This document shows, one piece after another, positions 1 through 64,000 of a stretch of 64,000 bases of DNA (position 1 is its first letter; the number at the start of each line of letters is the position of its first letter). Source of the stretch: Treponemataceae bacterium. GTDB lineage: Bacteria > Spirochaetota > Spirochaetia > Treponematales > Rectinemataceae. The translations under genes and the position numbers were made by a program. Under the pieces are notes generated by a model, which made no database searches, was not told the origin of the DNA, and saw nothing but the letters and a program-made list of their open reading frames with translations. The stretch covers positions 320,001-384,000 of the forward strand of contig CAXXVZ010000003.1 in the NCBI GenBank assembly GCA_963678065.2. Reading direction: 5' to 3'.

Positions 1-462
1 CCCCCCCGGCGTCTCCGATCCCTGGACGGTTCCTGAGGCTGTCTCATTTTCGGGAGTGGGAGATGGGACGGGTTTCCGGAGGGCATCGGGGAGTGGTGCG
101 GGCTCCAGATGTTCTTCGGCGGCCTTTCGTGCGAAGACGTGCCCGCGCCCTGGCTTCGCTGAGACAATGTCAGGGCGGGGCGCGGTGACGGGAGCCACTG
201 TCTGTTCGGGCACAATGCCCCGGGAGGCCTTGTATTCCGCAATGAGGGGATCAGGGTCGATCTCGAGATACTCAGCGTAATTGCGCAGAAAACCGATGAT
301 GTACGGTTCGCCGTGGAAACCTGTATAGTCTCCGCTTTCGAGTCCGGAAAGATAAGCCGGGCCGATATTCGTGTCTTCGGCCACCCGCGCGAGGCTCAGT
401 TTCCTGTCCTCGCGGGTCTTCCGGAGTATCTCTCCGATGCCCGGCTTCAGGTCTTTGTCCAT
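1..462 (-). CDS. RodZ-like HTH (HTH_25) domain protein, runs off the window (3' partial)
   Basis: Not in the ORF track (no stop in window). Manual translation from ATG at 462: MDKDLKPGIGEILRKTREDRKLSLARVAEDTNIGPAYLSGLESGDYTGFHGEPYIIGFLRNYAEYLEIDP, which matches the RodZ N-terminal pattern (G..LR..RE..LSL..V...T.I...YL..LE.......Y..GFLRNYA.YL). Starts 5 nt after the lolA stop. Confidence 0.85.
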   Translation of the reverse strand, partial: MDKDLKPGIGEILRKTREDRKLSLARVAEDTNIGPAYLSGLESGDYTGFHGEPYIIGFLRNYAEYLEIDPDPLIAEYKASRGIVPEQTVAPVTAPRPDIVSAKPGRGHVFARKAAEEHLEPAPLPDALRKPVPSPTPENETASGTVQGSETPGG

Positions 463-467
463 AAAGT

Positions 468-1151
468 TCAGTTGTCCGATTTGAACAGGAAGTTGTTGTA
501 GACGTTGGCTGTCGCCGGCGTATCGTACATGAAGCGGTTCGCCGATATACCGACGTTCGTCTTGATGCCCGAAAAATTGAAGACAAGCTTTTCGTTGGCG
601 ATTGTCCAGCCCTCTATCCTGCGGATGAGCTTCGTTTCAGGGTTAACGGATAGCTTGATGGCCTTGAGTCCGTCGGAAACGTTCTTGCGCACGAGGGAGA
701 GCCTCTGTATCTGCTCGGAAGATCCCGGATCGAGGGGAACAGGTTCCGGGCTTGTTTCCCAGGCGATCGTGTAGCTGCGCTTCATCATTTTGAGCCCGTC
801 GCGGGACGCGAGTCCTGCTCCCGTGCTGCGGACGTCGCCTGAATCCTGGGAGAGCACCGCGTGGTACTGGGGAATGTAGACGAGGAGTCTCGTGCCATCA
901 TACACGATGACCTGCTCCGCCGGCTGGGAAAAGTCGATCCTGAGCAGGGAGGGCGCCTTGAAGGCTATGTTCCCGTACATGACCTGCTTTCCGGAATTTA
1001 TTGAGATCTGACCTTCGTAGTCATTGACCTGGGCGTAGCGATCCGATACCTGATTGAAGAATTGTTCGGCCGTCTGCATGTCCTGCGAGCCGAGGAGCGG
1101 CGCGGTCAGGGTCAGGAAGGCAAAAAAAACGGCGATCGTAGCTGTTTTCAC
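468..1151 (-). CDS. lolA: Outer-membrane lipoprotein carrier LolA family protein
   Basis: Signal peptide, then G.I.FKAPSLLRIDFSQPAEQVIVYDG..L.VY.P, the typical LolA pattern; 227 aa, GTG start. Confidence 0.8.
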   Translation of the reverse strand: MKTATIAVFFAFLTLTAPLLGSQDMQTAEQFFNQVSDRYAQVNDYEGQISINSGKQVMYGNIAFKAPSLLRIDFSQPAEQVIVYDGTRLLVYIPQYHAVLSQDSGDVRSTGAGLASRDGLKMMKRSYTIAWETSPEPVPLDPGSSEQIQRLSLVRKNVSDGLKAIKLSVNPETKLIRRIEGWTIANEKLVFNFSGIKTNVGISANRFMYDTPATANVYNNFLFKSDN

Positions 1152-1157
1152 GATTGA

Positions 1158-1186
1158 ATACTAACTTCGTCCGGTAAAAAAAACAA
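1158..1186 (-). promoter_or_regulatory. Putative sigma70 promoter of lolA (leaderless)
   Basis: Minus strand TTGTTT-N17-TAGTAT-N6-GTG; no Shine-Dalgarno before the start. Confidence 0.5.
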
Positions 1187-1234
1187 GGTCGAAAGGCATG
1201 GCGAGCCGGAAACCGCAGAACGTCGCGGAAGCGG

Positions 1235-1284
1235 AAAACAAAGCGGGAGAATGGTGGAATGATCCGCGGCATCCTCCCGCTTTT
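1235..1284 (-). terminator. Rho-independent terminator after pfp
   Basis: Inverted repeat AAAGCGGGAG (1240-1249)/CTCCCGCTTT (1274-1283); on the minus strand it ends in UUUGUUUU. Confidence 0.65.
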
Positions 1285-1292
1285 CGATACTT

Positions 1293-2963
1293 CTAGACCG
1301 TCGTTATCCTTTCAAGGGAGAGGGTCATTGTCGGGCTGTCCGTGAGAATCGCCGGGCCGAAGTACTGGATTCCGCCGGGTACGCGGAAATCGGACGAGAG
1401 TGCCCACTCGCCGCGCTTACCCGCGAACTCGAGGAAGGGCTTCCCGTCGAGCTCGACGAGGGCTTTGCGGATGACAGGCTTGTCCTGGCCATGCCTGCGC
1501 TCCATGTTCATGAGGCTGACGAGGGGAACGCCGCCTGAGATCCATTCGATCGCGGGGGCGACAAGGTTGCGGACCGAGGAGAGGTAGCCCGTGAGGCAGT
1601 TGGCCACGAGAGCGAAGGCGGTGTAACCGAGGGCGTAGCAGTAGTCGGCGTCGAAGTTCGAGGGAAAGGCGCAGCGGCCTTCATAGCCGAAGAAGTGGTT
1701 CTGCCAGTCGAACTTGCCGGCATAGGTGCCGGCCGCCGCCATCTCGGCCATGCGAGCCTTGACCATGGCGGCGAGGAGCTTCTCGGTCTCGATCCTGGAA
1801 ACCTGGACGTTTCCGTGGGGATCCCGGTCCCAACAGAGCTGGGCCTGGATTTCCGCGGGCAGGGATGCGTAAACGGCGGCGGATGCGGCGCCGAGGTTTG
1901 CACGGACAAAGTCCCTCTGGGCGGCGGAGTCGGGGAGGGCCTTGAACTCGGCTTCCTTGTGGGCCATGAGGTCGTTGAGCTCGGCGATGAGAACCTTGAA
2001 CTCGGGAACGAACTCGATGAGCCCTTCGGGAATGATGACGACGCCGAAGTTTTCGCCCTTCTGCGCGCGCGCGGCGACGGAGGCGGCGATCTGGGTCACG
2101 ATGGCGTCGAGACTCATCTTTTTTGCCTCGACTTCCTCCGAGATGAGGGCGACGTTCGGGTGGCACTGCAGGGCGACTTCGAGGGCAATGTGGGAGGCGG
2201 AGCGCCCCATCAGCTTGACGAAGTGCCAGTACTTGCGGCCCGAGGCTGAGTCGCGCTCGATGTTGCCGACGAGTTCGGAGTAGAGTTTGGCGGCGGTGTC
2301 GAAGCCGAATGAGGTCTCTATCTGCTCGCTCTTGAGGTCGCCGTCGATGGTCTTGGGAACGCCGACGACGCAGATGGGGGCCTTCCGGGCGGCGAAGTAC
2401 TCGGCGAGGAGGGCGGCGTTGGTGTTGGAGTCGTCTCCGCCGACCACGACGACGGCGTCGAGGCCGCGGCGCATGGCTGTCTGGTAGGCCTTGTCGAACT
2501 GCTCCGGGGTCTCGATCTTAGTGCGTCCCGAGCCGATGAGGTCGAAGCCGCCGGTGTTGCGGTAGCGGTCCACGAGTTCGGCATCGATGTCCATGCATCT
2601 GTCGTCGACGAGTCCGCCGGGACCGCCGCGGAATCCGTAGAGTCTGGAGGCGGGGTTCCCGGCGATGAGTCCGTCATAGAGGCCTGCGATGACGTTGTGA
2701 CCGCCGGGCGCGGGGCCTCCGGAGAGAATGACTCCCACGGTGAGGGGGCGGTTCATGGCGGAGTTGTCCGCGTCCCCGGGAACGAAGGTGATGGAGGGAA
2801 GGCCGTAAGTGGCGGGGAAGGTGGCCTTGAGCTTGTCCTTGTCGGTATCGGGCTCGGCCACCGCACCGCGGCTGGCGGAGATTCGTGCAGCGCTTGCGCG
2901 CAACACGGAAGGAAGTTTCGGTGCGTAGGCGTAGCGTGCGTTCTGTAAGGTGGAAGAGTTCAT
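1293..2963 (-). CDS. pfp: Pyrophosphate-dependent phosphofructokinase (long type)
   Basis: [16 protein letters not shown] (Asp diagnostic of PPi donor), PKTIDGD and MGR motifs. Start moved to ATG 2963, which follows GGAGAGAGG. Confidence 0.93.
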
Positions 2964-3138
2964 TTCCTCTCTCCTGTCGTGAATATTCATACGGAATCTA
3001 TACGAAAAGAACGAAAAAGAATAGCCCGCTGCGGCGGGCCGGGATACAGGATCGGCCGAGCGCGTGAACGCCGTCGTTGCGTCCTGACGGAGCCTTTGCC
3101 GAGGTTGACCTCAATATTCATGGAAAGGTAGACTGACC

Positions 3139-4020
3139 ATGATGAAAAACCGCACCATGGTCGTGGCTTTCAACGCCGTCGTCGGCTTCTCGTTTTTTTT
3201 CCTTTTTATCCTTCCTCTCTTGCTTTTCGGTCCCGGGTACGCAGCCTCCTGGTGGCTCGCCTCTCTTCCTGCCTTTTTTATTTTTTCCGTTGTCCTCGTG
3301 ATCATAAATCTCGTGCTCCATGCAAACGGTGTCATGTACGCAAAAATAGAGGCGCAGGACTGGAAGGGGCTTGTGGAGTGGCTTCTGCCCCGCATCATCC
3401 GGCCGAAGGGCAGGATAAGCCGCAGTCCCATGGCGCCGGTGAGAGTGAGGTTGTACGTCGACGCGTGCATTCTCCTGGGCGATCACGACCGCATCCACGA
3501 ACTGGAGGACCGGCTCGCAGGCGCAGGCAGTCCTCTCCTCGCTTCCCAGGCTCTCGCCTTCGGCCTCTCCCGCTTTGTCAGAAATCGTGTCGACGAGGCC
3601 GCAGACTTTTTTGAGCGCTATCTTGACAGCGCGAAGACCGAGAGCAGGGACTGGCTCCGATTCGCTTACGGCTTCTGTCGGGTGCTGCAGGGGCGCTTCG
3701 ACGATTCGGTGCCCTATCTCAAGGAGGCTGCTCTGTCGGCCGATGCGGTGCTGGCCATGATAGGCGGGTATCTTTTGTCCTCTCTCCAGGCCCTCGTGGC
3801 AAAAAATGGCCATAGCGACGAACTCGCCGACCTGGCCCGGTCCGCCCGCGAGCGGATCTTGCGATCTTTTCCCGGAAAGAAGCTGGACGCCGAGTGTGAG
3901 CGCGCCGCCGGAGAGCTCCATGTCGTTTTCTTCGGAAAGATTCTGGATGACGCGAAAGCCTGGCTCGTCGACAAAACGCTAAATGCCGACCTCGATTCGG
4001 CCGATAAACCTAGCAGATGA
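3139..4020 (+). CDS. Hypothetical membrane-anchored protein with TPR-like helical C-terminus
   Basis: Two N-terminal hydrophobic helices, then helical repeats (EAADFFERYL, FDDSVPYLKEA); ATGA overlap with the next gene. Confidence 0.65.
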   Translation: MMKNRTMVVAFNAVVGFSFFFLFILPLLLFGPGYAASWWLASLPAFFIFSVVLVIINLVLHANGVMYAKIEAQDWKGLVEWLLPRIIRPKGRISRSPMAPVRVRLYVDACILLGDHDRIHELEDRLAGAGSPLLASQALAFGLSRFVRNRVDEAADFFERYLDSAKTESRDWLRFAYGFCRVLQGRFDDSVPYLKEAALSADAVLAMIGGYLLSSLQALVAKNGHSDELADLARSARERILRSFPGKKLDAECERAAGELHVVFFGKILDDAKAWLVDKTLNADLDSADKPSR

Positions 4021-5090
4021 AGCTCCATCTTCTACCCGCCGCGGTCCTTGCCGCCGCTTTTGTTTTCGCTGCTGCGGCCTCTGCCTTTGCGGCCGACCCC
4101 ATTTACCACGAACTCAGGAAAGGTGATACGCTGTTCAGCATCGCCCGTAAGTACGTTATTCCCTATGAGGCCCTCGCGGCAGCCAACGGCATCGACGACC
4201 CCACGAGGCTCAGGATCGGTGAGAAGCTCGTCATTCCGGAACTCTACAAGGTCGAAGCGGGCGATTCCCTCTCCGGAATAGCCAAGGCATACGGTATAAC
4301 CACCGATGTGCTGCGCAAGACGAACAAGCTGGGCGGCCAATCCGTACTCCAGCCTGGAGACATACTCGTCATTCCGGCTTCGCGCTTTGTGCCGGGTGCG
4401 CCCAAAGTCAAGGCGCCTCTGGATCCCCCGACTTCCACGACCGCGACCTCCACGACGGTCAAGCCAGCAGCATCGTCAACCTCGACCATGACAAAATCGC
4501 CCTCTGCCGCATCCACCACCACAGCCAAGCCTGTTCCCGCGCCTACCGTCACGACAGCGGCCAAGCCCCTCCCTCTCCCTACGTCGACCACGGAAAAAAC
4601 TTTTTCCCCGTCCTCCACGACAGCGACCTCTGTGCGTCCCACGACGACGCTCCAGCAGCCACAGATGCCTGTCACCTCGTCGCTCACCCTCCCGCCGGAG
4701 GTCCCCGCCATCAGGACGGCCGCTCGTCCCGTGGACCGCAAGCTTGCCTGGCCATGCCCCGGTGAATACATGTACCTCGATGGCAAACTTGAGGGAATCA
4801 TGGTCAGAACCCTGCCAGGCGAAGCCGCAAAAGCCGTGGCGAACGGGATGGTGGTTTCGGCCGGCCCCGCGCGCGGATTCGGCCTCGTGGCTTTCGTCCA
4901 ATCCGCATCCGGATACATCTACGTCTACGGAGGCAACGAAAAACTTTCTGTCGCAGTGGGGGAATCCGTGAAGTCCGGACAGGAGATCGGGACAATCGGC
5001 GTCGATGCCAAGGATGGAGGCCCTGTCGCCTATTTCATAGTATTCAGGGACGGGACTTCGATCGATCCGGCGCGGGCTCCAAGGGACTGA
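4017..5090 (+). CDS. LysM x2 / M23-fold protein (NlpD-like, probably catalytically inactive)
   Basis: Signal peptide, two LysM repeats ([32 protein letters not shown]), Thr/Ser/Pro linker and C-terminal M23 fold (WPCPG...VKSGQEIG...IDP) without the HxxxD/HxH zinc ligands. Confidence 0.85.
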
Positions 5091-5092
5091 AA

Positions 5093-6121
5093 ATGTCAGA
5101 CAAACCCTTGCCCGGCCAGGTCCCTCCAAGGCGGAAAACATCTGCGGCGGATACTGAAGTGGCAAGGCGAGTCGACGAGGAGTTCATTCCCGAAAGCGAT
5201 ACTCTGGCTGTGTATCTGAAACAGATATCGCGCTTCCCTCTTCTCGGCCAGGATGAGGAGAAAAGAATCGGGGAAATGATGAAAGCCGCCCGTTCGGCGA
5301 TCGAAGAGTACGATAGGCTCCACGCGCAACCACGCGCGGAAGAAGAGGGTCAGGAAATCCAGGAGGACAGCGAGCGGAAGAAGCTCACGGATCATTTCCT
5401 CGAAATCAAGAACCGGATGGTGTCCTCAAACTTACGACTCGTCGTCTCGATAGCCAAGAATTACCAGCACAGGGGATTGTCCCTTCTCGATCTGATCGAC
5501 GAAGGCAATATCGGTCTCATCGAGGCAGTCGAACGGTTCGACTACAACAGAGGCTGCAGGTTCTCCACCTATGGGACCTGGTGGATCAGGCAGGCCATCA
5601 TCAAGAGTCTGGCGGACAAGGGCAGAGTCATCCGCATCCCCATCCACATGCTCAATACAATCAAAAAGTGTTATTTCATGGCCAAACAGCTCACTCAGGA
5701 CTTAGGACGCGATCCGAGACCCGAGGAACTCGCCGAGAAACTCGGCATCGACGCCTCGCGGGTCAAGGAGATCATGAAGCTCTCCGACGAGCCCGCGAGC
5801 CTCGATTCGACGGTGGACGACGACAATGTGACGCATCTCTCCGATCTGATAAGCACAAGTGGTTTCTCGGAACCCTTCGAGGAGGTCTTTTCGGCGACTC
5901 TGCAGGAGACGATCCGGAATGTCCTCACGAACCTCTCGACCCGCGAGATGAAGATTATCCAGCTGCGCTTCGGACTCGGAGGCGAGGGGCCGCGTACCCT
6001 TGAAGAGACTGGAAAACTGCTCGGCATCACGCGGGAACGCGTGAGACAGATCCAGGAAAAGGCCCTCGCCAAACTGAAACTCATCCCAGAGCTCTCCGAC
6101 TTCCACGACGACGGGATCTGA
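5093..6121 (+). CDS. RNA polymerase sigma-70 family factor, group 2-like (no region 1.1)
   Basis: Region 1.2 [11 protein letters not shown], region 2 [10 protein letters not shown]...[10 protein letters not shown]...[14 protein letters not shown], region 4 [25 protein letters not shown]. Confidence 0.92.
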
Positions 6122-6176
6122 GTTTCCCTCATTCATCATTCAGCCCATCCCTCATTGAACTCGGCCGGTATCCGAC

Positions 6177-6215
6177 AAAAAAGAAAGGCCGCGCGTGTGC
6201 AACGCGCGGCCTTTC
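6177..6215 (-). terminator. Rho-independent terminator after the ankyrin gene
   Basis: 14-bp perfect stem GAAAGGCCGCGCGT (6183-6196)/ACGCGCGGCCTTTC (6202-6215), followed on the minus strand by a U6 tract. Confidence 0.75.
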
Positions 6216-6232
6216 CGGTCTGGAAGGGTGAC

Positions 6233-9043
6233 CTATTTTACCGCGAGAATTTCCGCGAGCGCGCGATTTTCGCGCTTTACCGCCAGTCCGGCGGCTGTCT
6301 CGCCGGCGATATTCTTCTGCGAGGGGTCGGCCCCCAGTTCGAGAAGAACCTTGGCCGCTTCGGTGTTTCCGGCCATGGCGGCGTAGTGAAGAAGGCTGTT
6401 CCCGAGGGAGTCGCTGATTTTGATGCCCGGTCCATCTTTGGTTTTGCCGGCCGCCGTCACGATCATCCTGATAGCGTCCGGACCCATGCCGATGGCTATC
6501 GCCGCCGGACTCACGTTTTCCGCGTTGGGTGCAAACAGATCCGACCCGGCCTGTATGAGTCTGACAGCCGAGGTCAGGTCCTTCCGTTTGAGTGCGGCGT
6601 AGAGAGGAGTCTCCGAATGCCGGTCGCGGATATCGGTCAGGGCTCCTGCGGCGAGGGCTGTTTCGATGTGTTCGACGGACATTCCGTAGTCCACAATGAC
6701 TCGCAGCGCCGTTTTTCCCTCGGAATCGGTTCTGTTGGCGCTGGCGGGGCTCAGAAGTTCGCGCAGTTGCGCCGTTCCCTTGCGGAAGGACTCGGTGAGC
6801 GGAGATTCTCCCGCTCCATTGCGGGCAAAGATGTCCGCACCGGCAGCGACGAATATTCTGAGGAGTTCGAGGTTGCCGGATTCGACGGAGATGTATAGCG
6901 GAGTCTTGCCCGAAAGATCCCGGGCGTCGATCTCGGCTTTGGCCGCCAGAAGGGTCTTGGCAAGTTCTCCCGCCGAGCCGGAAGCCGCCACGGAGAGGGG
7001 AGTCTGGCCGCGCGAGTCGCGTGGATCGATCGACGCCCCGTGATCGAGAAGGTAACGGAGGGCCGCACCGTTGCGCTTGCGGACAGCCTGGTGCAGGGGG
7101 GTCTCTCCTGCGAAGTTTCTGATATCTGGATTGGCTCCGGCGAGGATGAGGACCTTCATGCACTCGTCCGAGTTCCAGAGCACGGAGGTGTTGAGGGGAG
7201 CGTCGCCCATAGAGTCGCGGTCCGTGGTCTTCGCTCCGAGCGAGAGGAGAACGCGGGCGGCCTCGGCTCCGTCGACGCGGACTGCGGAGTGGAGGGGGGT
7301 CTCGTTGGCGCCGTTGATGGCGGAGAGGAGTTTCGGCTCCTTGCCCGCGAGAAAGAGGATGCCGGCGCTGAGGTTGCGGCGGGCGGCGTAGTGGAGGGGA
7401 CTGTCTCCGTTGGCGTCGCGGGACGCGAGGATGGCGGGAGTGAAGAGCCACTCGAGGGGACCGTCTTTGTGCTCGAGCCCGAGTATGAGGGGCGATTCGC
7501 CGCGAGTATTCATGCTGAAGATATCCGCTTTCGCGCCGAGGAGTATGCTGCCCTGGGACTCGAGGTTGCGCCGGACCGCGACATGCAGCGCCGTGTCGCC
7601 TGAGTTGTTCCGGAGGTTCGGATCGGCGCCTTTGGAGAGGAGGAGGGAGATGACCTCATCCGAGCCTTCGAGGCCGACGGCGGTGGCCAACACTCCGTTC
7701 CCGAGGTTGTCGCGTTGGGCGACGTTGGTCTTGGTGACGACCGCATCCACAGCCTGTGTTCCCGACGCCACGGCGAGGGAGAGCGCGCTCTCCTGCTTCA
7801 GGTTCTGGAGGAAAAGGTCGGCTCCGTTTTCTATGAGGGGAGGGGCAAACTCGAGGTGTCCCGAGCGGACGGCGAGGATGAGGGGCGTATCGCCCGCGGA
7901 ATTCGCGGAGTTGGCGCTCGCGCCGGCAGCCACGAGGGTGCTGAGGATCTCCGTGGGGTATCCGTTCTGGACGGCGATGTGGAGGGGAGTGTTTCCTCCG
8001 TTGTCCTTGAGTGTCGGGTCGGCCTTGTATTTGAGGAGGAGTTTCGTTCCCGAAAGCATGATCGCCTCCGGCATGGCTATGTGGAGAGGCGTTCCGTTCT
8101 CGGCGTTCCTGACGTTGGGATCTGCGCCGCCTGCGAGAAGGAGCCCCGCACCTTCGAGCCACCCCATCTTGATCGCCTCATGGAGGGGGGCATTCCCCAG
8201 CCGATTGCGCACATTGAGCGCGACCCGCCGGTCGAGGAGGAATATGACGAAGCCCTTCTGTTTCCGCATTACGGCTTCGTGGAGCGGCGTATTGTCGTCC
8301 TCGTACCTGACCGAGCTGTAGTCCATCGCGCGCACGGCCTTCACGAACCAGGCGAATTCGGGGAAGCTCTGGTTGGCTCCGCGCTGGATGAGTCTCTCGG
8401 CGATGTTGGCGGCTTCAACCCTGTCGGGATAGAGGAGGACGAGATCGAGAGGAGTCCTTCCCGCCTTGTCGCGGATCTGAGCCTGAGCTCCGAGGTCGAG
8501 AAGTTTGTAGACGACATCCTTGAGAAGCCTGTCGGCCGCGATGTGGAGCCCCGTGCGGCCATCGATGCCGCTCGCGTTGATGTTTTTGGGGGTAAACACC
8601 GCGGGTATCATGTCACCGCCGGCCATGAGCACGGCCTCGGCAGCTGTGGCTCCCGAAGCGTCGGCGAGGAAGGGGTTCGCTCCCCTCTCGACGAGCAGCT
8701 TGACCGTGTCGACGAGTCCCCTGTCGACGGCGTACCTGAGAGGCGTCTTGCCCGCCGGGTCCTGGACATCGACTTTGGCTCCGAGGACGATGAGGATTTC
8801 GACAATCTGGGTATTGCCCCTTGTGACGGCGTAATGGAGGGGATAGAGGCCCTGACTGTCCTTCTGGTTGAGCTGTTCCTGATTGGAGTAGAATTTTTTT
8901 ATTCCCTCGAGATCGCCTCGCATGACGTAGTCGGTCAGGGATTGGGCGGTGGTCGCCGGTGTGCTGGTGCAGGAAGCCAGACCGGCGAGGGCGATGATGG
9001 CGGCACATGTGGCTGGCAGTATTCGTTTGTGGATGCGCTTCAT
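6233..9043 (-). CDS. Large ankyrin-repeat lipoprotein
   Basis: Lipobox LASC after a basic/hydrophobic signal; about 20 or more G-x-TPLH-x-A ankyrin repeats over 936 aa. Confidence 0.9.
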   Translation of the reverse strand: MKRIHKRILPATCAAIIALAGLASCTSTPATTAQSLTDYVMRGDLEGIKKFYSNQEQLNQKDSQGLYPLHYAVTRGNTQIVEILIVLGAKVDVQDPAGKTPLRYAVDRGLVDTVKLLVERGANPFLADASGATAAEAVLMAGGDMIPAVFTPKNINASGIDGRTGLHIAADRLLKDVVYKLLDLGAQAQIRDKAGRTPLDLVLLYPDRVEAANIAERLIQRGANQSFPEFAWFVKAVRAMDYSSVRYEDDNTPLHEAVMRKQKGFVIFLLDRRVALNVRNRLGNAPLHEAIKMGWLEGAGLLLAGGADPNVRNAENGTPLHIAMPEAIMLSGTKLLLKYKADPTLKDNGGNTPLHIAVQNGYPTEILSTLVAAGASANSANSAGDTPLILAVRSGHLEFAPPLIENGADLFLQNLKQESALSLAVASGTQAVDAVVTKTNVAQRDNLGNGVLATAVGLEGSDEVISLLLSKGADPNLRNNSGDTALHVAVRRNLESQGSILLGAKADIFSMNTRGESPLILGLEHKDGPLEWLFTPAILASRDANGDSPLHYAARRNLSAGILFLAGKEPKLLSAINGANETPLHSAVRVDGAEAARVLLSLGAKTTDRDSMGDAPLNTSVLWNSDECMKVLILAGANPDIRNFAGETPLHQAVRKRNGAALRYLLDHGASIDPRDSRGQTPLSVAASGSAGELAKTLLAAKAEIDARDLSGKTPLYISVESGNLELLRIFVAAGADIFARNGAGESPLTESFRKGTAQLRELLSPASANRTDSEGKTALRVIVDYGMSVEHIETALAAGALTDIRDRHSETPLYAALKRKDLTSAVRLIQAGSDLFAPNAENVSPAAIAIGMGPDAIRMIVTAAGKTKDGPGIKISDSLGNSLLHYAAMAGNTEAAKVLLELGADPSQKNIAGETAAGLAVKRENRALAEILAVK

Positions 9044-9193
9044 TGCGGAAGACTCCTTGGCGCTAGGCGGTATGTCCTTCCCATTATCGGCCTGAAACCG
9101 AGTCCGGCAAAGGACACTACACTATATATATCACGGTTTGTGACCTTCCGGTATGCGTGTTCACGATGTCTTCAAAGGGAGCCGACGTACGGG

Positions 9194-11014
9194 CTATGTA
9201 TTGAAGAGTTCCTCGGGGATTTCGACGAGCATGTGGCGGAAATCCGCGTAGATGCTCATGAGGTCGTAAACTCTGTCGAAGGGCATGGTTTCCTTGTCGA
9301 AGGCGACGAAGGGCAGCTGCTCCGCGAGTCTGTCGGCGTTGAATCCGGCTTTTCCGGAGAGGACGAGGAGGGTCTCGAGATCCTGAGCCTCTTCCATGGC
9401 GCGGTAGGCGAGGGAGGGGTTGCGGGTTGCGAAGAAGAGTCTTGTCTGGTATCCGGGCTGGGGATCGAGCGAGAAAAAGTGTGAGAGTTCGTAGTAGTGG
9501 TCCGCGAAGGTGAAGGCGTCCCTGACTCGGGAGGAGAGTTTTTCCGAGGGTATTCTTGTGTCCGAGAACAGGACGATCTGATAGAGCGTGAAGGGATTGT
9601 CCCTCCTGAGATCCTTTGCGGTGCGCACAAGCCTCGCGAGGGTTTCGGGATCGTCGGCGTCGGCCAGGATGGTGACCGAATTGGCGAGGTGCGAAGGATT
9701 GAGGCGCATCCAGTCGATGTTCTCTCCCTTGCGCGCGTCGATGAAGGCGTGAAAACCATGTTCTTCCGGCTTGAAGTGGGGCGCTGGCGGAGAGGCCCAC
9801 TCGACGTCGAAGCTTTCCTCGAAGGCCGCCACCGCGTCGGCCATGTCGTCCTGGGATATCCAGTCGGTGCTCGTTACCCAGTAGGGCGGCTTCTCCATGC
9901 GCGCCATGCCCCAGTCGTCGGCCTTGGCCCTCACATCGGTGCCGGGAAGGAGAGAGAGGGGGTAGAGCTCGGCTTCCTGTCCGAGACCGTGCATACCCAG
10001 GAAATCAAAGGTCTCGATGACGTTTTCGTAGGCGTCAAAGGGCAGGCCGAGTATGAGGCCGGTTTTGACAACGATGCGGTTGCGGTCCATTATTTCCGCG
10101 CCACGCTCGAAAGCGGCCCGTTCCCACCCGCGGTTTACAGCCTTGAGGGCTGCGGGATTCACGCTCTGCAACCCCACTTCGGCAGATATCAGCCCTGCTG
10201 CGGAGTACAGCCTCCCGGTCTCCTCCGTGACGGATTCGAGTCGGAGTTCGGCGTGGATGGCAAGCCCTGCGCTGTTGGCCCGGGCGAGGGCGACGAGTCT
10301 GTCGGCGAGGCCTTCCGTGGCCTGGAATGAAGGATCCATGAGGTAGAGTTCTCGCGCGCCCGCGAGACCCGCCATCTCCGTGACTTTCGTCGCGACATCG
10401 GGCGGAAATCTTCTGAGATCTCCGTAATTCTTTCCATAATAGCAATATCCGCATTTCGCGGGACAGCCGCGCATGGTTTCGAGGTGAACCGGCCTGTCGG
10501 ACAGAATGGGCAGCGTGCCAGCGAGATAAGGGTTCGGAAGCGTCGCGAGATCGAGGAGCTGTGTGGCCCGGTAGAGCCGCGAGAGGGGAAGATGGCGCCT
10601 GACATCCTCGAGGATCTGGACGAAGGACAATTCGCCTTCTCCCTCGACGAGGCTGTGGAAGGGCGAGCGATCCGTGATGGGCATGCCCTTGACGACCTCG
10701 GGCCCCCCGCCGATGAAACGAGTGCGGGGACAGAGGGCAGAGGCGCGGGCGACGATGTACTGGCTGCGCTCCAGGTTCCATGCATAAAGGCTGAAGCAGC
10801 AGAGTTCGGCTTCCTCGTGGACAATAGCCTCGATGATTGCGGTGTCGGAGCCGTAGTCCATTATGGAGGAGTCGAGAATCCTCCATTCGTCGCGGGCGAG
10901 CTGCCCCTTGGATTCAGCGTAGGCGGCCAAGTATCCAGCGGCGAGAGGAATGTTCGCGTGTCCCGAATCCCAGCCCGGTTCCTGAACCGGCAACTGTACG
11001 AATAGTAGTTTCAT
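9194..11014 (-). CDS. B12-binding-domain radical SAM protein
   Basis: N-terminal cobalamin-binding-like domain (PLAAGYLAAY...FSLYAWN...GGPEV...GEGE), then ETMRGCPAKCGYCYY (CxxxCxxC); ATGA overlap with aat. Confidence 0.85.
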   Translation of the reverse strand: MKLLFVQLPVQEPGWDSGHANIPLAAGYLAAYAESKGQLARDEWRILDSSIMDYGSDTAIIEAIVHEEAELCCFSLYAWNLERSQYIVARASALCPRTRFIGGGPEVVKGMPITDRSPFHSLVEGEGELSFVQILEDVRRHLPLSRLYRATQLLDLATLPNPYLAGTLPILSDRPVHLETMRGCPAKCGYCYYGKNYGDLRRFPPDVATKVTEMAGLAGARELYLMDPSFQATEGLADRLVALARANSAGLAIHAELRLESVTEETGRLYSAAGLISAEVGLQSVNPAALKAVNRGWERAAFERGAEIMDRNRIVVKTGLILGLPFDAYENVIETFDFLGMHGLGQEAELYPLSLLPGTDVRAKADDWGMARMEKPPYWVTSTDWISQDDMADAVAAFEESFDVEWASPPAPHFKPEEHGFHAFIDARKGENIDWMRLNPSHLANSVTILADADDPETLARLVRTAKDLRRDNPFTLYQIVLFSDTRIPSEKLSSRVRDAFTFADHYYELSHFFSLDPQPGYQTRLFFATRNPSLAYRAMEEAQDLETLLVLSGKAGFNADRLAEQLPFVAFDKETMPFDRVYDLMSIYADFRHMLVEIPEELFNT

Positions 11015-11799
11015 TGTCTGCCCGAACTCTTCGCGTGGAGGATGGTGTCGTATGCCGCCGACGACGGATAGCCATCAAACATTGTGTTCCAGTTTCCTTT
11101 TCGGGTGGGCTTCGCGAGACACCCGGCGAGGAGCTCGAGGTAGCGCCACCTCGGTATTTCCTCGGCGCCAAGGCCTGCAAGGTGGGCAGTATACACTTGA
11201 GAGTCGATGAGGGGAAAGCCCTCATCGCGCAGGCGGAATACCAGGGGAACGAACGCGGCCTTGGAGGCGTCGCTCTCGACGCTGAACATCGATTCTCCGA
11301 AAAAGATCGAGCCGAGACTCAGGCCGTAAAGGCCCCCGACGAGTTCGCCGTCGATCCATGTCTCCGCGGAATGGGCATAGCCGAGTCTGTGGAGCTCCTC
11401 GTAGGCATCGATCATGCCGGAGGTGATCCAGGTTCCGTTCTGCCCCGGACGGGGGCTCGCCGAGCAGGCGCGGATCACTTGAGGAAACGCCCTGTCGAGG
11501 CTCGTGCTGAACTTTCCTCCACGGAGGAGCTTTCTCATGGTTCCGGAGACGTGCAACTTTTCTGTGAAGAGCACGAACCGGGGATCGGGGCTCCACCACA
11601 GGATCGGATCCCCCTCGGAAAACCAGGGAAATATCCCGCTACGGTAGGCCGAGAGAAGCATGCCGGGCGACAGGTTCCCTCCCGTGCACACGATGCCCGC
11701 CGGATCAGCCCCCTCGGCCGGAGGAAATGGAAAATCCACCTCCTCCGGGAGCCAGGGGAAACTGTCTTTCCTCCGCGCCGTTCTGCGCGCCATGGTCAT
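11011..11799 (-). CDS. aat: Leucyl/phenylalanyl-tRNA--protein transferase
   Basis: GGNLS..MLLSAYRSGIFPWF, WWSPDPR, AHSAETW...LVGGLYG, FFGESMF...DASK, IDSQ..T.HL motifs. Confidence 0.95.
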   Translation of the reverse strand: MTMARRTARRKDSFPWLPEEVDFPFPPAEGADPAGIVCTGGNLSPGMLLSAYRSGIFPWFSEGDPILWWSPDPRFVLFTEKLHVSGTMRKLLRGGKFSTSLDRAFPQVIRACSASPRPGQNGTWITSGMIDAYEELHRLGYAHSAETWIDGELVGGLYGLSLGSIFFGESMFSVESDASKAAFVPLVFRLRDEGFPLIDSQVYTAHLAGLGAEEIPRWRYLELLAGCLAKPTRKGNWNTMFDGYPSSAAYDTILHAKSSGRQ

Positions 11800-14249
11800 T
11801 CTTTCCGGGATTCTGACGTACTCTGTTCGGCCTGTTCCGGCTCTGTTTCCGGCGCGGACGAAACGGCCGTATCCACGAAGCCGGAAGGGCTGAAGTCTTT
11901 GTCGGGTTCTCCCGAGGGTTTTTCTCCGGAGGAGAGCTTCCCGGAGGGGAGGGAGGAGTCGGTGGGCTGGGAGCAGGTCCCGATCGAGATGACCACCTCT
12001 CCGTTCACGATATCCGCGCAGGCGGCTCCACCGGCTTCCAGCCTGCCGAAGAGGACCTCGTCCACGAAGAAGGTCTTGATCTTGTCTTCGACGAGTCGTC
12101 CGACGTTGCGGGCACCGAACTCCTTGGAGTATCCTTTTTCGGCGAGCCAGGCGACAAGGGCCGGTGTGACCTCGAGGCTGACCTTCTTCTCGGTCAGCTG
12201 TACCCGGAAGTCGTCGATTGCCTTGACGACAATTTTTTCGATGATGTTCTGCGGCAGATTTTCGAACTTGACGACGGCGTCCAGGCGGTTGCGGAATTCG
12301 GGCGTGAAAGCGCGCTCCACGGCATCTCCGAGCGCCGAATCGGTCACCGTGCGCTCGCCGAAGCCGATGAGGTTCTTGCCGATCTCGCGGGCGCCCGCGT
12401 TGCTCGTCATGATGAGGATTACGTTGCGGAAATCCGCCTTCCTGCCCTGGTTGTCGGTCAGCGTCGCGTAGTCCATGATCTGCAGGAGGATGTTGTAGAC
12501 GTCCGGGTGGGCCTTCTCGATCTCGTCGAGGAGGACGACGGCGTGGGGTGTCTTGCGGATGGCGTCCGTGAGGAGTCCGCCCTCCTCGTAGCCGACATAG
12601 CCGGGAGGCGAGCCTATGAGGCGACTCACGGTGTGCTTTTCCTGGTACTCGCTCATGTCGAAGCGGTGGAGGGCGATCCCGAGTTGCTTCGCGAGCTGGC
12701 GGGCAAGTTCGGTCTTGCCGACGCCGGTGGGGCCGACGAAGAGGAAGTTGGCCACGGGCTTGTCGGGCGAGCGGAATCCCGCCCTCGATCGCTTGACCGC
12801 CCTGACTACGGCGTCGATGGCCTTGTCCTGGCCGAAGACTTCGCCTCTGAGGGAGGCTTCCAAGCCGGCAAGTTTGTCCTTCTCGGAGGAGGTCACGGAG
12901 CGTTCGGGAATGCGGGCGATTTTTGCCACGACGGTCTCGATCTCCTTCGTGCTGATATCGATGACGGCCTCCTCGGCCTCTGCTCCTGACTTGTAGGCGT
13001 TCATGCGGGCACGGGCGCCTGCCTCGTCCACGACATCGATGGCCTTGTCGGGTAGGTGGCGCTCCGTGATGAACTGGGATGCGAGACGGACGGCGAGCTC
13101 GAGCGCCTCGTCCGAGTAGCGTACCTTGTGGTATTCCTCGTACTTGGACCGGAGACCCTTGAGTATCTCGACTGCCTCGCTCTGGCTCGGCTCGACGATG
13201 TCGATCTTCTGGAAACGTCGGGAAAGGGCGCGGTCCTTCTCGAAGTATTTGTTGTACTCGTCGTAGGTGGTGGAGCCGATGCAGCGGAGTTTGCCCGAGG
13301 TGAGGGCGGGCTTGAGGAGGTTCGAGGCGTCCATCGAACCTCCGGAAACGGCGCCGGCGCCAACGATCGTGTGAATTTCGTCGATGAAGAGGATGGACTT
13401 GTCCTTCTTGAGGAGCTCGTCCACGACTTTTTTGATTCGCTCCTCGAAGTCGCCGCGGAACTTGGTTCCTGCGAGGAGAGCGCCCATATCGAGCCCGTAG
13501 ATGGTGTAGTCGCGCAGGCGGGGAGGTACGGTGCCCGCGACGATGCGCTGGGCGAGCCCTTCAGTGATGGCTGTCTTCCCGACGCCGGCATCGCCGACGT
13601 GGATGGGATTGTTCTTGAGCCTGCGACAGAGAACCTGAACGGTGCGCTCGATCTCGCTGTCCCGGCCGATGACGGGCTCGAGCTTGCCCTCGCGGGCCAG
13701 CTTGGTGAGATCCGTGGTAAAGCGCTCGAGGGGATTACCTCGCGGAGCGGCGCGCGGCCTGCGCTCCTCTCGTTCCTCGCCCTCTTCTTCGTCTTCCTCG
13801 TCCTCTTCGTCCTCGCCGGACTCCACGACATCCTCTCCGTGGGCGATGATCTCGAGGAGCTGGAGGCGTTTGACGCCGAGCTTGCGGAGATAGTAACCGG
13901 AGTAGGTCCTCTCCTCGTCGTAGATCGAAACGAGGAGGTCCGAAACCTCGACTTCGTCCTTTCCCGCGGACTGGGACTGGAGGACAGCGCGCTCGATCAC
14001 GCCCTGGAATCCGGCCGTCTGCACGGGCTCCGCGTTCTTGATCTGGGGTATTTTCTGCTCGAAATATGCCTCGATGCCGCGGCGCAGCTGGTCGATGTCA
14101 GCCTCGCAGGCTTCGAGAATGCTGCGCACCTGCTCGAAGGAGATGGATGCGTAGAGTATGTGCTCGGGGGTGAGGTATTCGTGATTGCGAAGCTTGGCTT
14201 CGTTGTACGCGGCATTGAATATCGCCTGAACTTCCTGGCTGACTTTCAT
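11796..14249 (-). CDS. clpA: ATP-dependent Clp protease ATP-binding subunit ClpA
   Basis: Clp N domain and two AAA+ modules (GDAGVGKT; GPTGVGKT), RFDMSEYQEKHTVSRLIG, IGF loop; directly downstream of clpS. Confidence 0.95.
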   Translation of the reverse strand: MKVSQEVQAIFNAAYNEAKLRNHEYLTPEHILYASISFEQVRSILEACEADIDQLRRGIEAYFEQKIPQIKNAEPVQTAGFQGVIERAVLQSQSAGKDEVEVSDLLVSIYDEERTYSGYYLRKLGVKRLQLLEIIAHGEDVVESGEDEEDEEDEEEGEEREERRPRAAPRGNPLERFTTDLTKLAREGKLEPVIGRDSEIERTVQVLCRRLKNNPIHVGDAGVGKTAITEGLAQRIVAGTVPPRLRDYTIYGLDMGALLAGTKFRGDFEERIKKVVDELLKKDKSILFIDEIHTIVGAGAVSGGSMDASNLLKPALTSGKLRCIGSTTYDEYNKYFEKDRALSRRFQKIDIVEPSQSEAVEILKGLRSKYEEYHKVRYSDEALELAVRLASQFITERHLPDKAIDVVDEAGARARMNAYKSGAEAEEAVIDISTKEIETVVAKIARIPERSVTSSEKDKLAGLEASLRGEVFGQDKAIDAVVRAVKRSRAGFRSPDKPVANFLFVGPTGVGKTELARQLAKQLGIALHRFDMSEYQEKHTVSRLIGSPPGYVGYEEGGLLTDAIRKTPHAVVLLDEIEKAHPDVYNILLQIMDYATLTDNQGRKADFRNVILIMTSNAGAREIGKNLIGFGERTVTDSALGDAVERAFTPEFRNRLDAVVKFENLPQNIIEKIVVKAIDDFRVQLTEKKVSLEVTPALVAWLAEKGYSKEFGARNVGRLVEDKIKTFFVDEVLFGRLEAGGAACADIVNGEVVISIGTCSQPTDSSLPSGKLSSGEKPSGEPDKDFSPSGFVDTAVSSAPETEPEQAEQSTSESRKE

Positions 14250-14252
14250 GTT

Positions 14253-14564
14253 TTAAGCCTTCTCCATGGTGCACTTCAGCGGAAAACCGTTCTGCCGCGC
14301 GAGCTGGTGCACTTGGTTTATTTTCGTCACGGCAATGTCGTACCCGTAGATTCCGACCGTCGCTCTTCCTTTCTTGTGTACGTCGAGCATGAGTCGCGTC
14401 GCTTCGGGTATGCTCTTGTGAAAGACCGTCATGAGGACCGAGACGACGAACTCCATGGTGGTAAAATCGTCGTTGAGGAGAAGAACCCGGTACTCTTCGG
14501 GTTCTTTGGCCTCCTCACGATGCTTTTCTATCGTCGCGGTGCCGGAATTTACATCAGTTTCCAT
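14253..14564 (-). CDS. clpS: ClpAP adaptor ClpS
   Basis: YRVLLLNDDFTTMEFVVSVL...MLDVHKKG...FPLKC. Confidence 0.95.
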   Translation of the reverse strand: METDVNSGTATIEKHREEAKEPEEYRVLLLNDDFTTMEFVVSVLMTVFHKSIPEATRLMLDVHKKGRATVGIYGYDIAVTKINQVHQLARQNGFPLKCTMEKA

Positions 14565-14707
14565 CGTTGTGCTTATAACATACCCATGCGCGATATGTAA
14601 AACAAGTACGGCTGGATCCGCGCCGGAAGGACAGGCAGATGTGTGTCGGGGAATTCCCTATCACGACCCGCCGGCCCCGAGTGGGCCAAAGAGGCTTTGA
14701 GCCGCGC

Positions 14708-14736
14708 TTGACAGAAGTTTTTACTGTACTGATAAT
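14708..14736 (+). promoter_or_regulatory. sigma70 promoter of the thrS leader
   Basis: TTGACA (14708-14713)-N17-GATAAT (14731-14736), about 10 nt upstream of the T-box 5' end. Confidence 0.8.
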
Positions 14737-14745
14737 GTCTATACA

Positions 14746-15148
14746 GGCTGAGAAGGAGACGAGTACTCCGAGGCGCCGCCTACAGAGAGGGACCCCATTG
14801 TCCGCAGATGCAGGAATCTGTCCTGCCCGCTGCTGGCGCTGGCTGAGAGGGTCCCGGCGAGCGGACGGACGAAGACCACTCCGGAGCCGTCCGGGTGAAA
14901 CCCTGCGTGTAGTGGAGCTTCCTTTATCGATGGGGAGCTTCGTTGCATCGGAGTATGTGATCGGGCTGTCGCAGCGGATCACATACCGTGGCAGTAAACC
15001 GGACCGTAACGCGAGCGAGGCCGCAGGCTAAAGTTCGCGGGCCCCCGTCACAGGGCGAAGAGCGCGGTTTCCATCGCGGAAACCGAAGTAAGGTGGTACC
15101 GCGGGTTTGACTCGGGGCCCGTCGGGCCCCCGTCGGATTCGTCCTTAC
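14746..15148 (+). ncRNA. T-box riboswitch (Thr, specifier ACC)
   Basis: Stem I with GA motif and AGUA, AG bulge CAGAGAG (14783-14789), distal-loop GCUGAGA (14842-14848) and specifier GAAG-ACC-A (ACC 14875-14877 = Thr). Stem II GUCCGG/CCGGAC with GAA/AGUA S-turn; stem III 15065-15085. T-box AAGGUGGUACCGCG (15090-15103), with the antiterminator closed by CGUCCUUAC (15140-15148). Lies upstream of thrS. Confidence 0.9.
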
Positions 15149-15250
15149 GTGAAGGGTGTCCTTCCGTCCGGATGTTTCCTGCGGGGGCCCCTCTCATTTT
15201 TCCGGCGCACGCGACCTTTCACGAGGGGAAGCGGGCCGCAAGGAGTACCC

Positions 15251-16993
15251 ATGTCGCTTTCCAACTCTCTCGATCTCGTCAGACATTCTGGCGCGCACAT
15301 CATGGCCGAGGCTGTGCTCAAGCTCTATCCCGGCACCAAATTCGGGATAGGCCCCGCTATCGACAACGGCTTCTACTACGATTTCCAGCTGCCGGCCCCC
15401 ATCCAGACCGAGGATCTCGCCGCGATCGAAAAGGAGATGCGCAGGATCATCGCCGGAAACCACGCATTCGTCCGCAGCGAGGTATCCAAAGAGGAGGCCA
15501 GGAAACTTTTCGCGGACCAGCCATTCAAGCTCGAACTGATCGAGGGTCTCGAGGATGGAACCATCTCCGTCTACGAGCAGGATGGTTTTCGCGACCTCTG
15601 CCGCGGCCCCCACGTCGCCACAACCCGCGACATTAAGCCTGATTCCTTCAAGCTGGTCTCCATCGCCGGAGCCTACTGGCGCGGCGACGAAAAGCGGCCC
15701 ATGCTCACCAGAATTTACGCCTACGCCTTCGCATCGAAGGCCGAGCTCGAGGCCTACATAAAGATGCTCGAGGAGGCCGAACGCCGCGACAACCGTCGTC
15801 TGGGCAAGGAGCTCGACCTCTTCTCCACCCACGAGGAGGCCGGCCCAGGTCTCATCTACTGGCACCCCCGCGGCGGGCGCTTCCGCGTCGAGCTGGAGAA
15901 TTGGTGGCGCGAGGAGCACTACAAGAACGGCTACGAGATCCTCTTCACCCCCCACATCGGCAAGAGCTGGCTCTGGGAGACCTCGGGCCACCTCGGCTTC
16001 TACAAGGGCAACATGTACTCGCCGATGAAGATCGACGAGGACGACTACTACGCGAAGCCGATGAACTGCCCCTTCCACATCATGATCTACAAGAGTTCTA
16101 CCCGCTCCTACCGCGAGCTGCCCCTGCGCTGGGCGGAGCTCGGCACCGTGTACCGCTACGAGCGCGCCGGCGCCCTCCACGGACTCATGCGCGTCCGGGG
16201 CTTCACCCAGGACGACGCCCACATCTTCTGCACCCCCGAGCAGATCGAGGACGAGATCGCCGAGGTCCTGCGCTTCAGCCTCTCCATGTGGAAGACCTTG
16301 GGATTCAAGGAGATCAAGGCCTACCTCGCCACCAAGCCCGAGGGAGCCGGCGCTGTCGGAGATCCTGAGCGTTGGGACCAGGCCCTCGAGTCGCTGCGCA
16401 AGGCCATCGAAAAAGAGGGGCTCGAGTACGAGAGGGACGAGGGCGGTGGGGCATTCTACGGCCCGAAGATCGACCTCAAGGTGAGGGACGCAATAGGCCG
16501 CGAGTGGCAGATGACCACCATACAGTTCGACTTTAACATGTCAGAACGCTTCGAGATGGAGTACATCGACGCAGACGGACAGCGCAAGCGGCCCTACATG
16601 GTCCACCGCGCCCTCCTCGGGTCGATCGAACGCTTCTTCGGCGTCTTCATCGAGAACTGCGCCGGAGCCTTCCCGGTCTGGCTCTGTCCCGACCAGGTGG
16701 CCGTAATCCCCGTCGCGCCCACCTTCTCTGACTACGCGAAGGAAGTTGCCGCGAAGCTCAAGCTTGTCGGAGTGCGGGCCATGGCCATGCTCTCCGACGA
16801 GAGGATGAACGCCAAGATCCGGGACGCACAGAATCTCAAGATTCCCTATATGCTCGTCGTCGGGCAAAAAGAAGCCGAGGGCGGCCTCGTGTCTGTGCGC
16901 ACCAGGGACGGAAAGCAGGAGAACGGCCTCGCCTACGCCGATTTCCAGGCCCGAATTCTGGAAAAGATCGCCTCAAAGGCCCTCGACCTCTGA
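15251..16993 (+). CDS. thrS: Threonine--tRNA ligase (lacks the N-terminal TGS domain)
   Basis: RHSGAHIMA and DLCRGPHV editing motifs, KPMNCPFH, RVRGFTQDDAH, HRALLGSIERF. True start is ATG 15251 after AAGGAG. Confidence 0.96.
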   Translation: MSLSNSLDLVRHSGAHIMAEAVLKLYPGTKFGIGPAIDNGFYYDFQLPAPIQTEDLAAIEKEMRRIIAGNHAFVRSEVSKEEARKLFADQPFKLELIEGLEDGTISVYEQDGFRDLCRGPHVATTRDIKPDSFKLVSIAGAYWRGDEKRPMLTRIYAYAFASKAELEAYIKMLEEAERRDNRRLGKELDLFSTHEEAGPGLIYWHPRGGRFRVELENWWREEHYKNGYEILFTPHIGKSWLWETSGHLGFYKGNMYSPMKIDEDDYYAKPMNCPFHIMIYKSSTRSYRELPLRWAELGTVYRYERAGALHGLMRVRGFTQDDAHIFCTPEQIEDEIAEVLRFSLSMWKTLGFKEIKAYLATKPEGAGAVGDPERWDQALESLRKAIEKEGLEYERDEGGGAFYGPKIDLKVRDAIGREWQMTTIQFDFNMSERFEMEYIDADGQRKRPYMVHRALLGSIERFFGVFIENCAGAFPVWLCPDQVAVIPVAPTFSDYAKEVAAKLKLVGVRAMAMLSDERMNAKIRDAQNLKIPYMLVVGQKEAEGGLVSVRTRDGKQENGLAYADFQARILEKIASKALDL

Positions 16994-17031
16994 GACCGAG
17001 AGAGGTCGGAACACAGGAGAGCGGGAGAGCC

Positions 17032-17745
17032 ATGACGGACAAGGACAATCTGCCATTGACGAAGGGGCTTTCTCGGCTCGCGGCGGCCCTCTCTCTCACG
17101 GGCGGGGGCTGCGTCGTCCTCTACGCCGTTCGCGTTTCCTTTTCGGGGAAAACTTCGTATTCCTTCCTGCTCTGGAATCTCTTCCTCGCCTACGTTCCCT
17201 TTCTCGTCGCCGTCGGGGGGGCCTGGCTTCTCGAGTCTCTCCCCCGACGCGCCAGACCGGCCTTCCTTGTCCTTCCTGTCTCTCTGGTCTGGCTTCTCTT
17301 CTATCCGAACGCCCCGTATATTTTCACCGACTTCATCCATGTCATGAACAAAACCTACATAAATACCCAGTCGGCCGAAATGCTCGGAAAAAATGGTTTC
17401 CTGTGGTACGACCTCATCATGACGGCGGCCTTCGCTTTCGTGGGGCATTTCGTGGGCCTCATATCGGTGTGGCTCGTGCAAAGAGAACTTGAGCGTTTCT
17501 GGGGAACATGGCCGGCCCGGCTCTGTACGGTCGCCGCCATCGGACTCTCCGGCTTCGGCATCTATCTGGGCCGTTTCTCCCGCCTCAACTCCTGGGATCT
17601 GCTCGTCTCGCCGCGCAAGGTCGCGGGAGCCATGCGCGTGATCGCCGGAGATCCCCATGCGATAGTTTTTTCTCTCGCCTTTTCCCTCGTGATCCTGCTG
17701 TCCTATTTCGCCCTTGTCGTCTTCAAGAAGACCGGTCAGTCCTGA
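17032..17745 (+). CDS. DUF1361 family membrane protein
   Basis: FLLWNLFLAYVP, WLLFYPNAPYIFTDFIH and GIYLGRFSRLNSWD motifs. Confidence 0.85.
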   Translation: MTDKDNLPLTKGLSRLAAALSLTGGGCVVLYAVRVSFSGKTSYSFLLWNLFLAYVPFLVAVGGAWLLESLPRRARPAFLVLPVSLVWLLFYPNAPYIFTDFIHVMNKTYINTQSAEMLGKNGFLWYDLIMTAAFAFVGHFVGLISVWLVQRELERFWGTWPARLCTVAAIGLSGFGIYLGRFSRLNSWDLLVSPRKVAGAMRVIAGDPHAIVFSLAFSLVILLSYFALVVFKKTGQS

Positions 17746-18752
17746 TTTTTGCCGCAGGGCGCGGCTGTCGATTCCCGTACTACGAGGGAGTGGGAAAAAA
17801 CGAGGGGTTCCGTGCCGATTCCCTCTCCGGATATGAGAAGGGACATGACCTCGGCCGTCCTGGCGCCCATGTCGAGGATGGGCTGGCGGACCGTCGTGAG
17901 GCCTGGCGTCATGTAACCCGTGATATCGATGTCGTCGAAGCCGATGATGCTGACATCGCCGGGCACTGAGAGGCCGGCTTCGTAGAGGGCTCGGATGGCC
18001 CCGATGGCGATCTCGTCCGTGACAGCGAACACTGCCGTGCATTCCCTGCCCGCCTGGAGGAGTCTCTCCATGCCGAGTTTTCCGGCCTCTGGGCTGTAGG
18101 ATGGGACACTCACCTTATCCTTTTCGTGAAAGGCGATGCCGTGAGCCTCGAGAGTCCTGCGGTAGCCCGTTGTCCTCTGGTCGCTGAAACTGAAATGGGC
18201 CCCCGCGATGATCCCGATCCTGCGGTGTCCAAGTCCGACGAGATGGTTGACAGCCTCGGCGGCTCCCGACTCCTCGTCGACGTGGACCGCCGGAAAATCG
18301 TAGTCCACGCGGTCGAAAGTCGAGAGCACCACCGGCATCGGAGACTCGGCGAGGTACTCGTAGAAGGCGGGGTATCTGACTTCGTGGATCATGATGATGC
18401 CGTCGAGCTTCTCGGATTTGATCCGCTTGAGGCAGGCCTGTTCGCTCTCGTTGTCCCACTTCACGAAAAAAAAGAGCGTGTGGTAGCCGTAGATTTCCAG
18501 ATGCCGCTCGATGATCGAGAAGAGTTGACGCTGGAACATGTTGAAGGTGTCGGGGATGACGATGCCCACCGTGAATGTGCGTCTCAGCACCATAGATCGC
18601 GCGGCGTGGCTGGGGACATAGCCCTTTTCCTTCACGACGGCCATGACCCTCTCCCGGATTTCCTTCTTGACATATTCCCGGTTGTTGATGACCCGCGATA
18701 CAGTTGCAGGCGAAACTTCCGCGAGACGGGCGATGTCCTTGATGCTGAGCAT
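17736..18752 (-). CDS. LacI family transcriptional regulator
   Basis: MLSIKDIARLAEVSPATVSRVIN HTH, hinge YVPSHAARSM, C-terminal sugar-binding domain (VPGDVSIIGFDD, LVVRES). Start set at ATG 18752. Confidence 0.92.
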   Translation of the reverse strand: MLSIKDIARLAEVSPATVSRVINNREYVKKEIRERVMAVVKEKGYVPSHAARSMVLRRTFTVGIVIPDTFNMFQRQLFSIIERHLEIYGYHTLFFFVKWDNESEQACLKRIKSEKLDGIIMIHEVRYPAFYEYLAESPMPVVLSTFDRVDYDFPAVHVDEESGAAEAVNHLVGLGHRRIGIIAGAHFSFSDQRTTGYRRTLEAHGIAFHEKDKVSVPSYSPEAGKLGMERLLQAGRECTAVFAVTDEIAIGAIRALYEAGLSVPGDVSIIGFDDIDITGYMTPGLTTVRQPILDMGARTAEVMSLLISGEGIGTEPLVFSHSLVVRESTAAPCGKNQD

Positions 18753-18758
18753 TTTTGG

Positions 18759-18787
18759 AGTATACGCGAGGCTCTCGGCTCCGACAA
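18759..18787 (-). promoter_or_regulatory. Promoter of the LacI gene (leaderless)
   Basis: Minus strand TTGTCG-N17-TATACT-N6-ATG; no Shine-Dalgarno. Confidence 0.6.
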
Positions 18788-19218
18788 GCGAAGCATTCCG
18801 GTCGAGAGACAAAAATCGACATTCGTGAAATATTGTTTGCAGAATTTGAATAAATGAAATATAATTGTCATAAAGAATGACGGCGAATTTGCGACTCTAA
18901 ATGCGGGCGGTGTTCAAACGGCTTCACGAAACCCTGGGGAATACTATAATTTATGTAACGCACGACCGACTCGAGGCCATGACCATGATCTCTTCGACGG
19001 AGACGACGCGAGGCTGGAATTACAGTGAAATGAACGATATCCCGGAGCAGGGCTCCGGGGTATCGTTCGTTCTGTAAGGAATGGATTGTATGCGGGTCCA
19101 TACCCGATAGTCACTTCACAAGAAAGAGCGAATCAAGCGGAGGTATGGACCCGCATGTGAATCAAGCGGAGAAGGTCGCTTCGGCCTTCTCCTCGTTACC
19201 TCGATTAAGGCGGTATAC

Positions 19219-20100
19219 ATGACAGCACCGGACGACCTGCGGGTTTTTAAACGACTCCTCGAGGAAAAGAACGAGGGATTTTCCAAGAGCCAGAAGAAAA
19301 TTGCCGCCTACCTTCTCTCCGACCACGACCACGCCGCTTTCATGAACGCGGCCGAGCTCGCGGCCCGGCTGGAGGTGAGCGAGGCGACAATCGTCCGTTT
19401 CGCCGTCGCCCTCGGTTTCGAAGGCTTCCCCCAGCTGCGAAAGTTCCTGCAGAACATACTTCGCGACAAGGTCTCGCCCGCAATCCGCATGCAGAACAAG
19501 CTCGAGGATCTCCGCCATGGCGAAGGGCACATCCTGTCTCAGGTAGTCGAGATGGAGACGAAATCCATCTCGGAGATAGGGCACACCGTCCATGTCAGGG
19601 AATTCGACACGGCAGTCTCCGCCATCCTGCGCGCGCAGCGGCTCTTCGTATTCGGCATAGGTCCCTCGCGCATCCTCGCGGAACTCATCCAGCTCCGCCT
19701 GAACCGTTTCGGAATCCAGACAGAGGGACTCATGGAGTCGGGCAGGGATCTCCTCGACAAGCTCCTCCTCCTCCGACCCGGCGATGTCGTCTTCGCCTCG
19801 GCCTTCACTCGGATGACGGGCGAGCTGATAGCCGTTCTCAAACATGCGAGGCGCGTCGGCTGCGCCAAGATTCTCATCACCGACATCACGGATACGGACC
19901 TTTTCTCATACGTCGACACGGTCATGAGCGTGAAGCGCGGTCCAATCCATTCCTTCCATTCCATGACGGCGCCTATGACCGTCATCAATGCACTCATCCT
20001 GGCGGTTGCGATGGCCAAACCCGAAGAGAGCCTGCGCTCTCTCGCCGAACTTGAGGAATTCCGCAAGGAATACGATCTCGATCCGATCGGGGTTCTCTGA
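19219..20100 (+). CDS. MurR/RpiR family transcriptional regulator (HTH + SIS)
   Basis: FSKSQKKIAAYLL...ELAARLEVSEATIVRFAVALGFEGFPQL HTH; SIS domain FVFGIGPS...ILITD. Confidence 0.92.
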   Translation: MTAPDDLRVFKRLLEEKNEGFSKSQKKIAAYLLSDHDHAAFMNAAELAARLEVSEATIVRFAVALGFEGFPQLRKFLQNILRDKVSPAIRMQNKLEDLRHGEGHILSQVVEMETKSISEIGHTVHVREFDTAVSAILRAQRLFVFGIGPSRILAELIQLRLNRFGIQTEGLMESGRDLLDKLLLLRPGDVVFASAFTRMTGELIAVLKHARRVGCAKILITDITDTDLFSYVDTVMSVKRGPIHSFHSMTAPMTVINALILAVAMAKPEESLRSLAELEEFRKEYDLDPIGVL

Positions 20101-20228
20101 TGGGAGCTTCAGTCGCGCGAACGCGCCGACGCGATTAACCTGGCGCTCATGCAGCCAGAATGAGATTCTGCGAGGGCACGTTTCCCTGCGTCCAATCGGC
20201 ATCTGATACTACACAAAAGTTTAGAATC

Positions 20229-20292
20229 TGAAAACGTTTTTATAAAACGAAATGAAATGATTCTTGCATGAACAAAATTAGTGAAGTACAAT
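20229..20292 (+). promoter_or_regulatory. Promoter of ABC operon 1 with an upstream LacI-type site
   Basis: TTGCAT (20264-20269)-N17-TACAAT (20287-20292). TGAAAACGTTTTTA (20229-20242) resembles the operator at 33521 and 48187. Confidence 0.6.
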
Positions 20293-20319
20293 TTTGCAAT
20301 ACTCAAAGGGAGGTATTCC

Positions 20320-21354
20320 ATGCGAAGACTTCTTCTTTCCCTCATCGCCCTGACGCTGCTCGCTCTACCGGTCATGCAAGCAGCTGCAGCGGGCGAATCC
20401 GATTCCAAAACACTTGTCGTGTACACGGCATTGCCCGAGTCCGAACTGCCGACCTACTTCGGCGAGTTCCAGAAAGACACAGGCATAAAGGTCCAGTACG
20501 TACGGCTTTCCGCCGGCGAGGTGCTTGCGCGGGTGAAGGCAGAAAAAGCCAATCCCCAGGCTAGCGTGTGGTATGGGGGCTCCTACGACAACTTCGTCGC
20601 GGCAGCCAAGGATGGCCTGCTTGAGGCCTACCAGTCCCCCGAGCTCAAGAACATCCCAAAAGAGTATTACGACGCCGCTGGCTTCGCGAATCCTTTCTAT
20701 GTGGGCGCGATTTCCTTCGCCTGCAATACGGAGTGGTTCAAGAAAAAGGGGCTGCCATACCCGACATCCTGGAATGACCTGCTCAAGCCCGAATTCAAAG
20801 GGCAGATTTCGATGGCCCATCCCGGGACATCGGGCACTTCCTACACCATACTCGCGACCATCGTGCAGATGCGCGGCGAGGCGGGCGCCTGGGAGTATTT
20901 CAAGGCGCTCAACCAGAATATCCGCCAGTACTCCAAGGCCGGAGCCGCTCCGCCCATGGACGTAGGTCTCGGCGAGGCCGCCATCGGCATCACTTTCTCG
21001 CACGACGGACTCAAGCCTGCCTTCGAGGGATACCCCGTAGCCCTCTCCTTCCCCAAGGACGGCACCGGCTACGAGATCGGCTGCTCAGCCCTCATCAAGG
21101 GCGGCCCCGCGAAGGAACTCGCCAACGCCAAACGCTTCATCGACTGGACGATGAGCAAGCGCGGGCAGGAACTCTTCGAGCCATCCAATTCTTTCCGGCT
21201 CCCGGTGAACCGCCTCGCCAAGCCGCCGAAGGGCGCCATCGACATCGACAGTCTCAAGGTGATCAATTATGACGCTGTCTGGGCGGGTGAGAACCGCAAG
21301 CGCCTCGTCGAAGAATTCACCAAGACCATAGCATCCCAGAACAACCTCAAGTAG
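20320..21354 (+). CDS. ABC substrate-binding protein, Fe3+/AfuA (sugar-phosphate) class
   Basis: Signal peptide; RLSAGEVLARVKAEKANPQASVWYGG, PTSWNDLLKPEFKGQISMAHPGTSGTSY, DGTGYEIG. Start ATG 20320 after GGGAGG. Confidence 0.88.
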   Translation: MRRLLLSLIALTLLALPVMQAAAAGESDSKTLVVYTALPESELPTYFGEFQKDTGIKVQYVRLSAGEVLARVKAEKANPQASVWYGGSYDNFVAAAKDGLLEAYQSPELKNIPKEYYDAAGFANPFYVGAISFACNTEWFKKKGLPYPTSWNDLLKPEFKGQISMAHPGTSGTSYTILATIVQMRGEAGAWEYFKALNQNIRQYSKAGAAPPMDVGLGEAAIGITFSHDGLKPAFEGYPVALSFPKDGTGYEIGCSALIKGGPAKELANAKRFIDWTMSKRGQELFEPSNSFRLPVNRLAKPPKGAIDIDSLKVINYDAVWAGENRKRLVEEFTKTIASQNNLK

Positions 21355-21362
21355 TGCACACC

Positions 21363-21391
21363 CGCGGCGGAAAGACTGTCTTTCCGCCGCG
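21363..21391 (+). other. Intercistronic stem-loop after the SBP gene
   Basis: Perfect inverted repeat CGCGGCGGAAAGAC/GTCTTTCCGCCGCG followed by CACATTTT. Confidence 0.6.
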
Positions 21392-21434
21392 CACATTTTC
21401 CTCAGCCACAAGAGAAAATCTCCAAGGAGCCGCA

Positions 21435-23105
21435 ATGAAGGGTCGAAATTCATCTACGCGCCTTTCTCATCTCGTGCGGGACCCGGTGCTGCTTTTTTTT
21501 GTCGTTCTGGTGTTCGCGGGGCTTGCGCTCTTCGTCGTCCTGCCTCTGTACCGTATTTTCGTCTACGGTGTCACGAACGACGCGGGAAGGCCGGATCTCA
21601 GCGCCGCTTTCGGGATGCTCAGGTCGGGGAGCTACGCGGCGACCTTTCGCAACTCGATGCTGCTCGGCATCGTGACCGCGCTGATCGCCACTGTGGTGGG
21701 CTACATTTTTGCCTACGCGATCACGCGCACTGACATACCGCTCAAGGGATTCTTCAAGGCCATCGCGACAATTCCCATCATTTCGCCGCCCTTCGTCCTT
21801 TCCCTCTCGATGATCTTCCTCTTTGGCCGCAACGGCCTCATCACGAGAAAACTGCTCGGAATCGAGGATGCTAATGTCTACGGCATGCGCAGCCTCGTGA
21901 TCGTCCAGTCGATTTCCTTCTTTCCCATCGCCTATCTGACCCTCACCGGCATTCTGCAGAAGATAAACCCCGCCGTCGAGGATGCCGCATTGAACCTCGG
22001 CGCGTCGAAATGGAGGATATTCCGCACGGTTACCCTTCCGCTTTCGCTGCCAGGGATAGTGAGCGCCCTCCTCCTCGTCTTCATCCAATCTATGGAAGAC
22101 TTCAGCAATCCCGCTGTCATATCGGGAAGCTTCTCGACCCTCGCCGTGGAGGCATACAGGATCATAACCGGCATGTACGACATGCGGGGCGGCTCCCTCA
22201 TGGCCCTCATGCTGCTCGCTCCGACCCTCCTCGCTTTCGCACTCCAGAAGTACTGGCTCTCGGGAAAATCCTTCGTGACCGTGACGGGGAAGCCCAGCCA
22301 GGCCAGGAAGCGCACGGCCGATCCCCGCCTGACCTGGCCGCTCTTCGCTTTCTGCGCGCTCGTGGCCTTCATCGTTCTTCTGTTCTACGGAACCGTCCTC
22401 GTGGGCGCCTTCGTGAAGATATGGGGAATCAACTTCTCCTTCACACTGAACCACTTCAAATATGTCTTTTCGCTCGGTTGGGAGCCATTGCGCAATTCCG
22501 TCACCCTGGCCCTCCTCGCGACGCCGCTCACCGGCCTTTTGGGAATGATCATCGCGTTTCTCGTCGTCCGGAAGGATTTCCCTGGAAAAAGACTCATGGA
22601 GTTCGTGTCCATGCTGACTTTCGCTGTGCCGGGAACCGTGGTCGGGATAGGTTACATTCTGGCCTTCAACCAGAAGCCCCTCCTCCTGACGGGCTCGGCC
22701 TTCATCCTTGTGATGGTTTTTACCTTCCGGAACATGCCTGTCGGCATCGAGGCGGGAACTTCGACCCTTCTCCAGATCGACAGGTCCATCGAGGAAGCTT
22801 CCGCCATTCTCGGCGCCACGAGTGCGGTGACCTTCAGGCGCATCAGTCTGCCCCTCCTCAGGCAGGCATTCTTTTCCGGCCTCGTATACTCCTTCGTGAG
22901 GTCGATGACCGCGGTCAGCGCTGTCATATTCCTCATCTCGCCGCGCTGGAACCTCGCGACGGCCGGCATCTTCTCGCTCTTCGAATCGAGCAAGTATTCC
23001 GACGCGGCGGCGTACATCGTCGTCATGATCGCAATCATCATCGCGGCCATCGGGATACTGAACCTTCTCGTCGGCCTGCTCGGCAAACCCGAGCGCCAGG
23101 CATAG
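21435..23105 (+). CDS. ABC permease, fused two-domain FbpB/AfuB type
   Basis: About 12 TM helices and two EAA loops (VEDAALNLGAS; IEEASAILGAT). Start ATG 21435 after AAGGAG. Confidence 0.9.
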   Translation: MKGRNSSTRLSHLVRDPVLLFFVVLVFAGLALFVVLPLYRIFVYGVTNDAGRPDLSAAFGMLRSGSYAATFRNSMLLGIVTALIATVVGYIFAYAITRTDIPLKGFFKAIATIPIISPPFVLSLSMIFLFGRNGLITRKLLGIEDANVYGMRSLVIVQSISFFPIAYLTLTGILQKINPAVEDAALNLGASKWRIFRTVTLPLSLPGIVSALLLVFIQSMEDFSNPAVISGSFSTLAVEAYRIITGMYDMRGGSLMALMLLAPTLLAFALQKYWLSGKSFVTVTGKPSQARKRTADPRLTWPLFAFCALVAFIVLLFYGTVLVGAFVKIWGINFSFTLNHFKYVFSLGWEPLRNSVTLALLATPLTGLLGMIIAFLVVRKDFPGKRLMEFVSMLTFAVPGTVVGIGYILAFNQKPLLLTGSAFILVMVFTFRNMPVGIEAGTSTLLQIDRSIEEASAILGATSAVTFRRISLPLLRQAFFSGLVYSFVRSMTAVSAVIFLISPRWNLATAGIFSLFESSKYSDAAAYIVVMIAIIIAAIGILNLLVGLLGKPERQA

Positions 23106-23114
23106 GAGGGTATC

Positions 23115-24287
23115 GTGGCAAAATCCGAATTCAGCTCGAAGAGTTCGAGCGTGACGCTGAAAAACCTTACCAAGAAATTCGCGAGCCTCGACGGGTCCGG
23201 CGAGATGACTGCAGTGGACGATGTCAGCCTCGAAATCGGCGACGGAGAACTCGTGACCCTCCTCGGTCCCTCCGGATGCGGCAAAACGACGACTCTGAGG
23301 ATGGTGGCCGGCTTCGAGTTCCCGACCTCGGGTTCCATTTTTATCGGTGGCAAGGATATCGCCCTCGTGCCGCCGAACAAGCGCGGCATATCGATGGTCT
23401 TCCAGAGTTACGCTCTCTTTCCCCACCTCACGATCTACGAGAACGTGGCCTACGGACTCCGGGTGCAGAAGCTGCGCAAGGCCGAGATCGCGGAGCGCAC
23501 CGCGAAGGTCCTCGATCTCATGCAGCTGACATCCATGGCCAAGCGTTTTCCGAGCCAGGTTTCCGGCGGACAGCAGCAGCGCATCGCCCTCGCACGCGCC
23601 GTCGTCATCGAACCGAAGGTGCTCCTGTTCGACGAACCCCTGTCCAATCTCGACGCGAAGCTTCGCGAGTATATGCGCGACGAGCTGCGCAAGCTGCAGA
23701 AGAGACTCGGCATCACGAGCCTTTACGTGACCCACGACCAGGACGAAGCCATGGCCATCTCCGATCGCGTCGTCATCATGGAGGGTGGAAGGATACGGCA
23801 GGCCGGGACGCCGAGGCAGATCTACGAGCATCCCGGCTCGAAATTCGTCGCGAATTTTATGGGAAAGGCGAATTTCATACCGGCACGCTTCGGGGGCATG
23901 GAGGGAGAGGCCGCGCGTGTCGAGGTCTGGGGCCGCGAGATCAGCCTTCCCAGGCCCGGCCTGCCATTCGCCGGGGGCGCGGCGCTTCCCGAATCGGGCG
24001 AAGGACTTTCCCTTGTCGTGAGGCCCGAGGCGGTCAAACTATCCCCGGCGGGGGAGGGAAGCGGGGCGGGGCTCCGCAGGGCTTCCGTGGAGCGGCTCAC
24101 CTATTTCGGCGGCGTCGCCCTGTACGAAGTGAAGGCGGGCGAACTCACGCTGATCGTGGAGAGCTACAATCCCCAGGCGACAGGCGTCTACGAGGAAGGG
24201 ACGGAGGTGGATATTCACTTCGATCTGGATTCCGTGCGGATCCTCCCGGAAACCGATACAAGGAACATCGATGCGCAGCGACCATGA
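23115..24287 (+). CDS. ABC ATP-binding protein (FbpC/PotA/AfuC class)
   Basis: GPSGCGKT, VSGGQQQR, LLFDEPLSNLD, YVTHDQ and C-terminal TOBE. Confidence 0.93.
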   Translation: MAKSEFSSKSSSVTLKNLTKKFASLDGSGEMTAVDDVSLEIGDGELVTLLGPSGCGKTTTLRMVAGFEFPTSGSIFIGGKDIALVPPNKRGISMVFQSYALFPHLTIYENVAYGLRVQKLRKAEIAERTAKVLDLMQLTSMAKRFPSQVSGGQQQRIALARAVVIEPKVLLFDEPLSNLDAKLREYMRDELRKLQKRLGITSLYVTHDQDEAMAISDRVVIMEGGRIRQAGTPRQIYEHPGSKFVANFMGKANFIPARFGGMEGEAARVEVWGREISLPRPGLPFAGGAALPESGEGLSLVVRPEAVKLSPAGEGSGAGLRRASVERLTYFGGVALYEVKAGELTLIVESYNPQATGVYEEGTEVDIHFDLDSVRILPETDTRNIDAQRP

Positions 24288-25158
24288 TTTCGACATCGCC
24301 TTCATAGGCCAGTACACCAAGGATACTATCGTGACGCGGTCCGGAACCCGCCTCGTCGATGGGGGGGCTTATTTCTACGGAGCCTGCGCCTCTCGGCGCA
24401 TGGGACTCCGCGTCGCCGCCGTCACCCGGCTCGCAGCCGCCGATTTTTCGAGTTTCGCGCCCCTTTGCGCCCTGCGCGCCATGATACGCCCCATCCCCAC
24501 CGAGGTATCGACCTGCCTCAAGCTGGACTATCCTACAGACAACCCCGACGACCGGATACTCTCGGTCACGACGGTTGCGGCGTCTTTCGAGCCTGAGGAC
24601 GTGGAGGGCATCGACGCCGCAGCCTGGTCGGTCGGGGCCTCGATCCGCGGCGAGGTGGGACTGCCGGTTCTGAGAGCCATCAAGAAGAGCGGCGCGAGAA
24701 TCGGACTCGACGCACAGGGCTATGTTCGCATCGTGGCGAATGGCTCTTTGGCTTATGACCGCAATTGGCCCGAACGCGAGGAGGTGCTCGGCCTCGTCGA
24801 CGTGTTCAAGGCCGATGTCGTCGAGGCGGAAATCCTGACAGGGACCGGGAACCTGAGGGATGCGGCGCGCATCCTTCTACGCGCAGGAGAGAAGGAACTC
24901 GTTCTCACCCACGGCGACGGAGTCGTGGTCTACGCCGACGGCTCCTTCCACGAAGCGCCCTTCCGCCCCTTGAGCCTCGTCGGCCGGAGCGGGCGGGGAG
25001 ACACCTGCCTCGCGAGCTATATCGCGGCCCGCCAGTCCATGGGCCCCGCCGAAGCGACGCGATGGGCAGCCGCCCTCACCAGTCTCAAGATGGAGACTGT
25101 CGGGCCCTTCTCGGGCAGTCCGGATGATGTCCGTACCGCCCTCAAGGAACGCTACTGA
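24271..25158 (+). CDS. Ribokinase/PfkB family kinase, TM0415-like (probable PPi-dependent inositol kinase) #1
   Basis: LDAQGYVR, FKADVVEAEILTG, EAPF...LVGRSGRGDTC and TSLKME; RxGRGD replaces the usual DTxGAGD. Confidence 0.8.
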   Translation: MRSDHDFDIAFIGQYTKDTIVTRSGTRLVDGGAYFYGACASRRMGLRVAAVTRLAAADFSSFAPLCALRAMIRPIPTEVSTCLKLDYPTDNPDDRILSVTTVAASFEPEDVEGIDAAAWSVGASIRGEVGLPVLRAIKKSGARIGLDAQGYVRIVANGSLAYDRNWPEREEVLGLVDVFKADVVEAEILTGTGNLRDAARILLRAGEKELVLTHGDGVVVYADGSFHEAPFRPLSLVGRSGRGDTCLASYIAARQSMGPAEATRWAAALTSLKMETVGPFSGSPDDVRTALKERY

Positions 25159-25259
25159 GATTTTTTACGGCTCCGAGTAGAGTTATTTAGGTAGGGGGCA
25201 GTCGCTCGGCTGCTTCCGTTGCGATTAATCCTGAAATGAAAAATTTCTTTCTTTTTTGA

Positions 25260-25304
25260 TTGACAACTTGCAAAACTGGATTTAGACTTCCTTAAACGTT
25301 TAAG
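25260..25304 (+). promoter_or_regulatory. Promoter and palindromic LacI-type operator of operon 2
   Basis: TTGACA (25260-25265)-N17-TAGACT (25283-25288), then the perfect 14-bp palindrome CTTAAACGTTTAAG (25291-25304) just before the lacI ATG. Confidence 0.75.
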
Positions 25305-25311
25305 TACTCCA

Positions 25312-26334
25312 ATGAATGCGACCATAAAAACCGTAGCGAAACTTGCCGGCGTCTCACCCGCCGCTGTTTCCAAGGCCCTGAACGGCTACTCCGACATCGG
25401 ACCGGAGACCCGGAAACGGATCGAGGATATCTGTGTCCAGGTGGGCTACACGCGCAACCAGGCGGCAAGAAACCTCGTGACCAGGGCAAGCTCGATGCTC
25501 GGCCTCCTCATTCCGGACATCTCCACGCCCATTTACCCGGAAATTTTCAAAGGATTGGATGCGGAGGCGAAAAGGCGGGGTTTCAACCTTTTTCTCTGCG
25601 ACACCAACCGCAGCGCCGAGTTCGAGAAGGATTACATCCGCATCCTCATGGAAAATCGGGCCTGCGGCATCATCGTGGCGCCGGTGGGCAACGAGGTCGG
25701 ACATATCCTCGACCTGATACGCGGCGTCATCCCGACCATCTTCATAGGCGGCAAGGTGAACGACGACATGGACAACTATGTCGCCACGGACAACAGGCAC
25801 GGTTCGTTCCTGGCCGTGGAGCATCTGACGGGACTCGGCCACCGGGACATCCTCATGATATGCGATAACTACGGCACGAAGACGAAGCAGGACCGTATCG
25901 GCGGATACCGTTCGGCCATGCTGGAGCGGGGACTCGAGCCCCGGATCATCGCGGCGGGAGCGGGGCACGCCGAAGGCCTGGACTATGGCTACGCTTCCGC
26001 CATGTCTCTCGCGGATTCGGGCGAATTGCCCACGGCCATCTACACCTCGAGCGACATGGTCGCTCTCGGCGTCCTGAAAGCCGCGTCGGAGCGGGGCATA
26101 CGGATTCCCCAGGATCTCTCCCTCGTCGGATACGACGACATCATGTTCTGTTCCCTGCCGACCATCATGCTCACGACGATAGCCCAGCCGCGCTACGAGA
26201 TCGGCGTGCAGGCTGTCGAACTCCTGTGCAGGGCCATGCAGGAGAAGGAAGCGGGGATGAAGCACCGCGCGACGGTCCGGCCGCGCCTCGTAGTGCGGAA
26301 CTCAACGACCGCTCTCGAAGAGGAGCACACATGA
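25312..26334 (+). CDS. LacI family transcriptional regulator
   Basis: ATIKTVAKLAGVSPAAVSKALN HTH; IPQDLSLVGYDD; LVVRNST. Confidence 0.92.
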   Translation: MNATIKTVAKLAGVSPAAVSKALNGYSDIGPETRKRIEDICVQVGYTRNQAARNLVTRASSMLGLLIPDISTPIYPEIFKGLDAEAKRRGFNLFLCDTNRSAEFEKDYIRILMENRACGIIVAPVGNEVGHILDLIRGVIPTIFIGGKVNDDMDNYVATDNRHGSFLAVEHLTGLGHRDILMICDNYGTKTKQDRIGGYRSAMLERGLEPRIIAAGAGHAEGLDYGYASAMSLADSGELPTAIYTSSDMVALGVLKAASERGIRIPQDLSLVGYDDIMFCSLPTIMLTTIAQPRYEIGVQAVELLCRAMQEKEAGMKHRATVRPRLVVRNSTTALEEEHT

Positions 26335-27101
26335 CAATCGACACGATCCTGTTCGACATGGGCGGCACGATAGAGGACATACACTTCGATCGTGCCCTGC
26401 GCCTTGAAGCCCTTCCGCTCATTCTCTCCGTCCTGGAGGCCGAAGGCCTCGTCCTCCCCGGCAGTCAGGAATCAATTCTCGAAACAATTCTCGAGCGCAA
26501 TGCCGAGTACAAGGCATGGAGTGAGCGCGAGCTGGTGGAATCTTCCGCTTCCTCGATCTGGAATGACTGGAACCTGCGGGACTATTCTCTTCCCGCCGAC
26601 AGGGTAGCCTCTGTCGCGGAACGCCTCGCATGCCTCTGGGAAACCCGCTTTTTTGACCGGCGGATGCGGCCCGACGCGGTGGATACGCTCGAGGCCCTGC
26701 GCGATCGCGGGTACAGGCTCGGAATAATCAGCAACACCTCTTCCAGGACCCAGGTGTACAAAACCCTCGAGGCCTACGGGATCGCTCGCTTCTTCGAGTG
26801 TGTCGTCCTCTCGAGCGTCGAGGGCATCAGGAAGCCACATCCCGGCATTTTCGAGGCCGCGCTTCGGGCGATGAACTCGCGCGCGGAGAGGACCGCTTAT
26901 GTGGGGGATACCCTTTCACGGGACGTGATCGGCTCAAAACTCGCGGGTTTCGCCCTCGCCTTCCAGATCCGATCCTTTCTGACGGCGCCCAGCGACGCGG
27001 CGATTCCTTCGGGCAGCGCGCGTCCCGACCACCTGGTCTCCAGCCTGAAAGAGACTGTCGGAATACTCGATTCGATCCGATCCGGAGGTGGAGAGCCATG
27101 A
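26331..27101 (+). CDS. HAD family hydrolase (motif I DMGGT)
   Basis: ILFDMGGT, LGIISNT, RKPHPGIF, YVGDTLSRDV. Start ATG 26331 overlaps the lacI stop. Confidence 0.85.
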   Translation: MTIDTILFDMGGTIEDIHFDRALRLEALPLILSVLEAEGLVLPGSQESILETILERNAEYKAWSERELVESSASSIWNDWNLRDYSLPADRVASVAERLACLWETRFFDRRMRPDAVDTLEALRDRGYRLGIISNTSSRTQVYKTLEAYGIARFFECVVLSSVEGIRKPHPGIFEAALRAMNSRAERTAYVGDTLSRDVIGSKLAGFALAFQIRSFLTAPSDAAIPSGSARPDHLVSSLKETVGILDSIRSGGGEP

Positions 27102-28975
27102 GGCCCGAAATAGCCACTCCTGAAGCATCCGGTCCCGGTCCCGGCGGCACGATCGGGCCGGCTGGCCGTCGATCCCGCGGCCTCGAGAGGACGAAAAATA
27201 TCCTCATTTCGGTCATATCGAATCCCTACAATGTAATAAGCCTCGTCTCGGTGATCCTTCTTGTCTATCTCATAATCGTGCCACTCGGCGAGATCGTCTC
27301 GACGACGCTGCGATGGCAGCCGAAGGACATCCGACTCTCCCCCGACGCCGTGCCAGGCCGCCTCACGCTCTACCACTGGAAGGCCATGTTCGCGGGCAAG
27401 ACCGCGGCCGCCATGCTCTACGGCCCCTTGCTCAACTCCCTCGCCGTCTCCCTGTGCGTATCCGTCATATCGCTTCTCACGGGCGGACTCATGGCATGGG
27501 TCGTTACGCGCACGGACATCCCGGCCCGCAAGTTCCTGTCCTTCTCGATCCTCGTTCCCTACATGCTGCCCTCCTGGTACAAGGCATTGGCCTGGATCAC
27601 GGTATTCAAGAACGACCGGATCGGCGGCTATCCCGGCTTCCTGCAGGCCATCTTCGGCATAAACCCTCCCGATTGGCTCTCCTACGGCTTTGTCCCGATC
27701 GTTCTGACGCTCTCCGTGCACTATTATGCCTTCGCCTACCTCTTGATCTCTTCCTCTCTCTCGTCGATAGGCGGCGACCTCGAAGAAATGGGAGAGATCG
27801 CCGGGGCAAACAGATTCCAGATCCTCAAACGCATAACTTTTCCCCTCGTGTTGCCGGCAATTCTTTCGTCGTTCATACTGACCTTCTCCCGGGCCATCGG
27901 AACCTTCGGCGTTCCTGCCTTCCTCGGACTCAAAACCAATTACTACACGATCTCCACCATGCTCTATTCGAGTGTCCGCTCGCGACGAACCGTACAAGCC
28001 TACATCCTTTCCCTGGTTCTCATCGTGATCGCGGTGTTCACCGTCTGGATAAACCAACGCATGATCGGCAAGCGCAAGAGCTACACGACGATCGGCGGAA
28101 AGGGGACGCGAAGGAATCCAATAGCCCTCGGCACGTGGAAAACTCCGATACTCGTCCTCATCCTCTTTTTCATCGGCATGGCAGTCCTCTTTCCTGTCGC
28201 TATCCTCCTTTTCCAGACGTTCATGCTGAAGGACGGAGTTTACAGTTTTTCCAATCTGACCATGCACTACTGGATCGGGGCCTCCGATCCGAAAATATTC
28301 GAGGGCGAGGCAGGCATCTTCCGCAATCCGGCGATCTGGACATCGCTGCTCAATACGATGAAGCTCGTCCTCACCGCCTCCCTCATCGCGACTTTCGTGG
28401 GACTCATCCTCGGCTATGTCATCTCGAGGGGACGGAAAAAACTCTCCGGTCGCGTCATCGAGCAGGTTTCCTTCCTTCCCTACCTGATTCCCTCCATAGC
28501 CTTCGGCGCGATCTACCTCTCCATGTTTTCGGTTCGCCACCTCTTCATCCCCGCCCTCTACGGAACCATGGCCCTTCTCGTCATCATCAGCGTCGTCAAG
28601 TATCTGCCCTTTTCGACCCGTTCGGGGACCAGCAACATGATGCAGATCGGCAACGAACTCGAGGAAGCGGCCATGATCGAGGGTGCATCCTTCTTCAAGC
28701 GCTTCATGCGCATCATCATGCCTCTCGCCGGAAAGGGCTTCATGAGCGGCTTCATTCTCATCTTCATCAGCGCCATGAAGGAGCTCGACCTCGTCGTCCT
28801 CCTCATGACGCCCTCCACCTCGACGCTCGCGGCGATGACCTATTCCTACGCCGAGTCCGGATTCCACCAATTCTCGGACGCCCTCATCACCGTCATCGTG
28901 CTCATCATAATGGCTGTCTACTTCGTCTCGGCCAAGATCGGAAACGTCGACATGTCCAAAGGCCTGGGAGGCTGA
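27098..28975 (+). CDS. ABC permease, fused two-domain Fe3+/AfuB class
   Basis: Multi-TM protein with two EAA loops (LEEMGEIAGAN; LEEAAMIEGAS). Start ATG 27098 overlaps the HAD stop. Confidence 0.9.
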   Translation: MRPEIATPEASGPGPGGTIGPAGRRSRGLERTKNILISVISNPYNVISLVSVILLVYLIIVPLGEIVSTTLRWQPKDIRLSPDAVPGRLTLYHWKAMFAGKTAAAMLYGPLLNSLAVSLCVSVISLLTGGLMAWVVTRTDIPARKFLSFSILVPYMLPSWYKALAWITVFKNDRIGGYPGFLQAIFGINPPDWLSYGFVPIVLTLSVHYYAFAYLLISSSLSSIGGDLEEMGEIAGANRFQILKRITFPLVLPAILSSFILTFSRAIGTFGVPAFLGLKTNYYTISTMLYSSVRSRRTVQAYILSLVLIVIAVFTVWINQRMIGKRKSYTTIGGKGTRRNPIALGTWKTPILVLILFFIGMAVLFPVAILLFQTFMLKDGVYSFSNLTMHYWIGASDPKIFEGEAGIFRNPAIWTSLLNTMKLVLTASLIATFVGLILGYVISRGRKKLSGRVIEQVSFLPYLIPSIAFGAIYLSMFSVRHLFIPALYGTMALLVIISVVKYLPFSTRSGTSNMMQIGNELEEAAMIEGASFFKRFMRIIMPLAGKGFMSGFILIFISAMKELDLVVLLMTPSTSTLAAMTYSYAESGFHQFSDALITVIVLIIMAVYFVSAKIGNVDMSKGLGG

Positions 28976-28977
28976 CC

Positions 28978-30174
28978 ATGAGTCGCATAGAGCTGCGCGG
29001 CATCAACAAATATTACGGCGACGTCCACGTTCTCAAGGATCTCGACCTGACCGTCGGGGATGGGGAGTTCATGACCCTCCTCGGTCCCTCGGGTTGCGGG
29101 AAAACGACGACGCTCCGTGTCATCGCCGGCCTCGAGGCGCCGCGAAGGGGAACGCTCACTATCGACGGGACAGTGGCCGCCGACGGGGAGGCCCTGTACA
29201 ACATGCCTCCCGCGAAGCGCGGCGTGAATCTCGTTTTCCAGAGCTACGCGCTGTGGCCGCACATGACTGTTGCGGAGAATGTCGCCTTCGGCCTCGCCAT
29301 CCGCAAGACCCCGAAGGCCGAGATGGCCGCCCTCGTCGAGGCTGCCCTGAAACGGATGCGCATCGACGAGTACTCAGGGCGCTATCCCTCCGAGCTCTCC
29401 GGCGGACAGCAGCAGCGCGTGGCCATAGCGCGCTCCATCGTTTCGAAGCCGCGCATCCTCCTTCTTGACGAGCCGCTGTCCAATCTGGATGCCAAGCTGC
29501 GCGTCGAGATGCGCTCGGAGCTGAAACGCCTCCACAGCGAGCTCAAAACGACGGTCATCTATGTCACCCACGATCAGGTGGAGGCCCTGACCATGTCGAC
29601 GAAGATTGCCGTCTTCTTCGAGGGAAGGCTCGTACAGGCCGACACGCCCAAGGGCATCTACAACAACCCGGCCGATATCCGCGTCGCCGACTTCATCGGG
29701 AATCCATCTATCAATTTCATACCCTGCGAGACGAAGGTCGACGGCGACAGCCTGGTCGCGGATTCCGAGCTCGGTCGCCTCGTTCTTTCCAGGATCGCGG
29801 CGCGCAACTCGGGACTCTGTGCCGGCGGAGTATCTGCCGAGGCTCGCTCTGGCGCGCCAGACAGCGGCGGAGGGGTGGCCTCTTGCGGCAAAGCGGAACT
29901 TTCCGGCAAGGCGACGCTCGCGATCCGCCCCGAACACGTCGCAGTCCTGCGCGAACCCGCTCCCGGCGCGATCGAGGGGCGGATCTATTCGGCCATGCCT
30001 GCGGGTTCGGAGACACTCATCCACACCGCGGTGCGCGGCTGCACCATCCTTGCGAAGGTGATCGGGCAGGAAGAGTATTCCTGCGACCAGAAAGTCTGGC
30101 TCAGCCTGCAGACGGACAGGATCAATGTCTACGGCGTGGAGTCGGGAAAACTCATTCTCGGAGCGATGGCCTGA
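28978..30174 (+). CDS. ABC ATP-binding protein
   Basis: Real gene is the C-terminal part of track ORF 27313..30174, starting MSRIELRG: GPSGCGKT, LSGGQQQR, LLLDEPLSNLD. Confidence 0.92.
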   Translation: MSRIELRGINKYYGDVHVLKDLDLTVGDGEFMTLLGPSGCGKTTTLRVIAGLEAPRRGTLTIDGTVAADGEALYNMPPAKRGVNLVFQSYALWPHMTVAENVAFGLAIRKTPKAEMAALVEAALKRMRIDEYSGRYPSELSGGQQQRVAIARSIVSKPRILLLDEPLSNLDAKLRVEMRSELKRLHSELKTTVIYVTHDQVEALTMSTKIAVFFEGRLVQADTPKGIYNNPADIRVADFIGNPSINFIPCETKVDGDSLVADSELGRLVLSRIAARNSGLCAGGVSAEARSGAPDSGGGVASCGKAELSGKATLAIRPEHVAVLREPAPGAIEGRIYSAMPAGSETLIHTAVRGCTILAKVIGQEEYSCDQKVWLSLQTDRINVYGVESGKLILGAMA

Positions 30175-30234
30175 TTCCTCAAGGCCACGATCATATGTCC
30201 GACCCGGGAAGGCCGGGCGCCATGGAGGCATGAG

Positions 30235-31410
30235 ATGAAGAGACTGAATCGAATTGCTGTCCTCGCGGTATCGGTGGCCTGTGCGCTGTCGATTTTTTCC
30301 ACCAACCTGTACGCGGCCGATACGAAGCCGAAATCCCAGGCGGCCTGGATAGCCAAGGCCGCCCTCGACGCTCCGGACACTCAGGAACAGCTCTACGAGG
30401 CGGCGAAGAAAGAAGGCAAGGTCGTCATCTATTCGATGTCGAGCCGGATCAAGAACGTGAAGAGCGCCTTCGAGAAAAAATATCCCGGCGTCATCGTCGA
30501 GGCCTACGACATGCGCAATACCGAGATTTTCGAGAAGGTCGAACGCGAACATTCGGCCGGGATTTACAACGCGGACGTGATTTTCGCCAAGGATTCCGAC
30601 GGCACCATGGCCAACAATTTCTTCAAGGCGGGCGTCGTCTTCAGCTACGTCCCGAAGGACATAGGCGCGAAAGTCGATTCAGAGTTCAAAACTCCCGGAT
30701 TCGCCACCTACATCGAGATGAAGCTCGTCTTCTACAACACCGAGGTCTGGCAGAAGGCGCCCATCGACAGCTGGTGGGATCTCACCCGTCCCGAGTGGAA
30801 GGGCAAGATCATGCTCACCAACCCCATGGCAGCGATCGAGACCCTCGGGCTGTTCTGCAGCTTCGTGATGCACGCCGACGAGATGGCCGCCTCATACAAA
30901 CAGGAATTCGGCGAGGCGATCAAGCTTTCCCCTGGAGTCGAGAACGCGGGCTATGAGTTCATCAAACGTTTCGCGGCCAACGACCTCGTCCTCACGAACT
31001 CCGACCAGGAAGTCGTCGACGCACTCGGCGCGCCGGGACAGAAGAATCCTCCGATCGGAATCGCCACGTCGAGCAAGGTCAGGGACAAGAGCAAGGGGCT
31101 CAAGCTCGGGATCATCACGAGCCTCAAGCCCAGGACCAGCACCAAGAATCCGGCCTACCTCAACATCGTCGGCGACGCGCCCCATGTAAACGCCGCCAAG
31201 CTCCTCATCAGATTCATGGCAGGCGACGCGGACGGGAAGGGCGCGGGCTTCGAACCTTTCAATGTCGAGGGCGGCTGGCCGACCCGCAGCGACGCGCCCC
31301 ATTTCAACAATGTGCCGCTCTCCGCGATGAGCCTCTGGAACGAGGACTCCGATTACAATTTCTACAATTCGGAGGCGGTCACGTCCTTCTGGCTCTCCCT
31401 CAAGAAATGA
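30235..31410 (+). CDS. ABC substrate-binding protein (Fe3+/thiamine/phosphate-ester class)
   Basis: Signal peptide; LYEAAKKEGKVVIYS, SWWDLTRPEWKGKI, APHVNAAKLLIRF. Confidence 0.87.
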   Translation: MKRLNRIAVLAVSVACALSIFSTNLYAADTKPKSQAAWIAKAALDAPDTQEQLYEAAKKEGKVVIYSMSSRIKNVKSAFEKKYPGVIVEAYDMRNTEIFEKVEREHSAGIYNADVIFAKDSDGTMANNFFKAGVVFSYVPKDIGAKVDSEFKTPGFATYIEMKLVFYNTEVWQKAPIDSWWDLTRPEWKGKIMLTNPMAAIETLGLFCSFVMHADEMAASYKQEFGEAIKLSPGVENAGYEFIKRFAANDLVLTNSDQEVVDALGAPGQKNPPIGIATSSKVRDKSKGLKLGIITSLKPRTSTKNPAYLNIVGDAPHVNAAKLLIRFMAGDADGKGAGFEPFNVEGGWPTRSDAPHFNNVPLSAMSLWNEDSDYNFYNSEAVTSFWLSLKK

Positions 31411-31472
31411 CCACGAGATAATCCCGCCCGACGGGACGTCGGGAAACCGGGGTCTTCGACATTCTGCCGAAA

Positions 31473-31520
31473 CCCGCTTCATCCACTCCGTTCGCTTCCG
31501 GAGGGGGTGGATGAAGCGGG
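31473..31520 (+). other. Intercistronic stem-loop abutting the HAD ribosome-binding site
   Basis: CCCGCTTCATCCAC (31473-31486)/GTGGATGAAGCGGG (31507-31520), 14-bp perfect arms. Confidence 0.6.
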
Positions 31521-31533
31521 GAAGGAATCACCG

Positions 31534-32211
31534 ATGATCAACGCGATCGCATTCGACGGAAACGGAGTCCTGTACTACCGCGACCGCGATTTCGTCCTTT
31601 CGCTCATGGAGTACATTCGCGACCGCCACGTACCCGATTTTGACGCACAGGCCGGTGCGACGGTTTTCAATGACTTTATGCGCCACTCCTTCGGTGGCGG
31701 CATCGAGAAGAAGGAAGTTGTCGGGCTCTTTCTGGATGCATCCCGCATCGCCGATCCGGAGATGCGCGCCGACATAACTCAGAAGGAAGTCGAGTATTCG
31801 CGCCGGATCTGTCTTTTCCCGACCGAGAAGGAGACCCTCCTCGAGCTCTCACGCCGGGGATTCCGCCTCGGCATGATCACTAATTCCTTCCAGCCGGCGG
31901 CTGAAAAGGCTTCCTGGTTCCGCGTTCTCGGACTCGACTGTATCGCCGATGCGATCGTCTCTTCTATCGACGTGGGCTCTTCCAAGCCGAATCCGGGGAT
32001 CTATCTCGCGTTCGCGAAGAGGATCGGCCTGTGTCCTGGATCCATCGCCTTTGTGGGCCACGAGGCTTTCGAGCTCGAGGGGGCCCGAGCCGTCGGTATG
32101 CTGCCGGTCTCCTTCAGCTGCGCTCCCGAAATTCGTGAAAAGTACCACCTCAGGGTTTTTTCTGATCTTCTCGACCTGTTTCCGGTTCCCGGACCGATTC
32201 CAGGACGCTAA
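31534..32211 (+). CDS. HAD family hydrolase (motif I DGNG)
   Basis: IAFDGNGVL, LGMITNS, SKPNPGIY, FVGHEAFELEGA. Start ATG 31534 after GGAAGGA. Confidence 0.8.
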   Translation: MINAIAFDGNGVLYYRDRDFVLSLMEYIRDRHVPDFDAQAGATVFNDFMRHSFGGGIEKKEVVGLFLDASRIADPEMRADITQKEVEYSRRICLFPTEKETLLELSRRGFRLGMITNSFQPAAEKASWFRVLGLDCIADAIVSSIDVGSSKPNPGIYLAFAKRIGLCPGSIAFVGHEAFELEGARAVGMLPVSFSCAPEIREKYHLRVFSDLLDLFPVPGPIPGR

Positions 32212-32217
32212 ATAAGG

Positions 32218-33102
32218 ATGGATACCGTGAAATACGACATTGCCTGCATCGGTCACATCACGAGCGACCTGCGGAACATGATGGGCGAAAAGACGCCCTT
32301 TGTCGGCGGGGCGGCATTTTTTTCCCCCTGCGCCGCCGCCCGCTCGGGAGCCCGCGTCTTTGTCCTCACCAAGATGGCCGACCGCGATGCCTCCACAATC
32401 GCCCCCCTGCGCGAGGCAGGCGTCGATGTCCGCGTCCTTTCTTCTCCCGCAACCACGTCCATAGAGAACATTTTCCTGACATCCGACCCGGACAGGAGGA
32501 CCCTGAAGCTGCTCAGCCTCGCGCAGCCTTTCTCCGATGCCGATCTCTCCTTCCTCCCCGATGCCGAGGTCTACCACATGGCGAGCCTCTTCCGCACGGA
32601 GTTGCCTGACTGTCTCATTCCGGTACTCGCCGCGAAGGGATCCCTCGCCCTCGATGTCCAGGCCGTTCTGCGCTATTTTGCCGACGGCGATGTGCGCTTC
32701 GAACAGTGGGCGGAGCGCACAACCTATATGCCCTATGTGCGGTACCTGAAAGCCGACAGCCATGAGATCATCGTCATGACGGGCAGCGGAGACCGGGAAG
32801 CCGCCGCGCGGATTTTTTATGGCATGGGTGCACGGGAAATCGTCATCACAAGACAGGATGAGGCCATCGCCTACGATGGGACCCGCTTCTGCAGGGCGCC
32901 CTTCGATCCTGAATCCCTCGTGGGCAGGGCGGGGAGGGGCGACAGTTGCTTCCTCGCCTACATCGCGTGGAGGAAAAACCACGACATCGACGAGGCGATC
33001 CATTACGCCACTGCGCTCACGAGCATCAAAATGGAGAAGGCGGGACCCTTTTCGGGAAGCGTCGACGAGGTGCTCTCCCGGATGAGAGACCAAGCTTATT
33101 GA
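32218..33102 (+). CDS. Ribokinase/PfkB family kinase, TM0415-like (probable PPi-dependent inositol kinase) #2
   Basis: IGH, SPATTSIEN...SDPDRR, LDVQAVLR, YLKADSHE, RAPF...LVGRAGRGDSC and TSIKME. Confidence 0.8.
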   Translation: MDTVKYDIACIGHITSDLRNMMGEKTPFVGGAAFFSPCAAARSGARVFVLTKMADRDASTIAPLREAGVDVRVLSSPATTSIENIFLTSDPDRRTLKLLSLAQPFSDADLSFLPDAEVYHMASLFRTELPDCLIPVLAAKGSLALDVQAVLRYFADGDVRFEQWAERTTYMPYVRYLKADSHEIIVMTGSGDREAAARIFYGMGAREIVITRQDEAIAYDGTRFCRAPFDPESLVGRAGRGDSCFLAYIAWRKNHDIDEAIHYATALTSIKMEKAGPFSGSVDEVLSRMRDQAY

Positions 33103-33296
33103 TGAACAACTACCGCACCTCCACGTTCCGCTGCCGCCACGCCGGGGCCGAGGTCTGCGACTATGGCGCGGCTGCGCAGGCTGCAGGGCTCTCCGAGCTG
33201 GGATTCAGCGACCATGAATCCTGGCCGGACGGGCGCTGGCCCGGGAACCGTATGGACATGGTCGACCTGCCTACCTAGCTGGATGCCCTGGGATGA
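33102..33296 (+). pseudogene. Truncated PHP-family (HisJ-like) phosphatase remnant
   Basis: From ATG 33102: MNNYRTSTFRCRHAGAEVCDYGAAAQAAGLSELGFSDHESWPDGRWPGNRMDMVDLPT*. Resembles the PHP N-terminus (NYHTHT.RC.HA...GL.ELGFSDH), but HTH has decayed to RTS, there is a TAG at 33276-33278 and the rest of the gene is missing. Confidence 0.7.
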
Positions 33297-33482
33297 AAAT
33301 GCCTCTGCCTGCGCTCGCGACATCCTCTCGATCTCTGCACACCGGGCCTCAGACACGGCCGCCAATCTTCCCGATGACCGGAGTATCGCGGGTCTTCGGC
33401 GTCAGGCTTGTGGAAGGACTTCCGCAGGCGCTTCGTTTACTAAATATTATTTAGTTTACATCGTAAATAATACAAAAAGAAT

Positions 33483-33548
33483 TTGACAGATTCAAAAAGT
33501 GGCCTGACAATGATTCTGTTCTGGAAACGTTTTCAGAAAACGATTCCA
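33483..33548 (+). promoter_or_regulatory. Promoter and tandem LacI-type operators of inositol operon A
   Basis: TTGACA (33483-33488)-N17-GACAAT (33506-33511); CTGGAAACGTTTTCAG (33521-33536) plus an overlapping inverted variant AGAAAACGATTCCA (33535-33548). Confidence 0.75.
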
Positions 33549-33640
33549 TCATCTTTATCAGAAGGTTGAAAAAGCAAAACGGATTTTTCAACGCCAATAA
33601 AGTGCTACGCCAAAACGTGTTCGCGTGAAAGGATAGGTGT

Positions 33641-34657
33641 ATGGGCGGAAAACTCAGAATCGGGATCGTCGGCCTCGGCCGCCTCGGGAAACGACATGCC
33701 TCCAATCTGGCCTGGAAGGTCAAGGGAGCCGAACTCGCCGCCGCCTGCTCGGTCGTTCCTGAGGAACTGGAGTGGGCCAAATCGGAACTCGGCATCGCCG
33801 AGGTCTACGACAGCTATGAAGAAATGTTTGCAAAAGCGCATATCGATGCCGTCTATCTCGTCAGCTCATCCTCAGTTCATGCGGCGCAGATCGTCCAGGG
33901 CCTGGAGAGAGGCCTCCATGTCTTCAGCGAAAAACCCATGGGCGTGAACCTCGCCGAGTGTCTCGCCGTGGAAAAGGCTGTCGCCGCTCATCCCGGTCAG
34001 ACGTTTTTCATCGGATTCGTCCGCCGCTTTGATCCGAGCTACGTATACGCGAAAAAAATGATCGACGAAGGAGCCATCGGGAAGTCCTTCCTCGTGCGCT
34101 CCCAGACAGCCGATCTCGACGAGTACGCTCCCTTCCAGGTCAAGTTCGTTCCGACTTCGGGCGGCATCTTCCTCGACATGAACGTACACGACATCGATCT
34201 CGCCCGCTGGTTCCTGGGCGACGAGGTGGCAAGCGTCTACGCGGTAGGCGGCAGCTATGTCCACCCGGAGTTCGCCGACGTGAACGACGCCGACAACACC
34301 GAGGCGATCATGAAATTCCGGAACGGAACAGTGGCCGTCCTCGCGGTCAGCAGGACGGCTTTCCACGGCCACGACACCCACACCGAGATCAAGGGCAGCA
34401 AAGGCATCATCAAGATCGGCCTGACGCCCGCAAAAAACCGCGTCGAACTCTTCGATTCGTGCGGCGCCCGTTCCGAGTGCGTGAAGGATTTCTACGAGCG
34501 CTTCGCCGAGGGCTTTCTGGCGGAAGCCCAGGAGTTCGTCGACTGCGCCCTCTCGGGACGGAAACCCAGCGTCTGCGCGGCGGACGGGACCCGTGCGACA
34601 GAAGTCGGCTTCGCCCTCACCGAGTCCTTCCGGACAGGCTCGGTCATAACACTGTGA
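33641..34657 (+). CDS. Gfo/Idh/MocA oxidoreductase, inositol dehydrogenase-like
   Basis: GIVGLGRLG, HVFSEKP, GFVRRFDP, SGGIFLDMNVHDID. Confidence 0.88.
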   Translation: MGGKLRIGIVGLGRLGKRHASNLAWKVKGAELAAACSVVPEELEWAKSELGIAEVYDSYEEMFAKAHIDAVYLVSSSSVHAAQIVQGLERGLHVFSEKPMGVNLAECLAVEKAVAAHPGQTFFIGFVRRFDPSYVYAKKMIDEGAIGKSFLVRSQTADLDEYAPFQVKFVPTSGGIFLDMNVHDIDLARWFLGDEVASVYAVGGSYVHPEFADVNDADNTEAIMKFRNGTVAVLAVSRTAFHGHDTHTEIKGSKGIIKIGLTPAKNRVELFDSCGARSECVKDFYERFAEGFLAEAQEFVDCALSGRKPSVCAADGTRATEVGFALTESFRTGSVITL

Positions 34658-34701
34658 ATCGCGGCTCTGAGCCGTGATAGAGTTATTTCATGGAGGCTTC
34701 T

Positions 34702-35625
34702 ATGAACATGAAGAGAGGAATCCTGGTGCTCATGGCCCTTCTGGCCCTGACAGGAATGGCCTTCGGCCAGCAGATGAAGGTAGGCGTCACCCTCTACGAC
34801 CGCGACCAGTTCATCAGCTATCTCGAGCAGGCGATCCTTGATGCCGCCAAGGTGACTCCCGGCGTCACCGTCGATTCACAGGATGCCAAGCAGGACGTAA
34901 ACCAGCAGATCGCCCAGGTCGACGTCTTCGCGACCAAGAAGTACAACGCCATCATCGTCAACCTGATCAACACCGACACCGTCGAGACCATCATCAGCCG
35001 CGCCTCCGGCATTCCCGTCATCTTCGTCAACCGCCGCCCCCGCGACGCGGTGATCGACGGCGTGAAGACCGCCTATGTCGGATCCCAGGAATTCGATGCC
35101 GGCCGCATGCAGGGCGAATACCTCGCCAAATTCTTCAAGGGAAAGACCGAGATCAAGTACGTCCTCTTCATGGGACAGCTCGGCCTCGAGAACACCAACG
35201 AGAGAACCCGCGGCGTCAAGGAGACCCTGACCAAGGCTGGATTCAAGCTCACCAAGGTCTACGAGGACACCGCAGAGTGGGACCGCTTCAAGGCTATGAA
35301 TCAGATGCAGCAGCTCCTCGGCACCATGAAGCCCTTCGACGTCGTCATCTGCAACAACGACGAAATGGCCCTCGGCGTCATCGAAGCCATGAAATCCGCC
35401 AAGATGGACCTCAAGAAGATCCCGGTCGTCGGAATCGACGCCACGCCCGCCGCCAAAGAAGCCGTCAAGAAAGGCGAGATGTCCATGACCGTGTTCCAGA
35501 ACGCGAAAGCCCAGGGCGCCGTCGCCCTCGAGTTCGCCCTCAAGGCAGCCAAAGGCCAGAAGATCGAGAAGTTCGGCTGGGTTCCCTTCGAGCCCGTCAC
35601 CATCGAAAACGTAGCCAAGTACTGA
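34702..35625 (+). CDS. Sugar (probably inositol) ABC substrate-binding protein, RbsB/MglB class
   Basis: Signal peptide; DAKQDVNQQIAQVD, IPVIFVNRRP, NNDEMALG, VVGIDAT, TVFQNAKAQG. Start ATG 34702 after GGAGG. Confidence 0.9.
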   Translation: MNMKRGILVLMALLALTGMAFGQQMKVGVTLYDRDQFISYLEQAILDAAKVTPGVTVDSQDAKQDVNQQIAQVDVFATKKYNAIIVNLINTDTVETIISRASGIPVIFVNRRPRDAVIDGVKTAYVGSQEFDAGRMQGEYLAKFFKGKTEIKYVLFMGQLGLENTNERTRGVKETLTKAGFKLTKVYEDTAEWDRFKAMNQMQQLLGTMKPFDVVICNNDEMALGVIEAMKSAKMDLKKIPVVGIDATPAAKEAVKKGEMSMTVFQNAKAQGAVALEFALKAAKGQKIEKFGWVPFEPVTIENVAKY

Positions 35626-35638
35626 TCATCCATCTGCA

Positions 35639-35678
35639 TACAGGGAGCCGTCATTCCGAAACGTGACGGCTCCCTGTA
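35639..35678 (+). other. Intercistronic stem-loop after the SBP gene
   Basis: 15-bp perfect arms TACAGGGAGCCGTCA/TGACGGCTCCCTGTA; no U tract. Confidence 0.6.
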
Positions 35679-35738
35679 CGGATACTGCCGCGCGGCCCTG
35701 CGGCTGCGCGGACCTGCGTCATGCGGGTCGGGGGAGAC

Positions 35739-37250
35739 ATGGACGAATACATTCTCAGCATGAAAAACATTGTCCGGACATTCCCGGGCGTAAAGGCGCT
35801 GAACGGTGTCGATTTCAACCTGAAACGCGGCACGGTCCACGCTCTCATGGGAGAAAACGGGGCCGGCAAATCGACGCTCATGAAGTGCCTCGTGGGCATA
35901 AACCCGCCCGATTCCGGTGAAATCATCCTCAAGGGGAAAGCCGTCAGCATCCCGACGACTATAACCGCTCTCAGGCTCGGAATCGCGATGATCTACCAGG
36001 AACTGAATCCCATCGCCGAGCGGAGCGTGATGGAGAACATATGGCTCGGCCGCGAGCCCATGCATGGTCTGGGGCACATCTTCGTGGACCACAAAGCCAT
36101 GTACAAAAAGACGAAAGAACTCCTCGCCAATCTCGAACTCGACCTCGATCCCAGAGTCAAGCTCAAGGAACTCTCCGTCGCCAAAATGCAGATGGTCGAA
36201 ATAGCCAAGGCTGTCTCCTACGACGCGGATATACTCATCATGGACGAACCGACATCGGCGCTCACACCCAACGAGGTAGACCACCTGTTCAGCCTCATCG
36301 CGAGGGTCAAAGCCAAGGGCGTCGCAGTCGTCTACATCACGCATAAAATGGACGAAATATTCCGCATCTCCGACGAGGTCACGGTTCTCAGGGACGGCTC
36401 CCATGTCCTGACCAAGCCGGTGGCGGAAATGAACATAGATTCCCTCATCGCCGCCATGGTCGGGCGGAACCTGGACGAGATGTTCCCCAAGGTCGAGTGT
36501 CCGATAGGCGGAGTGAAGTTCGAAGTGAAAGGTCTCTCATGCCCCGGCGTCCTCGAGAATGTGTCTTTTACGCTCCGGAAAGGAGAGATACTCGGCGTGG
36601 CCGGTCTCGTGGGTGCGGGGAGGACAGAGCTCATGGAGGCGCTCTTCGGCCTGCGCCAGAAGAGTTCGGGAGAAATCTTCATCGACGGGAAACCTGTGAA
36701 GATCGATAACCCCTCCGATGCCATACGGGCGAAGATCGGCTTCCTGACCGAAGACCGCAGACAGACGGGAATAATCCCCGTCCTCTCGGTGCGGGTGAAC
36801 ACCATTCTCGCGAACCTGGGTTGTTATATACAAGGCGGACTTTTCCTCAACAACCGCAAGATCGAAAGGGATGCGGTCGAGTACAAAGACAAACTCAGGA
36901 TAAAGACGCCCAACCTCGACGCTCTCATCCAGAATCTTTCGGGCGGCAATCAGCAGAAAGTCCTCGTAGCCCGCTGGCTCCTCACCCAGCCCGACATCCT
37001 CATCCTGGATGAGCCGACCCGGGGCATCGACGTGGGAGCGAAGGCGGAAATACACACGATCATCACCAAGCTCGCCGCTGAGGGTAAATCGATCATAATG
37101 GTCAGTTCGGAGCTGCCGGAAGTGCTCGGCATGAGCGACCGGATAGTGGTCGTCTGTCAGGGCAGAATCACCGGGATAGTGGACCGTAAAGACGCCAATC
37201 AGGAAATCATCATGCGCTACGCCACCAAACAAGCGCAGAACGTCGCATAA
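35739..37250 (+). CDS. Sugar ABC ATP-binding protein (MglA/RbsA type, duplicated NBD)
   Basis: GENGAGKST, MDEPTSAL, LSGGNQQK, LDEPTRGIDVGAK. Confidence 0.93.
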   Translation: MDEYILSMKNIVRTFPGVKALNGVDFNLKRGTVHALMGENGAGKSTLMKCLVGINPPDSGEIILKGKAVSIPTTITALRLGIAMIYQELNPIAERSVMENIWLGREPMHGLGHIFVDHKAMYKKTKELLANLELDLDPRVKLKELSVAKMQMVEIAKAVSYDADILIMDEPTSALTPNEVDHLFSLIARVKAKGVAVVYITHKMDEIFRISDEVTVLRDGSHVLTKPVAEMNIDSLIAAMVGRNLDEMFPKVECPIGGVKFEVKGLSCPGVLENVSFTLRKGEILGVAGLVGAGRTELMEALFGLRQKSSGEIFIDGKPVKIDNPSDAIRAKIGFLTEDRRQTGIIPVLSVRVNTILANLGCYIQGGLFLNNRKIERDAVEYKDKLRIKTPNLDALIQNLSGGNQQKVLVARWLLTQPDILILDEPTRGIDVGAKAEIHTIITKLAAEGKSIIMVSSELPEVLGMSDRIVVVCQGRITGIVDRKDANQEIIMRYATKQAQNVA

Positions 37251-37263
37251 AGGGGAAGGAACC

Positions 37264-38247
37264 ATGGCCAATTCAGGATCGTTAACAAAATTCGTCAACA
37301 AATTCGCCATCTTCATCGTTTTGGGATTGATGGTCATCGCCCTTACCTTCCTCTCTCCTTACTTCCTGACCCCGGGTAACCTTATAAACGTCCTCATCTC
37401 CGAGTCGGGGCGGGGGATGCTCGCGATCGGAGTCGCCTTCACGATCATCTCGAAGGGCATCGACATCTCCGTCGGCTCCATCGTTTCGCTGACCTCCGTC
37501 ATCGCCGCCAGCCTCATCCAGGAGCCGACTTACGCCAACAGGATATTCCCGAACCTGCCCCTGCTTCCCGTCTTCGTGCCGGTTCTGGCCGGCATCGCCG
37601 CCGGCGTACTCGTTGGCGCAGTGAACGGCTGGTTCATCGCCTACACCGCCATTCCGCCCTTCATCGCGACCCTGGGCAGCATGATAATCGCCCGCGGCCT
37701 CGCCCTCATCATCACGAACGCCTACCCGGTCCCGATGCTCAGGCAGGAGTTCAAGAACCTCGGTCAGGGCAACATCGGCCCGCTTCCGATCATAGTCCTC
37801 GTCTTCATACTGGTCACGATTCTCGCCTGGGTCCTCCTCAACAAGACCCGTTTCGGCAAAAACCTCTACGCCATCGGCGGCAATATCCACGCCGCCCGGA
37901 CTTCGGGAATCAAGGTCGAGAAGAACATCGTGGCCATCTATGCCTTCTCGGGATTCTGCGCCGCCATCGCCGGCGTCCTCATCACGGCCCGCGCCGCATC
38001 GGGCATCGCCACCCTCGGCAACAGCTACGAGCTCGACGCCATTGCCGCCGCCACAATCGGCGGAACGAGCCACACGGGAGGCATCGGCTCGGTCCCGGGA
38101 ATTGTCGCCGGCATCCTCATCCTCGGAATACTCAACAATGGACTCCTCCTGCTCGGGATATCTCCCTATCTCCAGCAGGTCATCAAGGGACTCATCATCA
38201 TCTTTGCGGTAGTCTTCGACATGCGCAAGAACGCCAAGAAGAAATAA
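37264..38247 (+). CDS. Sugar ABC permease (RbsC/MglC type)
   Basis: GIDISVGS, IPPFIATLG, TRFGKNLYAIGGN, YELDAIAA. Confidence 0.93.
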   Translation: MANSGSLTKFVNKFAIFIVLGLMVIALTFLSPYFLTPGNLINVLISESGRGMLAIGVAFTIISKGIDISVGSIVSLTSVIAASLIQEPTYANRIFPNLPLLPVFVPVLAGIAAGVLVGAVNGWFIAYTAIPPFIATLGSMIIARGLALIITNAYPVPMLRQEFKNLGQGNIGPLPIIVLVFILVTILAWVLLNKTRFGKNLYAIGGNIHAARTSGIKVEKNIVAIYAFSGFCAAIAGVLITARAASGIATLGNSYELDAIAAATIGGTSHTGGIGSVPGIVAGILILGILNNGLLLLGISPYLQQVIKGLIIIFAVVFDMRKNAKKK

Positions 38248-38378
38248 GCCAGATATACGACACTTCCGGCCTACGCCGGCCGAAAGTCCGGAACCGGGTC
38301 GGAATCCAAAAGTATGCGATCGCGCGACCGACCGATATGCACAGCGATCACTGCCTTCGTGGCAGAAAGGAAAATGCC

Positions 38379-39215
38379 TTGATAACGAAAAAACGCTTCG
38401 CGCTCAACAGGATCATCTCGCCGGGAATGTCCCTTGAGGAATTCTTCCGGTTCACATCCGGCCTGGGACTTTCGAAGGTCGAATTGCGGAACGATATCAA
38501 TGACGGCAGAATCCTCGACGGGATGGACCCTGCCGAAGCCGCCCGCATGGCCTCCGAGAAGAACATACGCGTCATATCCATCAATGCCCTCCAGAAATTC
38601 AACCTCGCGGCGGTCCGAGCAAAGGCGCGGGACGAACTCATGCAGATGCTCGACATCGCGGCGGCGATCACCTGCCCTGCCATCGTGCTCTGTCCGAACA
38701 ACGACCCTTCCGACGCGCGCTCTCCTGAACAGCGCTTCGCCGAAACCGTCGAGTCGCTCGCGGTATTCGGTCCATTCTTCGAAAAAGCGGGAATTCTTGG
38801 CTACATCGAGCCGCTGGGATTCGGCATTTCCTCCCTCGCGTCCCTGATTCCCGCCCGGGATGCCATAAAGGAATCGGGATTCGGCTGCTACAAAGTTCTC
38901 GTCGACACATTCCATCATTACATCGGACCCGATTCCTCCGATATTCTTGGAGCGGATTATCCAGTCGGACTGACAGGTCTCGTCCATATCTCCGGCGTCG
39001 AATCCGATATTCCCCCTTCGGACTACCGCGACGCCCACCGGATACTCGTCGGCCCTTCGGACAGAATGCACAGCAAGAAAACAATGGAAGCTCTCGACCG
39101 GCAAGGCTACGTTGGCGATTACTCATTCGAACCCTTCGCCGCCGAAATTCAAGCCCTTTCCGGCCAAGCTCTTGCCTCCGCGATCAGGGATAGCCTCGAA
39201 TACCTGACCAGCTGA
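38379..39215 (+). CDS. TIM-barrel sugar isomerase, IolI-like (inosose isomerase)
   Basis: RFALNRIISP, VELRND, SINAL, YIEPLGF, VDTFHH, VHISG and SFEPF metal-binding pattern. Probable TTG start at 38379 after GAAAGG. Confidence 0.75.
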   Translation: MITKKRFALNRIISPGMSLEEFFRFTSGLGLSKVELRNDINDGRILDGMDPAEAARMASEKNIRVISINALQKFNLAAVRAKARDELMQMLDIAAAITCPAIVLCPNNDPSDARSPEQRFAETVESLAVFGPFFEKAGILGYIEPLGFGISSLASLIPARDAIKESGFGCYKVLVDTFHHYIGPDSSDILGADYPVGLTGLVHISGVESDIPPSDYRDAHRILVGPSDRMHSKKTMEALDRQGYVGDYSFEPFAAEIQALSGQALASAIRDSLEYLTS

Positions 39216-39304
39216 GCGGCCTCGACTTTACGGCGCTCCTGACTCGATCGAATCGTTCGGGCACAGATAGGGCTGATCGGTTTGCCCGCCGGATGTCGTG
39301 AGAG

Positions 39305-40186
39305 TCAGGAGTAGCATCCCCACTCCGGGTGCCCGCCGCCCATCCCGCTTCTGATCTCGTGGGGGCTGCGGCGGGTTCGGGCGAAAAGCATTCTCCGAAA
39401 GCTCGAGACGTCGTTGAAGCCACAATCGTAGGCGATTCTCTCGATCGTGTAGTCGGTCGTCTCCAGCAGCATGATCCCCCAGTTGATCCGCAGGCGGTTC
39501 CGGAACTTTATCGGGGAAGTGCGAATTCTAGTCTTGAAGAGCTGAGAGAGCCCGGAGACGCTGATGCAGCAATGCTCGGCTATGTCCTGCAGCGATATAT
39601 CGGTAAGGTAGTTCTTGTGGATGAAGTCGACGGCCTTGTTCAGGATGACTGTCCACCGGTGATCGAGAGGATGGGGTTCGGGACATCCTCTCCGATTGAT
39701 CTCCCTGTTGATGTTGATCACCGCGTTGATGACGTGCGGCCATGCGGCGAAATAGCCATACGGGTCACGCGATTCGAAGGCCGCGAGCGCGCTCGAAAGG
39801 TTCCTGGTAACCTCCGTAGCCCCCTTGAGGGTAGGAGGAACCATCTCCGACTTCGTCAAATAGAAAGGGCGGATCAAATCCGTCAGACGATCCGGGGGAG
39901 CGAGGGATTCGGTGGATTCGTTGGTGATGTTGACGGCAAGACCATAGAGGAACCCCCCCACTCCGGAATCGTGCGCATGCGGAATGGAGCCATCCAGGAA
40001 GTAGGCGTCTCCCGGCTCGACTTCGATCCGTGAATCTTTGTACACAAGGGCGCCACGTCCTGCAAGCGTAACCCCCATCTCGAAACCATCGTGGACGTGA
40101 GTCTGCAGACCGCCGTTGTGCAGCGTGTAGGTGCGGATGAACAGGCACGGCTGGTCCTGAGCCTCATGTCTCGGCAGATCGAGCAC
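39305..40186 (-). CDS. AraC family transcriptional regulator (cupin + HTH)
   Basis: HVHDGFE...PHAH cupin; ISLQDIAEH...LSQLFK...TIERIAYDCGFNDVSSFRRM. Confidence 0.9.
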   Translation of the reverse strand: MLDLPRHEAQDQPCLFIRTYTLHNGGLQTHVHDGFEMGVTLAGRGALVYKDSRIEVEPGDAYFLDGSIPHAHDSGVGGFLYGLAVNITNESTESLAPPDRLTDLIRPFYLTKSEMVPPTLKGATEVTRNLSSALAAFESRDPYGYFAAWPHVINAVININREINRRGCPEPHPLDHRWTVILNKAVDFIHKNYLTDISLQDIAEHCCISVSGLSQLFKTRIRTSPIKFRNRLRINWGIMLLETTDYTIERIAYDCGFNDVSSFRRMLFARTRRSPHEIRSGMGGGHPEWGCYS

Positions 40187-40479
40187 GGCAGACTCCCCGT
40201 TTGTTGCTGTGGAAGGCTCGAATAACTCCCGTGCACCTCATTCTAGTCAGCGCCGACAGGGAAGCAATTGATTTTCATATCGAATTGGTATGGTTTCATT
40301 ATGTCTTTGATGCGGCCCTCCCGGCCGGTCACAGGGGCCTGATCCATTTGCCAGAAAGTCCTCATGGTTTGGAAGAATCGCTCTGTCTCCTGCCTCACGC
40401 GGCCACTATCCTGAACCTGCTTCTACCACAGGGAGTCCGTTTGGGGCGCCCTATTCGTCGCACGAACAGGAGGAAGAAG

Positions 40480-41526
40480 ATGTTGAGGAAAAGCGCCGTG
40501 ATTTTGATGGTGTTGTTGTCTGTGCCCGCGATCGCCTCGTTCTCCGCTGACAGGAAGGCCATATACGCGCCCTTCGGGGAGATTCCGGTCCCGAAACGTC
40601 AGTACCGCATCGGAGTCATTCTCAAGACCTTCATCAACGACTACTTCATCGACCTGCGCAACGGCTTCCAGGACGCCGCGGACAGGTATGGAGTCGCGGT
40701 GGATTTCTTCGCCTCGCCGGGGGAGAATGATCTGCTCATCCAAAAACAGATCATGGAGGATATGCTGGCCCGGAAATACGACCTGATCTGCGTGAACCCG
40801 ATTACTCCCACGAATCTGATAGAACCCTGCAAGAAGGCCACGCAGATGGGCATCCCTCTCATCAACACGAACGATGCCATGATCTCCAAGGAATCTCAGG
40901 AAAAGCACAACATCAAGATAATCTCGTTCATCTCCACTGACTGGAATAAGCAACTGAAATGGCATGTGTCCTACCTTGCCGACAAGCTCGGGCCGAAGGG
41001 AGGGGAGGTGCTCGAGATCATGGGTTTCCACGGAAGCACCGCGGCTATCTGGAGGCATGAGGGGTTTCTCGAGGAGATGAAGAAGTACCCGCAGCTTAAG
41101 CTCATCGCGACGCTTCCAGGGGATTGGGATCGCAAGAAATCCATGGACATCACGGCCGACGTGATTCAGGCCCACCCCAATTTGAAGGCCATATCCGCGT
41201 CGAACGATAACATGGCTCTCGGAGCCATCCAGGCACTGAAGAACGCGGGAAAGCTGAAGCAGGTAGCAGTCCTCGGCTGCGATGCTATCCCCGACGCCAT
41301 ACAAGGTATCAAGAAGGGCGAACTCGATGGGACGGTCGCGTTTATGCAATACGAGAATGGCTATGTCTCCATCGAGGCGGCCATCATGTACCTGGAGGGA
41401 TTGAAGAGCAGGATTCCCGAAACCATCTTTGCGAACCAGGAACTCTGGACGGCGGCCAACATCGACAAGAAGATTGGGGAGTATGCCACGTACTACTCCG
41501 GGTTGAAGAAGTTGGGCAAGGAATAA
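40480..41526 (+). CDS. Sugar ABC substrate-binding protein (RbsB/AlsB-like)
   Basis: Signal peptide from ATG 40480 (after AGGAGG); IGVILKTFINDYF, PGDWDR, SNDNMALGA. Confidence 0.88.
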   Translation: MLRKSAVILMVLLSVPAIASFSADRKAIYAPFGEIPVPKRQYRIGVILKTFINDYFIDLRNGFQDAADRYGVAVDFFASPGENDLLIQKQIMEDMLARKYDLICVNPITPTNLIEPCKKATQMGIPLINTNDAMISKESQEKHNIKIISFISTDWNKQLKWHVSYLADKLGPKGGEVLEIMGFHGSTAAIWRHEGFLEEMKKYPQLKLIATLPGDWDRKKSMDITADVIQAHPNLKAISASNDNMALGAIQALKNAGKLKQVAVLGCDAIPDAIQGIKKGELDGTVAFMQYENGYVSIEAAIMYLEGLKSRIPETIFANQELWTAANIDKKIGEYATYYSGLKKLGKE

Positions 41527-41645
41527 AGTTCGCTCAAGGCGCGTAGAGAGCTCCCTTGTGAGTTCGTACGCTTGACCTGCGCAGCATCCGCCTGCCGGCT
41601 TCCGGGAGACGGATGCGCCTTGAATCTTCGACCTGGGAGTCTGCC

Positions 41646-42602
41646 ATGACGTGCAAAGGGATCCGCGACGCGCTCACGCGCAGCTGGGGCATCATCGCGA
41701 TGCTGGTCGCCCTGAACGCCTTTTTCAGCATCGTCTCTCCTTTCTTTTTTACGGCCTACAACTTTGTCAGCATGCTGCACCATGCGGCCTTCATGATGAT
41801 CATGGCAACCGGCATGGTGATGGTGATAGCCACTGGCGGGATCGACGTCTCGATCGGATCGAACATGGCGTTCACCGGCATGGTGGTGGCGAATCTTCTC
41901 GTGAAGGGTGTCCCGATCCCGCTCGCCATTCTCCTCGGGCTCGGACTGGGCACGCTGATCGGGGCGATCAACGGGACCTTCATCGCGAGACTGCGTCTGC
42001 AGCCCCTCATCGTCACTCTGGCCATGCTCAGCATCTTCCGGGGGTCCACTCTTGTGATCTCCGCCGGTTACGCCGTGGCCGGACTTCCGGAAGGGTTCCT
42101 CGACGTCTTCGCCGGCTCCGGGATGATCCAGAACAGTGTGTACATCGGGATCGGCGTCGCCCTCGTCGGTGCCTTAGTCCTGTCACAGAGTCCTTTCGGC
42201 CTGTACGCCCGCGCGGTCGGCAGCAATGAGGAATGCACCTATGTATGTGGAATCGACACGCGGCGGATCAAGGTAATCATCTACAGTGTTCAGGGCGCTC
42301 TCGCCGCCCTCGCTTCGCTGACATTCATGGCTTCCGTGGACGCAGCCGAGCCTTCCGCCGGACTCTCTACCGAATGGATGGAGGCGATCGCGGCCGCCAT
42401 TCTGGGGGGAAACCATCTCTCCGGCGGCAAGGCGCGGATCTTCGGAATGGTCATCGGAACCATGATACTCAGCACGATCCGGAGCGGCCTGAATGTCGTT
42501 CGCGTGCCTCCGGCCTATCAACAGGTTGTCATCGGCCTCGTGTTGGTGACCACAGTGATAGCGGATTCGCTCCGCTCCAAGCGGCGCATGGCGCTGGCAT
42601 AG
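41646..42602 (+). CDS. Sugar ABC permease
   Basis: GGIDVSIGS, PLIVTLAM, EAIAAAILGG..LSGG. Confidence 0.9.
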   Translation: MTCKGIRDALTRSWGIIAMLVALNAFFSIVSPFFFTAYNFVSMLHHAAFMMIMATGMVMVIATGGIDVSIGSNMAFTGMVVANLLVKGVPIPLAILLGLGLGTLIGAINGTFIARLRLQPLIVTLAMLSIFRGSTLVISAGYAVAGLPEGFLDVFAGSGMIQNSVYIGIGVALVGALVLSQSPFGLYARAVGSNEECTYVCGIDTRRIKVIIYSVQGALAALASLTFMASVDAAEPSAGLSTEWMEAIAAAILGGNHLSGGKARIFGMVIGTMILSTIRSGLNVVRVPPAYQQVVIGLVLVTTVIADSLRSKRRMALA

Positions 42603-42612
42603 GAAAGATCAT

Positions 42613-44130
42613 ATGGAAAATGTATTGCTGCGAATGGAAAAGATCTCCAAGTCCTTTGGCGGTATCCAGGCTCTGCTCAACGTGGACCTCTGTCTGCGCA
42701 GCGGGGAAGTGCTCGGTCTGGTCGGAGAGAACGGCGCGGGCAAGTCCACGCTGATGAAAATCCTTTCCGGCATCGTGCAGGCGGACCGCGGAAAGATCCT
42801 CCTCGATGGAGGAGAGACGGCGATCGCCAGTCCGAGCGATGCGCAGAAAATGGGAATAGCGATGATCCCGCAGGAGCTGCTTCTTGTGCCTGAGCTCTCC
42901 GTCGCGCAGAACCTCTTCCTCGGTCACGAGTTGTGCAGCAATGGCGGGCTCCTCAACAAGAAGAGAATGTGCGAGAAGACCGAGGAGATCCTCTCGAGCC
43001 TGGACAGCGCGTATATCCGCGCGGACGCGCTTGTCGGCGAGCTCCCGAAGGCCGACCAGCAGATCGTTGCCATCGCTCGCCGGCTACTTCAGAAGGGCCG
43101 GATTTTCATTATGGATGAGCCCACAGCCGCCCTCACGGGCAAGGAGACTGAGACACTCTTCGGGATCATCCGGAGGATCAGCGCCAGCGGCTGTTCAACC
43201 ATCTATATCTCTCATCGGCTGGAGGAGGATCTGGAGATTTGCGACCGCTTTACGGTCCTGCGGGACGGTGAGGTGGCTCAGGACTTCCCGAATGCTCCTG
43301 AGGTGGACACGCAAACCCTCGTGTATCACATGGTCGGAAGCCGCATCGGTGACGAGTTTCCCCATACCGCCGCGCGGAGGGGAAACGAAGTACTCCGGGT
43401 CAATCGACTTGCCTTCCGTACCTACCAGGGCGCTCTTGTGAAGGACGTCGACTTCTCCCTCCACAAAGGGGAGGTGGTCAGCATCACCGGGCTCGTGGGG
43501 GTCGGAAAGACCGAGCTGGGTCAGACCCTTATGGGCCTGCGCAAGCGGATCGGCGGCTCTCTGTCCCTCGACGGGGCGCAGACAGTTATTCAGTCGCCGA
43601 TGGACGCCGTGCGGCATGGGATCGGGTATGTCAGCGAGGACCGGAGGGATGAGGGCCTCGTGCTCGCCCTGGAAAGTAAGTATAATATGACATTGAGCTG
43701 CCTGAGGAAAATCTCCACCGCCTCGGTGCTCTCCTCCAGCCGCGAGAAGAGGCTCGTGTCGACGTTCATGGACCGGCTGAGCATGAAAGCCCAGTACCTC
43801 GAGATGGAAGCCCAGCAGCTGAGCGGCGGAAACCAGCAAAAGATAGTCATCCTGAGACAGATCATCAGCGACGCGCGGATTATTCTCCTCGACGAACCGA
43901 CAAAGGGGATCGACGTGGGGGCCAAGAGCGAAGTATCCCGCATCATCGGGGAGCTGAGCCAGGAAGGGAAGGCCATCCTGATCTTGTCTTCCGAGCCCCG
44001 CGAGGTGCTCGGTATCAGCGATGTCATCTATGTCCTGACCACTCGGGGGATGCAGGGTCCTTTCATGCGGGGAAATCTGACCTATTCCCAGCTGATGGCG
44101 ATCGAGCTCGGGCAGACTCGCGGAGAATAA
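42613..44130 (+). CDS. Sugar ABC ATP-binding protein
   Basis: GENGAGKST, MDEPTAAL, LSGGNQQK, LDEPTKGIDVGAK. Confidence 0.92.
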   Translation: MENVLLRMEKISKSFGGIQALLNVDLCLRSGEVLGLVGENGAGKSTLMKILSGIVQADRGKILLDGGETAIASPSDAQKMGIAMIPQELLLVPELSVAQNLFLGHELCSNGGLLNKKRMCEKTEEILSSLDSAYIRADALVGELPKADQQIVAIARRLLQKGRIFIMDEPTAALTGKETETLFGIIRRISASGCSTIYISHRLEEDLEICDRFTVLRDGEVAQDFPNAPEVDTQTLVYHMVGSRIGDEFPHTAARRGNEVLRVNRLAFRTYQGALVKDVDFSLHKGEVVSITGLVGVGKTELGQTLMGLRKRIGGSLSLDGAQTVIQSPMDAVRHGIGYVSEDRRDEGLVLALESKYNMTLSCLRKISTASVLSSSREKRLVSTFMDRLSMKAQYLEMEAQQLSGGNQQKIVILRQIISDARIILLDEPTKGIDVGAKSEVSRIIGELSQEGKAILILSSEPREVLGISDVIYVLTTRGMQGPFMRGNLTYSQLMAIELGQTRGE

Positions 44131-44185
44131 TCCCGCAGGGCGTGTTCCGAGTACAGGGTCTATGTATCGGGAGGGTGTACAAGCA

Positions 44186-45190
44186 ATGCAGAATAGAATT
44201 TCCCTTTCGCGGTTCCACCTGGAGCTGCTTTTCCCCATCGTTGTCGTCGTAGTCGGACTGACTATCGCCTCTCCTCACTTTATGAGTTTCCAGAATTTCG
44301 TGAATGTGGGCAACCAGATCGCGATCAACGTCATTATCGCCCTCGGGATGACTCTCCTTGTCACGGGCGGAGGGATCGATCTTTCCGTCGGCTCCAATGT
44401 CGCTCTGACGGGGGTCATCGTCGCCCAATTCTTCCAGGCGGGGGGACAGGGAGCCGGCGCGGTGTTCCTCGCGATCCTGATCGGTCTGGGAGTGGGGGTG
44501 ACGATAGGAGTCATCAACGGTTTGATCGTCTCGCTCCTCGATGTCCCGCCGTTCATCTGCACACTCGGGACAATGACGGCAATTCGCGGAGTGGCTCTCA
44601 TCGCCTCCGACGGTCGCCCGATCATGGGCATGCCGGACGCATTCCTGAACGTTTTCTATGGCTTTTGGGGAGGAATCCCGAAGCCGGTCATCACGGCCGT
44701 CATTCTTTCGATCCTCATTGCTTTCATTTTCAACAGGACTACCTTTGGCCGGAAGGTAAAGGCCATAGGCGGCAACGAACGCTGCGTCAGAGTCTGCGGC
44801 ATCAATATCGTCCTCATAAAAATCCTGATGTACGGCTTCGTAGGCGGCCTCGCCGGGATGGCCGGGCTCGTGCTCACCACGACGATGGCGACTGCCGAGC
44901 CGCTTGCGGGCACATGGTATGAGCTTGAGGCCGTCGCGGTAGTAGTCATGGGTGGAACCCTTCTGAAGGGCGGGAAAGGAACTATTGTCGGGACATTGCT
45001 TGGCGCCTTGCTGCTGGGCTTGGTGCGGAACGGGCTCAATCTTCTGAGTGTGCATGCCACGTATCACACCCTTGTCGTCGGGCTGCTTATTCTGTTCTCC
45101 GTTGTGATTTCCAGCGATGCTTTCGGGGGTGCCGGGCGGAGAGTGTGGGATCGCATGCGAGGGCAGGCCAAATTTTCGTCTGAGCGATAA
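44186..45190 (+). CDS. Sugar ABC permease
   Basis: GGIDLSVGS, VPPFICTLG, YELEAVAVVVMGG. Start is uncertain (44162 or 44186). Confidence 0.88.
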   Translation: MQNRISLSRFHLELLFPIVVVVVGLTIASPHFMSFQNFVNVGNQIAINVIIALGMTLLVTGGGIDLSVGSNVALTGVIVAQFFQAGGQGAGAVFLAILIGLGVGVTIGVINGLIVSLLDVPPFICTLGTMTAIRGVALIASDGRPIMGMPDAFLNVFYGFWGGIPKPVITAVILSILIAFIFNRTTFGRKVKAIGGNERCVRVCGINIVLIKILMYGFVGGLAGMAGLVLTTTMATAEPLAGTWYELEAVAVVVMGGTLLKGGKGTIVGTLLGALLLGLVRNGLNLLSVHATYHTLVVGLLILFSVVISSDAFGGAGRRVWDRMRGQAKFSSER

Positions 45191-45220
45191 ATAAACCAAA
45201 GCAAAAGAAAGGAGACAGTC

Positions 45221-46312
45221 ATGGCACACTATTTGGACACGGAATTCAGCAAACACGGGCTCCTCTCACGCGTCGGGGATCCCGCGCAGATCGCGCGCGC
45301 GGTGCCGGTCACTCTCGCCGGAGGCAAGGCCGAGGGAGTCGCCGCGGTCCAGCTCAGCACAGGGTCCGGACTGGAGTTCACCGTGCTTCCCGGAAGGGGA
45401 ATGGACATACCCTTCGCTTCATACAACGGCCGTTCCCTGGGGTTTTTCTCCGGCACAGGCATCACTTCACCCGCTTACTACGAGGAGCCGGGTTTGGGGT
45501 GGCTGCGAAGCGCATACTTTGGCCTACTCACGACCTGCGGCATCGTCTCGAGCGGCTTCCCCGATGTCGAGGGAGAGAAGTCCTACGGCCTGCACGGCAG
45601 GGTCTCGAACGCGGCCGCAGAGGATGTCTCGGTTTCCCAGGATTGGGAGGGAGATGAGTATGTCCTGTCGGTACAGGGAAAGATCAGGGAAGCCTGCGCC
45701 TTTAATGAGAATATGCGACTGAAACGGAAGGTAGAAACCCGCCTGGGATGGGATAAGCTGGTCATCCACGACATCATCGAGAACAACGGATTCGAGCCAC
45801 AGCCGCTCATGATGATCTACCATTTCAATTTCGGTTACCCCCTCCTTGGCCCTGGCGCGGAAGTCGTCGGCCCCATCATCAAGAAGGAAGCGCGGGACGA
45901 GGAGGCATGTAAGGATCGCGGGATTGAGGAGAGCCTGTCTTTCCCGGAGCCCCAGGCTGATTACCGCGAGAAAGTTTTCTTCTACAGCCTTGGAGCCGAC
46001 GCAAAAGGGGATACATTCATATCTCTGCTGAATCAGGATATCGGGGACGGTACTCCCCTCGGCATCGTGATGCGCTTCAACAGGAATGAGTTGCCACGGT
46101 TCACACACTGGAAGATGACAGGGCAGGGCTTCTACGTGACGGGGCTCGAGCCGGGCACAGTAGGCCCTCTCGGGCGCAAAAAGGAGCGCGAGCGCGGCTG
46201 TCCTATGCTCGCGGGGCAGGGGTCCTGGCCGATCACCATAGAGTTCGAAGTCCTTCACGATGTCGCGGCCTTCCAGAGGCTGAGGGATGAGGCGGAGACT
46301 CTGAAGAAATAG
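45221..46312 (+). CDS. Aldose 1-epimerase-like protein (DUF4432 family)
   Basis: GSGLEFTVLPGRGMDI, GLLTTCG, YGLHGRVSN, YHFNFGYPLL, TGLEPGT. Confidence 0.8.
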   Translation: MAHYLDTEFSKHGLLSRVGDPAQIARAVPVTLAGGKAEGVAAVQLSTGSGLEFTVLPGRGMDIPFASYNGRSLGFFSGTGITSPAYYEEPGLGWLRSAYFGLLTTCGIVSSGFPDVEGEKSYGLHGRVSNAAAEDVSVSQDWEGDEYVLSVQGKIREACAFNENMRLKRKVETRLGWDKLVIHDIIENNGFEPQPLMMIYHFNFGYPLLGPGAEVVGPIIKKEARDEEACKDRGIEESLSFPEPQADYREKVFFYSLGADAKGDTFISLLNQDIGDGTPLGIVMRFNRNELPRFTHWKMTGQGFYVTGLEPGTVGPLGRKKERERGCPMLAGQGSWPITIEFEVLHDVAAFQRLRDEAETLKK

Positions 46313-46425
46313 TCGGCTGCACGTGTGGCGGTGGAGTTTGGTGTTTTTCTGTGGCAAGCGGCAGAAGGCGGTTGCCGCAAAATGGATCACTATCGTCCTG
46401 AAGAGGAACTTAAGGAGGCAGGAAC

Positions 46426-47922
46426 ATGAAGAGGTATGGGCTTCTCATCGACAATGAGCTGTGTGAGCCGGAGGGTGGGCGATACTTTATCTCGAGCGAC
46501 CCTTCGAACGGCGAACCCATCGCGGAGTTCGCCCAGGCCGGTCCCGGCGACGTCCGAGCCGCCTGCGCCGCCGCGAGAGCTGCCTTTGAGAGCGGTTGGG
46601 GCCGGATGGACCCCGACGACCGCGCGGAGCTCATGCACAGGGCCGCCGCAGGGATGAGGCGGAGGCAGCAGGAACTCGCCGAGCTCGAGTCCCGCGACAC
46701 CGGCAAGCCGATACGCGAGAGCGCAGGCTTCGATATACCTTTCTCCATTCTCGCCTTCGACTACTTCGCCGATCTGGGCCGCGAGGTTCTCGGGCATGTC
46801 ATCCCCGTCAAAAACGAGCTCAAGAAAGAATACTTCGACTTTGTGACCTACGAGCCCTACGGCGTCGTCGCGGTCATCAGCCCCTACAATTTTCCCCTCC
46901 ACCTTCTGACGCGGAGCCTCTGCCCGGCCCTCGCCGCGGGAAATACGGCTGTGCTCAAGGCCTCGTCGATGACGCCGGCCACCACCGCGCTGCTCGGGGA
47001 GATACTCGTCGACGCAGGCTTCCCTCCCGGCGTCATCAACGTTGTCTCAGGGGCGGGCTCCACCGTCGGCGAATCTCTCGCCTCCGACCGGGACGTGGGT
47101 GTTATCGCATTCACGGGTTCCGAGGCCGTGGGCCGGAGGCTCATGGAGCTCTCCGCGCGCTCGCCCATAATCAAGAAGACAGTGCTGGAACTCGGCGGGA
47201 AGGGGCCGTACATCGTCGAGCCCGACTGTGACCTCGACGAGGCCGCCGACGCCGCGGTCACAGGCCTGGCTTTCAATCAGGGCGAAGTCTGCTGCGCGAT
47301 GACCCGGCTCATCCTCCACGAGTCGATCTACGAGGACTTCCTCACGAGGCTCGCGTCGCGGCTTGACGCGCTGGTCATAGGGCCGCCCCTCGACCCCGCG
47401 ACACAGATCGGATCACTCGTGAACGCGGCTCAGCTCGAGCGCGTAGACGCCTATGTGCGGGCTGCGATCGGGCGCGGCGCCAGGCTTGTATGCGGCGGAG
47501 AGCGTTATGCCATACCGCCCTGCGACAAAGGGAGTTTTTACCGGCCTACAGTCCTCGACCGCCTTGCGGAGGTCGAGCCTTGTTGGCGCGAGGAGATCTT
47601 CGGTCCCGTCCTCGTCGCGAAACCCTACCGTGAGCTCAAAGAGGCCGTGTCAATGGCCAACGACAGCGATTTCGGCCTTGGCGCGAATCTCTTCACGCGC
47701 GACTACCGCAAGGCCTATTGGGCGTCAAAACGTCTCAACGCCGGCTCGGTCTGGGTCAATGTCAATAACGGCGCCCAAATGAACGCTCCCTTCGGGGGCA
47801 ACAAGAACAGCGGGATGGGCAGGGAATATGGCGTCTTTGGCCTCCACGAATACCTCCGGGCCAAGAACAACTGCTGGAACGTGGGCATCGATCCGCTCGC
47901 CGCGCCTGGCGCGCGGGACTAG
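46426..47922 (+). CDS. NAD(P)-dependent aldehyde dehydrogenase
   Basis: PYNFP, FTGSEAVG, LELGGK, catalytic FNQGEVCCA, EEIFGPV, PFGGNKNSG. Confidence 0.92.
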   Translation: MKRYGLLIDNELCEPEGGRYFISSDPSNGEPIAEFAQAGPGDVRAACAAARAAFESGWGRMDPDDRAELMHRAAAGMRRRQQELAELESRDTGKPIRESAGFDIPFSILAFDYFADLGREVLGHVIPVKNELKKEYFDFVTYEPYGVVAVISPYNFPLHLLTRSLCPALAAGNTAVLKASSMTPATTALLGEILVDAGFPPGVINVVSGAGSTVGESLASDRDVGVIAFTGSEAVGRRLMELSARSPIIKKTVLELGGKGPYIVEPDCDLDEAADAAVTGLAFNQGEVCCAMTRLILHESIYEDFLTRLASRLDALVIGPPLDPATQIGSLVNAAQLERVDAYVRAAIGRGARLVCGGERYAIPPCDKGSFYRPTVLDRLAEVEPCWREEIFGPVLVAKPYRELKEAVSMANDSDFGLGANLFTRDYRKAYWASKRLNAGSVWVNVNNGAQMNAPFGGNKNSGMGREYGVFGLHEYLRAKNNCWNVGIDPLAAPGARD

Positions 47923-48148
47923 GAAAACGACGACGCATCGATCGTAGGCGCCCACCGGGACCCCTGTGATTCGCAGGAGAGTTTCATACCCCGCAGCTGC
48001 GAGGTATGTTGAATCCTGGTGGGCGGCCGCTCGATCCGACAGCTGTCTGGCCGCGACGAAGGCCTGTAAACGCCGATGGGGAGCCTGTGCCCCCACTCCA
48101 AGCTGCTCTCGCGGCGGTGTGCTTCCGGGTGTTTATCGAAAAAAACAC

Positions 48149-48201
48149 TTTACAGTTTTTGGTTTCCGGTGTAGGATGACCTCGAACTGGAAACGTTTTC
48201 A
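48149..48201 (+). promoter_or_regulatory. Promoter and LacI-type operator of iolG-iolB-iolD-iolE
   Basis: TTTACA (48149-48154)-N17-TAGGAT (48172-48177); CTGGAAACGTTTTCA (48187-48201) is identical to 33521-33535. Confidence 0.75.
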
Positions 48202-48295
48202 TATTCGATTTTTTGGAAATCCAGTTTGATTTTTTCCTGTCCGGGGCCCGAAACGGGGCAATCGGAAGCATCAGGAACTGATGCAAGGAGGTTTC

Positions 48296-49312
48296 ATGGC
48301 ACCTGTCAATGTGGGCATAATCGGAGCGGGACGGATCGGAAAGATCCATGCCTCCAACATCGTGTATTACATGCCCCAGGCGAAGGTAAAGACCATCGCG
48401 GATGTCAACCTGACTCCCGCAATCGAGGAATGGGCCGCCGGTCTCGGCATCCCCGTCGCGACGAAGGACCCCGAGTCGATTTTTTCTGATCCCGAGATTT
48501 CCGTCGTTCTCGTCTGCTCGTCCACCGACACGCACGCGGATTTCGTCATCAAGGCCGCCAAAGCGGGAAAGCACATTTTCTGCGAAAAACCAGTCGATCT
48601 GACAGTCGCCAAAGTCAAGGCAGCGCTCGCCGCTGTCGCCGCGGCCAAGGTGAAGCTCCAGGTCGGGTTCAATCGCCGGTTCGATCACAACTTCGCGAAG
48701 GTCCGCGAACTCGTGGCCTCGGGAAGCATCGGCGATCCGCACGTCATCAAGATCACCTCCCGCGATCCTGCGCCGCCGCCACCCGCCTATGTGGCTGTCT
48801 CCGGTGGTATCTTCCTCGACATGACCATCCATGATTTCGACATGGCCCGCTTCCAGGCCGGCAGCGATGTCGTCGAAGTCTACGCGGCGGGCGCCGTCCT
48901 CGTCGATCCCGAAATCGGGAAAGCGGGGGACATCGACACCGCCATCATTACACTGAAATTCGCGAACGGCGCGATCGGTGTCATCGACAATTCCCGCAAG
49001 GCGGCCTACGGTTACGATCAGCGCGTCGAAGTTTTCGGCTCGAAAGGCGCGGCGGCCGCCGAGAACGACGCCGCCAGCACCGTGAAGCTCTCCACCGAAT
49101 CGGGTGTAACGGGCGAGAAGCCCCTCTACTTCTTCCTTGAGCGCTACAAGGAAGCCTTCATCTCTGAAATGCGCGCCTTCCTCGACGCTGTCGCCGGCGA
49201 CAAGCCGGTTTCTGTCACCGGCGAGGACGGCCTGCAGGATCTTCTCGTCGCCCTCGCGGCAAAGAAATCCGTCGCGGAGAAGCGGCCTGTCAGGCTCTCC
49301 GAAATCGCGTAA
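48296..49312 (+). CDS. iolG: myo-inositol 2-dehydrogenase
   Basis: GIIGAGRIG, HIFCEKP, GFNRRFD, ITSRDP, SGGIFLDMTIHDFDMARF, YGYDQRVEVFG. Start ATG 48296 after AAGGAGG. Confidence 0.93.
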   Translation: MAPVNVGIIGAGRIGKIHASNIVYYMPQAKVKTIADVNLTPAIEEWAAGLGIPVATKDPESIFSDPEISVVLVCSSTDTHADFVIKAAKAGKHIFCEKPVDLTVAKVKAALAAVAAAKVKLQVGFNRRFDHNFAKVRELVASGSIGDPHVIKITSRDPAPPPPAYVAVSGGIFLDMTIHDFDMARFQAGSDVVEVYAAGAVLVDPEIGKAGDIDTAIITLKFANGAIGVIDNSRKAAYGYDQRVEVFGSKGAAAAENDAASTVKLSTESGVTGEKPLYFFLERYKEAFISEMRAFLDAVAGDKPVSVTGEDGLQDLLVALAAKKSVAEKRPVRLSEIA

Positions 49313-49370
49313 TCGTCCCAAAGGGGAGGCCGGAGACGGTCTCCCCTCCTCGCATCTCAAGGAGTACTCC

Positions 49371-50186
49371 ATGCAAACCAAGCATCCGGCCGCCTTCGCG
49401 GCCGGCTATGAAGCGATAGTCGACCGCGCCGGACCGGATGCGGACATGCTCATGGATTTCGGTATTGTCACCCTCGGCTCAGGGGCGAGCTGGGAATCCG
49501 GTCCTGGACTCGAGAGAGCCGTTCTCTTCATGGGCGGAGAGGCGCGTCTCGAATGGGGAGAACCTGGAGCCCCGGCTGCTGCGACCGTATCCCGGCGAAG
49601 TCTTTTCGATGAAAATCCGGCCGTTCTCCATCTCGACAGAAGAATGACCTGCAGAGTGACGGCGGGCGGGCGGGGCGCTGAACTCTCCGTGACGATGACC
49701 GAGAACGCCAAGACCTTTCCTGCGAAGCTCTACGCCCCGGAAGAGTGCCGGAGCGAAGAGCGCGGGAAAGGCACGATGCGCGAAACGAGCACCCGGATTG
49801 TGAGGACTGTCTTCGACGATTCCAACGCCCCCGACTCGAACCTCGTCATAGGCGAAGTGGTCGGGGCACCGGGGAAATGGTCGAGCTATCCACCCCATCA
49901 TCATCCGCAGCCCGAGATTTACCACTACCGCTTCCTGCCTGGCCAAGGTTTCGGCCTCACCGCTATCGGGGACCGCGCCTACATACTCTCAGACAAGGAT
50001 ACCATCCTCATCCGCGACACCGAGGATCATCCGCAGGTGACCGCCCCCGGCTATGCGATGTGGTACCTCTGGGTGATCCGGCATCTCGACGCTGATAGGT
50101 ACATCACCCCCCGCTTTACCGAACAGCATGCATGGGTGGCCGGACCCGATGCCGACATCTGGCTTCCTCCTTCGGAACGGACCTGA
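49371..50186 (+). CDS. iolB: 5-deoxy-glucuronate isomerase
   Basis: RRSLFDE, LVIGEV...GKWSSYPPHHHPQPEIYHYRF, HPQVTAPGYAMWYLW. Start ATG 49371 after AAGGAG. Confidence 0.92.
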   Translation: MQTKHPAAFAAGYEAIVDRAGPDADMLMDFGIVTLGSGASWESGPGLERAVLFMGGEARLEWGEPGAPAAATVSRRSLFDENPAVLHLDRRMTCRVTAGGRGAELSVTMTENAKTFPAKLYAPEECRSEERGKGTMRETSTRIVRTVFDDSNAPDSNLVIGEVVGAPGKWSSYPPHHHPQPEIYHYRFLPGQGFGLTAIGDRAYILSDKDTILIRDTEDHPQVTAPGYAMWYLWVIRHLDADRYITPRFTEQHAWVAGPDADIWLPPSERT

Positions 50187-50221
50187 GGTCCATAGGGCGC
50201 CACAGACAACAGGAGATGATT

Positions 50222-52087
50222 ATGGAAACCATAAAGCTGACAGTCGGCCAGGCTCTCGTCCGTTTCCTCGACAACCAGTACATCGAGCTGGACGGCGAAG
50301 AAAGCAAATTCGTCGAAGGTGTCTTCGGCATATTTGGTCACGGAATCGTCGTCGGACTGGGCGAGGCGCTCGCGGCGCCGGGGCATGGTCTTACGTTTTA
50401 TCAGGGAAAGAACGAACAGGGTATGACGCATGCCGCCATCGGTTTTGCCAAACAGAATGACTGCAGGAGGATCATGGCCGTGACGACATCCATCGGCCCG
50501 GGAGCCCTCAACATGGTCACTGCGGCAGGCACAGCCACCGTCAACCACGTTCCTGTCCTCCTTCTGCCGGCGGACGCCTACGCCTGCAGGCAGCCCGATC
50601 CTGTTCTTCAGCAGGTCGAGACCCCGGATGACTACACAAACACCGCCAACGATGCCTTCAGGGCGGTATCCCGGTACTGGGACAGAGTGAACAGGCCGGA
50701 ACAGCTCATGACGGCCATGATCAATGCCATGCGCGTATTGATCGATCCGGTGCAGGCCGGGGCCGTGACCATCGCGCTACCCCAGGATGTACAGGGCGAG
50801 GCCTACGACTATCCCGTCGAGTTCTTCGCAAAGCGAGTCCACCACATCGAGAGGCGCATCCCTTCCGAGGCTGCGGTGGAGCGCGCGGTCGCCATGATCC
50901 AGGCGGCGTCAAAGCCTCTCGTCATCTGCGGCGGAGGCGTGCGCTACTCCCGTGCGGGAGCCGAACTCGCGGCGTTCTGCAGGAAATTCCACATTCCCTT
51001 CGGCGAGACACAGGCAGGCAAGGGCGTCATCCTCTGGGACAATCCCTACAATCTTTCAGGAATCGGACTTACCGGAAGTCAGGCCGCGAACCGCATCGCC
51101 AAGGCCTCCGACCTCGTCATCGCGGTCGGAACACGGCTTGGAGACTTCACCACCTGCTCCAAGTGGCTTTTTCAGAATCCGGACTGCAGATTCCTCGGCA
51201 TCAACGTCGCTTCCTTCGATGCATACAAGATGAACGCCGAACCGATGATCGCCGACGCGAAGCTCGCGCTCGCGGCGATCACCCGATCTCTCGCGAGGAA
51301 AGGATATCATTCCGCGTGGGGTGACGCGATCGAGCGCGAGCGCGCACTTTGGAAGGCGGAAGTGGACAGGTTGTACTCCGAAGATGTGCCCGAGGGGCTT
51401 TCCCAGGCTCGCGCGCTCGGGGAGCTGAACGACAGGCTCCTTCCGCGCGACGCGGTCTGCATCTCCGGCTCCGGATCGATCCCAAGCGACATGCAGCGCG
51501 TTTGGCGCGTCCGTGTTCCGGGGACCTACCATATGGAGTACGGATTCTCCTGCATGGGCTACGAAGTGGCGGCCGGTCTCGGCGTCAAGATAGCGGAGCC
51601 GGACCGGGAAGTCGTCGTCATCGTTGGGGACGGCGCCTACACCATGCTGCACACCGAACTTCTGACCGCCGTGCAGGAGGGCAGGAAGATAATCGTCGTC
51701 GTGCTTGACAATTCCGGATTCCACTGCATCGACAATCTCCAGAACAGCCAGGGCATCGAACATTTCGCCAACGAGTGGAGGAGCCGCGACCCGGCTACCG
51801 GCAGGCTCACCGGGCCTACGGTCAAAGTCGATTTCGCCAAGAACGGCGAGAGCTGGGGCGCTGTCGGTCTTCGTGCGCGCACGGTCGACGAGTTCAGAAA
51901 GGCGGTCAGACGGGCGCTCAAGGAAAAAGGACCTGTCGTCATCGACGCCAAGGTCGCTCCCAAGTCCATGACCAAAGGGTACGAATCCTTCTGGCGCGTG
52001 GGCACCGCGGAAGTCTCGCACAATCCGGCCGTCGTGGCGGCAGCAGCCGTCGTCAAGGCCGAAGTTGCCAAATCCAGAAAATTCTAG
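50222..52087 (+). CDS. iolD: 3D-(3,5/4)-trihydroxycyclohexane-1,2-dione acylhydrolase
   Basis: LTVGQALVRFL.NQY, GIFGHG, RQPDPVLQQ, YHMEYGFSCMGYE and the ThDP motif GDGAY...DN. Confidence 0.95.
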   Translation: METIKLTVGQALVRFLDNQYIELDGEESKFVEGVFGIFGHGIVVGLGEALAAPGHGLTFYQGKNEQGMTHAAIGFAKQNDCRRIMAVTTSIGPGALNMVTAAGTATVNHVPVLLLPADAYACRQPDPVLQQVETPDDYTNTANDAFRAVSRYWDRVNRPEQLMTAMINAMRVLIDPVQAGAVTIALPQDVQGEAYDYPVEFFAKRVHHIERRIPSEAAVERAVAMIQAASKPLVICGGGVRYSRAGAELAAFCRKFHIPFGETQAGKGVILWDNPYNLSGIGLTGSQAANRIAKASDLVIAVGTRLGDFTTCSKWLFQNPDCRFLGINVASFDAYKMNAEPMIADAKLALAAITRSLARKGYHSAWGDAIERERALWKAEVDRLYSEDVPEGLSQARALGELNDRLLPRDAVCISGSGSIPSDMQRVWRVRVPGTYHMEYGFSCMGYEVAAGLGVKIAEPDREVVVIVGDGAYTMLHTELLTAVQEGRKIIVVVLDNSGFHCIDNLQNSQGIEHFANEWRSRDPATGRLTGPTVKVDFAKNGESWGAVGLRARTVDEFRKAVRRALKEKGPVVIDAKVAPKSMTKGYESFWRVGTAEVSHNPAVVAAAAVVKAEVAKSRKF

Positions 52088-52099
52088 AGGAGATACATC

Positions 52100-52987
52100 A
52101 TGAGCGGAAAAATCAGACTTGCCATAGCGCCCATCGGCTGGACGAACGATGACCTTCCGGAGCTCGGCGGCCAGATTCCCTTCGAACAGTGCGTCAGCGA
52201 GATGGCTCTCGCCGGATTCGAGGGCAGTGAGGTCGGCAACAAGTACCCCAAGGATCCTGCCGTACTCAACAAGGCTCTCGCGCTTCGCGGGCTCACCATC
52301 TGCAACGCCTGGTTCTCGAGCTTCCTCACCACGAAGCCCCTGAAGGAAGTCGAAAAGGAATTTATCGCCCACCGCGACTTTCTCTACGCGGTCGGCGCGC
52401 GGGTCATCGGCGCCGCCGAGCAAGGTAATTCCATTCAAGGCAAGGATATTTCAGTTTTTGGAGCGAAACCTGTTTTCTCCGCCGACGAGTGGAAAAAGCT
52501 TGGCGATGGGCTGAACCACCTCGGTGAGCTCGCGAACGAGAAGGGCATGAAGCTCACCTACCACCATCACATGGGCACGGGCGTCCAGACCGCCTCCGAA
52601 ATCGATAAACTCATGGAGCTGACGGAGCCAGGGCTCTGCGACCTCCTCTACGACACGGGGCATCTCGTGTTCTCGGGCGAGGACCACCTGGCCATACTCG
52701 AAAAATATGCGTCCCGCATCAAGCACGTTCATCTCAAGGACCTGCGCCCCGCGGTCGTGGCCAAGGTCAAAGCCGAGGGGTGGAGCTTTCTCAAAGCCGT
52801 CAAATCCGGAGCCTTCACTGTGCCAGGCGATGGCTGCATCGATTTTGTCCCTGTCTTCGGCGCACTCAAGAAATCGGGCTACGAGGGCTGGTGGGTCGTC
52901 GAGGCCGAACAGGACCCCGCCCTCGCCAATCCTTTCGAGTATGCGGTGAAGGCCCGAACCTATATCCGGGAGAAAGCAGGCATCTGA
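52100..52987 (+). CDS. iolE: myo-inosose-2 dehydratase
   Basis: [46 protein letters not shown]. Confidence 0.95.
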
Positions 52988-53147
52988 TAGGATGCGAAAA
53001 CTCGATGCGTTTTGCCGGCCCGTTAAAAACGGGCGTGGATGCGGAATGCGTGGGATTCATGGAGACATGGCCGCGAGAGGGCGGCCATATCGGGCGGCGG
53101 GTCTCTCCGGAAGGCTAGACTCGATCGAGCAATGACAGGAGGAAATC

Positions 53148-54176
53148 ATGGCGAAGGTGCGAGTGGGAGTGGCGGGATACGGAGTGATAGGGCAGAGGCT
53201 GGCGGACGGGGTGGCGCTGCAGGGGGACATGGAGCTGGTGGGTGTGGCGGACGTTGCGCCGACGCTGTCGGTGCGAGCGCTGCGCGAGCGGGGGATGCCA
53301 TACAAATTCTACACAGCACTTCCTGAGAAGCGAGCGGAGCTGGATAAGGCGGGCATTCCGATAACGGGCACGCTCGAGGAGCTCGTGCAGAGCGTGGACG
53401 TGATGCTGGACGCGACGAGCGCGGGGGTTGGGGCGAAGAACAAGGAACTGTACGCGAAATACGGGAAGAAGGGGATATTCCAGGGAGGGGAGAAGAACTC
53501 GGTGGCGGATGTGTTCTTCCACGGGTACGCGAACTACGAGAAGGGGTTGGGGGCGCAGTTTCTGAAGTTGACGAGCTGCAACACGACGGGGTTGATCCGG
53601 GCGGTGGACTGTCTTGACCGGGAAGTCGGGGTCGAGAAAGTGGCGATCACGATCATCCGCCGCGTGGCCGATCCGGGGGACTACCACCGGGGTCTGACGA
53701 ACGCGCTGCAACTTGAGCATGCGCCGAGCCATCAGGCGCTCGACCTGATGACGATCATGCCGCAGGTGGACGCGACGGGGATCCTTGTGCACACGCCGGT
53801 GACGCACGGGCACATCATCACGGTATTGGCGACGACGAAGAAGACGGTGAGCCCGGAGAGCACGCGCGAGATGTTGGCGGAGCATCCGCGGATCAGGATG
53901 GTGAGTCTGGCGGAAGGGTTTTTGGGGAACGCGAGCTTTTTCCGGTACGCGCGGGATCTGGGGAATCCGCGAGGGGACATGTACGAGATCGGGTGCTGGG
54001 AAGACTCGATCGTGATGAGCGGGAAGGATGTGATGTTTGCGATCAACATACCGCAGGAGTCGGTGGTGATACCGGAGAATATGGACGGGGTGCGGGCGTG
54101 CATGGGGATGCAGTCCGACAGGCTGGAAGCGACGGGGATGACGAACAAGTATCTGGGCATCGGGAAGTGGCGCTGA
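53148..54176 (+). CDS. Class II (archaeal-type) glyceraldehyde-3-phosphate dehydrogenase homologue
   Basis: GYGVIGQRLAD.V..Q.DM.LVGV, IFQGGEK, catalytic SCNTTGL, IRRVADP, ES.VIPEN.D.VRA: all class II GAPDH hallmarks. Confidence 0.88.
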   Translation: MAKVRVGVAGYGVIGQRLADGVALQGDMELVGVADVAPTLSVRALRERGMPYKFYTALPEKRAELDKAGIPITGTLEELVQSVDVMLDATSAGVGAKNKELYAKYGKKGIFQGGEKNSVADVFFHGYANYEKGLGAQFLKLTSCNTTGLIRAVDCLDREVGVEKVAITIIRRVADPGDYHRGLTNALQLEHAPSHQALDLMTIMPQVDATGILVHTPVTHGHIITVLATTKKTVSPESTREMLAEHPRIRMVSLAEGFLGNASFFRYARDLGNPRGDMYEIGCWEDSIVMSGKDVMFAINIPQESVVIPENMDGVRACMGMQSDRLEATGMTNKYLGIGKWR

Positions 54177-54201
54177 GGGCGCGGGGGACAAGGAGAAGCC
54201 G

Positions 54202-55497
54202 ATGAGCGGAGCCCGACTGAAGATGAAGCCCGTGACCGAGTGTGCGCTTGCAGGGAAGACGGTGTTGTTTCGGCCTGACATCAACTCGCCGATCGATCCG
54301 GAGACGAAGCGGATCGTGAACAGGAACCGGCTGGAGAAGACGGTGCCGACCTTGAATCTGCTTTTGGAGGGTAAAGCGAAGGTGGCGCTGATAGCGCATC
54401 AGGGCGACACGCTGGATTATCAGAATCTGATACCGATGGAGGAGCACGCGGCGATCCTGACGAAGCTGACGGGGAAGAAGGTGGGCTACATCGACGATGT
54501 GTGCGGACCTGCGGCCTGTCAGGCGGTGAGCACGCTTGCGCCCGGTGAGGCGGTGATACTGGGGAACCTGCGCTACCTGAGTGAGGAGATCTCGAGCTTC
54601 GAGAGTGCGGTGAAGCTGAAGCCGAGCCAGATGCTGGACACGTGGCTGGTGAGGAAGCTTGCGCCACTTGCGGATCTGTACGTGAACGACGCGTTTGCGG
54701 CGGCACACCGGAACGCGCCCTCGATGGTGGCGTTCCAGGAGCTTGTGCCGACAGCGGCGGGGATACAGCTGATGGACGAGTATACGGCGCTGAAGTCGGT
54801 GATGGACAGTCCGAAGCGTCCCTGCGTGTACGTGCTGGGAGGAGCGAAGATATCGGACGCCTTCGACATGATGAGGAAGGTGCTGACAGACGGGAGTGCG
54901 GACAGAATCCTGACGGCGGGCGTGACAGGGATGGTGATGCACATAGCGCGGGGAGTGGACCTCGGGCCTGCGGTGATGAAGTTTCTGGTCGACAAGGGAT
55001 TGGAGGGGTTCATTCCGGAAGCGAAGGCTCTTCTTGCCGAGTTTGGGGACAGGTATGTGTTGCCGGTGGACATGGCATACGAGTGCGCGGAACCCGGATC
55101 GATCGGCGTGCGCGCGGAAGCCCCGATCGCGGAGCTGCCGAGGGACAGGATCTTTCCGGACATCGGGCACGCGACGATCGCGCTGTTCAAGGAGCACATT
55201 GCTCAGGCGGGCTCGGTGTTCGTGAACGGGCCGGCTGGGGTGTACGAGGATGCGCGCTGGGAGGCGGGGACGAAGGAAGTGTGGCGCGCGATCGCGGAGG
55301 CTCCCGGGTACACGGTGGTGGGAGGAGGGGACACGATCAGCGCGGCGACCCGCTTTACGGACCTGTCGAAATATGGGTATGTATGTACGGGTGGCGGCGC
55401 GATGGTGCGCTTTCTCGCGGGCAAGAAGCTCCCTCTCATCGAGGCGATGGAGAAGGCCTTCGAGCGCAACCTGAACGCAGCTATCAACCGACACTAG
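54202..55497 (+). CDS. Phosphoglycerate kinase homologue, archaeal-like
   Basis: FRPDINSP, AHQG, NLRY, NDAFAAAHRN.PS, LGGAKISD, NGPAGVYE, GGGDT, CTGGGA. Confidence 0.88.
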   Translation: MSGARLKMKPVTECALAGKTVLFRPDINSPIDPETKRIVNRNRLEKTVPTLNLLLEGKAKVALIAHQGDTLDYQNLIPMEEHAAILTKLTGKKVGYIDDVCGPAACQAVSTLAPGEAVILGNLRYLSEEISSFESAVKLKPSQMLDTWLVRKLAPLADLYVNDAFAAAHRNAPSMVAFQELVPTAAGIQLMDEYTALKSVMDSPKRPCVYVLGGAKISDAFDMMRKVLTDGSADRILTAGVTGMVMHIARGVDLGPAVMKFLVDKGLEGFIPEAKALLAEFGDRYVLPVDMAYECAEPGSIGVRAEAPIAELPRDRIFPDIGHATIALFKEHIAQAGSVFVNGPAGVYEDARWEAGTKEVWRAIAEAPGYTVVGGGDTISAATRFTDLSKYGYVCTGGGAMVRFLAGKKLPLIEAMEKAFERNLNAAINRH

Positions 55498-55510
55498 AAG
55501 GAAGGAACGA

Positions 55511-56965
55511 ATGAAACTGGATCTCTCTCTCAAGGATCTTTCGAAGGCCTTTCCCGTGGATCTGACGCCCGACCAGAAAGCAAAGGCGCAAACCCTCTTC
55601 CTGAAGAAGCTCTCGATTTCGGCGCATGAGTTTTTCGGCGGCAAGATGCAGACCGTACCCATGTGTGGCCTGTGGGGCTTCAACTGGTTCAACGTCTGGT
55701 ACACGCCTGGCGTCTCTGCGGTCTCGACGACGATCCGCGACAACAACGACGCGTCGTTCGCGCTGTCGAACCGCGGAAACCTCGTCGCGGTCGTGTCCGA
55801 TTCCACTCGCGTTCTCGGTGACGGCGACTGCACGCCTCCCGGAGGACTCGGCGTCATGGAGGGCAAAGCCTTCCTCATGAAGTACCTCGGAGGCGTCGAC
55901 GCTGTGGCGCTGTGCGTGGATTCCCGCGGACCTGACGGTAAACACGATCCGGACAAGATCATCGAGTTCGTGAAGATGCTGCAGCCGAGCTTCGGAGCCG
56001 TAAACCTCGAGGACATCAGCCAGCCGAATTGCTTCAAGGTCCTGGACGAACTCCGCGAGAGCTGCGACATTCCGGTCTGGCACGACGACGCCCAGGGGAC
56101 GGCCTGCGTGACTCTCGCGGGACTCCTCAACGCCCTGAAGCTCGCGGGAAAGAAGCTCGGAGACGCGAAGATCGTGCTGCTCGGCGCCGGAGCGTCGAAC
56201 ACGACGATTGCCCGGCTGATCCTCGCGGACGGCGGCGACCCCGCGAAGATGATCATGTTTGACTCGAAAGGCGGTCTGCACCTGGGCAGGGCCGATATCG
56301 AGAAGGATAAGAGGAACTACCGCAAGTGGGAGCTCTGTCAGAGAACGAACCCCGGCAGGGTCCAGACGGAGGCCGAGGCTATCGCGGGGGCGGATGTCCT
56401 CATCGCGCTCTCGACACCCGGACCGGACACGGTGAAGCGCGAGTGGGTACACTCGATGGCGCCGAAGTCCATCGTCTTTGCCTGCGCGAACCCTGTGCCG
56501 GAGATCTGGCCGCATGCGGCGAAGGAAGAGGGCGCCTACATCGTGGCGACCGGCCGTGGCGACTTTCCGAATCAGGTCAACAACTCCGTCTGCTTCCCCG
56601 GCCTCCTCAAAGGGGCCCTGCTGGTGCGCGCCCGCAAAGTTACAGACGGAATGGCGATCCGGTGTTCGCACTCGATCGCGGACTTTGCGGAGAAGCGCGG
56701 GATCAGCGAAAACGACATCACGGCGCGGATGGACGAGTCAGAGGTCTTCGCGATCCAGGCTGCCGACGTCGCCATGAAGGCGATAGAGGAAGGAGTCGCG
56801 CGCGTGATCATGACCTGGGATGAAGTTTACAACAGGGCGAAGGCGGACATCGCGGCCTCCCGGAAACTGACAGAGGACCTCATGAGGCTGGGACACATTA
56901 AGGAGCCGCCTGAGTCGATGCTGCAGGAAGCCCTCGATTGGGCCATAGCGCAGGTCAGGAAATAA
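55511..56965 (+). CDS. NAD(P)-dependent malic enzyme (short type, no PTA domain)
   Basis: YTPGV, VMEGKA, NLEDISQPNCF, HDDAQGT, GAGAS, ANPVPEI, TGRGDFPNQVNN. Confidence 0.92.
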   Translation: MKLDLSLKDLSKAFPVDLTPDQKAKAQTLFLKKLSISAHEFFGGKMQTVPMCGLWGFNWFNVWYTPGVSAVSTTIRDNNDASFALSNRGNLVAVVSDSTRVLGDGDCTPPGGLGVMEGKAFLMKYLGGVDAVALCVDSRGPDGKHDPDKIIEFVKMLQPSFGAVNLEDISQPNCFKVLDELRESCDIPVWHDDAQGTACVTLAGLLNALKLAGKKLGDAKIVLLGAGASNTTIARLILADGGDPAKMIMFDSKGGLHLGRADIEKDKRNYRKWELCQRTNPGRVQTEAEAIAGADVLIALSTPGPDTVKREWVHSMAPKSIVFACANPVPEIWPHAAKEEGAYIVATGRGDFPNQVNNSVCFPGLLKGALLVRARKVTDGMAIRCSHSIADFAEKRGISENDITARMDESEVFAIQAADVAMKAIEEGVARVIMTWDEVYNRAKADIAASRKLTEDLMRLGHIKEPPESMLQEALDWAIAQVRK

Positions 56966-56972
56966 ACTCGCC

Positions 56973-57005
56973 AGGGTGTTGAAAACGAGCAGCTTTCAAC
57001 ACCCT
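56973..57005 (+). other. Intercistronic stem-loop between the malic enzyme and larA-like genes
   Basis: 12-bp arms AGGGTGTTGAAA/TTTCAACACCCT without a U tract. Confidence 0.55.
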
Positions 57006-57019
57006 CTACGGAGGATCGC

Positions 57020-58300
57020 ATGAAGCTGGATATTCCGTATTATGGAAAACACATACCACTCGTGCTGCCGGAGGGTGTACCGGTCGATATCCTTGAGCCG
57101 AACGACCTGGCGGGAGAAGACGGTATCCCCGGCACAGATGCTGCGGCAGCGGCGATCCGTGTGAACACGGCAGTGAATTCGCCCTTGGATGCGCTGCCGC
57201 TTCACGAGTTCCTGGCGGGAGGGGAGAAGATCCTCGTCATCGTGAACGACGCGACACGGCCGACCCCGACTCGGATCGTCCTCGACGCAATCGCGGATGA
57301 GCTCGCGAAAGCGCAGGCTCGCTTCATTGTCGCGACAGGCGCTCACCGGGCCCCGACCGAAGAAGAGTACCGCCAGATATTCGGAGCTCACTACGACGCA
57401 TTCCGTTCCCGTTGTACCGCTCACGTCGCGCGCGACGAATCGAGCCTCGTCGACCTCGGCGCGACGCGCAACGGAACGCCGATCCTCCTCAACAGGGCTG
57501 TCTTCGAGGCCGACCGCGTGGTCGCGATCGGGTCGGTGGAGCCGCACTATTTCGCGGGCTACACCGGCGGACGGAAGGCCTTCCTCCCCGGCGTTGCGGG
57601 CTTCAGGACCATCGAGGCGAACCACAAACTGGCTCTGTCCGACATGGCGCGGGCCTGCGAGCTTGCGCACAACCCCGTGAGCCAGGACATGGACGATGCC
57701 CTCAATCTCATAGCGGTGCCGGTGTTTTCCATAATGACAGTGCTCGACAAAGACCAGAACCTCGCATGGTGCTCGGCCGGGGATATCCGCTCCTCCTTCG
57801 ACGAGGCGGTGAGCAAGGCCGACGCTATTTTCACCGTGCCGATACTGAGGAAAGCGGACCTTGTGGTCTCTGTGGCGCGTTTTCCGATGGACATCGATCT
57901 CTACCAGTCGCAGAAGGCGATCGACAATGGTTCGCTGGCCCTGAAGGACGGAGGGACGCTGATCATGGTTTCGTCCTGCCGCGATGGGGTGGGGGACAGG
58001 GCTTTTCTCGACCTGATGGGCAGAGCGAAGGGCCCTGAGGACGCTCTTGCGCGGATCGGAGAGGGTTACCGGCTTGGCTATCACAAGGCGGCGAAGCTTG
58101 CCCTCATAGCGCAGCGCGCCTCCATACGGGCCGTCTGCGAGCTTGATCCTGCGCTCCTGTCGAAAGCGTTCATAGCGTCCTGCCCGGACCTGCAGAGGGC
58201 GGTGGACGATATTCTCGCCGCAGCGGGTCCCGGCGCCACCGTTGCCTTTCTCCCCGACGGAAGCGTCACTGTGCCGAGGTTCGTGACGCGGATCCCGTAA
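57020..58300 (+). CDS. LarA-family nickel-pincer 2-hydroxy-acid racemase/epimerase
   Basis: VNDATRPTP, ATGAHR, EPHYFAGYTGGRK, NH, DLYQSQKA motifs. Confidence 0.88.
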   Translation: MKLDIPYYGKHIPLVLPEGVPVDILEPNDLAGEDGIPGTDAAAAAIRVNTAVNSPLDALPLHEFLAGGEKILVIVNDATRPTPTRIVLDAIADELAKAQARFIVATGAHRAPTEEEYRQIFGAHYDAFRSRCTAHVARDESSLVDLGATRNGTPILLNRAVFEADRVVAIGSVEPHYFAGYTGGRKAFLPGVAGFRTIEANHKLALSDMARACELAHNPVSQDMDDALNLIAVPVFSIMTVLDKDQNLAWCSAGDIRSSFDEAVSKADAIFTVPILRKADLVVSVARFPMDIDLYQSQKAIDNGSLALKDGGTLIMVSSCRDGVGDRAFLDLMGRAKGPEDALARIGEGYRLGYHKAAKLALIAQRASIRAVCELDPALLSKAFIASCPDLQRAVDDILAAAGPGATVAFLPDGSVTVPRFVTRIP

Positions 58301-58303
58301 AGA

Positions 58304-58332
58304 TTGTGTTTTGGACGCGGCGGAACTATACT
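58304..58332 (+). promoter_or_regulatory. Putative leaderless promoter of the hypothetical membrane protein gene
   Basis: TTGTGT-N17-TATACT-N7-ATG (58340). Confidence 0.5.
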
Positions 58333-58339
58333 CTTCAGT

Positions 58340-58891
58340 ATGAGAGAGAAGGCCGGCTTCGAGTTGCGGACGAAGACTCTCCTTGTCGTCTTCGGGCTCT
58401 GCGCCTTTCTCGCTGTATTTGCGGCAGTCGATACGGCCGAGTATTACCGGGCATGGAGCCAGGCCCGGAACTGGACAGATGTCCAGAAATCCGTAGCTCC
58501 CGCCGTGGACGCGATGAGAATGTATGCACTCATTCTGGCGGCTCTGGTTCTCGATACGGCAGTTATTGCGCTATCTTTCGCGGGCGGCCTTGCGCTCGGA
58601 ATATCCACGACGACCGAGAGCCGGCTCGCTTCCAGGGTGACATACTTTCTCTGTGTAGCCTCCGTCCTCGCGGGTCTCTGCTTTGCGATTGTCATGTCTT
58701 TCTATCGCGTCAACCTTGGACTGCGCATGGTCCTGAAGGGCCCCATTTTCGATTACACTATGAGGATACAGCCGCCTGTCGCTCTGGCCATGGCAGCTTT
58801 TCCCGTATTGACGGTCTTTCTGCCGTTCATTCGGGGGAAACGGCCGCTCAAAGGACGAAGAGCCGGGCAATTCCATACTGAAACAGGATAG
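58340..58891 (+). CDS. Hypothetical membrane protein
   Basis: About four hydrophobic segments; no family recognised. Confidence 0.55.
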   Translation: MREKAGFELRTKTLLVVFGLCAFLAVFAAVDTAEYYRAWSQARNWTDVQKSVAPAVDAMRMYALILAALVLDTAVIALSFAGGLALGISTTTESRLASRVTYFLCVASVLAGLCFAIVMSFYRVNLGLRMVLKGPIFDYTMRIQPPVALAMAAFPVLTVFLPFIRGKRPLKGRRAGQFHTETG

Positions 58892-59309
58892 AGACAAGGA
58901 AGGAGCCGAGACCCGCGAGCGCGAGGTCGACAGACAATCTGCGCGCTTCGATCCTGGCCTTGAGTCGCTGTTCTGCGGGGCTGTCGCCAAGCGGGGCAGG
59001 GTTGTTTTCAGGGGAAACCATCTCGTGGGGCAGCGGTATCCGTTCCTTCCACTCATCGGCATGTGAACGGAAGAATTTGCCAAGATGTCCCGGGTTGAAA
59101 ATGGCCAGACCATCCTGCTTGAGCCATGAAAACCACGCGATGCCCCAGTATCCCGCGGCGAAGACCAGAAGATAGTTTCCGAAACCCATGAGGATGCCGG
59201 ATTCTCCCCGGAAAACGAAGGCAGGAATGGCGGCGAGCAGGGAAACGAGAAAAAAAACACAGGCCCGCCTTGAGATCAGAATCTTACGGCGCTTTGCTGT
59301 ATTTCGCAT
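58848..59309 (-). CDS. Hypothetical membrane protein
   Basis: Three hydrophobic segments; convergent overlap with the previous ORF; no family recognised. Confidence 0.5.
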   Translation of the reverse strand: MRNTAKRRKILISRRACVFFLVSLLAAIPAFVFRGESGILMGFGNYLLVFAAGYWGIAWFSWLKQDGLAIFNPGHLGKFFRSHADEWKERIPLPHEMVSPENNPAPLGDSPAEQRLKARIEARRLSVDLALAGLGSFLVSILFQYGIARLFVL

Positions 59310-59394
59310 TTGAGGATAAATGACGGCAGATAAGGTTTTGGAGGTCTGGGCACACTGACGCGATAACCCCCTTTTAAAAAAAACGGAATCGGCG

Positions 59395-59423
59395 TTGATT
59401 TACTCTTCATTAAGATGCACAAT
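59395..59423 (+). promoter_or_regulatory. Putative promoter of the opp operon
   Basis: TTGATT-N17-CACAAT, preceded by an AT-rich tract. Confidence 0.5.
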
Positions 59424-59510
59424 ACTCTATCTATGTGAATGGAGGAAGGGTTTTCCGCGTACCTTCCTTCTACAATCCCGGAAAGGGGAAATCTTTGTCA
59501 GGAGGCAGAA

Positions 59511-61484
59511 ATGCTGAAGAAAATTGCAGTAGCCGCTGTGATTCTTATCGTACTGACGGCAGGGTTGGCTATGGCAGCGGGCCAGGCCAAATCGAAAGAT
59601 TATGTGTATGTGTTCTCGACTGATCCCCGCTCCTTCGCCTACCTCATGGATCAGCGCCAGACCAACACGAGGCACATTGCCAATTTTGTAGATGGCCTCA
59701 TCGAACACGATCGCTTCGGCATTCTGAGGCCAGCACTCGCCGAGAGCTGGTCAGCCAACGACAATTATACCGTCTGGACTTTCAAGATCCGCAAGAACGT
59801 GAAGTGGGTCACCTCCGAACTCGAGACCTACGCCACCGTCAAGGCGCAGGACTGGGTCGACGCCATGAAGTATATGCTCGACAACAAGAGCACGCTGAAC
59901 TATCTCGTTTCCGGCTTTGTCGTCAACGCTGACAAGTATTCGGCCGGAAAGATCACGGATTTCTCCCAGGTCGGCGTCAAGGCCAAGGACGACTACACTC
60001 TCGAATACTCGCTCGAGAAACCCACGCCCTTCTTCGACTCCATGCTGACCTATAACGCTTATTATCCCGTCAACGGCGAATTCCTCAAGAGCAAGGGAAA
60101 GGACTTCGGGAAGGTCGACAAAAACGGCATCCTCTACAACGGAGCCTATGTCCTCTCCAATTTCACCTCCAAGTCCGTGATCGAGTACGACGCCAACCCG
60201 ACCTATTGGGACAAGGACAACATCACGGTCAAGCACGTCAAACTCGTCTACTTCGATAACAAGGACGCCGACTCCCTCTTCAACAACTTCGACAACGGCA
60301 CCTACGTCCAGGCGCCGGTCTACACGGACAACGAGGCCCTCTTCGCGCGCGCGCAGGCCAAGTACAAGGATTCCATCTACCGCGTCAAGCAGGATTCCAC
60401 GTCTTTCGTGTATGCCTTCAACTATGACCGCAACGCCTACGCTTCGCCCGCGGATGCCACCAAGGGCAAGACTCCCAAGTCCGAAAAAGCGCAGGCTGAC
60501 ACCAAAAAAGCCATCCTGAACCGCAATTTCCGCAAGGCGATCTTCTTCGGAACCGATCGCCCCACCATTCTCGCCCAGCGCAACGGCGAAGTGAACAAAC
60601 TCTCCGCACTCCGCAATGTCTACACTGCACCCGACCTCTCGGCCGATAAAGCCGGCAAGGACTACTCGAAGTTCGTCGAGGACGCCCTCAAGGCGCGCAA
60701 TCCCACCGACTTCCCCGCCTCATTCAAGGTCGACGATGCCCAGGATCCCTATTTCAACCCCGAAAAAGCCAAGGCTTACATGGCCAAGGCCAAGACCGAA
60801 CTCAGCGCCAAGGGCGTAAAGTTCCCCATCGAGATCGATACCGCCGCGGACGTTTCCTACACCAAGGGTCTCAAGATGGATCAGTCCCTCAAAGCAGGAC
60901 TCGAAGAGCTCTTCGGCACCGATACCATCAAGGTCAACATCGTCGAGATGGATAAAGACAACGCCGATGCTTCCACCTACCAGGCTGAAACCGGGGCCCA
61001 GTCCAACTACGACATCGGCAATTCCACCGGATGGGGCCCGGACTACGGTGATCCCTACACCTTCCTCCAGTGCTTCGAGCCCGTCGTCGGAGCCCTCCTC
61101 ACGCCGATCGGACTCGACCCCGTGGACTCCGGTTCCGACAAGGAAGCCGCGACCACTATCGGCCTCTACGCCTATGCCAAGAAGGTGGAGGCCGCCTCCG
61201 ACGAATACAAGGACATCACCAAGCGCTTCAAGATGTTCGCCGAAGCCGAGGCCCAGATCCTCGACGACGCCATCGTCCTCCCCTATATGTCCTTCGGCGG
61301 AAGCTTTGCCGTATCCCGTGTACAGCCTTACACCGCACCTTTCTCCGCCTACGGCGCCGACGAGGAAAAGTTCAAGGGCCGCATCGTGACCGACAAGGTC
61401 ATCACCCTCGCTGAGCGCGAGAAGCTCAAGGCTCAGTGGGAGAAAGACAAGGCTGCCGCATACAAGAAGCTGAACGCGAAGTGA
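59511..61484 (+). CDS. oppA: Oligopeptide ABC substrate-binding protein (AmiA/AliA-like)
   Basis: Family 5 SBP: VDGLIEHD...PALAESW...WTFKIRK.VKW, LYNGAY, GWGPDYGDP.TFL. Start ATG 59511 after AGGAGG. Confidence 0.9.
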   Translation: MLKKIAVAAVILIVLTAGLAMAAGQAKSKDYVYVFSTDPRSFAYLMDQRQTNTRHIANFVDGLIEHDRFGILRPALAESWSANDNYTVWTFKIRKNVKWVTSELETYATVKAQDWVDAMKYMLDNKSTLNYLVSGFVVNADKYSAGKITDFSQVGVKAKDDYTLEYSLEKPTPFFDSMLTYNAYYPVNGEFLKSKGKDFGKVDKNGILYNGAYVLSNFTSKSVIEYDANPTYWDKDNITVKHVKLVYFDNKDADSLFNNFDNGTYVQAPVYTDNEALFARAQAKYKDSIYRVKQDSTSFVYAFNYDRNAYASPADATKGKTPKSEKAQADTKKAILNRNFRKAIFFGTDRPTILAQRNGEVNKLSALRNVYTAPDLSADKAGKDYSKFVEDALKARNPTDFPASFKVDDAQDPYFNPEKAKAYMAKAKTELSAKGVKFPIEIDTAADVSYTKGLKMDQSLKAGLEELFGTDTIKVNIVEMDKDNADASTYQAETGAQSNYDIGNSTGWGPDYGDPYTFLQCFEPVVGALLTPIGLDPVDSGSDKEAATTIGLYAYAKKVEAASDEYKDITKRFKMFAEAEAQILDDAIVLPYMSFGGSFAVSRVQPYTAPFSAYGADEEKFKGRIVTDKVITLAEREKLKAQWEKDKAAAYKKLNAK

Positions 61485-61575
61485 TCGCGCGGGCGGTGTC
61501 TACGCGGGCGCCGCTTGCACGCACTCCGGGTCGGCCAGCTTCCGCTCTTGGAGCGCCCATCGTTCCGGCAGTGTG

Positions 61576-61615
61576 CGGGGAGGGATTCCCCGGAATCCCT
61601 CCCCGGTTTCTTTTT
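61576..61615 (+). terminator. Intrinsic terminator between oppA and oppB
   Basis: CGGGGAGGGATTCC/GGAATCCCTCCCCG stem followed by GTTTCTTTTT. Confidence 0.75.
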
Positions 61616-61770
61616 ATCGGGCTGAAGGGTCGCAGAGTGCGGACAGCGCCGGATGAGGCCTCTTCTCCGATACCGCATACGATTCTTGTTCCTTCCCATC
61701 TCGAAGGCGGCCATGGCCGACCTACCCTGGACTGATGCCATCCCGGCCCCAGTCCCGTTTGCGGGGTTAC

Positions 61771-63276
61771 ATGAAAGGTTACATATTCAAGAGGATTTTC
61801 CAATCCATCTTCTCGGTGTTCGTCGTCTCGCTGCTCACCGTTTTCCTGGTGTACTCCTGCATCCCGCGGCAGCTTGTCTTCAAGGGAGACCAGACCCTCC
61901 AGAAGCTCGCCAACAAGGCGGATGAGTACCAGGATTACAAATACCGGCAATGGAAACTGCTTGGGTACATCGAATACATTACCCAGAAAGAATATGCTCA
62001 ATCCTTATATGGGGCGGATTCGTCGAAGGTCCCGGAAGCCATGGCTCCCGGATCAGCGTTCGGGGATGAGTTCGAAAAGGCCATGAAGGCGAAAGGATTC
62101 AGAACCGCGCGGCAACCAGTGACCAATTACGTCTATGCCGTGCGCGATGTTCCGCTCATGACACGCGTTCTGCGCTGGTACGGACGTCTTGTGTTCATTG
62201 ACTATCCCGGACGTGTCAGGGATCCCGCAAATCCTGAGCTGAAGCGCGGTTACTACTTTGCCAGGGACTGGCACGGCCTGCCTGCCCTCGTGGCCTCGGG
62301 TACCCGCTACAAGTACCAGATATGGCTTGGCGATGGCTTCCCATGGATACACCAGAACATCATTACGCTTGATTTCGGCATATCGTACCCGACATACGAT
62401 GGAGTACCTGTCACTACAGTCATAGCTGGTGGTCAGGGGAGGACGGTAAAGCGCGAGGTCAGCGCGAAGCTCAACGGAGAGGAGAGCACATTCTTTACAT
62501 CCATCAACGAGCACACACTCAAGTACAAACCCTACCTGGACAAGCTCGATCTCAACAAATACGACGACCATTACGCTGACGGGAACAGCTACTTCGAAGA
62601 TCCCTCCATGATGGCGATTTCCTTCAATATCGGAACGGTCGCCCTCGTCATCTCTCTCGCTCTCGGGCTCAGCATCGGTGTGATAGCCGCCATGCGCAAG
62701 GATAAACTTTTTGACAAGGCCGTCATGGGCTACGTCGTTCTCATAAGCGCGATTCCGACGCTCCTTTACATCGCGCTCGTGGCGCGTTTCGGCATGCGGC
62801 TCTTGGGGCTGCCGGACAAGTTCCCCTTCATGGGATCGCACAATATTCTCTCCTACATCCTGCCGACACTCTCGCTCTCCCTCGGTGGAATCGCGGGGGA
62901 AGCGCTCTGGATACGGCGATACATGGTCGACCAGATGACCGCGGACTATGTCAAGTTCGCCCGTTCCAAGGGTTTATCCCAATCCGAAGTCTTTTTCCGC
63001 CATATTGTCCGCAACGCTCTCATCCCTGTCGTCCACAGTATTCCGATGGCTGTCATCGGAACCCTGGCCGGAGCCCTTATCACCGAGAGTTTCTACGCGG
63101 TCCCCGGTATGGGAAAGATGTTTCCGAGCGCCATCGGCGACTACAACAATGCCATGATCATCGCGCTCACATTCATATTCACGGTGATCTCCATTTTGGC
63201 CATATTCCTCGGCGATATTCTCGTGACCTTTGTCGATCCGCGCATCAGTCTCGCGGTCAAAAAGGAAGCGAGGTAA
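61771..63276 (+). CDS. oppB: Oligopeptide ABC permease with a large extracytoplasmic insert (AmiC-like)
   Basis: YIFKRIFQS, DFGISY, WIRRYMVDQMTADYVKFARSKGL, TESFYAVPGMG. Confidence 0.9.
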   Translation: MKGYIFKRIFQSIFSVFVVSLLTVFLVYSCIPRQLVFKGDQTLQKLANKADEYQDYKYRQWKLLGYIEYITQKEYAQSLYGADSSKVPEAMAPGSAFGDEFEKAMKAKGFRTARQPVTNYVYAVRDVPLMTRVLRWYGRLVFIDYPGRVRDPANPELKRGYYFARDWHGLPALVASGTRYKYQIWLGDGFPWIHQNIITLDFGISYPTYDGVPVTTVIAGGQGRTVKREVSAKLNGEESTFFTSINEHTLKYKPYLDKLDLNKYDDHYADGNSYFEDPSMMAISFNIGTVALVISLALGLSIGVIAAMRKDKLFDKAVMGYVVLISAIPTLLYIALVARFGMRLLGLPDKFPFMGSHNILSYILPTLSLSLGGIAGEALWIRRYMVDQMTADYVKFARSKGLSQSEVFFRHIVRNALIPVVHSIPMAVIGTLAGALITESFYAVPGMGKMFPSAIGDYNNAMIIALTFIFTVISILAIFLGDILVTFVDPRISLAVKKEAR

Positions 63277-63279
63277 ACG

Positions 63280-64000
63280 ATGCAGAAAACAGTGGAACGA
63301 TTCGCCTTCGTCTCTTTCGATTCGCTCAAGTCCGAACACATCGCCGGACCGAGATACTCGTACTGGAAGTCGGTCTTCCAGACTTTTTTCAAGCGGAGAG
63401 TCGCGATTTTCTGGCTGGTGCTCCTTTTGTCCCTCACCCTGTTATCCTTCATCCAGCCTGTCATCTCCGGCTATGATCCGGCCTTCGCGCCGAACATCAA
63501 CACACCGTCGACCTGGAACCTTTCTCCTTCCGCCCAGCACTGGTTCGGGACCGACGACCGAGGCAACGACATGTGGGATGTCGTCTGGGCCGGCACGCGC
63601 ATGTCCCTGTCCATCGCCTTTATCGCCTGCGCCATCAACATCGGGCTCGGCATACTCGTGGGCGCGGTCTGGGGCTACTCGAAGCGCATCGACCCATTCC
63701 TCCTGACTCTCTACAATATTGTCTCGAATGTCCCCTCCATCCTCCGCTCGATGATGCTCATGTACATACTCGGGCGCGGCTTTTGGCAGATGATCTTCGC
63801 GATGACGATCACCGGCTGGCTCGGCATCGCCTTTTTCATCCGCACCCAGGTCATGATCATCCGCGACAGGGAGTACAACCTCGCATCCCGCTGTCTCGGA
63901 ACCCCCATGTCCCGGATGGTCACCCGCAACATCCTGCCCTACATGGTCTCGGTCATAGCCACGCTCATCTATCAGGAGGTCCCTGGCCTCATAAACACGG
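63280..64000 (+). CDS. oppC: Oligopeptide ABC permease (AmiD-like), 3' partial
   Basis: Not in the ORF track (no stop in window). Manual translation: MQKTVERFAFVSFDSLKSEHIAGPRYSYWKSVFQTFFKRR...HWFGTDDRGNDMWDVVWAGTRMS...REYNLASRCLGT. Confidence 0.9.
   Translation, partial: MQKTVERFAFVSFDSLKSEHIAGPRYSYWKSVFQTFFKRRVAIFWLVLLLSLTLLSFIQPVISGYDPAFAPNINTPSTWNLSPSAQHWFGTDDRGNDMWDVVWAGTRMSLSIAFIACAINIGLGILVGAVWGYSKRIDPFLLTLYNIVSNVPSILRSMMLMYILGRGFWQMIFAMTITGWLGIAFFIRTQVMIIRDREYNLASRCLGTPMSRMVTRNILPYMVSVIATLIYQEVPGLINT

Follow-up and report, generated by a model that had tools for sequence, protein, structure and literature searches.

A window of 64,000 nucleotides from a Treponemataceae bacterium carries, at positions 48296..58300, eight open reading frames that all lie on the + strand. 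The first four encode enzymes of inositol breakdown: iolG for inositol 2-dehydrogenase (48296..49312; TIGR04380 score 483, cut-off 355), an iolB-type 5-deoxyglucuronate isomerase gene (49371..50186; 178 bits to Pfam KduI/IolB, 89 to TIGR04378, below its cut-off of 205), iolD for THcHDO hydrolase (50222..52087, with the start chosen from ribosome-binding-site spacing; TIGR04377 896, cut-off 715) and iolE for inosose dehydratase (52100..52987; TIGR04379 419, cut-off 290). IolG, IolE and IolD of the canonical pathway are thus all present, and the iolB product belongs to a divergent subfamily common to related loci, with 39–65% identity to their iolB. Beyond a 160-nt spacer (52988..53147) follow a class II glyceraldehyde-3-phosphate dehydrogenase homologue (GAPDH-II, gene gap; 53148..54176; NF003251 402, cut-off 185; TIGR01546 also passed), an archaeal-type phosphoglycerate kinase (PGK) homologue (54202..55497; Pfam PGK 332 bits; best PDB match 2cun, 246 bits), a malic enzyme (55511..56965; Pfam malic and Malic_M) and a LarA-family racemase with malate-racemase-type residues (57020..58300; NF052593 371, below its cut-off of 500). 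The profile matches bear out the identities, strand and order given for these genes in the original prediction.

The intervals between iolE, gap, pgk, the malic enzyme gene and larA measure 160, 25, 13 and 54 nt, the last containing a stem-loop without a U-tract (56972..57004, +). Hairpins but no U-tract occur in the 160-nt spacer, and the earlier claim that it lacks a terminator stands to the extent that no terminator-like site was found on its + strand by a scan of low power (13 sites versus 9.4±3.7 in shuffled sequence); promoter and terminator scans were at chance level. The junction is not a chance arrangement, since 12 of 80 related loci have iolE and gap separated by 9–30 nt. Both halves are covered in part by RNA contigs from four lake metatranscriptome runs, all belonging to a single study. 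Among the 31 of 91 pieces listed, none bridges iolE and gap, while one spans gap and pgk, is 3–4% divergent and continues into other sequence; these pieces weigh neither for nor against co-transcription across the junction.

Elsewhere in the window, a second IolG-like dehydrogenase, a sugar ABC transporter and a TIM-barrel gene (33641..39215, +; TIGR04380 328, below 355) likely serve inositol uptake and isomer entry, and the order ABC transporter, TIM barrel, iolG is seen again in two related loci (L023 and L036). A PPi-dependent phosphofructokinase is encoded on the − strand (1293..2990; TIGR02477 795, cut-off 588). The host is an oxygen-avoiding bacterium.

The canonical iol system of the Bacillus subtilis type (iolG/E/D/B/C/J/A) shares with this genome the upper part, IolG, IolE, IolD and IolB, to 2-deoxy-5-keto-D-gluconate (DKG), but here IolC is missing and neither IolJ nor IolA is linked. 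No iolC passes the cut-off of 300 anywhere in the 99.94% complete genome; the best candidate reaches 140 bits, where real IolCs score 362–421 and non-IolC PfkB kinases reach up to 224, and no DUF2090 was found in a search for an IolC-DUF2090 fusion. The IolJ aldolase and IolA are unlinked to iol genes here, as in all 80 related loci. The original claim that iolC, iolJ and iolA are absent therefore holds for the window and, for iolC, genome-wide, but four genes of the IolA or methylmalonate-semialdehyde dehydrogenase (MMSDH) type over cut-off and five class II aldolases lie elsewhere in the genome. An aldehyde dehydrogenase in the window (46426-47922) is not an MMSDH (223 versus a cut-off of 448.5). 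Two candidates for a concealed classical route were rejected: the kinase C3:2295875, flanked by two aldolases, has the 140-bit score, within the non-IolC PfkB range and far below real IolCs, and a C5 cluster of iolB, aldolase and kinase lacks iolD and iolE, and its kinase matches ribokinase (116) better than IolC (88). A second iolB at C5:967822 passes TIGR04378 (242), without iolD or iolE alongside.

The genome retains a canonical GAPDH-I/PGK pair, and we predict from sequence that the pair in the operon acts as a phosphorylating (R)-malic-semialdehyde dehydrogenase and a D-malyl-1-phosphate:ADP kinase. Catalytic Cys/His, anion-binding arginines and ATP-site motifs are common to these homologues and to archaeal class II GAPDH (1CF2, 2CZC) and archaeal PGK (2CUN). 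GAPDH-II keeps Cys144 and His222, at catalytic positions Cys140/His219, and Arg171/172, the equivalents of the G3P-phosphate-binding Arg167/168. Five of the phosphate-site residues S139, N141, R167, R168, H193 and H194 remain; H194 (Mf) is replaced by Gln in 80/80 members, compared with 61 His and 6 Gln in an outgroup of 76. Unlike archaeal GAPDH-II, these proteins form a separate bacterial clade (58–87% identity among its members, at most 42% to all others), with the His194 replacement and an Asp at the NAD/NADP position, and are accessory to GAPDH-I. An AlphaFold model is confident (pLDDT 89) and carries no substrate information. In PGK, the ATP- and substrate-site motifs (D/N, R43, H66, R124, R170, NGP, GGGD, TxGG) are conserved in 75/75 homologues and all basic residues are retained except one, the residue after HxG, which is D, S or G in 75/75 where a basic residue is expected. 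We do not take the loss of this phosphate-binding arginine to prove a new substrate, because the canonical PGK of the genome also has Asp there (HLGD); the active-site changes of the pair are not diagnostic.

The reference set comprises the 80 closest GAPDH-II loci (73–87% identical, five phyla), in which the PGK homologue adjoins GAPDH-II in 79, iol genes occur in 36, LarA in 40, malic enzyme in 29 and any malate gene in 53. Transketolase accompanies 33, and the leading partner is iolD (32). None of the loci has a class II aldolase, an MMSDH or a transaldolase, and one has a PfkB-like kinase. No iol gene was found at 44 loci and none of the partner genes at 12; many contigs are short. Clostridium magnum DSM 2767 (L042), C. 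pascui (L053) and Fonticella (L067) are among the cultured bacteria that carry the operon in compact form. These counts agree with the co-occurrence of iol genes and, called blind, of transketolase put forward in the original prediction.

Its blind expectation of anti-correlation with iolC was likewise borne out. Only 1 of 50 genomes behind related loci has an iolC over cut-off, and among 48 Clostridiaceae chosen by iolD alone, 31 have iolC only, 11 GAPDH-II only, 2 both and 4 neither (17 and 15 genomes were left unscored in two of the Clostridiaceae surveys). Both genomes with iolC and GAPDH-II hold several iolD copies. In the 15 without iolC, GAPDH-II lies near iolD in 11, and the four with neither gene have an in-cluster transketolase (2) or an in-cluster transaldolase with MMSDH (2). 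A full GAPDH-II lies within 7 kb of an iolD in 12/12 such iolD-picked Clostridiaceae, and GAPDH-II occurs in 13 of 48 iolD-positive versus 2 of about 236 iolD-negative genomes. Fisher tests (p = 4e-6 and 2e-9) are not relied on since kin genomes are not independent. Among 30 relatives, GAPDH-II is present in 7 of 8 with iolD and iolC in 0/30. Three of five iolD-positive spirochaetes have iolC without GAPDH-II, and a random phylum sample yielded only 5 further iolD genomes in 250. In one complete spirochaete genome (G263), which lacks iolC, about 14 kb separate iolD from gap-pgk-larA-mae-tk.

The original prediction called for a transketolase or phosphoketolase: phosphoketolase does not figure among the neighbours that recur at the 80 loci, and the transketolase part is sustained by a dedicated split form. 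All 33 linked C-subunits fall in one clade (SH-aLRT 99) in a quick-search tree of the C-subunit only, a careful search being unfinished, and share an invariant signature (H461→D, D469→N, NGGTHM). Transketolase is absent from the iol-gap operon of this genome, and the search for paralogues that had been proposed recovered a copy on another contig that bears the clade signature and is sister (98) to the operon copies; this copy, G000:C4:83125-85151, is the best candidate to serve the pathway. Its neighbours are an acylating aldehyde dehydrogenase, a SucCD-like ligase and a DASS transporter, and it may serve another substrate, since they resemble the sulfo-transketolase variant (PMC12890257).

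LarA has its best PDB match in Mar2 (6d6z, 222.6, versus 169 for lactate racemase), and alignment to 6d6z with the residue list of PMC7583248 places all catalytic, NPN-binding and malate-specificity residues. It shares with Mar2/LarAH6 the Gln before the catalytic Lys (QxQK) and the HK substrate motif (xHK), but it has a YF loop where Mar2 has YK, represents a YHK subtype from spirochaetes, scores under the cut-off of its best family profile, the malate racemase NF052593, and resides in a host without detected NPN-synthesis genes; operon homologues in L040, L116, L144 and L146 pass that profile at 580–602. The racemisation originally proposed thus fits the malate-racemase residues, but the step is uncertain in this genome because no larB, larC or larE turned up there; of 51 GAPDH-II genomes, LarE was detected in only 26. 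The subtype might rely on NPN that is scavenged or on a different cofactor, and D-malate may here be exported or handled otherwise. The malic enzymes of the 29 loci are of two types, about 40% identical. A D-malate end point, predicted blind, is supported by the malate genes at the loci and by five loci with a D-malate/tartrate dehydrogenase (TIGR02089, over cut-off) and neither LarA nor malic enzyme. A sixth such neighbour (L057) proved to be LeuB and was dropped, as was this genome's own match.

IolG, IolE, IolD and IolB yield DKG, whose C3 and C4 have the D-threo form required by transketolase, and a four-carbon product would therefore carry the D-malate centre. DKG would be cut to (R)-malic semialdehyde by the split transketolase, whose gene lies on another contig, with G3P as the presumed ketol acceptor, giving Xu5P for recycling through the pentose pathway. 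The GAPDH-like and PGK-like enzymes would convert the semialdehyde to D-malate with formation of NADH and ATP; pyruvate and CO2 would then arise through the racemase and malic enzyme. This amounts to a C2+C4 split of unphosphorylated DKG, in contrast to the canonical C3+C3 split of DKG-6-phosphate. By hand accounting to acetate, the yield is 3.3 ATP per inositol (4.0 if the PPi-dependent phosphofructokinase is free), versus 3 for the IolC route. The net gain claimed earlier thus persists at about +0.3 to +1 per inositol, which is modest and below what had been implied because the C2 unit needs recycling; the PPi-dependent phosphofructokinase in the window matters for the ATP yield in that recycling. 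We infer all of these enzyme activities, and consider it probable that the four genes after iolE encode the lower part of an inositol pathway that runs via D-malate independently of IolC/IolJ. This reading draws on the genes present, their conserved linkage, the near-exclusion between them and iolC, the transketolase clade, the malate-racemase residues and the replacement by D-malate/tartrate dehydrogenase.

Among other explanations, it is quite unlikely that the substrate of the pair is another acid aldehyde released by that transketolase (for example sulfolactaldehyde, or tartaric semialdehyde derived from a 5-keto-hexonate), with promiscuous malate genes. IolN/IolO homologues at 5/80 loci, TauE-family exporters adjoining some loci, tartrate dehydrogenases within TIGR02089 and the epimerisation of tartrate by malate racemases (PMC11770544) suit such a scheme, but iolD dominates among the partners and two divergent malic enzyme types have been recruited. 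Moreover, IolD and IolB make a 2-deoxy acid, leading to malate and not tartrate. A slightly smaller chance attaches to the module acting as proposed elsewhere while, in this host, a transaldolase (DKG + G3P → F6P + malonate semialdehyde) and an IolA-type MMSDH mostly remove DKG, the malate block being secondary or decaying. The transaldolase C5:1041163 is as close to iol-embedded transaldolases (48–51%) as those are to each other (51–52%), it lies about 9 kb from an MMSDH, the genome has four MMSDHs, and the missing larBCE and transketolase-free operon are in keeping with this view. However, its cluster is separate and has no iol genes, all four genes of the malate block are intact with catalytic residues present, and the iol-gap junction is common to 7 of 8 iolD-positive relatives at genome level. 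Least probable of all is a second glycolytic pair acting on G3P and 3-PG, co-expressed with the inositol genes, the malate genes meeting separate redox or anaplerotic needs. The passed GAPDH profiles, the conserved arginines and PGK basic residues and the 12 loci with the pair alone are all compatible with it, yet this genome and 5/5 stand-alone cases tested have a canonical GAPDH-I, the pair is absent from 31 of 33 iolC genomes, which form triose phosphate directly, and the D-malate enzymes are left unexplained.

Several known systems come close to the D-malate route suggested here. In carnitine catabolism (PMC11353897), malic semialdehyde is also converted via D-malate to pyruvate and CO2, the last step by a beta-decarboxylating D-malate dehydrogenase, but there an oxygenase makes the aldehyde and an ordinary aldehyde dehydrogenase oxidises it without ATP. 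Transketolase cleaves the same bond in 5-keto-D-gluconate, the 2-hydroxy analogue of DKG, to give tartaric semialdehyde (PMC12016104, PMC13527115), and the engineered Escherichia coli enzyme alters H461, also altered in the clade here; that activity is engineered or of low efficiency (one wild-type enzyme has a Km of 141 mM), the oxidation is non-phosphorylating and the aim biosynthetic. The sulfo-transketolase route for sulfoquinovose, including its SqwD/SqwKL variant (PMC12890257), likewise has an anionic non-phosphorylated ketose mimicking a ketose-phosphate, a GAP acceptor and ATP from aldehyde oxidation, and occurs in anaerobic Clostridia and spirochaetes, as does the present module. By comparison, the route proposed here would use a carboxylate instead of a sulfonate, one cleavage and no isomerase, an acyl phosphate (GAPDH/PGK fold) instead of a CoA thioester, and a product that enters central metabolism. 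SQ isomerase, SqwI, SqwD/KL and SqwF were found neither in the window nor among recurring neighbours, SqwD/KL-like genes occurring only beside the C4 transketolase. A literature search, with subscription journals outside its reach, found no published description of a kinase-free D-malate inositol route.

In guts, soils and sediments, inositol, including that released from phytate, is a common substrate. Of the sampled iolD Clostridiaceae, about a quarter (11/48) lack IolC and carry the module, so that current annotation treats their inositol pathway as incomplete and the extra GAPDH and PGK as glycolytic. If the reading is true, it would add two enzyme activities and one ATP-forming step, other products would be expected (malate or succinate, and more reducing equivalents), and natural transketolases for 5-keto sugar acids, now engineered for tartrate production, would become available. 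It would also partly answer the question of the in vivo role of malate racemases, left open in PMC7583248. A bolder reading, somewhat more likely than not, is that anaerobes dispose of DKG by three parallel logics mirroring sulfoglycolysis (kinase/aldolase, transaldolase and transketolase), that a spirochaete racemase subtype persists in the absence of NPN-synthesis genes, and that in the transketolase branch the GAPDH and PGK folds have been repurposed as a natural malic-semialdehyde dehydrogenase and a D-malate kinase, providing a new substrate-level phosphorylation and a physiological role for many malate racemases.

The eight open reading frames of the feature (window 48296..58300) are real: iolG-iolB-iolD-iolE and the genes for a class II GAPDH homologue (GAPDH-II, gap), a PGK homologue (pgk), a malic enzyme (mae) and LarA were confirmed on the window sequence, on the + strand and in the order first noted. 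In a profile search of the window, IolG, IolD, IolE and GAPDH-II meet NCBIfam cut-offs, PGK and malic enzyme match their Pfam families, IolB belongs to Pfam KduI/IolB and scores under the TIGR04378 cut-off, and the top model for LarA is the LarAH6 malate racemase (371 versus a cut-off of 500). Spacers from iolE onward are 160, 25, 13 and 54 nt. The original observation of a terminator-free iolE-gap spacer stands in so far as no terminator-like site was found there, by a scan that performs near chance; RNA data are uninformative on co-transcription. At fourfold sites, gap (within window 53148-55497) has 80% G, the highest of 1826 long open reading frames (median 29%), and pgk 66-67% versus 23-29% in the iol genes, a pattern suggesting that gap and pgk were replaced recently or have a history of their own. 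Directly upstream of iolG, at window 40201-47922, lies a separate sugar ABC operon that is AraC-linked and includes DUF4432 and an aldehyde dehydrogenase that is not an MMSDH; no recurrence of it was seen in related loci.

Neighbours were clustered and mapped around the best 80 of 558 GTDB relatives of GAPDH-II (73-87% identical; Spirochaetota, Bacillota, Chloroflexota, Atribacterota and Planctomycetota). Among these 80 loci PGK adjoins GAPDH in 79, and the predicted co-occurrence was recovered, with iol genes in 36, transketolase in 33, LarA in 40 and malic enzyme in 29. Class II aldolase, MMSDH (the IolA type) and transaldolase were found in none of the 80, a PfkB-like kinase in one, and in 12 no partner gene was seen. 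The iolE-gap distance is 9-30 nt in 12 of the 80, and several clostridia have the order ABC-(mae)-gap-pgk-tkN-tkC-iolB-iolD-iolE-iolG (tkN and tkC, split transketolase subunits), which places the module of gap-pgk and malate genes inside the iol operon. Five of the 80 loci encode a TIGR02089 D-malate/tartrate dehydrogenase and have neither LarA nor malic enzyme; at locus L046 the dehydrogenase gene sits between iolD and iolE. A single D-malate-disposing enzyme would thus replace racemase plus malic enzyme, the best pointer to D-malate as the product.

A lone gap-pgk pair lies amid housekeeping genes in small-genome Clostridia (L061, L081-L084, L092-L094, L097, L099), with GAPDH-I kept in 5 of 5 tested genomes. 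At non-iol loci an Asp/Glu-racemase-family gene adjoins gap-pgk (L055:7253-7930, L058, L062, L065, L146:12226-12891); LarA is present at these loci and malic enzyme in two. IolN/IolO homologues, of the Thermotoga-type inositol route, adjoin the module at L022, L076, L086, L089 and L100, possibly a tartrate-forming version, and at L044, L074 and L098 it adjoins an E1/E2/E3 complex of the 2-oxoacid/acetoin dehydrogenase type, through which the C2 unit may find another acceptor.

The predicted anti-correlation with iolC also emerged. iolC exceeds its cut-off in 1 of 50 genomes holding module loci (36 iol-linked, 14 others). To avoid circularity, Clostridiaceae were chosen on iolD alone, in a set centred on one carrier: 48 of 284 scored genomes hold iolD, 31 with iolC only, 11 with GAPDH-II only, 2 with both and 4 with neither. 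Of the two genomes with both, one has three iolD copies and the other two, and in one of them GAPDH-II is just a fragment. In the four with neither, the iol cluster itself encodes split transketolase (G509, G546) or transaldolase and MMSDH (G343, G386). GAPDH-II occurs in 15 of 286 Clostridiaceae genomes, 13 of them iolD-positive; among the 48 with iolD, the 12 that have a full GAPDH-II all carry it <=7 kb from an iolD. A phylum sample of 250 spirochaete genomes held five with iolD: three, all from one genus, combine iolC with aldolase and MMSDH and lack GAPDH-II, G254 has transaldolase and MMSDH, and the complete genome G263 has gap-pgk-larA-mae-tkN-tkC ~14 kb from iolD, with LarE present and iolC absent. 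Among 30 host relatives, GAPDH-II is found in 7 of 8 iolD-positive and 2 of 22 iolD-negative genomes and iolC in none (0/30). All these genome sets overlap in part, and kin are not independent.

Transketolase, missing from the window, was sought among host paralogues as proposed, and two of them cluster with all 33 module-linked split C-subunits (33/33; SH-aLRT 99, quick tree). In this tree the host transketolase on contig C4 (83125-85151) is sister (98) to the copies of L027, L032 and L036, where larA is followed by transketolase. With E. coli numbering transferred by motif onto the host full-length transketolase, H461 is replaced by Asp and D469 by Asn throughout the clade, R358 and R520 remain basic, and the motif reads NGGTHM. 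R358, H461 and R520 are named in PMC12016104. Fourteen iol-linked spirochaete genomes show no transketolase in the fetched locus; 12 of them encode a 57-72% homologue elsewhere, and the fetched copies contain the signature motif. Among 13 iolC and 3 transaldolase genomes, one has a match, located in a second iol cluster.

GAPDH-II keeps S139, C140, N141, R167, R168, H193 and H219 of the M. fervidus enzyme (site residues from PMC12041015). The H194 position is Gln in 80/80 GAPDH-II (best 80 of 558) and His in 61 of 76 outgroup proteins; Asp35 suggests NAD use, and GAPDH-II forms a tight clade separate from archaeal-type enzymes. Such residues fit a phosphorylating dehydrogenase of an anionic aldehyde, G3P and carboxylate not being separated by them. 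A change after HxG in PGK was rejected as a substrate marker, not being diagnostic. Window LarA is nearest to the malate racemase Mar2, with catalytic, cofactor-binding and HK residues kept (residue set from PMC7583248).

The host, which its nearest relatives place among the spirochaetes, has a genome 99.94% complete and 6.7% contaminated that leaves other lower routes to be weighed. Searched for iolC, iolJ and mmsA, it has no IolC over cut-off (best score 140 versus 300), and no DUF2090 was found; it does have four MMSDHs over cut-off and five class II aldolases. It also encodes 15 transketolase N-domain matches, a canonical GAPDH-I/PGK pair and six LarA homologues, with one copy each of GAPDH-II and malic enzyme. 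A second iolB, which passes TIGR04378, is transcribed away from genes for an SQ-isomerase-like protein, a class II aldolase and a PfkB kinase (L102:9211-13715, contig C5), with no iolD/E nearby. On C4, a clade transketolase is followed by an acylating aldehyde dehydrogenase, and in this genome also by a ligase of SucCD type and a DASS transporter (L106:11150-18733); the transketolase-dehydrogenase pair recurs in six other genomes (G001, G002, G006, G007, G008, G042). This cluster resembles the SqwD/SqwKL sulfo-TK variant (PMC12890257), so the C4 copy is only a candidate for DKG (2-deoxy-5-keto-D-gluconate); the cluster may be that variant or a CoA-based route for an acid aldehyde. A transaldolase-family gene and MMSDH adjoin iolB/iolD at L114:4377-8057, L138:7434-12763 and L139:6675-11996, in three iolC-negative genomes (G254, G343, G386). 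By gene content this would be a third lower route, alike to sulfo-TAL, with F6P and malonate semialdehyde as predicted products; the host's C5 transaldolase lies near an MMSDH and is as similar to the iol-linked transaldolases as they are to one another. Split transketolase also lies inside iol clusters at L140:6005-7887, L141:4027-5838 and L181:7203-9014, in genomes without GAPDH-II, where the aldehyde must go to another enzyme.

For synthesis of the LarA cofactor NPN, no larB, larC or larE was found in the host genome, nor larC/larE with related spirochaete LarC/LarE as queries. LarE was found in 26 of 51 carrier genomes. Searches missed it in 13 of 18 genomes whose racemase is of the YHK/WHK subtype (the host among them) and in 2 of 6 with a GHK racemase; MAG gaps may contribute.

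Comparison of genomes makes a strong case for a route that leads from DKG to D-malate through transketolase, GAPDH-II and PGK; we infer all its enzyme activities. The window feature does not belong to the canonical iol pathway, and the proposed chemistry is similar to sulfo-TK, on a carboxylate. DKG is (3R,4S)-3,4,6-trihydroxy-5-oxohexanoate, whose C3 and C4 are arranged as in xylulose-5-phosphate. Ketol transfer from it would leave (R)-3-hydroxy-4-oxobutanoate, which would be oxidised to D-malate. Transketolase cleavage of DKG's 2-hydroxy analogue (PMC12016104, PMC13527115) and conversion of malic semialdehyde to D-malate and then pyruvate (PMC11353897) have been demonstrated; PMC5481828 calls its engineered malate kinase and malate-4-semialdehyde dehydrogenase previously unreported, and the chemistry proposed here would be at C1. 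No description of an inositol/transketolase/D-malate route was found in the mostly open literature searched. By hand accounting, three DKG would be turned into three malic semialdehyde, worth +3 ATP, and two G3P, worth +4 less 2 for PFK. The sum is five pyruvate and, with acetate as end product, 3.3 ATP per inositol. With the window's PPi-PFK the yield would reach 4.0 ATP per inositol, compared with 3 for the IolC route.

Follow-up and report, generated by a model that had tools for sequence, protein, structure and literature searches.

Gene content of the operon

Within the window, the 64,000-nucleotide stretch of Treponemataceae bacterium DNA analysed here, eight genes lie in one direction, 13–160 bp apart:

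48281..49312, + strand: iolG, myo-inositol 2-dehydrogenase (TIGR04380, 483.4 bits; cut-off 355)
49371..50186, + strand: iolB-like gene of the KduI/IolB family, predicted 5-deoxy-glucuronate isomerase yielding 2-deoxy-5-keto-D-gluconate (Pfam KduI, 178 bits)
50216..52087, + strand: iolD, ring-cleaving ThDP acylhydrolase (TIGR04377, 896.5 bits; cut-off 715)
52100..52987, + strand: iolE, inosose dehydratase (TIGR04379, 418.7 bits; cut-off 290)
53148..54176, + strand: GAPII, type II (archaeal-type) GAPDH paralogue, predicted NAD-linked phosphorylating D-malate-semialdehyde dehydrogenase (NF003251, 402.2 bits)
54202..55497, + strand: PGKL, archaeal-like PGK paralogue, predicted D-malyl-phosphate:ADP phosphotransferase yielding D-malate and ATP (Pfam PGK, 332.1 bits)
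55511..56965, + strand: malic enzyme homologue, predicted to convert L-malate to pyruvate and CO2 (Pfam Malic_M, 82.9 bits; Pfam malic, 64.6 bits)
57020..58300, + strand: LarA homologue, predicted nickel-pincer malate racemase converting D-malate to L-malate (NF052593, 371 bits)

The GAPII and PGKL reading frames (342 and 431 amino acids) are both real. We infer the substrates of these two paralogues, and likewise the function of the IolB-like protein, because its TIGR04378 score (90 bits) is far under the cut-off of 205. The family of the iolB-like gene (f10) is found in 21 of 54 related loci. Both domains of the malic enzyme homologue exceed their Pfam cut-offs; it reaches no NCBIfam equivalog.

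Between 44 and 60 kb of the window, a scan for promoters and terminators gave 3 promoter-like and 14 terminator-like sites, which is not above shuffled sequence, and an Rfam scan gave nothing at E ≤ 0.1. Metatranscriptome contigs from three lake-water runs of one study match parts of iolG, iolB, iolD, GAPII, PGKL, malic enzyme and LarA at ≥95% identity, several pieces coming from a near relative, and one 1606-nt contig spans the GAPII/PGKL junction. We do not count these contigs as proof of expression, as DNA carry-over is possible.

GAPII

GAPII exceeds the cut-offs of two type II GAPDH models (185 for NF003251; 301.4 bits against 232.9 for TIGR01546), and its fold-family matches to the archaeal structures 1CF2, 2CZC and 1B7G have E-values of 1e-64 to 1e-71. 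The original prediction, made by eye, was that GAPII keeps SCNT and RRxADP and reads PSHQ and VGVADVAP at two altered sites. HMMER alignment to 2czc, 1cf2 and 1b7g agrees: SCNTT and IRRVADP are retained, PSHQ stands where all three archaeal structures have PSHH, and GVADVAP stands where they have GITKTKP, GVSKTRP and GVAKTSP.

These changes are fixed in the family. Among 57 GAPII rows, counting those having a residue at the column, Asp35 is found in 49/49, Gln196 in 53/53 and the Arg-Arg pair in 52/52; in a wider set of 168 sequences, Asp35 and Gln196 are each found in 168/168, as are C144, R171, R172 and H222 (His219 of M. fervidus GAPDH). The family invariants are C144, R171, R172, H195 and H222, and the family-specific residues are D35, Y179, H180, R181, Q196, N273 and P302. 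For an out-group we took 59 of 75 full-length representatives, a set still heterogeneous after exclusion of the 16 that lack an intact SCNTT. It has His at position 196 in 54/59, Lys (25/59) or Asp (11/59) at the Asp35 position, Arg at the N273 position in 45/59 and His at the P302 position in 45/59. Only two full-length clusters (clustered at 50% identity) are related to GAPII at 59–70% identity; in the representative library the next such clusters, archaeal type II GAPDHs included, are at ≤42%. GAPII is a discrete, constrained family. Of 7999 candidates in a first search, 4544 scored as relatives at E ≤ 1e-20.

An acidic residue ending beta-2 of a Rossmann fold fits a preference for NAD+. 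The roles of GAPDH residues used here are taken from one review (PMC12041015). It places an anion site of M. fervidus GAPDH at Ser139, Asn141, Arg167, His193 and His194, has the phosphate of GAP held by Arg167 and Arg168, gives the catalytic residue roles of type II GAPDH, including that of His219, and links Lys with NADP. Given this link and the behaviour of Rossmann folds, Asp35, which ends beta-2 of GAPII, fits a preference for NAD+, the cofactor being a prediction. The altered residues had been placed at phosphate-binding sites, and for GAPII this argument is weaker than it looked. In the second anion site (His193-His194), H195 is kept and Gln takes the His194 position; the Arg-Arg pair that holds the GAP phosphate is intact as R171/R172, so that GAPII may also act on G3P.

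In sum of residues and context, GAPII resembles the archaeal type II GAPDHs in its fold, SCNTT with the catalytic Cys, the His219 equivalent, Arg167/Arg168 and the first His of PSHH. It differs from them in being bacterial and a second copy in a genome with class I gap, in the changes of Lys to Asp at the NADP site and His194 to Gln, in its invariant Y179, H180, R181, N273 and P302, and in its predicted substrate, which would carry a carboxylate in place of the phosphate.

PGKL

PGKL matches Pfam PGK (PF00162) over profile positions 2–379 of 379, against a cut-off of 27 bits. Its best PDB match is P. horikoshii PGK 2cun (246 bits), the one sequence on which the archaeal comparison is based; we also aligned it to S. 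aureus 4dg5 and T. maritima 1vpe. As first read by eye, PGKL has AHQGDTLD, with Asp in place of a basic-patch Arg, and keeps DxN, NLR and AHR. The alignments bear this out: AHQG-D in PGKL compares with HQG-K (2cun), HLG-K (4dg5) and HLG-R (1vpe), and D26/N28, R43, NLR124 and AHR170 are retained. Nor is a basic residue merely shifted, as none lies within the PGKL loop AHQGDTLDYQNL. Among 55 PGKL rows this loop is found in 54/54, one L-to-M change aside. The invariance of Asp35, Gln196 and AHQGDTLDYQNL across the family means that these are genuine features and not chance changes.

The basic patch that binds 3-PG in PGKs consists of Arg38, His62, Arg65, Arg122 and Arg170. PGKL keeps R43, H66, R124 and R170 and has Asp at the Arg65 position in 54/54. 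To the eye this substitution looks decisive, and the original prediction treated it as a sign of a new substrate, but it is not diagnostic. The canonical PGK of the same genome, 30% identical to PGKL, reads SHLGDP at the aligned position, and Asp occupies the ‘Arg65’ position in 6 of 29 canonical spirochaete PGKs, this genome's own included (29 out of 31 loci; L098 and L113 were removed by an ORF filter). Five of the six are the sole PGK match of their genomes. Since housekeeping spirochaete PGKs carry Asp too, we rejected Arg-to-Asp as a diagnostic residue, and it is no evidence for a changed PGKL substrate.

PGKL is otherwise like archaeal (2CUN) and bacterial/eukaryotic PGKs in its full-length Pfam match, DxN, R43, H66, R124, R170 and intact nucleotide motifs GGAK and GGGD. 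It is unlike them in its invariant loop without a basic residue, in Tyr for Phe in GVYE and Cys for Ser ahead of TGGGA, and in its gene neighbours, which are malate genes and not glycolytic ones. Y348 and C395 are specific to the PGKL family.

The rest of the genome

A separate canonical locus, which the original prediction had proposed to look for, is present: class I gap and canonical pgk (489.9 bits) are neighbours at C3:981824-983721, and the 2.4-Mb contig that carries them also contains the window. The organism's glycolytic PGK would be this one and not PGKL.

No IolC reaches the cut-off genome-wide (best TIGR04382 score 139.7 against 300). A scan of 23 ORFs from 33.6 to 63.3 kb of the window found neither IolJ aldolase nor IolA; class II aldolases (five) and MMSDH-type genes (four) do occur elsewhere in the genome. 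The iol/GAPII/PGKL operon of the window has no transketolase. Module-linked split transketolases, those of loci with the GAPII/PGKL pair, form one clade (SH-aLRT 99) with the motif G(T/S)D(P/A)G...NGGTHMP in contrast to the canonical THDS...EDGPTHQP, and this genome's member of the clade is at C4:83275-85133 (SH-aLRT 100). That gene lies in a different operon, whose other members (an RpiB-like isomerase, a CoA-acylating aldehyde dehydrogenase, a DASS transporter and SucCD-like genes) were all absent from the module loci.

Distribution and conserved context

A contig scan found 58 related loci. In four of them PGKL is cut at the locus end, and our counts use the other 54, which come from Spirochaetota, Bacillota, Bacteriovoracaceae and Bifidobacteriaceae. 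Because many loci end at contig ends, the context counts are lower bounds. GAPII adjoins PGKL in at least 53 of the 54. A malate-related gene of any kind is found in at least 37 (LarA in at least 31, malic enzyme in at least 22), two or more iol genes in at least 26, and a transketolase in at least 22 (19 split, 3 full-length). In 10 of the 26 loci with iol genes, the stretch covered has no transketolase. Genes of all three kinds (iol, malate, transketolase) are missing from nine of the 54 loci, of which six are contigs shorter than 7 kb.

G250, which is a complete genome from the same order, has GAPII-PGKL-LarA-ME-TKn-TKc on one strand and iolB-iolD-iolG 13 kb off. Two Bacteriovoracaceae loci lack LarA and malic enzyme and have instead a gene of the tartrate/D-malate dehydrogenase family (TIGR02089, 501 bits against a cut-off of 470).

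Among 301 sampled Spirochaetota genomes, 14 are IolD-positive: 3 have GAPII without IolC, 10 have IolC without GAPII and 1 has neither. The GAPII/PGKL pair and the kinase IolC are thus mutually exclusive in these 14. Conversely, 8 of 11 GAPII-positive spirochaete genomes have no IolD; together with the loci lacking iol, malate and transketolase genes, this means that further feeder routes lead to the pair, perhaps with different substrates.

LarA homologue

NF052593 (malate racemase LarAH6) is the best family for the window's LarA homologue, below its cut-off of 500, and the best PDB match is Mar2 of Thermoanaerobacterium thermosaccharolyticum (6d6z, 222.6 bits). In 23 module-linked LarA proteins scanned, all 10 from Bacillota exceed the LarAH6 cut-off (559–600 bits against 500); the other 13 score 343–394 bits, with LarAH6 still the best family. 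Going by the catalytic and cofactor residue roles in PMC7583248, the window's protein is like Mar2 (6D6Z) in keeping the residues aligned with LarA H108, H174, K184 and H200 and with Mar2 Q293 and K351. It differs in scoring below the family cut-off, in having Y-F after the catalytic His where Mar2 has Y172-K173, in GGRK for GGHK, and in belonging to a genome without larB, larC or larE. None of these three genes was found in the 99.94%-complete genome: PF01969 and NF033503 have 0 matches, the best TIGR00268 score genome-wide is 39.8 bits against a cut-off of 150, and tblastn with verified LarE, LarB and LarC from G250 returned nothing.

T. thermosaccharolyticum, the source of Mar2, likewise has GAPII (P0103), 80% identical to that of the window. 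In Desguin et al. 2020 (PMC7583248), PGK is a neighbour (3/18) solely for the uncharacterised group 4 (Table S1), and the main text makes no mention of GAPDH or PGK.

Proposed pathway

GAPII and PGKL are a second pair apart from the ordinary gap-pgk, with a likely role in inositol breakdown and not glycolysis. A non-glycolytic, probably NAD-linked module running from aldehyde through acyl phosphate to acid and ATP had been proposed from the altered residues. The proposal gains support, but what supports it is where the genes lie and how they are distributed, not the residues cited for it.

The route we favour, with somewhat better than even confidence, runs from 2-deoxy-5-keto-D-gluconate (DKG) by transketolase to D-malate semialdehyde, and on through an acyl phosphate to D-malate and ATP, L-malate and pyruvate. 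IolG, IolE, IolD and the IolB-like protein would convert myo-inositol to DKG, whose D-threo ketose head is that of xylulose-5-phosphate, with CH2-COO- where the latter has CH2-OPO3. Transketolase, whose gene adjoins the pair in many relatives but is absent from this operon, would then transfer a C2 unit from DKG to an aldehyde acceptor, freeing (R)-3-hydroxy-4-oxobutanoate, that is, D-malate semialdehyde, a carboxylate look-alike of glyceraldehyde-3-phosphate. Reasoning from known structures, and not by computation, the stereochemistry of DKG matches that of transketolase donors, and that of the product matches D-G3P and D-malate.

GAPII would act on the semialdehyde with Cys144 and His222, Arg171/Arg172 holding the carboxylate; a thioester would form, NAD+ be reduced and D-malyl phosphate be released. 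PGKL would transfer the phosphate to ADP, giving D-malate and ATP. Racemisation of D-malate by the LarA homologue would yield L-malate, which malic enzyme would convert to pyruvate and CO2. Inositol breakdown in this way would gain one ATP and need none for IolC. The above-cut-off LarAH6 racemases and the D-malate dehydrogenase family gene in module loci point to D-malate as the probable product.

The broader reading, to which we give a little more than an even chance, is of a widespread, undescribed inositol/sugar-acid fermentation that handles carboxylate mimics with repurposed transketolase, GAPDH and PGK. It would include the first natural substrate-level phosphorylation from D-malyl phosphate and the missing physiological D-malate source for nickel-pincer malate racemases. 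In full-text searches of the literature outside subscription journals we found no paper that connects either inositol or DKG to transketolase, malate racemase, malate semialdehyde or malyl phosphate. If the reading is true, two glycolytic enzymes were copied and retuned to a carboxylate analogue, giving anaerobes of at least four phyla a kinase-free, ATP-gaining inositol catabolism. It would explain the reason for malate racemases and the origin of D-malate, make thousands of ‘type II GAPDH’ and ‘phosphoglycerate kinase’ labels mis-annotations, and supply natural enzymes for malyl-phosphate chemistry, to date made by protein engineering alone.

Alternative explanations

The same chemistry could act here on another anionic aldehyde: malonate semialdehyde, tartrate/tartronate semialdehyde or 5-deoxy-glucuronate itself. 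The absence of transketolase from the window's operon fits this, as do the occurrence of the pair without iol genes (in L016, L027 and L031 its neighbour is an aldehyde:ferredoxin oxidoreductase, and the stretch covered holds no malate genes), a tartrate dehydrogenase family gene in L043 and L045, and genomes with two copies in differing contexts. Against this, the pair has malate-specific neighbours in the window and in 37 of 54 loci (LarAH6-family racemases above cut-off, malic enzyme, D-malate/tartrate dehydrogenase), and a malate racemase and malic enzyme would be of no use for malonate or 5-deoxy-glucarate. The IolB-type aldose-to-ketose step is also retained, which fits a ketose-cleaving transketolase. 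We consider another aldehyde unlikely, if the best of the alternatives.

Somewhat less probable still is that GAPII and PGKL act on G3P and 3-PG as ordinary dehydrogenase and kinase isoenzymes, giving lower glycolysis a further NAD-linked pair that would be expressed together with the inositol genes to deal with triose phosphate flux. Both proteins do pass their family models, with catalytic Cys/His, the Arg-Arg phosphate site and four of five PGK basic-patch residues intact, and Asp at the fifth is tolerated in sole-copy PGKs. Yet the genome already has a canonical gap-pgk, and with no IolC in the genome and no aldolase in the operon the route would not supply triose phosphate. The mutual exclusion of GAPII and IolC among IolD-positive genomes also argues against isoenzymes, as do neighbours that across phyla are malate racemase, malic enzyme and D-malate dehydrogenase and not tpi, eno or pyk, and the many family-invariant departures from archaeal GAPDHs, such as His194 to Gln.

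A reductive, biosynthetic direction, with malate activated by ATP and reduced to the semialdehyde as by aspartate kinase and aspartate-semialdehyde dehydrogenase, is very improbable: PGK and GAPDH reactions are reversible and a synthetic malyl-phosphate pathway works in E. coli (PMC12104201), but the operon is catabolic, with transport and iol genes, Asp35 predicts NAD and not NADPH, and no downstream consumer of the semialdehyde is conserved.

Comparison with known pathways

Canonical myo-inositol catabolism of the Bacillus subtilis type uses IolG, IolE, IolD, IolB, IolC, IolJ and IolA. The window's operon is like it in having IolG, IolD and IolE above equivalog cut-offs and an IolB-family gene. 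It is unlike it in that the genome has no IolC at cut-off and the operon has neither aldolase nor IolA; GAPII, PGKL, malic enzyme and LarA are found instead. The predicted products are a C2 unit, D-malate and ATP, in place of DHAP and malonate semialdehyde.

In the sulfo-TK pathway of sulfoquinovose breakdown, a split transketolase in a catabolic operon of anaerobes cuts a non-phosphorylated anionic keto-sugar, and the route proposed here would share this use of a split transketolase. The sulfo-TK substrate is a sulfonate, and its aldehyde is reduced or oxidised via CoA; here the substrate would be a carboxylate, with an acyl phosphate made by a GAPDH/PGK pair. Related in chemistry are aspartate kinase/aspartate-semialdehyde dehydrogenase and the synthetic route to 2,4-dihydroxybutyrate by malyl phosphate, which is man-made (PMC12104201). 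Both involve an acyl phosphate of a C4-dicarboxylate, a GAPDH-superfamily enzyme and a kinase, as proposed here. They act at the distal (C4) carboxyl in the reductive direction, whereas the window's pair would act at the carboxyl next to the hydroxyl, oxidatively and with a yield of ATP.

Gene pair and operon

The window (G+C about 60%) carries two genes in the same orientation, an archaeal-type GAPDH-like paralogue (GAPII) and a PGK-like paralogue (PGKL):

53148-54176, GAPII, 342 aa: NF003251 type II GAPDH, 402.2 bits (cut-off 185); TIGR01546, 301.4 bits (cut-off 232.9)
54202-55497, PGKL, 431 aa: Pfam PGK, 332.1 bits, whole profile covered

The closest solved structures are the archaeal GAPDHs of P. 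horikoshii, M. fervidus and S. solfataricus (E 9e-71 to 2e-64) for GAPII and P. horikoshii PGK 2cun (E 8e-72) for PGKL. From residue changes seen by eye, the original prediction made the pair a non-glycolytic, NAD-linked module that oxidizes an aldehyde to an acyl phosphate and then to an acid plus ATP. Gene context supports that conclusion, but the residue logic behind it is weak. The predicted function, which is partly supported, is that of a repurposed module in an apparently undescribed inositol branch. Full-text literature searches found no published description of an inositol route through a GAPDH/PGK module; a synthetic malyl-phosphate pathway does appear in the literature.

The gene order is iolG (483 bits), iolB-like, iolD (896 bits), iolE (419 bits), GAPII, PGKL, a malic enzyme homologue and a LarA homologue. 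No IolC reaches the cut-off anywhere in the source genome, G000 (best 139.7 versus 300). This genome does have a separate canonical pair, with pgk (489.9 bits) adjoining class I gap (Gp_dh_C, 211.7 bits) at C3:981824-983721, on the 2.4-Mb contig that also carries the window. PGKL shares 30% identity with the canonical pgk product, and a whole-genome search found no second GAPII. In one study, three lake-water metatranscriptome runs yielded contigs with ≥95% identity to parts of the operon, one of which bridges the GAPII/PGKL junction; with DNA carry-over uncontrolled, this is only a hint of expression.

Upstream of the operon, window 33641-47922 may be a unit that takes up and converts other isomers of inositol or related cyclitols. 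It contains a second IolG-like dehydrogenase that scores under the IolG cut-off, two sugar ABC transporters, an AraC regulator, a TIM barrel resembling xylose isomerase, DUF4432 and an aldehyde dehydrogenase of 498 aa. A hydrophobic 195-aa ORF without a family match (58304-58891) begins 4 bp past the LarA stop and may belong to the operon. Elsewhere in the window, the 936-aa product of 6233-9043 (minus strand) consists almost wholly of ankyrin repeats (Ank_2, 363 bits), an unusual feature in a free-living bacterium.

Proposed route

The IolB product, 2-deoxy-5-keto-D-gluconate, reads CH2OH-CO-CHOH-CHOH-CH2-COO- from its CH2OH end and has the D-threo configuration required of transketolase donors. 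Reasoning from the known structures, we regard it as xylulose-5-phosphate in which a carboxylate replaces the phosphate ester. Transketolase would cut it to OHC-CHOH-CH2-COO-, a D-configured carboxylate analogue of G3P. GAPII would convert this aldehyde to an acyl phosphate, with NAD+ as the cofactor predicted from Asp35, and PGKL would then yield ATP and D-malate. Pyruvate would follow through a racemase and malic enzyme, or through D-malate dehydrogenase.

Distribution in Spirochaetota

Occurrence in 301 sampled Spirochaetota genomes
GAPII: 11/301
IolD: 14/301
IolC: 11/301

Ten of the 14 IolD-positive genomes have IolC without GAPII and three (G000, G250 and G175) have GAPII without IolC. 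The remaining one, G239, has neither, and its IolD is cut at a contig end. These counts are given without a statistical test because relatives are not independent. IolD is absent from eight GAPII-positive genomes, all of one family, which suggests that the pair serves other feeder routes too. The complete genome G250 has GAPII, PGKL, LarA, malic enzyme and the two halves of a split transketolase (TKn, TKc) in that order, and its iolB-iolD-iolG lies at a distance of 13 kb.

Related loci

A single scan across species-representative genomes gave 58 loci, which record titles place in Spirochaetota, Bacillota, Bacteriovoracaceae and Bifidobacteriaceae. Cultured carriers include Breznakiella homolactica, Thermoanaerobacterium thermosaccharolyticum, Clostridium aciditolerans and Clostridium magnum DSM 2767 (L039). 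Context was counted over the 54 loci in which the PGKL-family ORF is complete; counts are lower bounds, since many loci stop at contig edges.

Gene context of 54 related loci
GAPII next to PGKL: 53/54
LarA: at least 31/54
Malic enzyme: at least 22/54
Any malate-related gene: at least 37/54
Two or more iol genes: at least 26/54
Transketolase: at least 22/54 (19 split, 3 full-length)

The two Bacteriovoracaceae loci have no LarA or malic enzyme; their cluster has a gene of the tartrate/D-malate dehydrogenase family (TIGR02089, 501 bits versus 470). In two other loci, L037 and L044, an Asp/Glu-racemase-family gene lies 3' of PGKL. This gene (227 aa, Asp/Glu/hydantoin-racemase family; 4927-5610 in L037) occupies the slot held by LarA at other loci and may be a cofactor-independent stand-in for malate racemase. 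In some genomes a second GAPII-PGKL copy (L016, L027 and L031) follows genes for a sugar ABC transporter and an aldehyde:ferredoxin oxidoreductase. The stretch fetched around that copy contains no malate genes, so it may work on another substrate.

Transketolases

The module-linked split transketolases, of which L007 and L040 provide examples, form a single clade (SH-aLRT 99). They read G(T/S)D(P/A)G...NGGTHMP, versus THDS...EDGPTHQP in the full-length enzyme of G000, and we take the changes to fall at the positions corresponding to His461 and Asp469, which bind phosphate in E. coli TktA. Split pairs number about twelve in G000, alongside a single full-length transketolase carried on contig C1 (62 kb). 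One G000 split copy, C4:83275-85133, falls inside the module clade (SH-aLRT 100). Its operon-mates are an RpiB-like isomerase, a CoA-acylating aldehyde dehydrogenase, SucCD-like genes and a DASS transporter, none of which recur in the module loci. The whole C4 operon (C4:83150-90733; locus L063, 9150-16733), whose SucCD-like ligase is of the ADP-forming type, looks like a second transketolase-based route, with ATP made through a CoA thioester and not an acyl phosphate. G000 also has four MMSDH/IolA-type dehydrogenases, two of them adjoining split transketolases (C5:1030414-1033717 and C2:241772-247711).

LarA homologue

The best family for the window LarA homologue is LarAH6, the malate racemase family, at 371 bits, below the cut-off of 500. 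Among 23 module-linked LarA proteins scanned, all ten Bacillota sequences score above the malate racemase cut-off (559-600 bits); those from spirochaetes and the bifidobacterial MAG, 13 in number, reach 343-394 bits, likewise with LarAH6 as best family. The window copy conserves LarA residues H108, H174, K184 and H200 and the equivalents of Q293 and K351 of Mar2, a LarAH6 malate racemase, and has Y-F where Mar2 has Y172-K173 (residue roles as given in PMC7583248). In Table S1 of that study (Desguin et al., 2020), PGK neighbours the uncharacterized LarA group 4 in 3/18 cases; the main text names neither GAPDH nor PGK.

G000 has five LarA homologues (window 57020-58300, C3:600333-601472, C4:502945-503913, C2:113415-114200 and C5:972072-972977). 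The window copy keeps every nickel-pincer cofactor-binding residue, yet the cofactor biosynthesis genes larB, larC and larE are undetected in the genome, an assembly that is 99.94% complete and free of any N. LarC (PF01969) and LarB (NF033503) have zero matches, LarE has none at cut-off (best 39.8 bits versus 150), and tblastn with the verified LarE, LarB and LarC of G250, from the same order, found nothing. LarC is present in 5/11 GAPII-positive genomes and in 108/301 sampled genomes overall.

Residue changes

HMMER alignments bear out all the sequence statements made earlier on both proteins. Aligned to the archaeal structures, GAPII retains SCNTT and IRRVADP, with PSHQ in place of PSHH and GVADVAP in place of G(I/V)(T/S/A)KT(K/R/S)P. 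PGKL retains DxN, R43, NLR and AHR; its AHQG-D has Asp where P. horikoshii and S. aureus have K and T. maritima has R.

These changes are fixed within the family. In alignments from the related loci (57 GAPII and 55 PGKL rows), Asp35 is found in 49/49, Gln196 in 53/53 and AHQGDTLDYQNL in 54/54 save for a single L-to-M. In a wider set of 168 GAPII family members, Asp35, Gln196, R171, R172, H195 and H222 are each present in 168/168. The out-group comprised 59 of 75 full-length representatives, leaving out 16 without an intact SCNTT; here position 196 is His in 54/59 and Gln in 4/59. Further family-invariant distinguishing positions are Y179, H180, R181, N273 and P302 in GAPII (the out-group has Arg in 45/59 at N273 and His in 45/59 at P302) and the entire DTLDYQNL loop, Y348 and C395 in PGKL. 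Judged from the alignments, this invariant set is what separates both proteins from their relatives.

The changes carry less evidential weight than was assumed. According to the review PMC12041015, Arg167 and Arg168 of M. fervidus GAPDH bind the GAP phosphate, and His194 belongs to the other anion site, together with Ser139, Asn141, Arg167 and His193. GAPII keeps the equivalents of Arg167 and Arg168, and the Gln of its PSHQ is at the position of His194. The Arg-to-Asp change in PGKL does not hold up as a mark of altered substrate, because the canonical PGK of G000 has the same Asp (SHLGDP, against SHLGRP in the T. maritima and T. brucei enzymes). This Asp occurs in 6/29 canonical spirochaete PGKs and is in the sole PGK match for 5/6 such genomes, the five other than G000; Asp at 'Arg65' is thus compatible with a housekeeping PGK. 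An insertion ~20 residues long follows the SHLGDP motif in 3/3 rows inspected (L001, L091 and L093). In the G000 housekeeping PGK (C3:981824-983035, L001), the extra post-motif residues have no counterpart in T. maritima PGK and line up with a region that is longer in T. brucei PGK.
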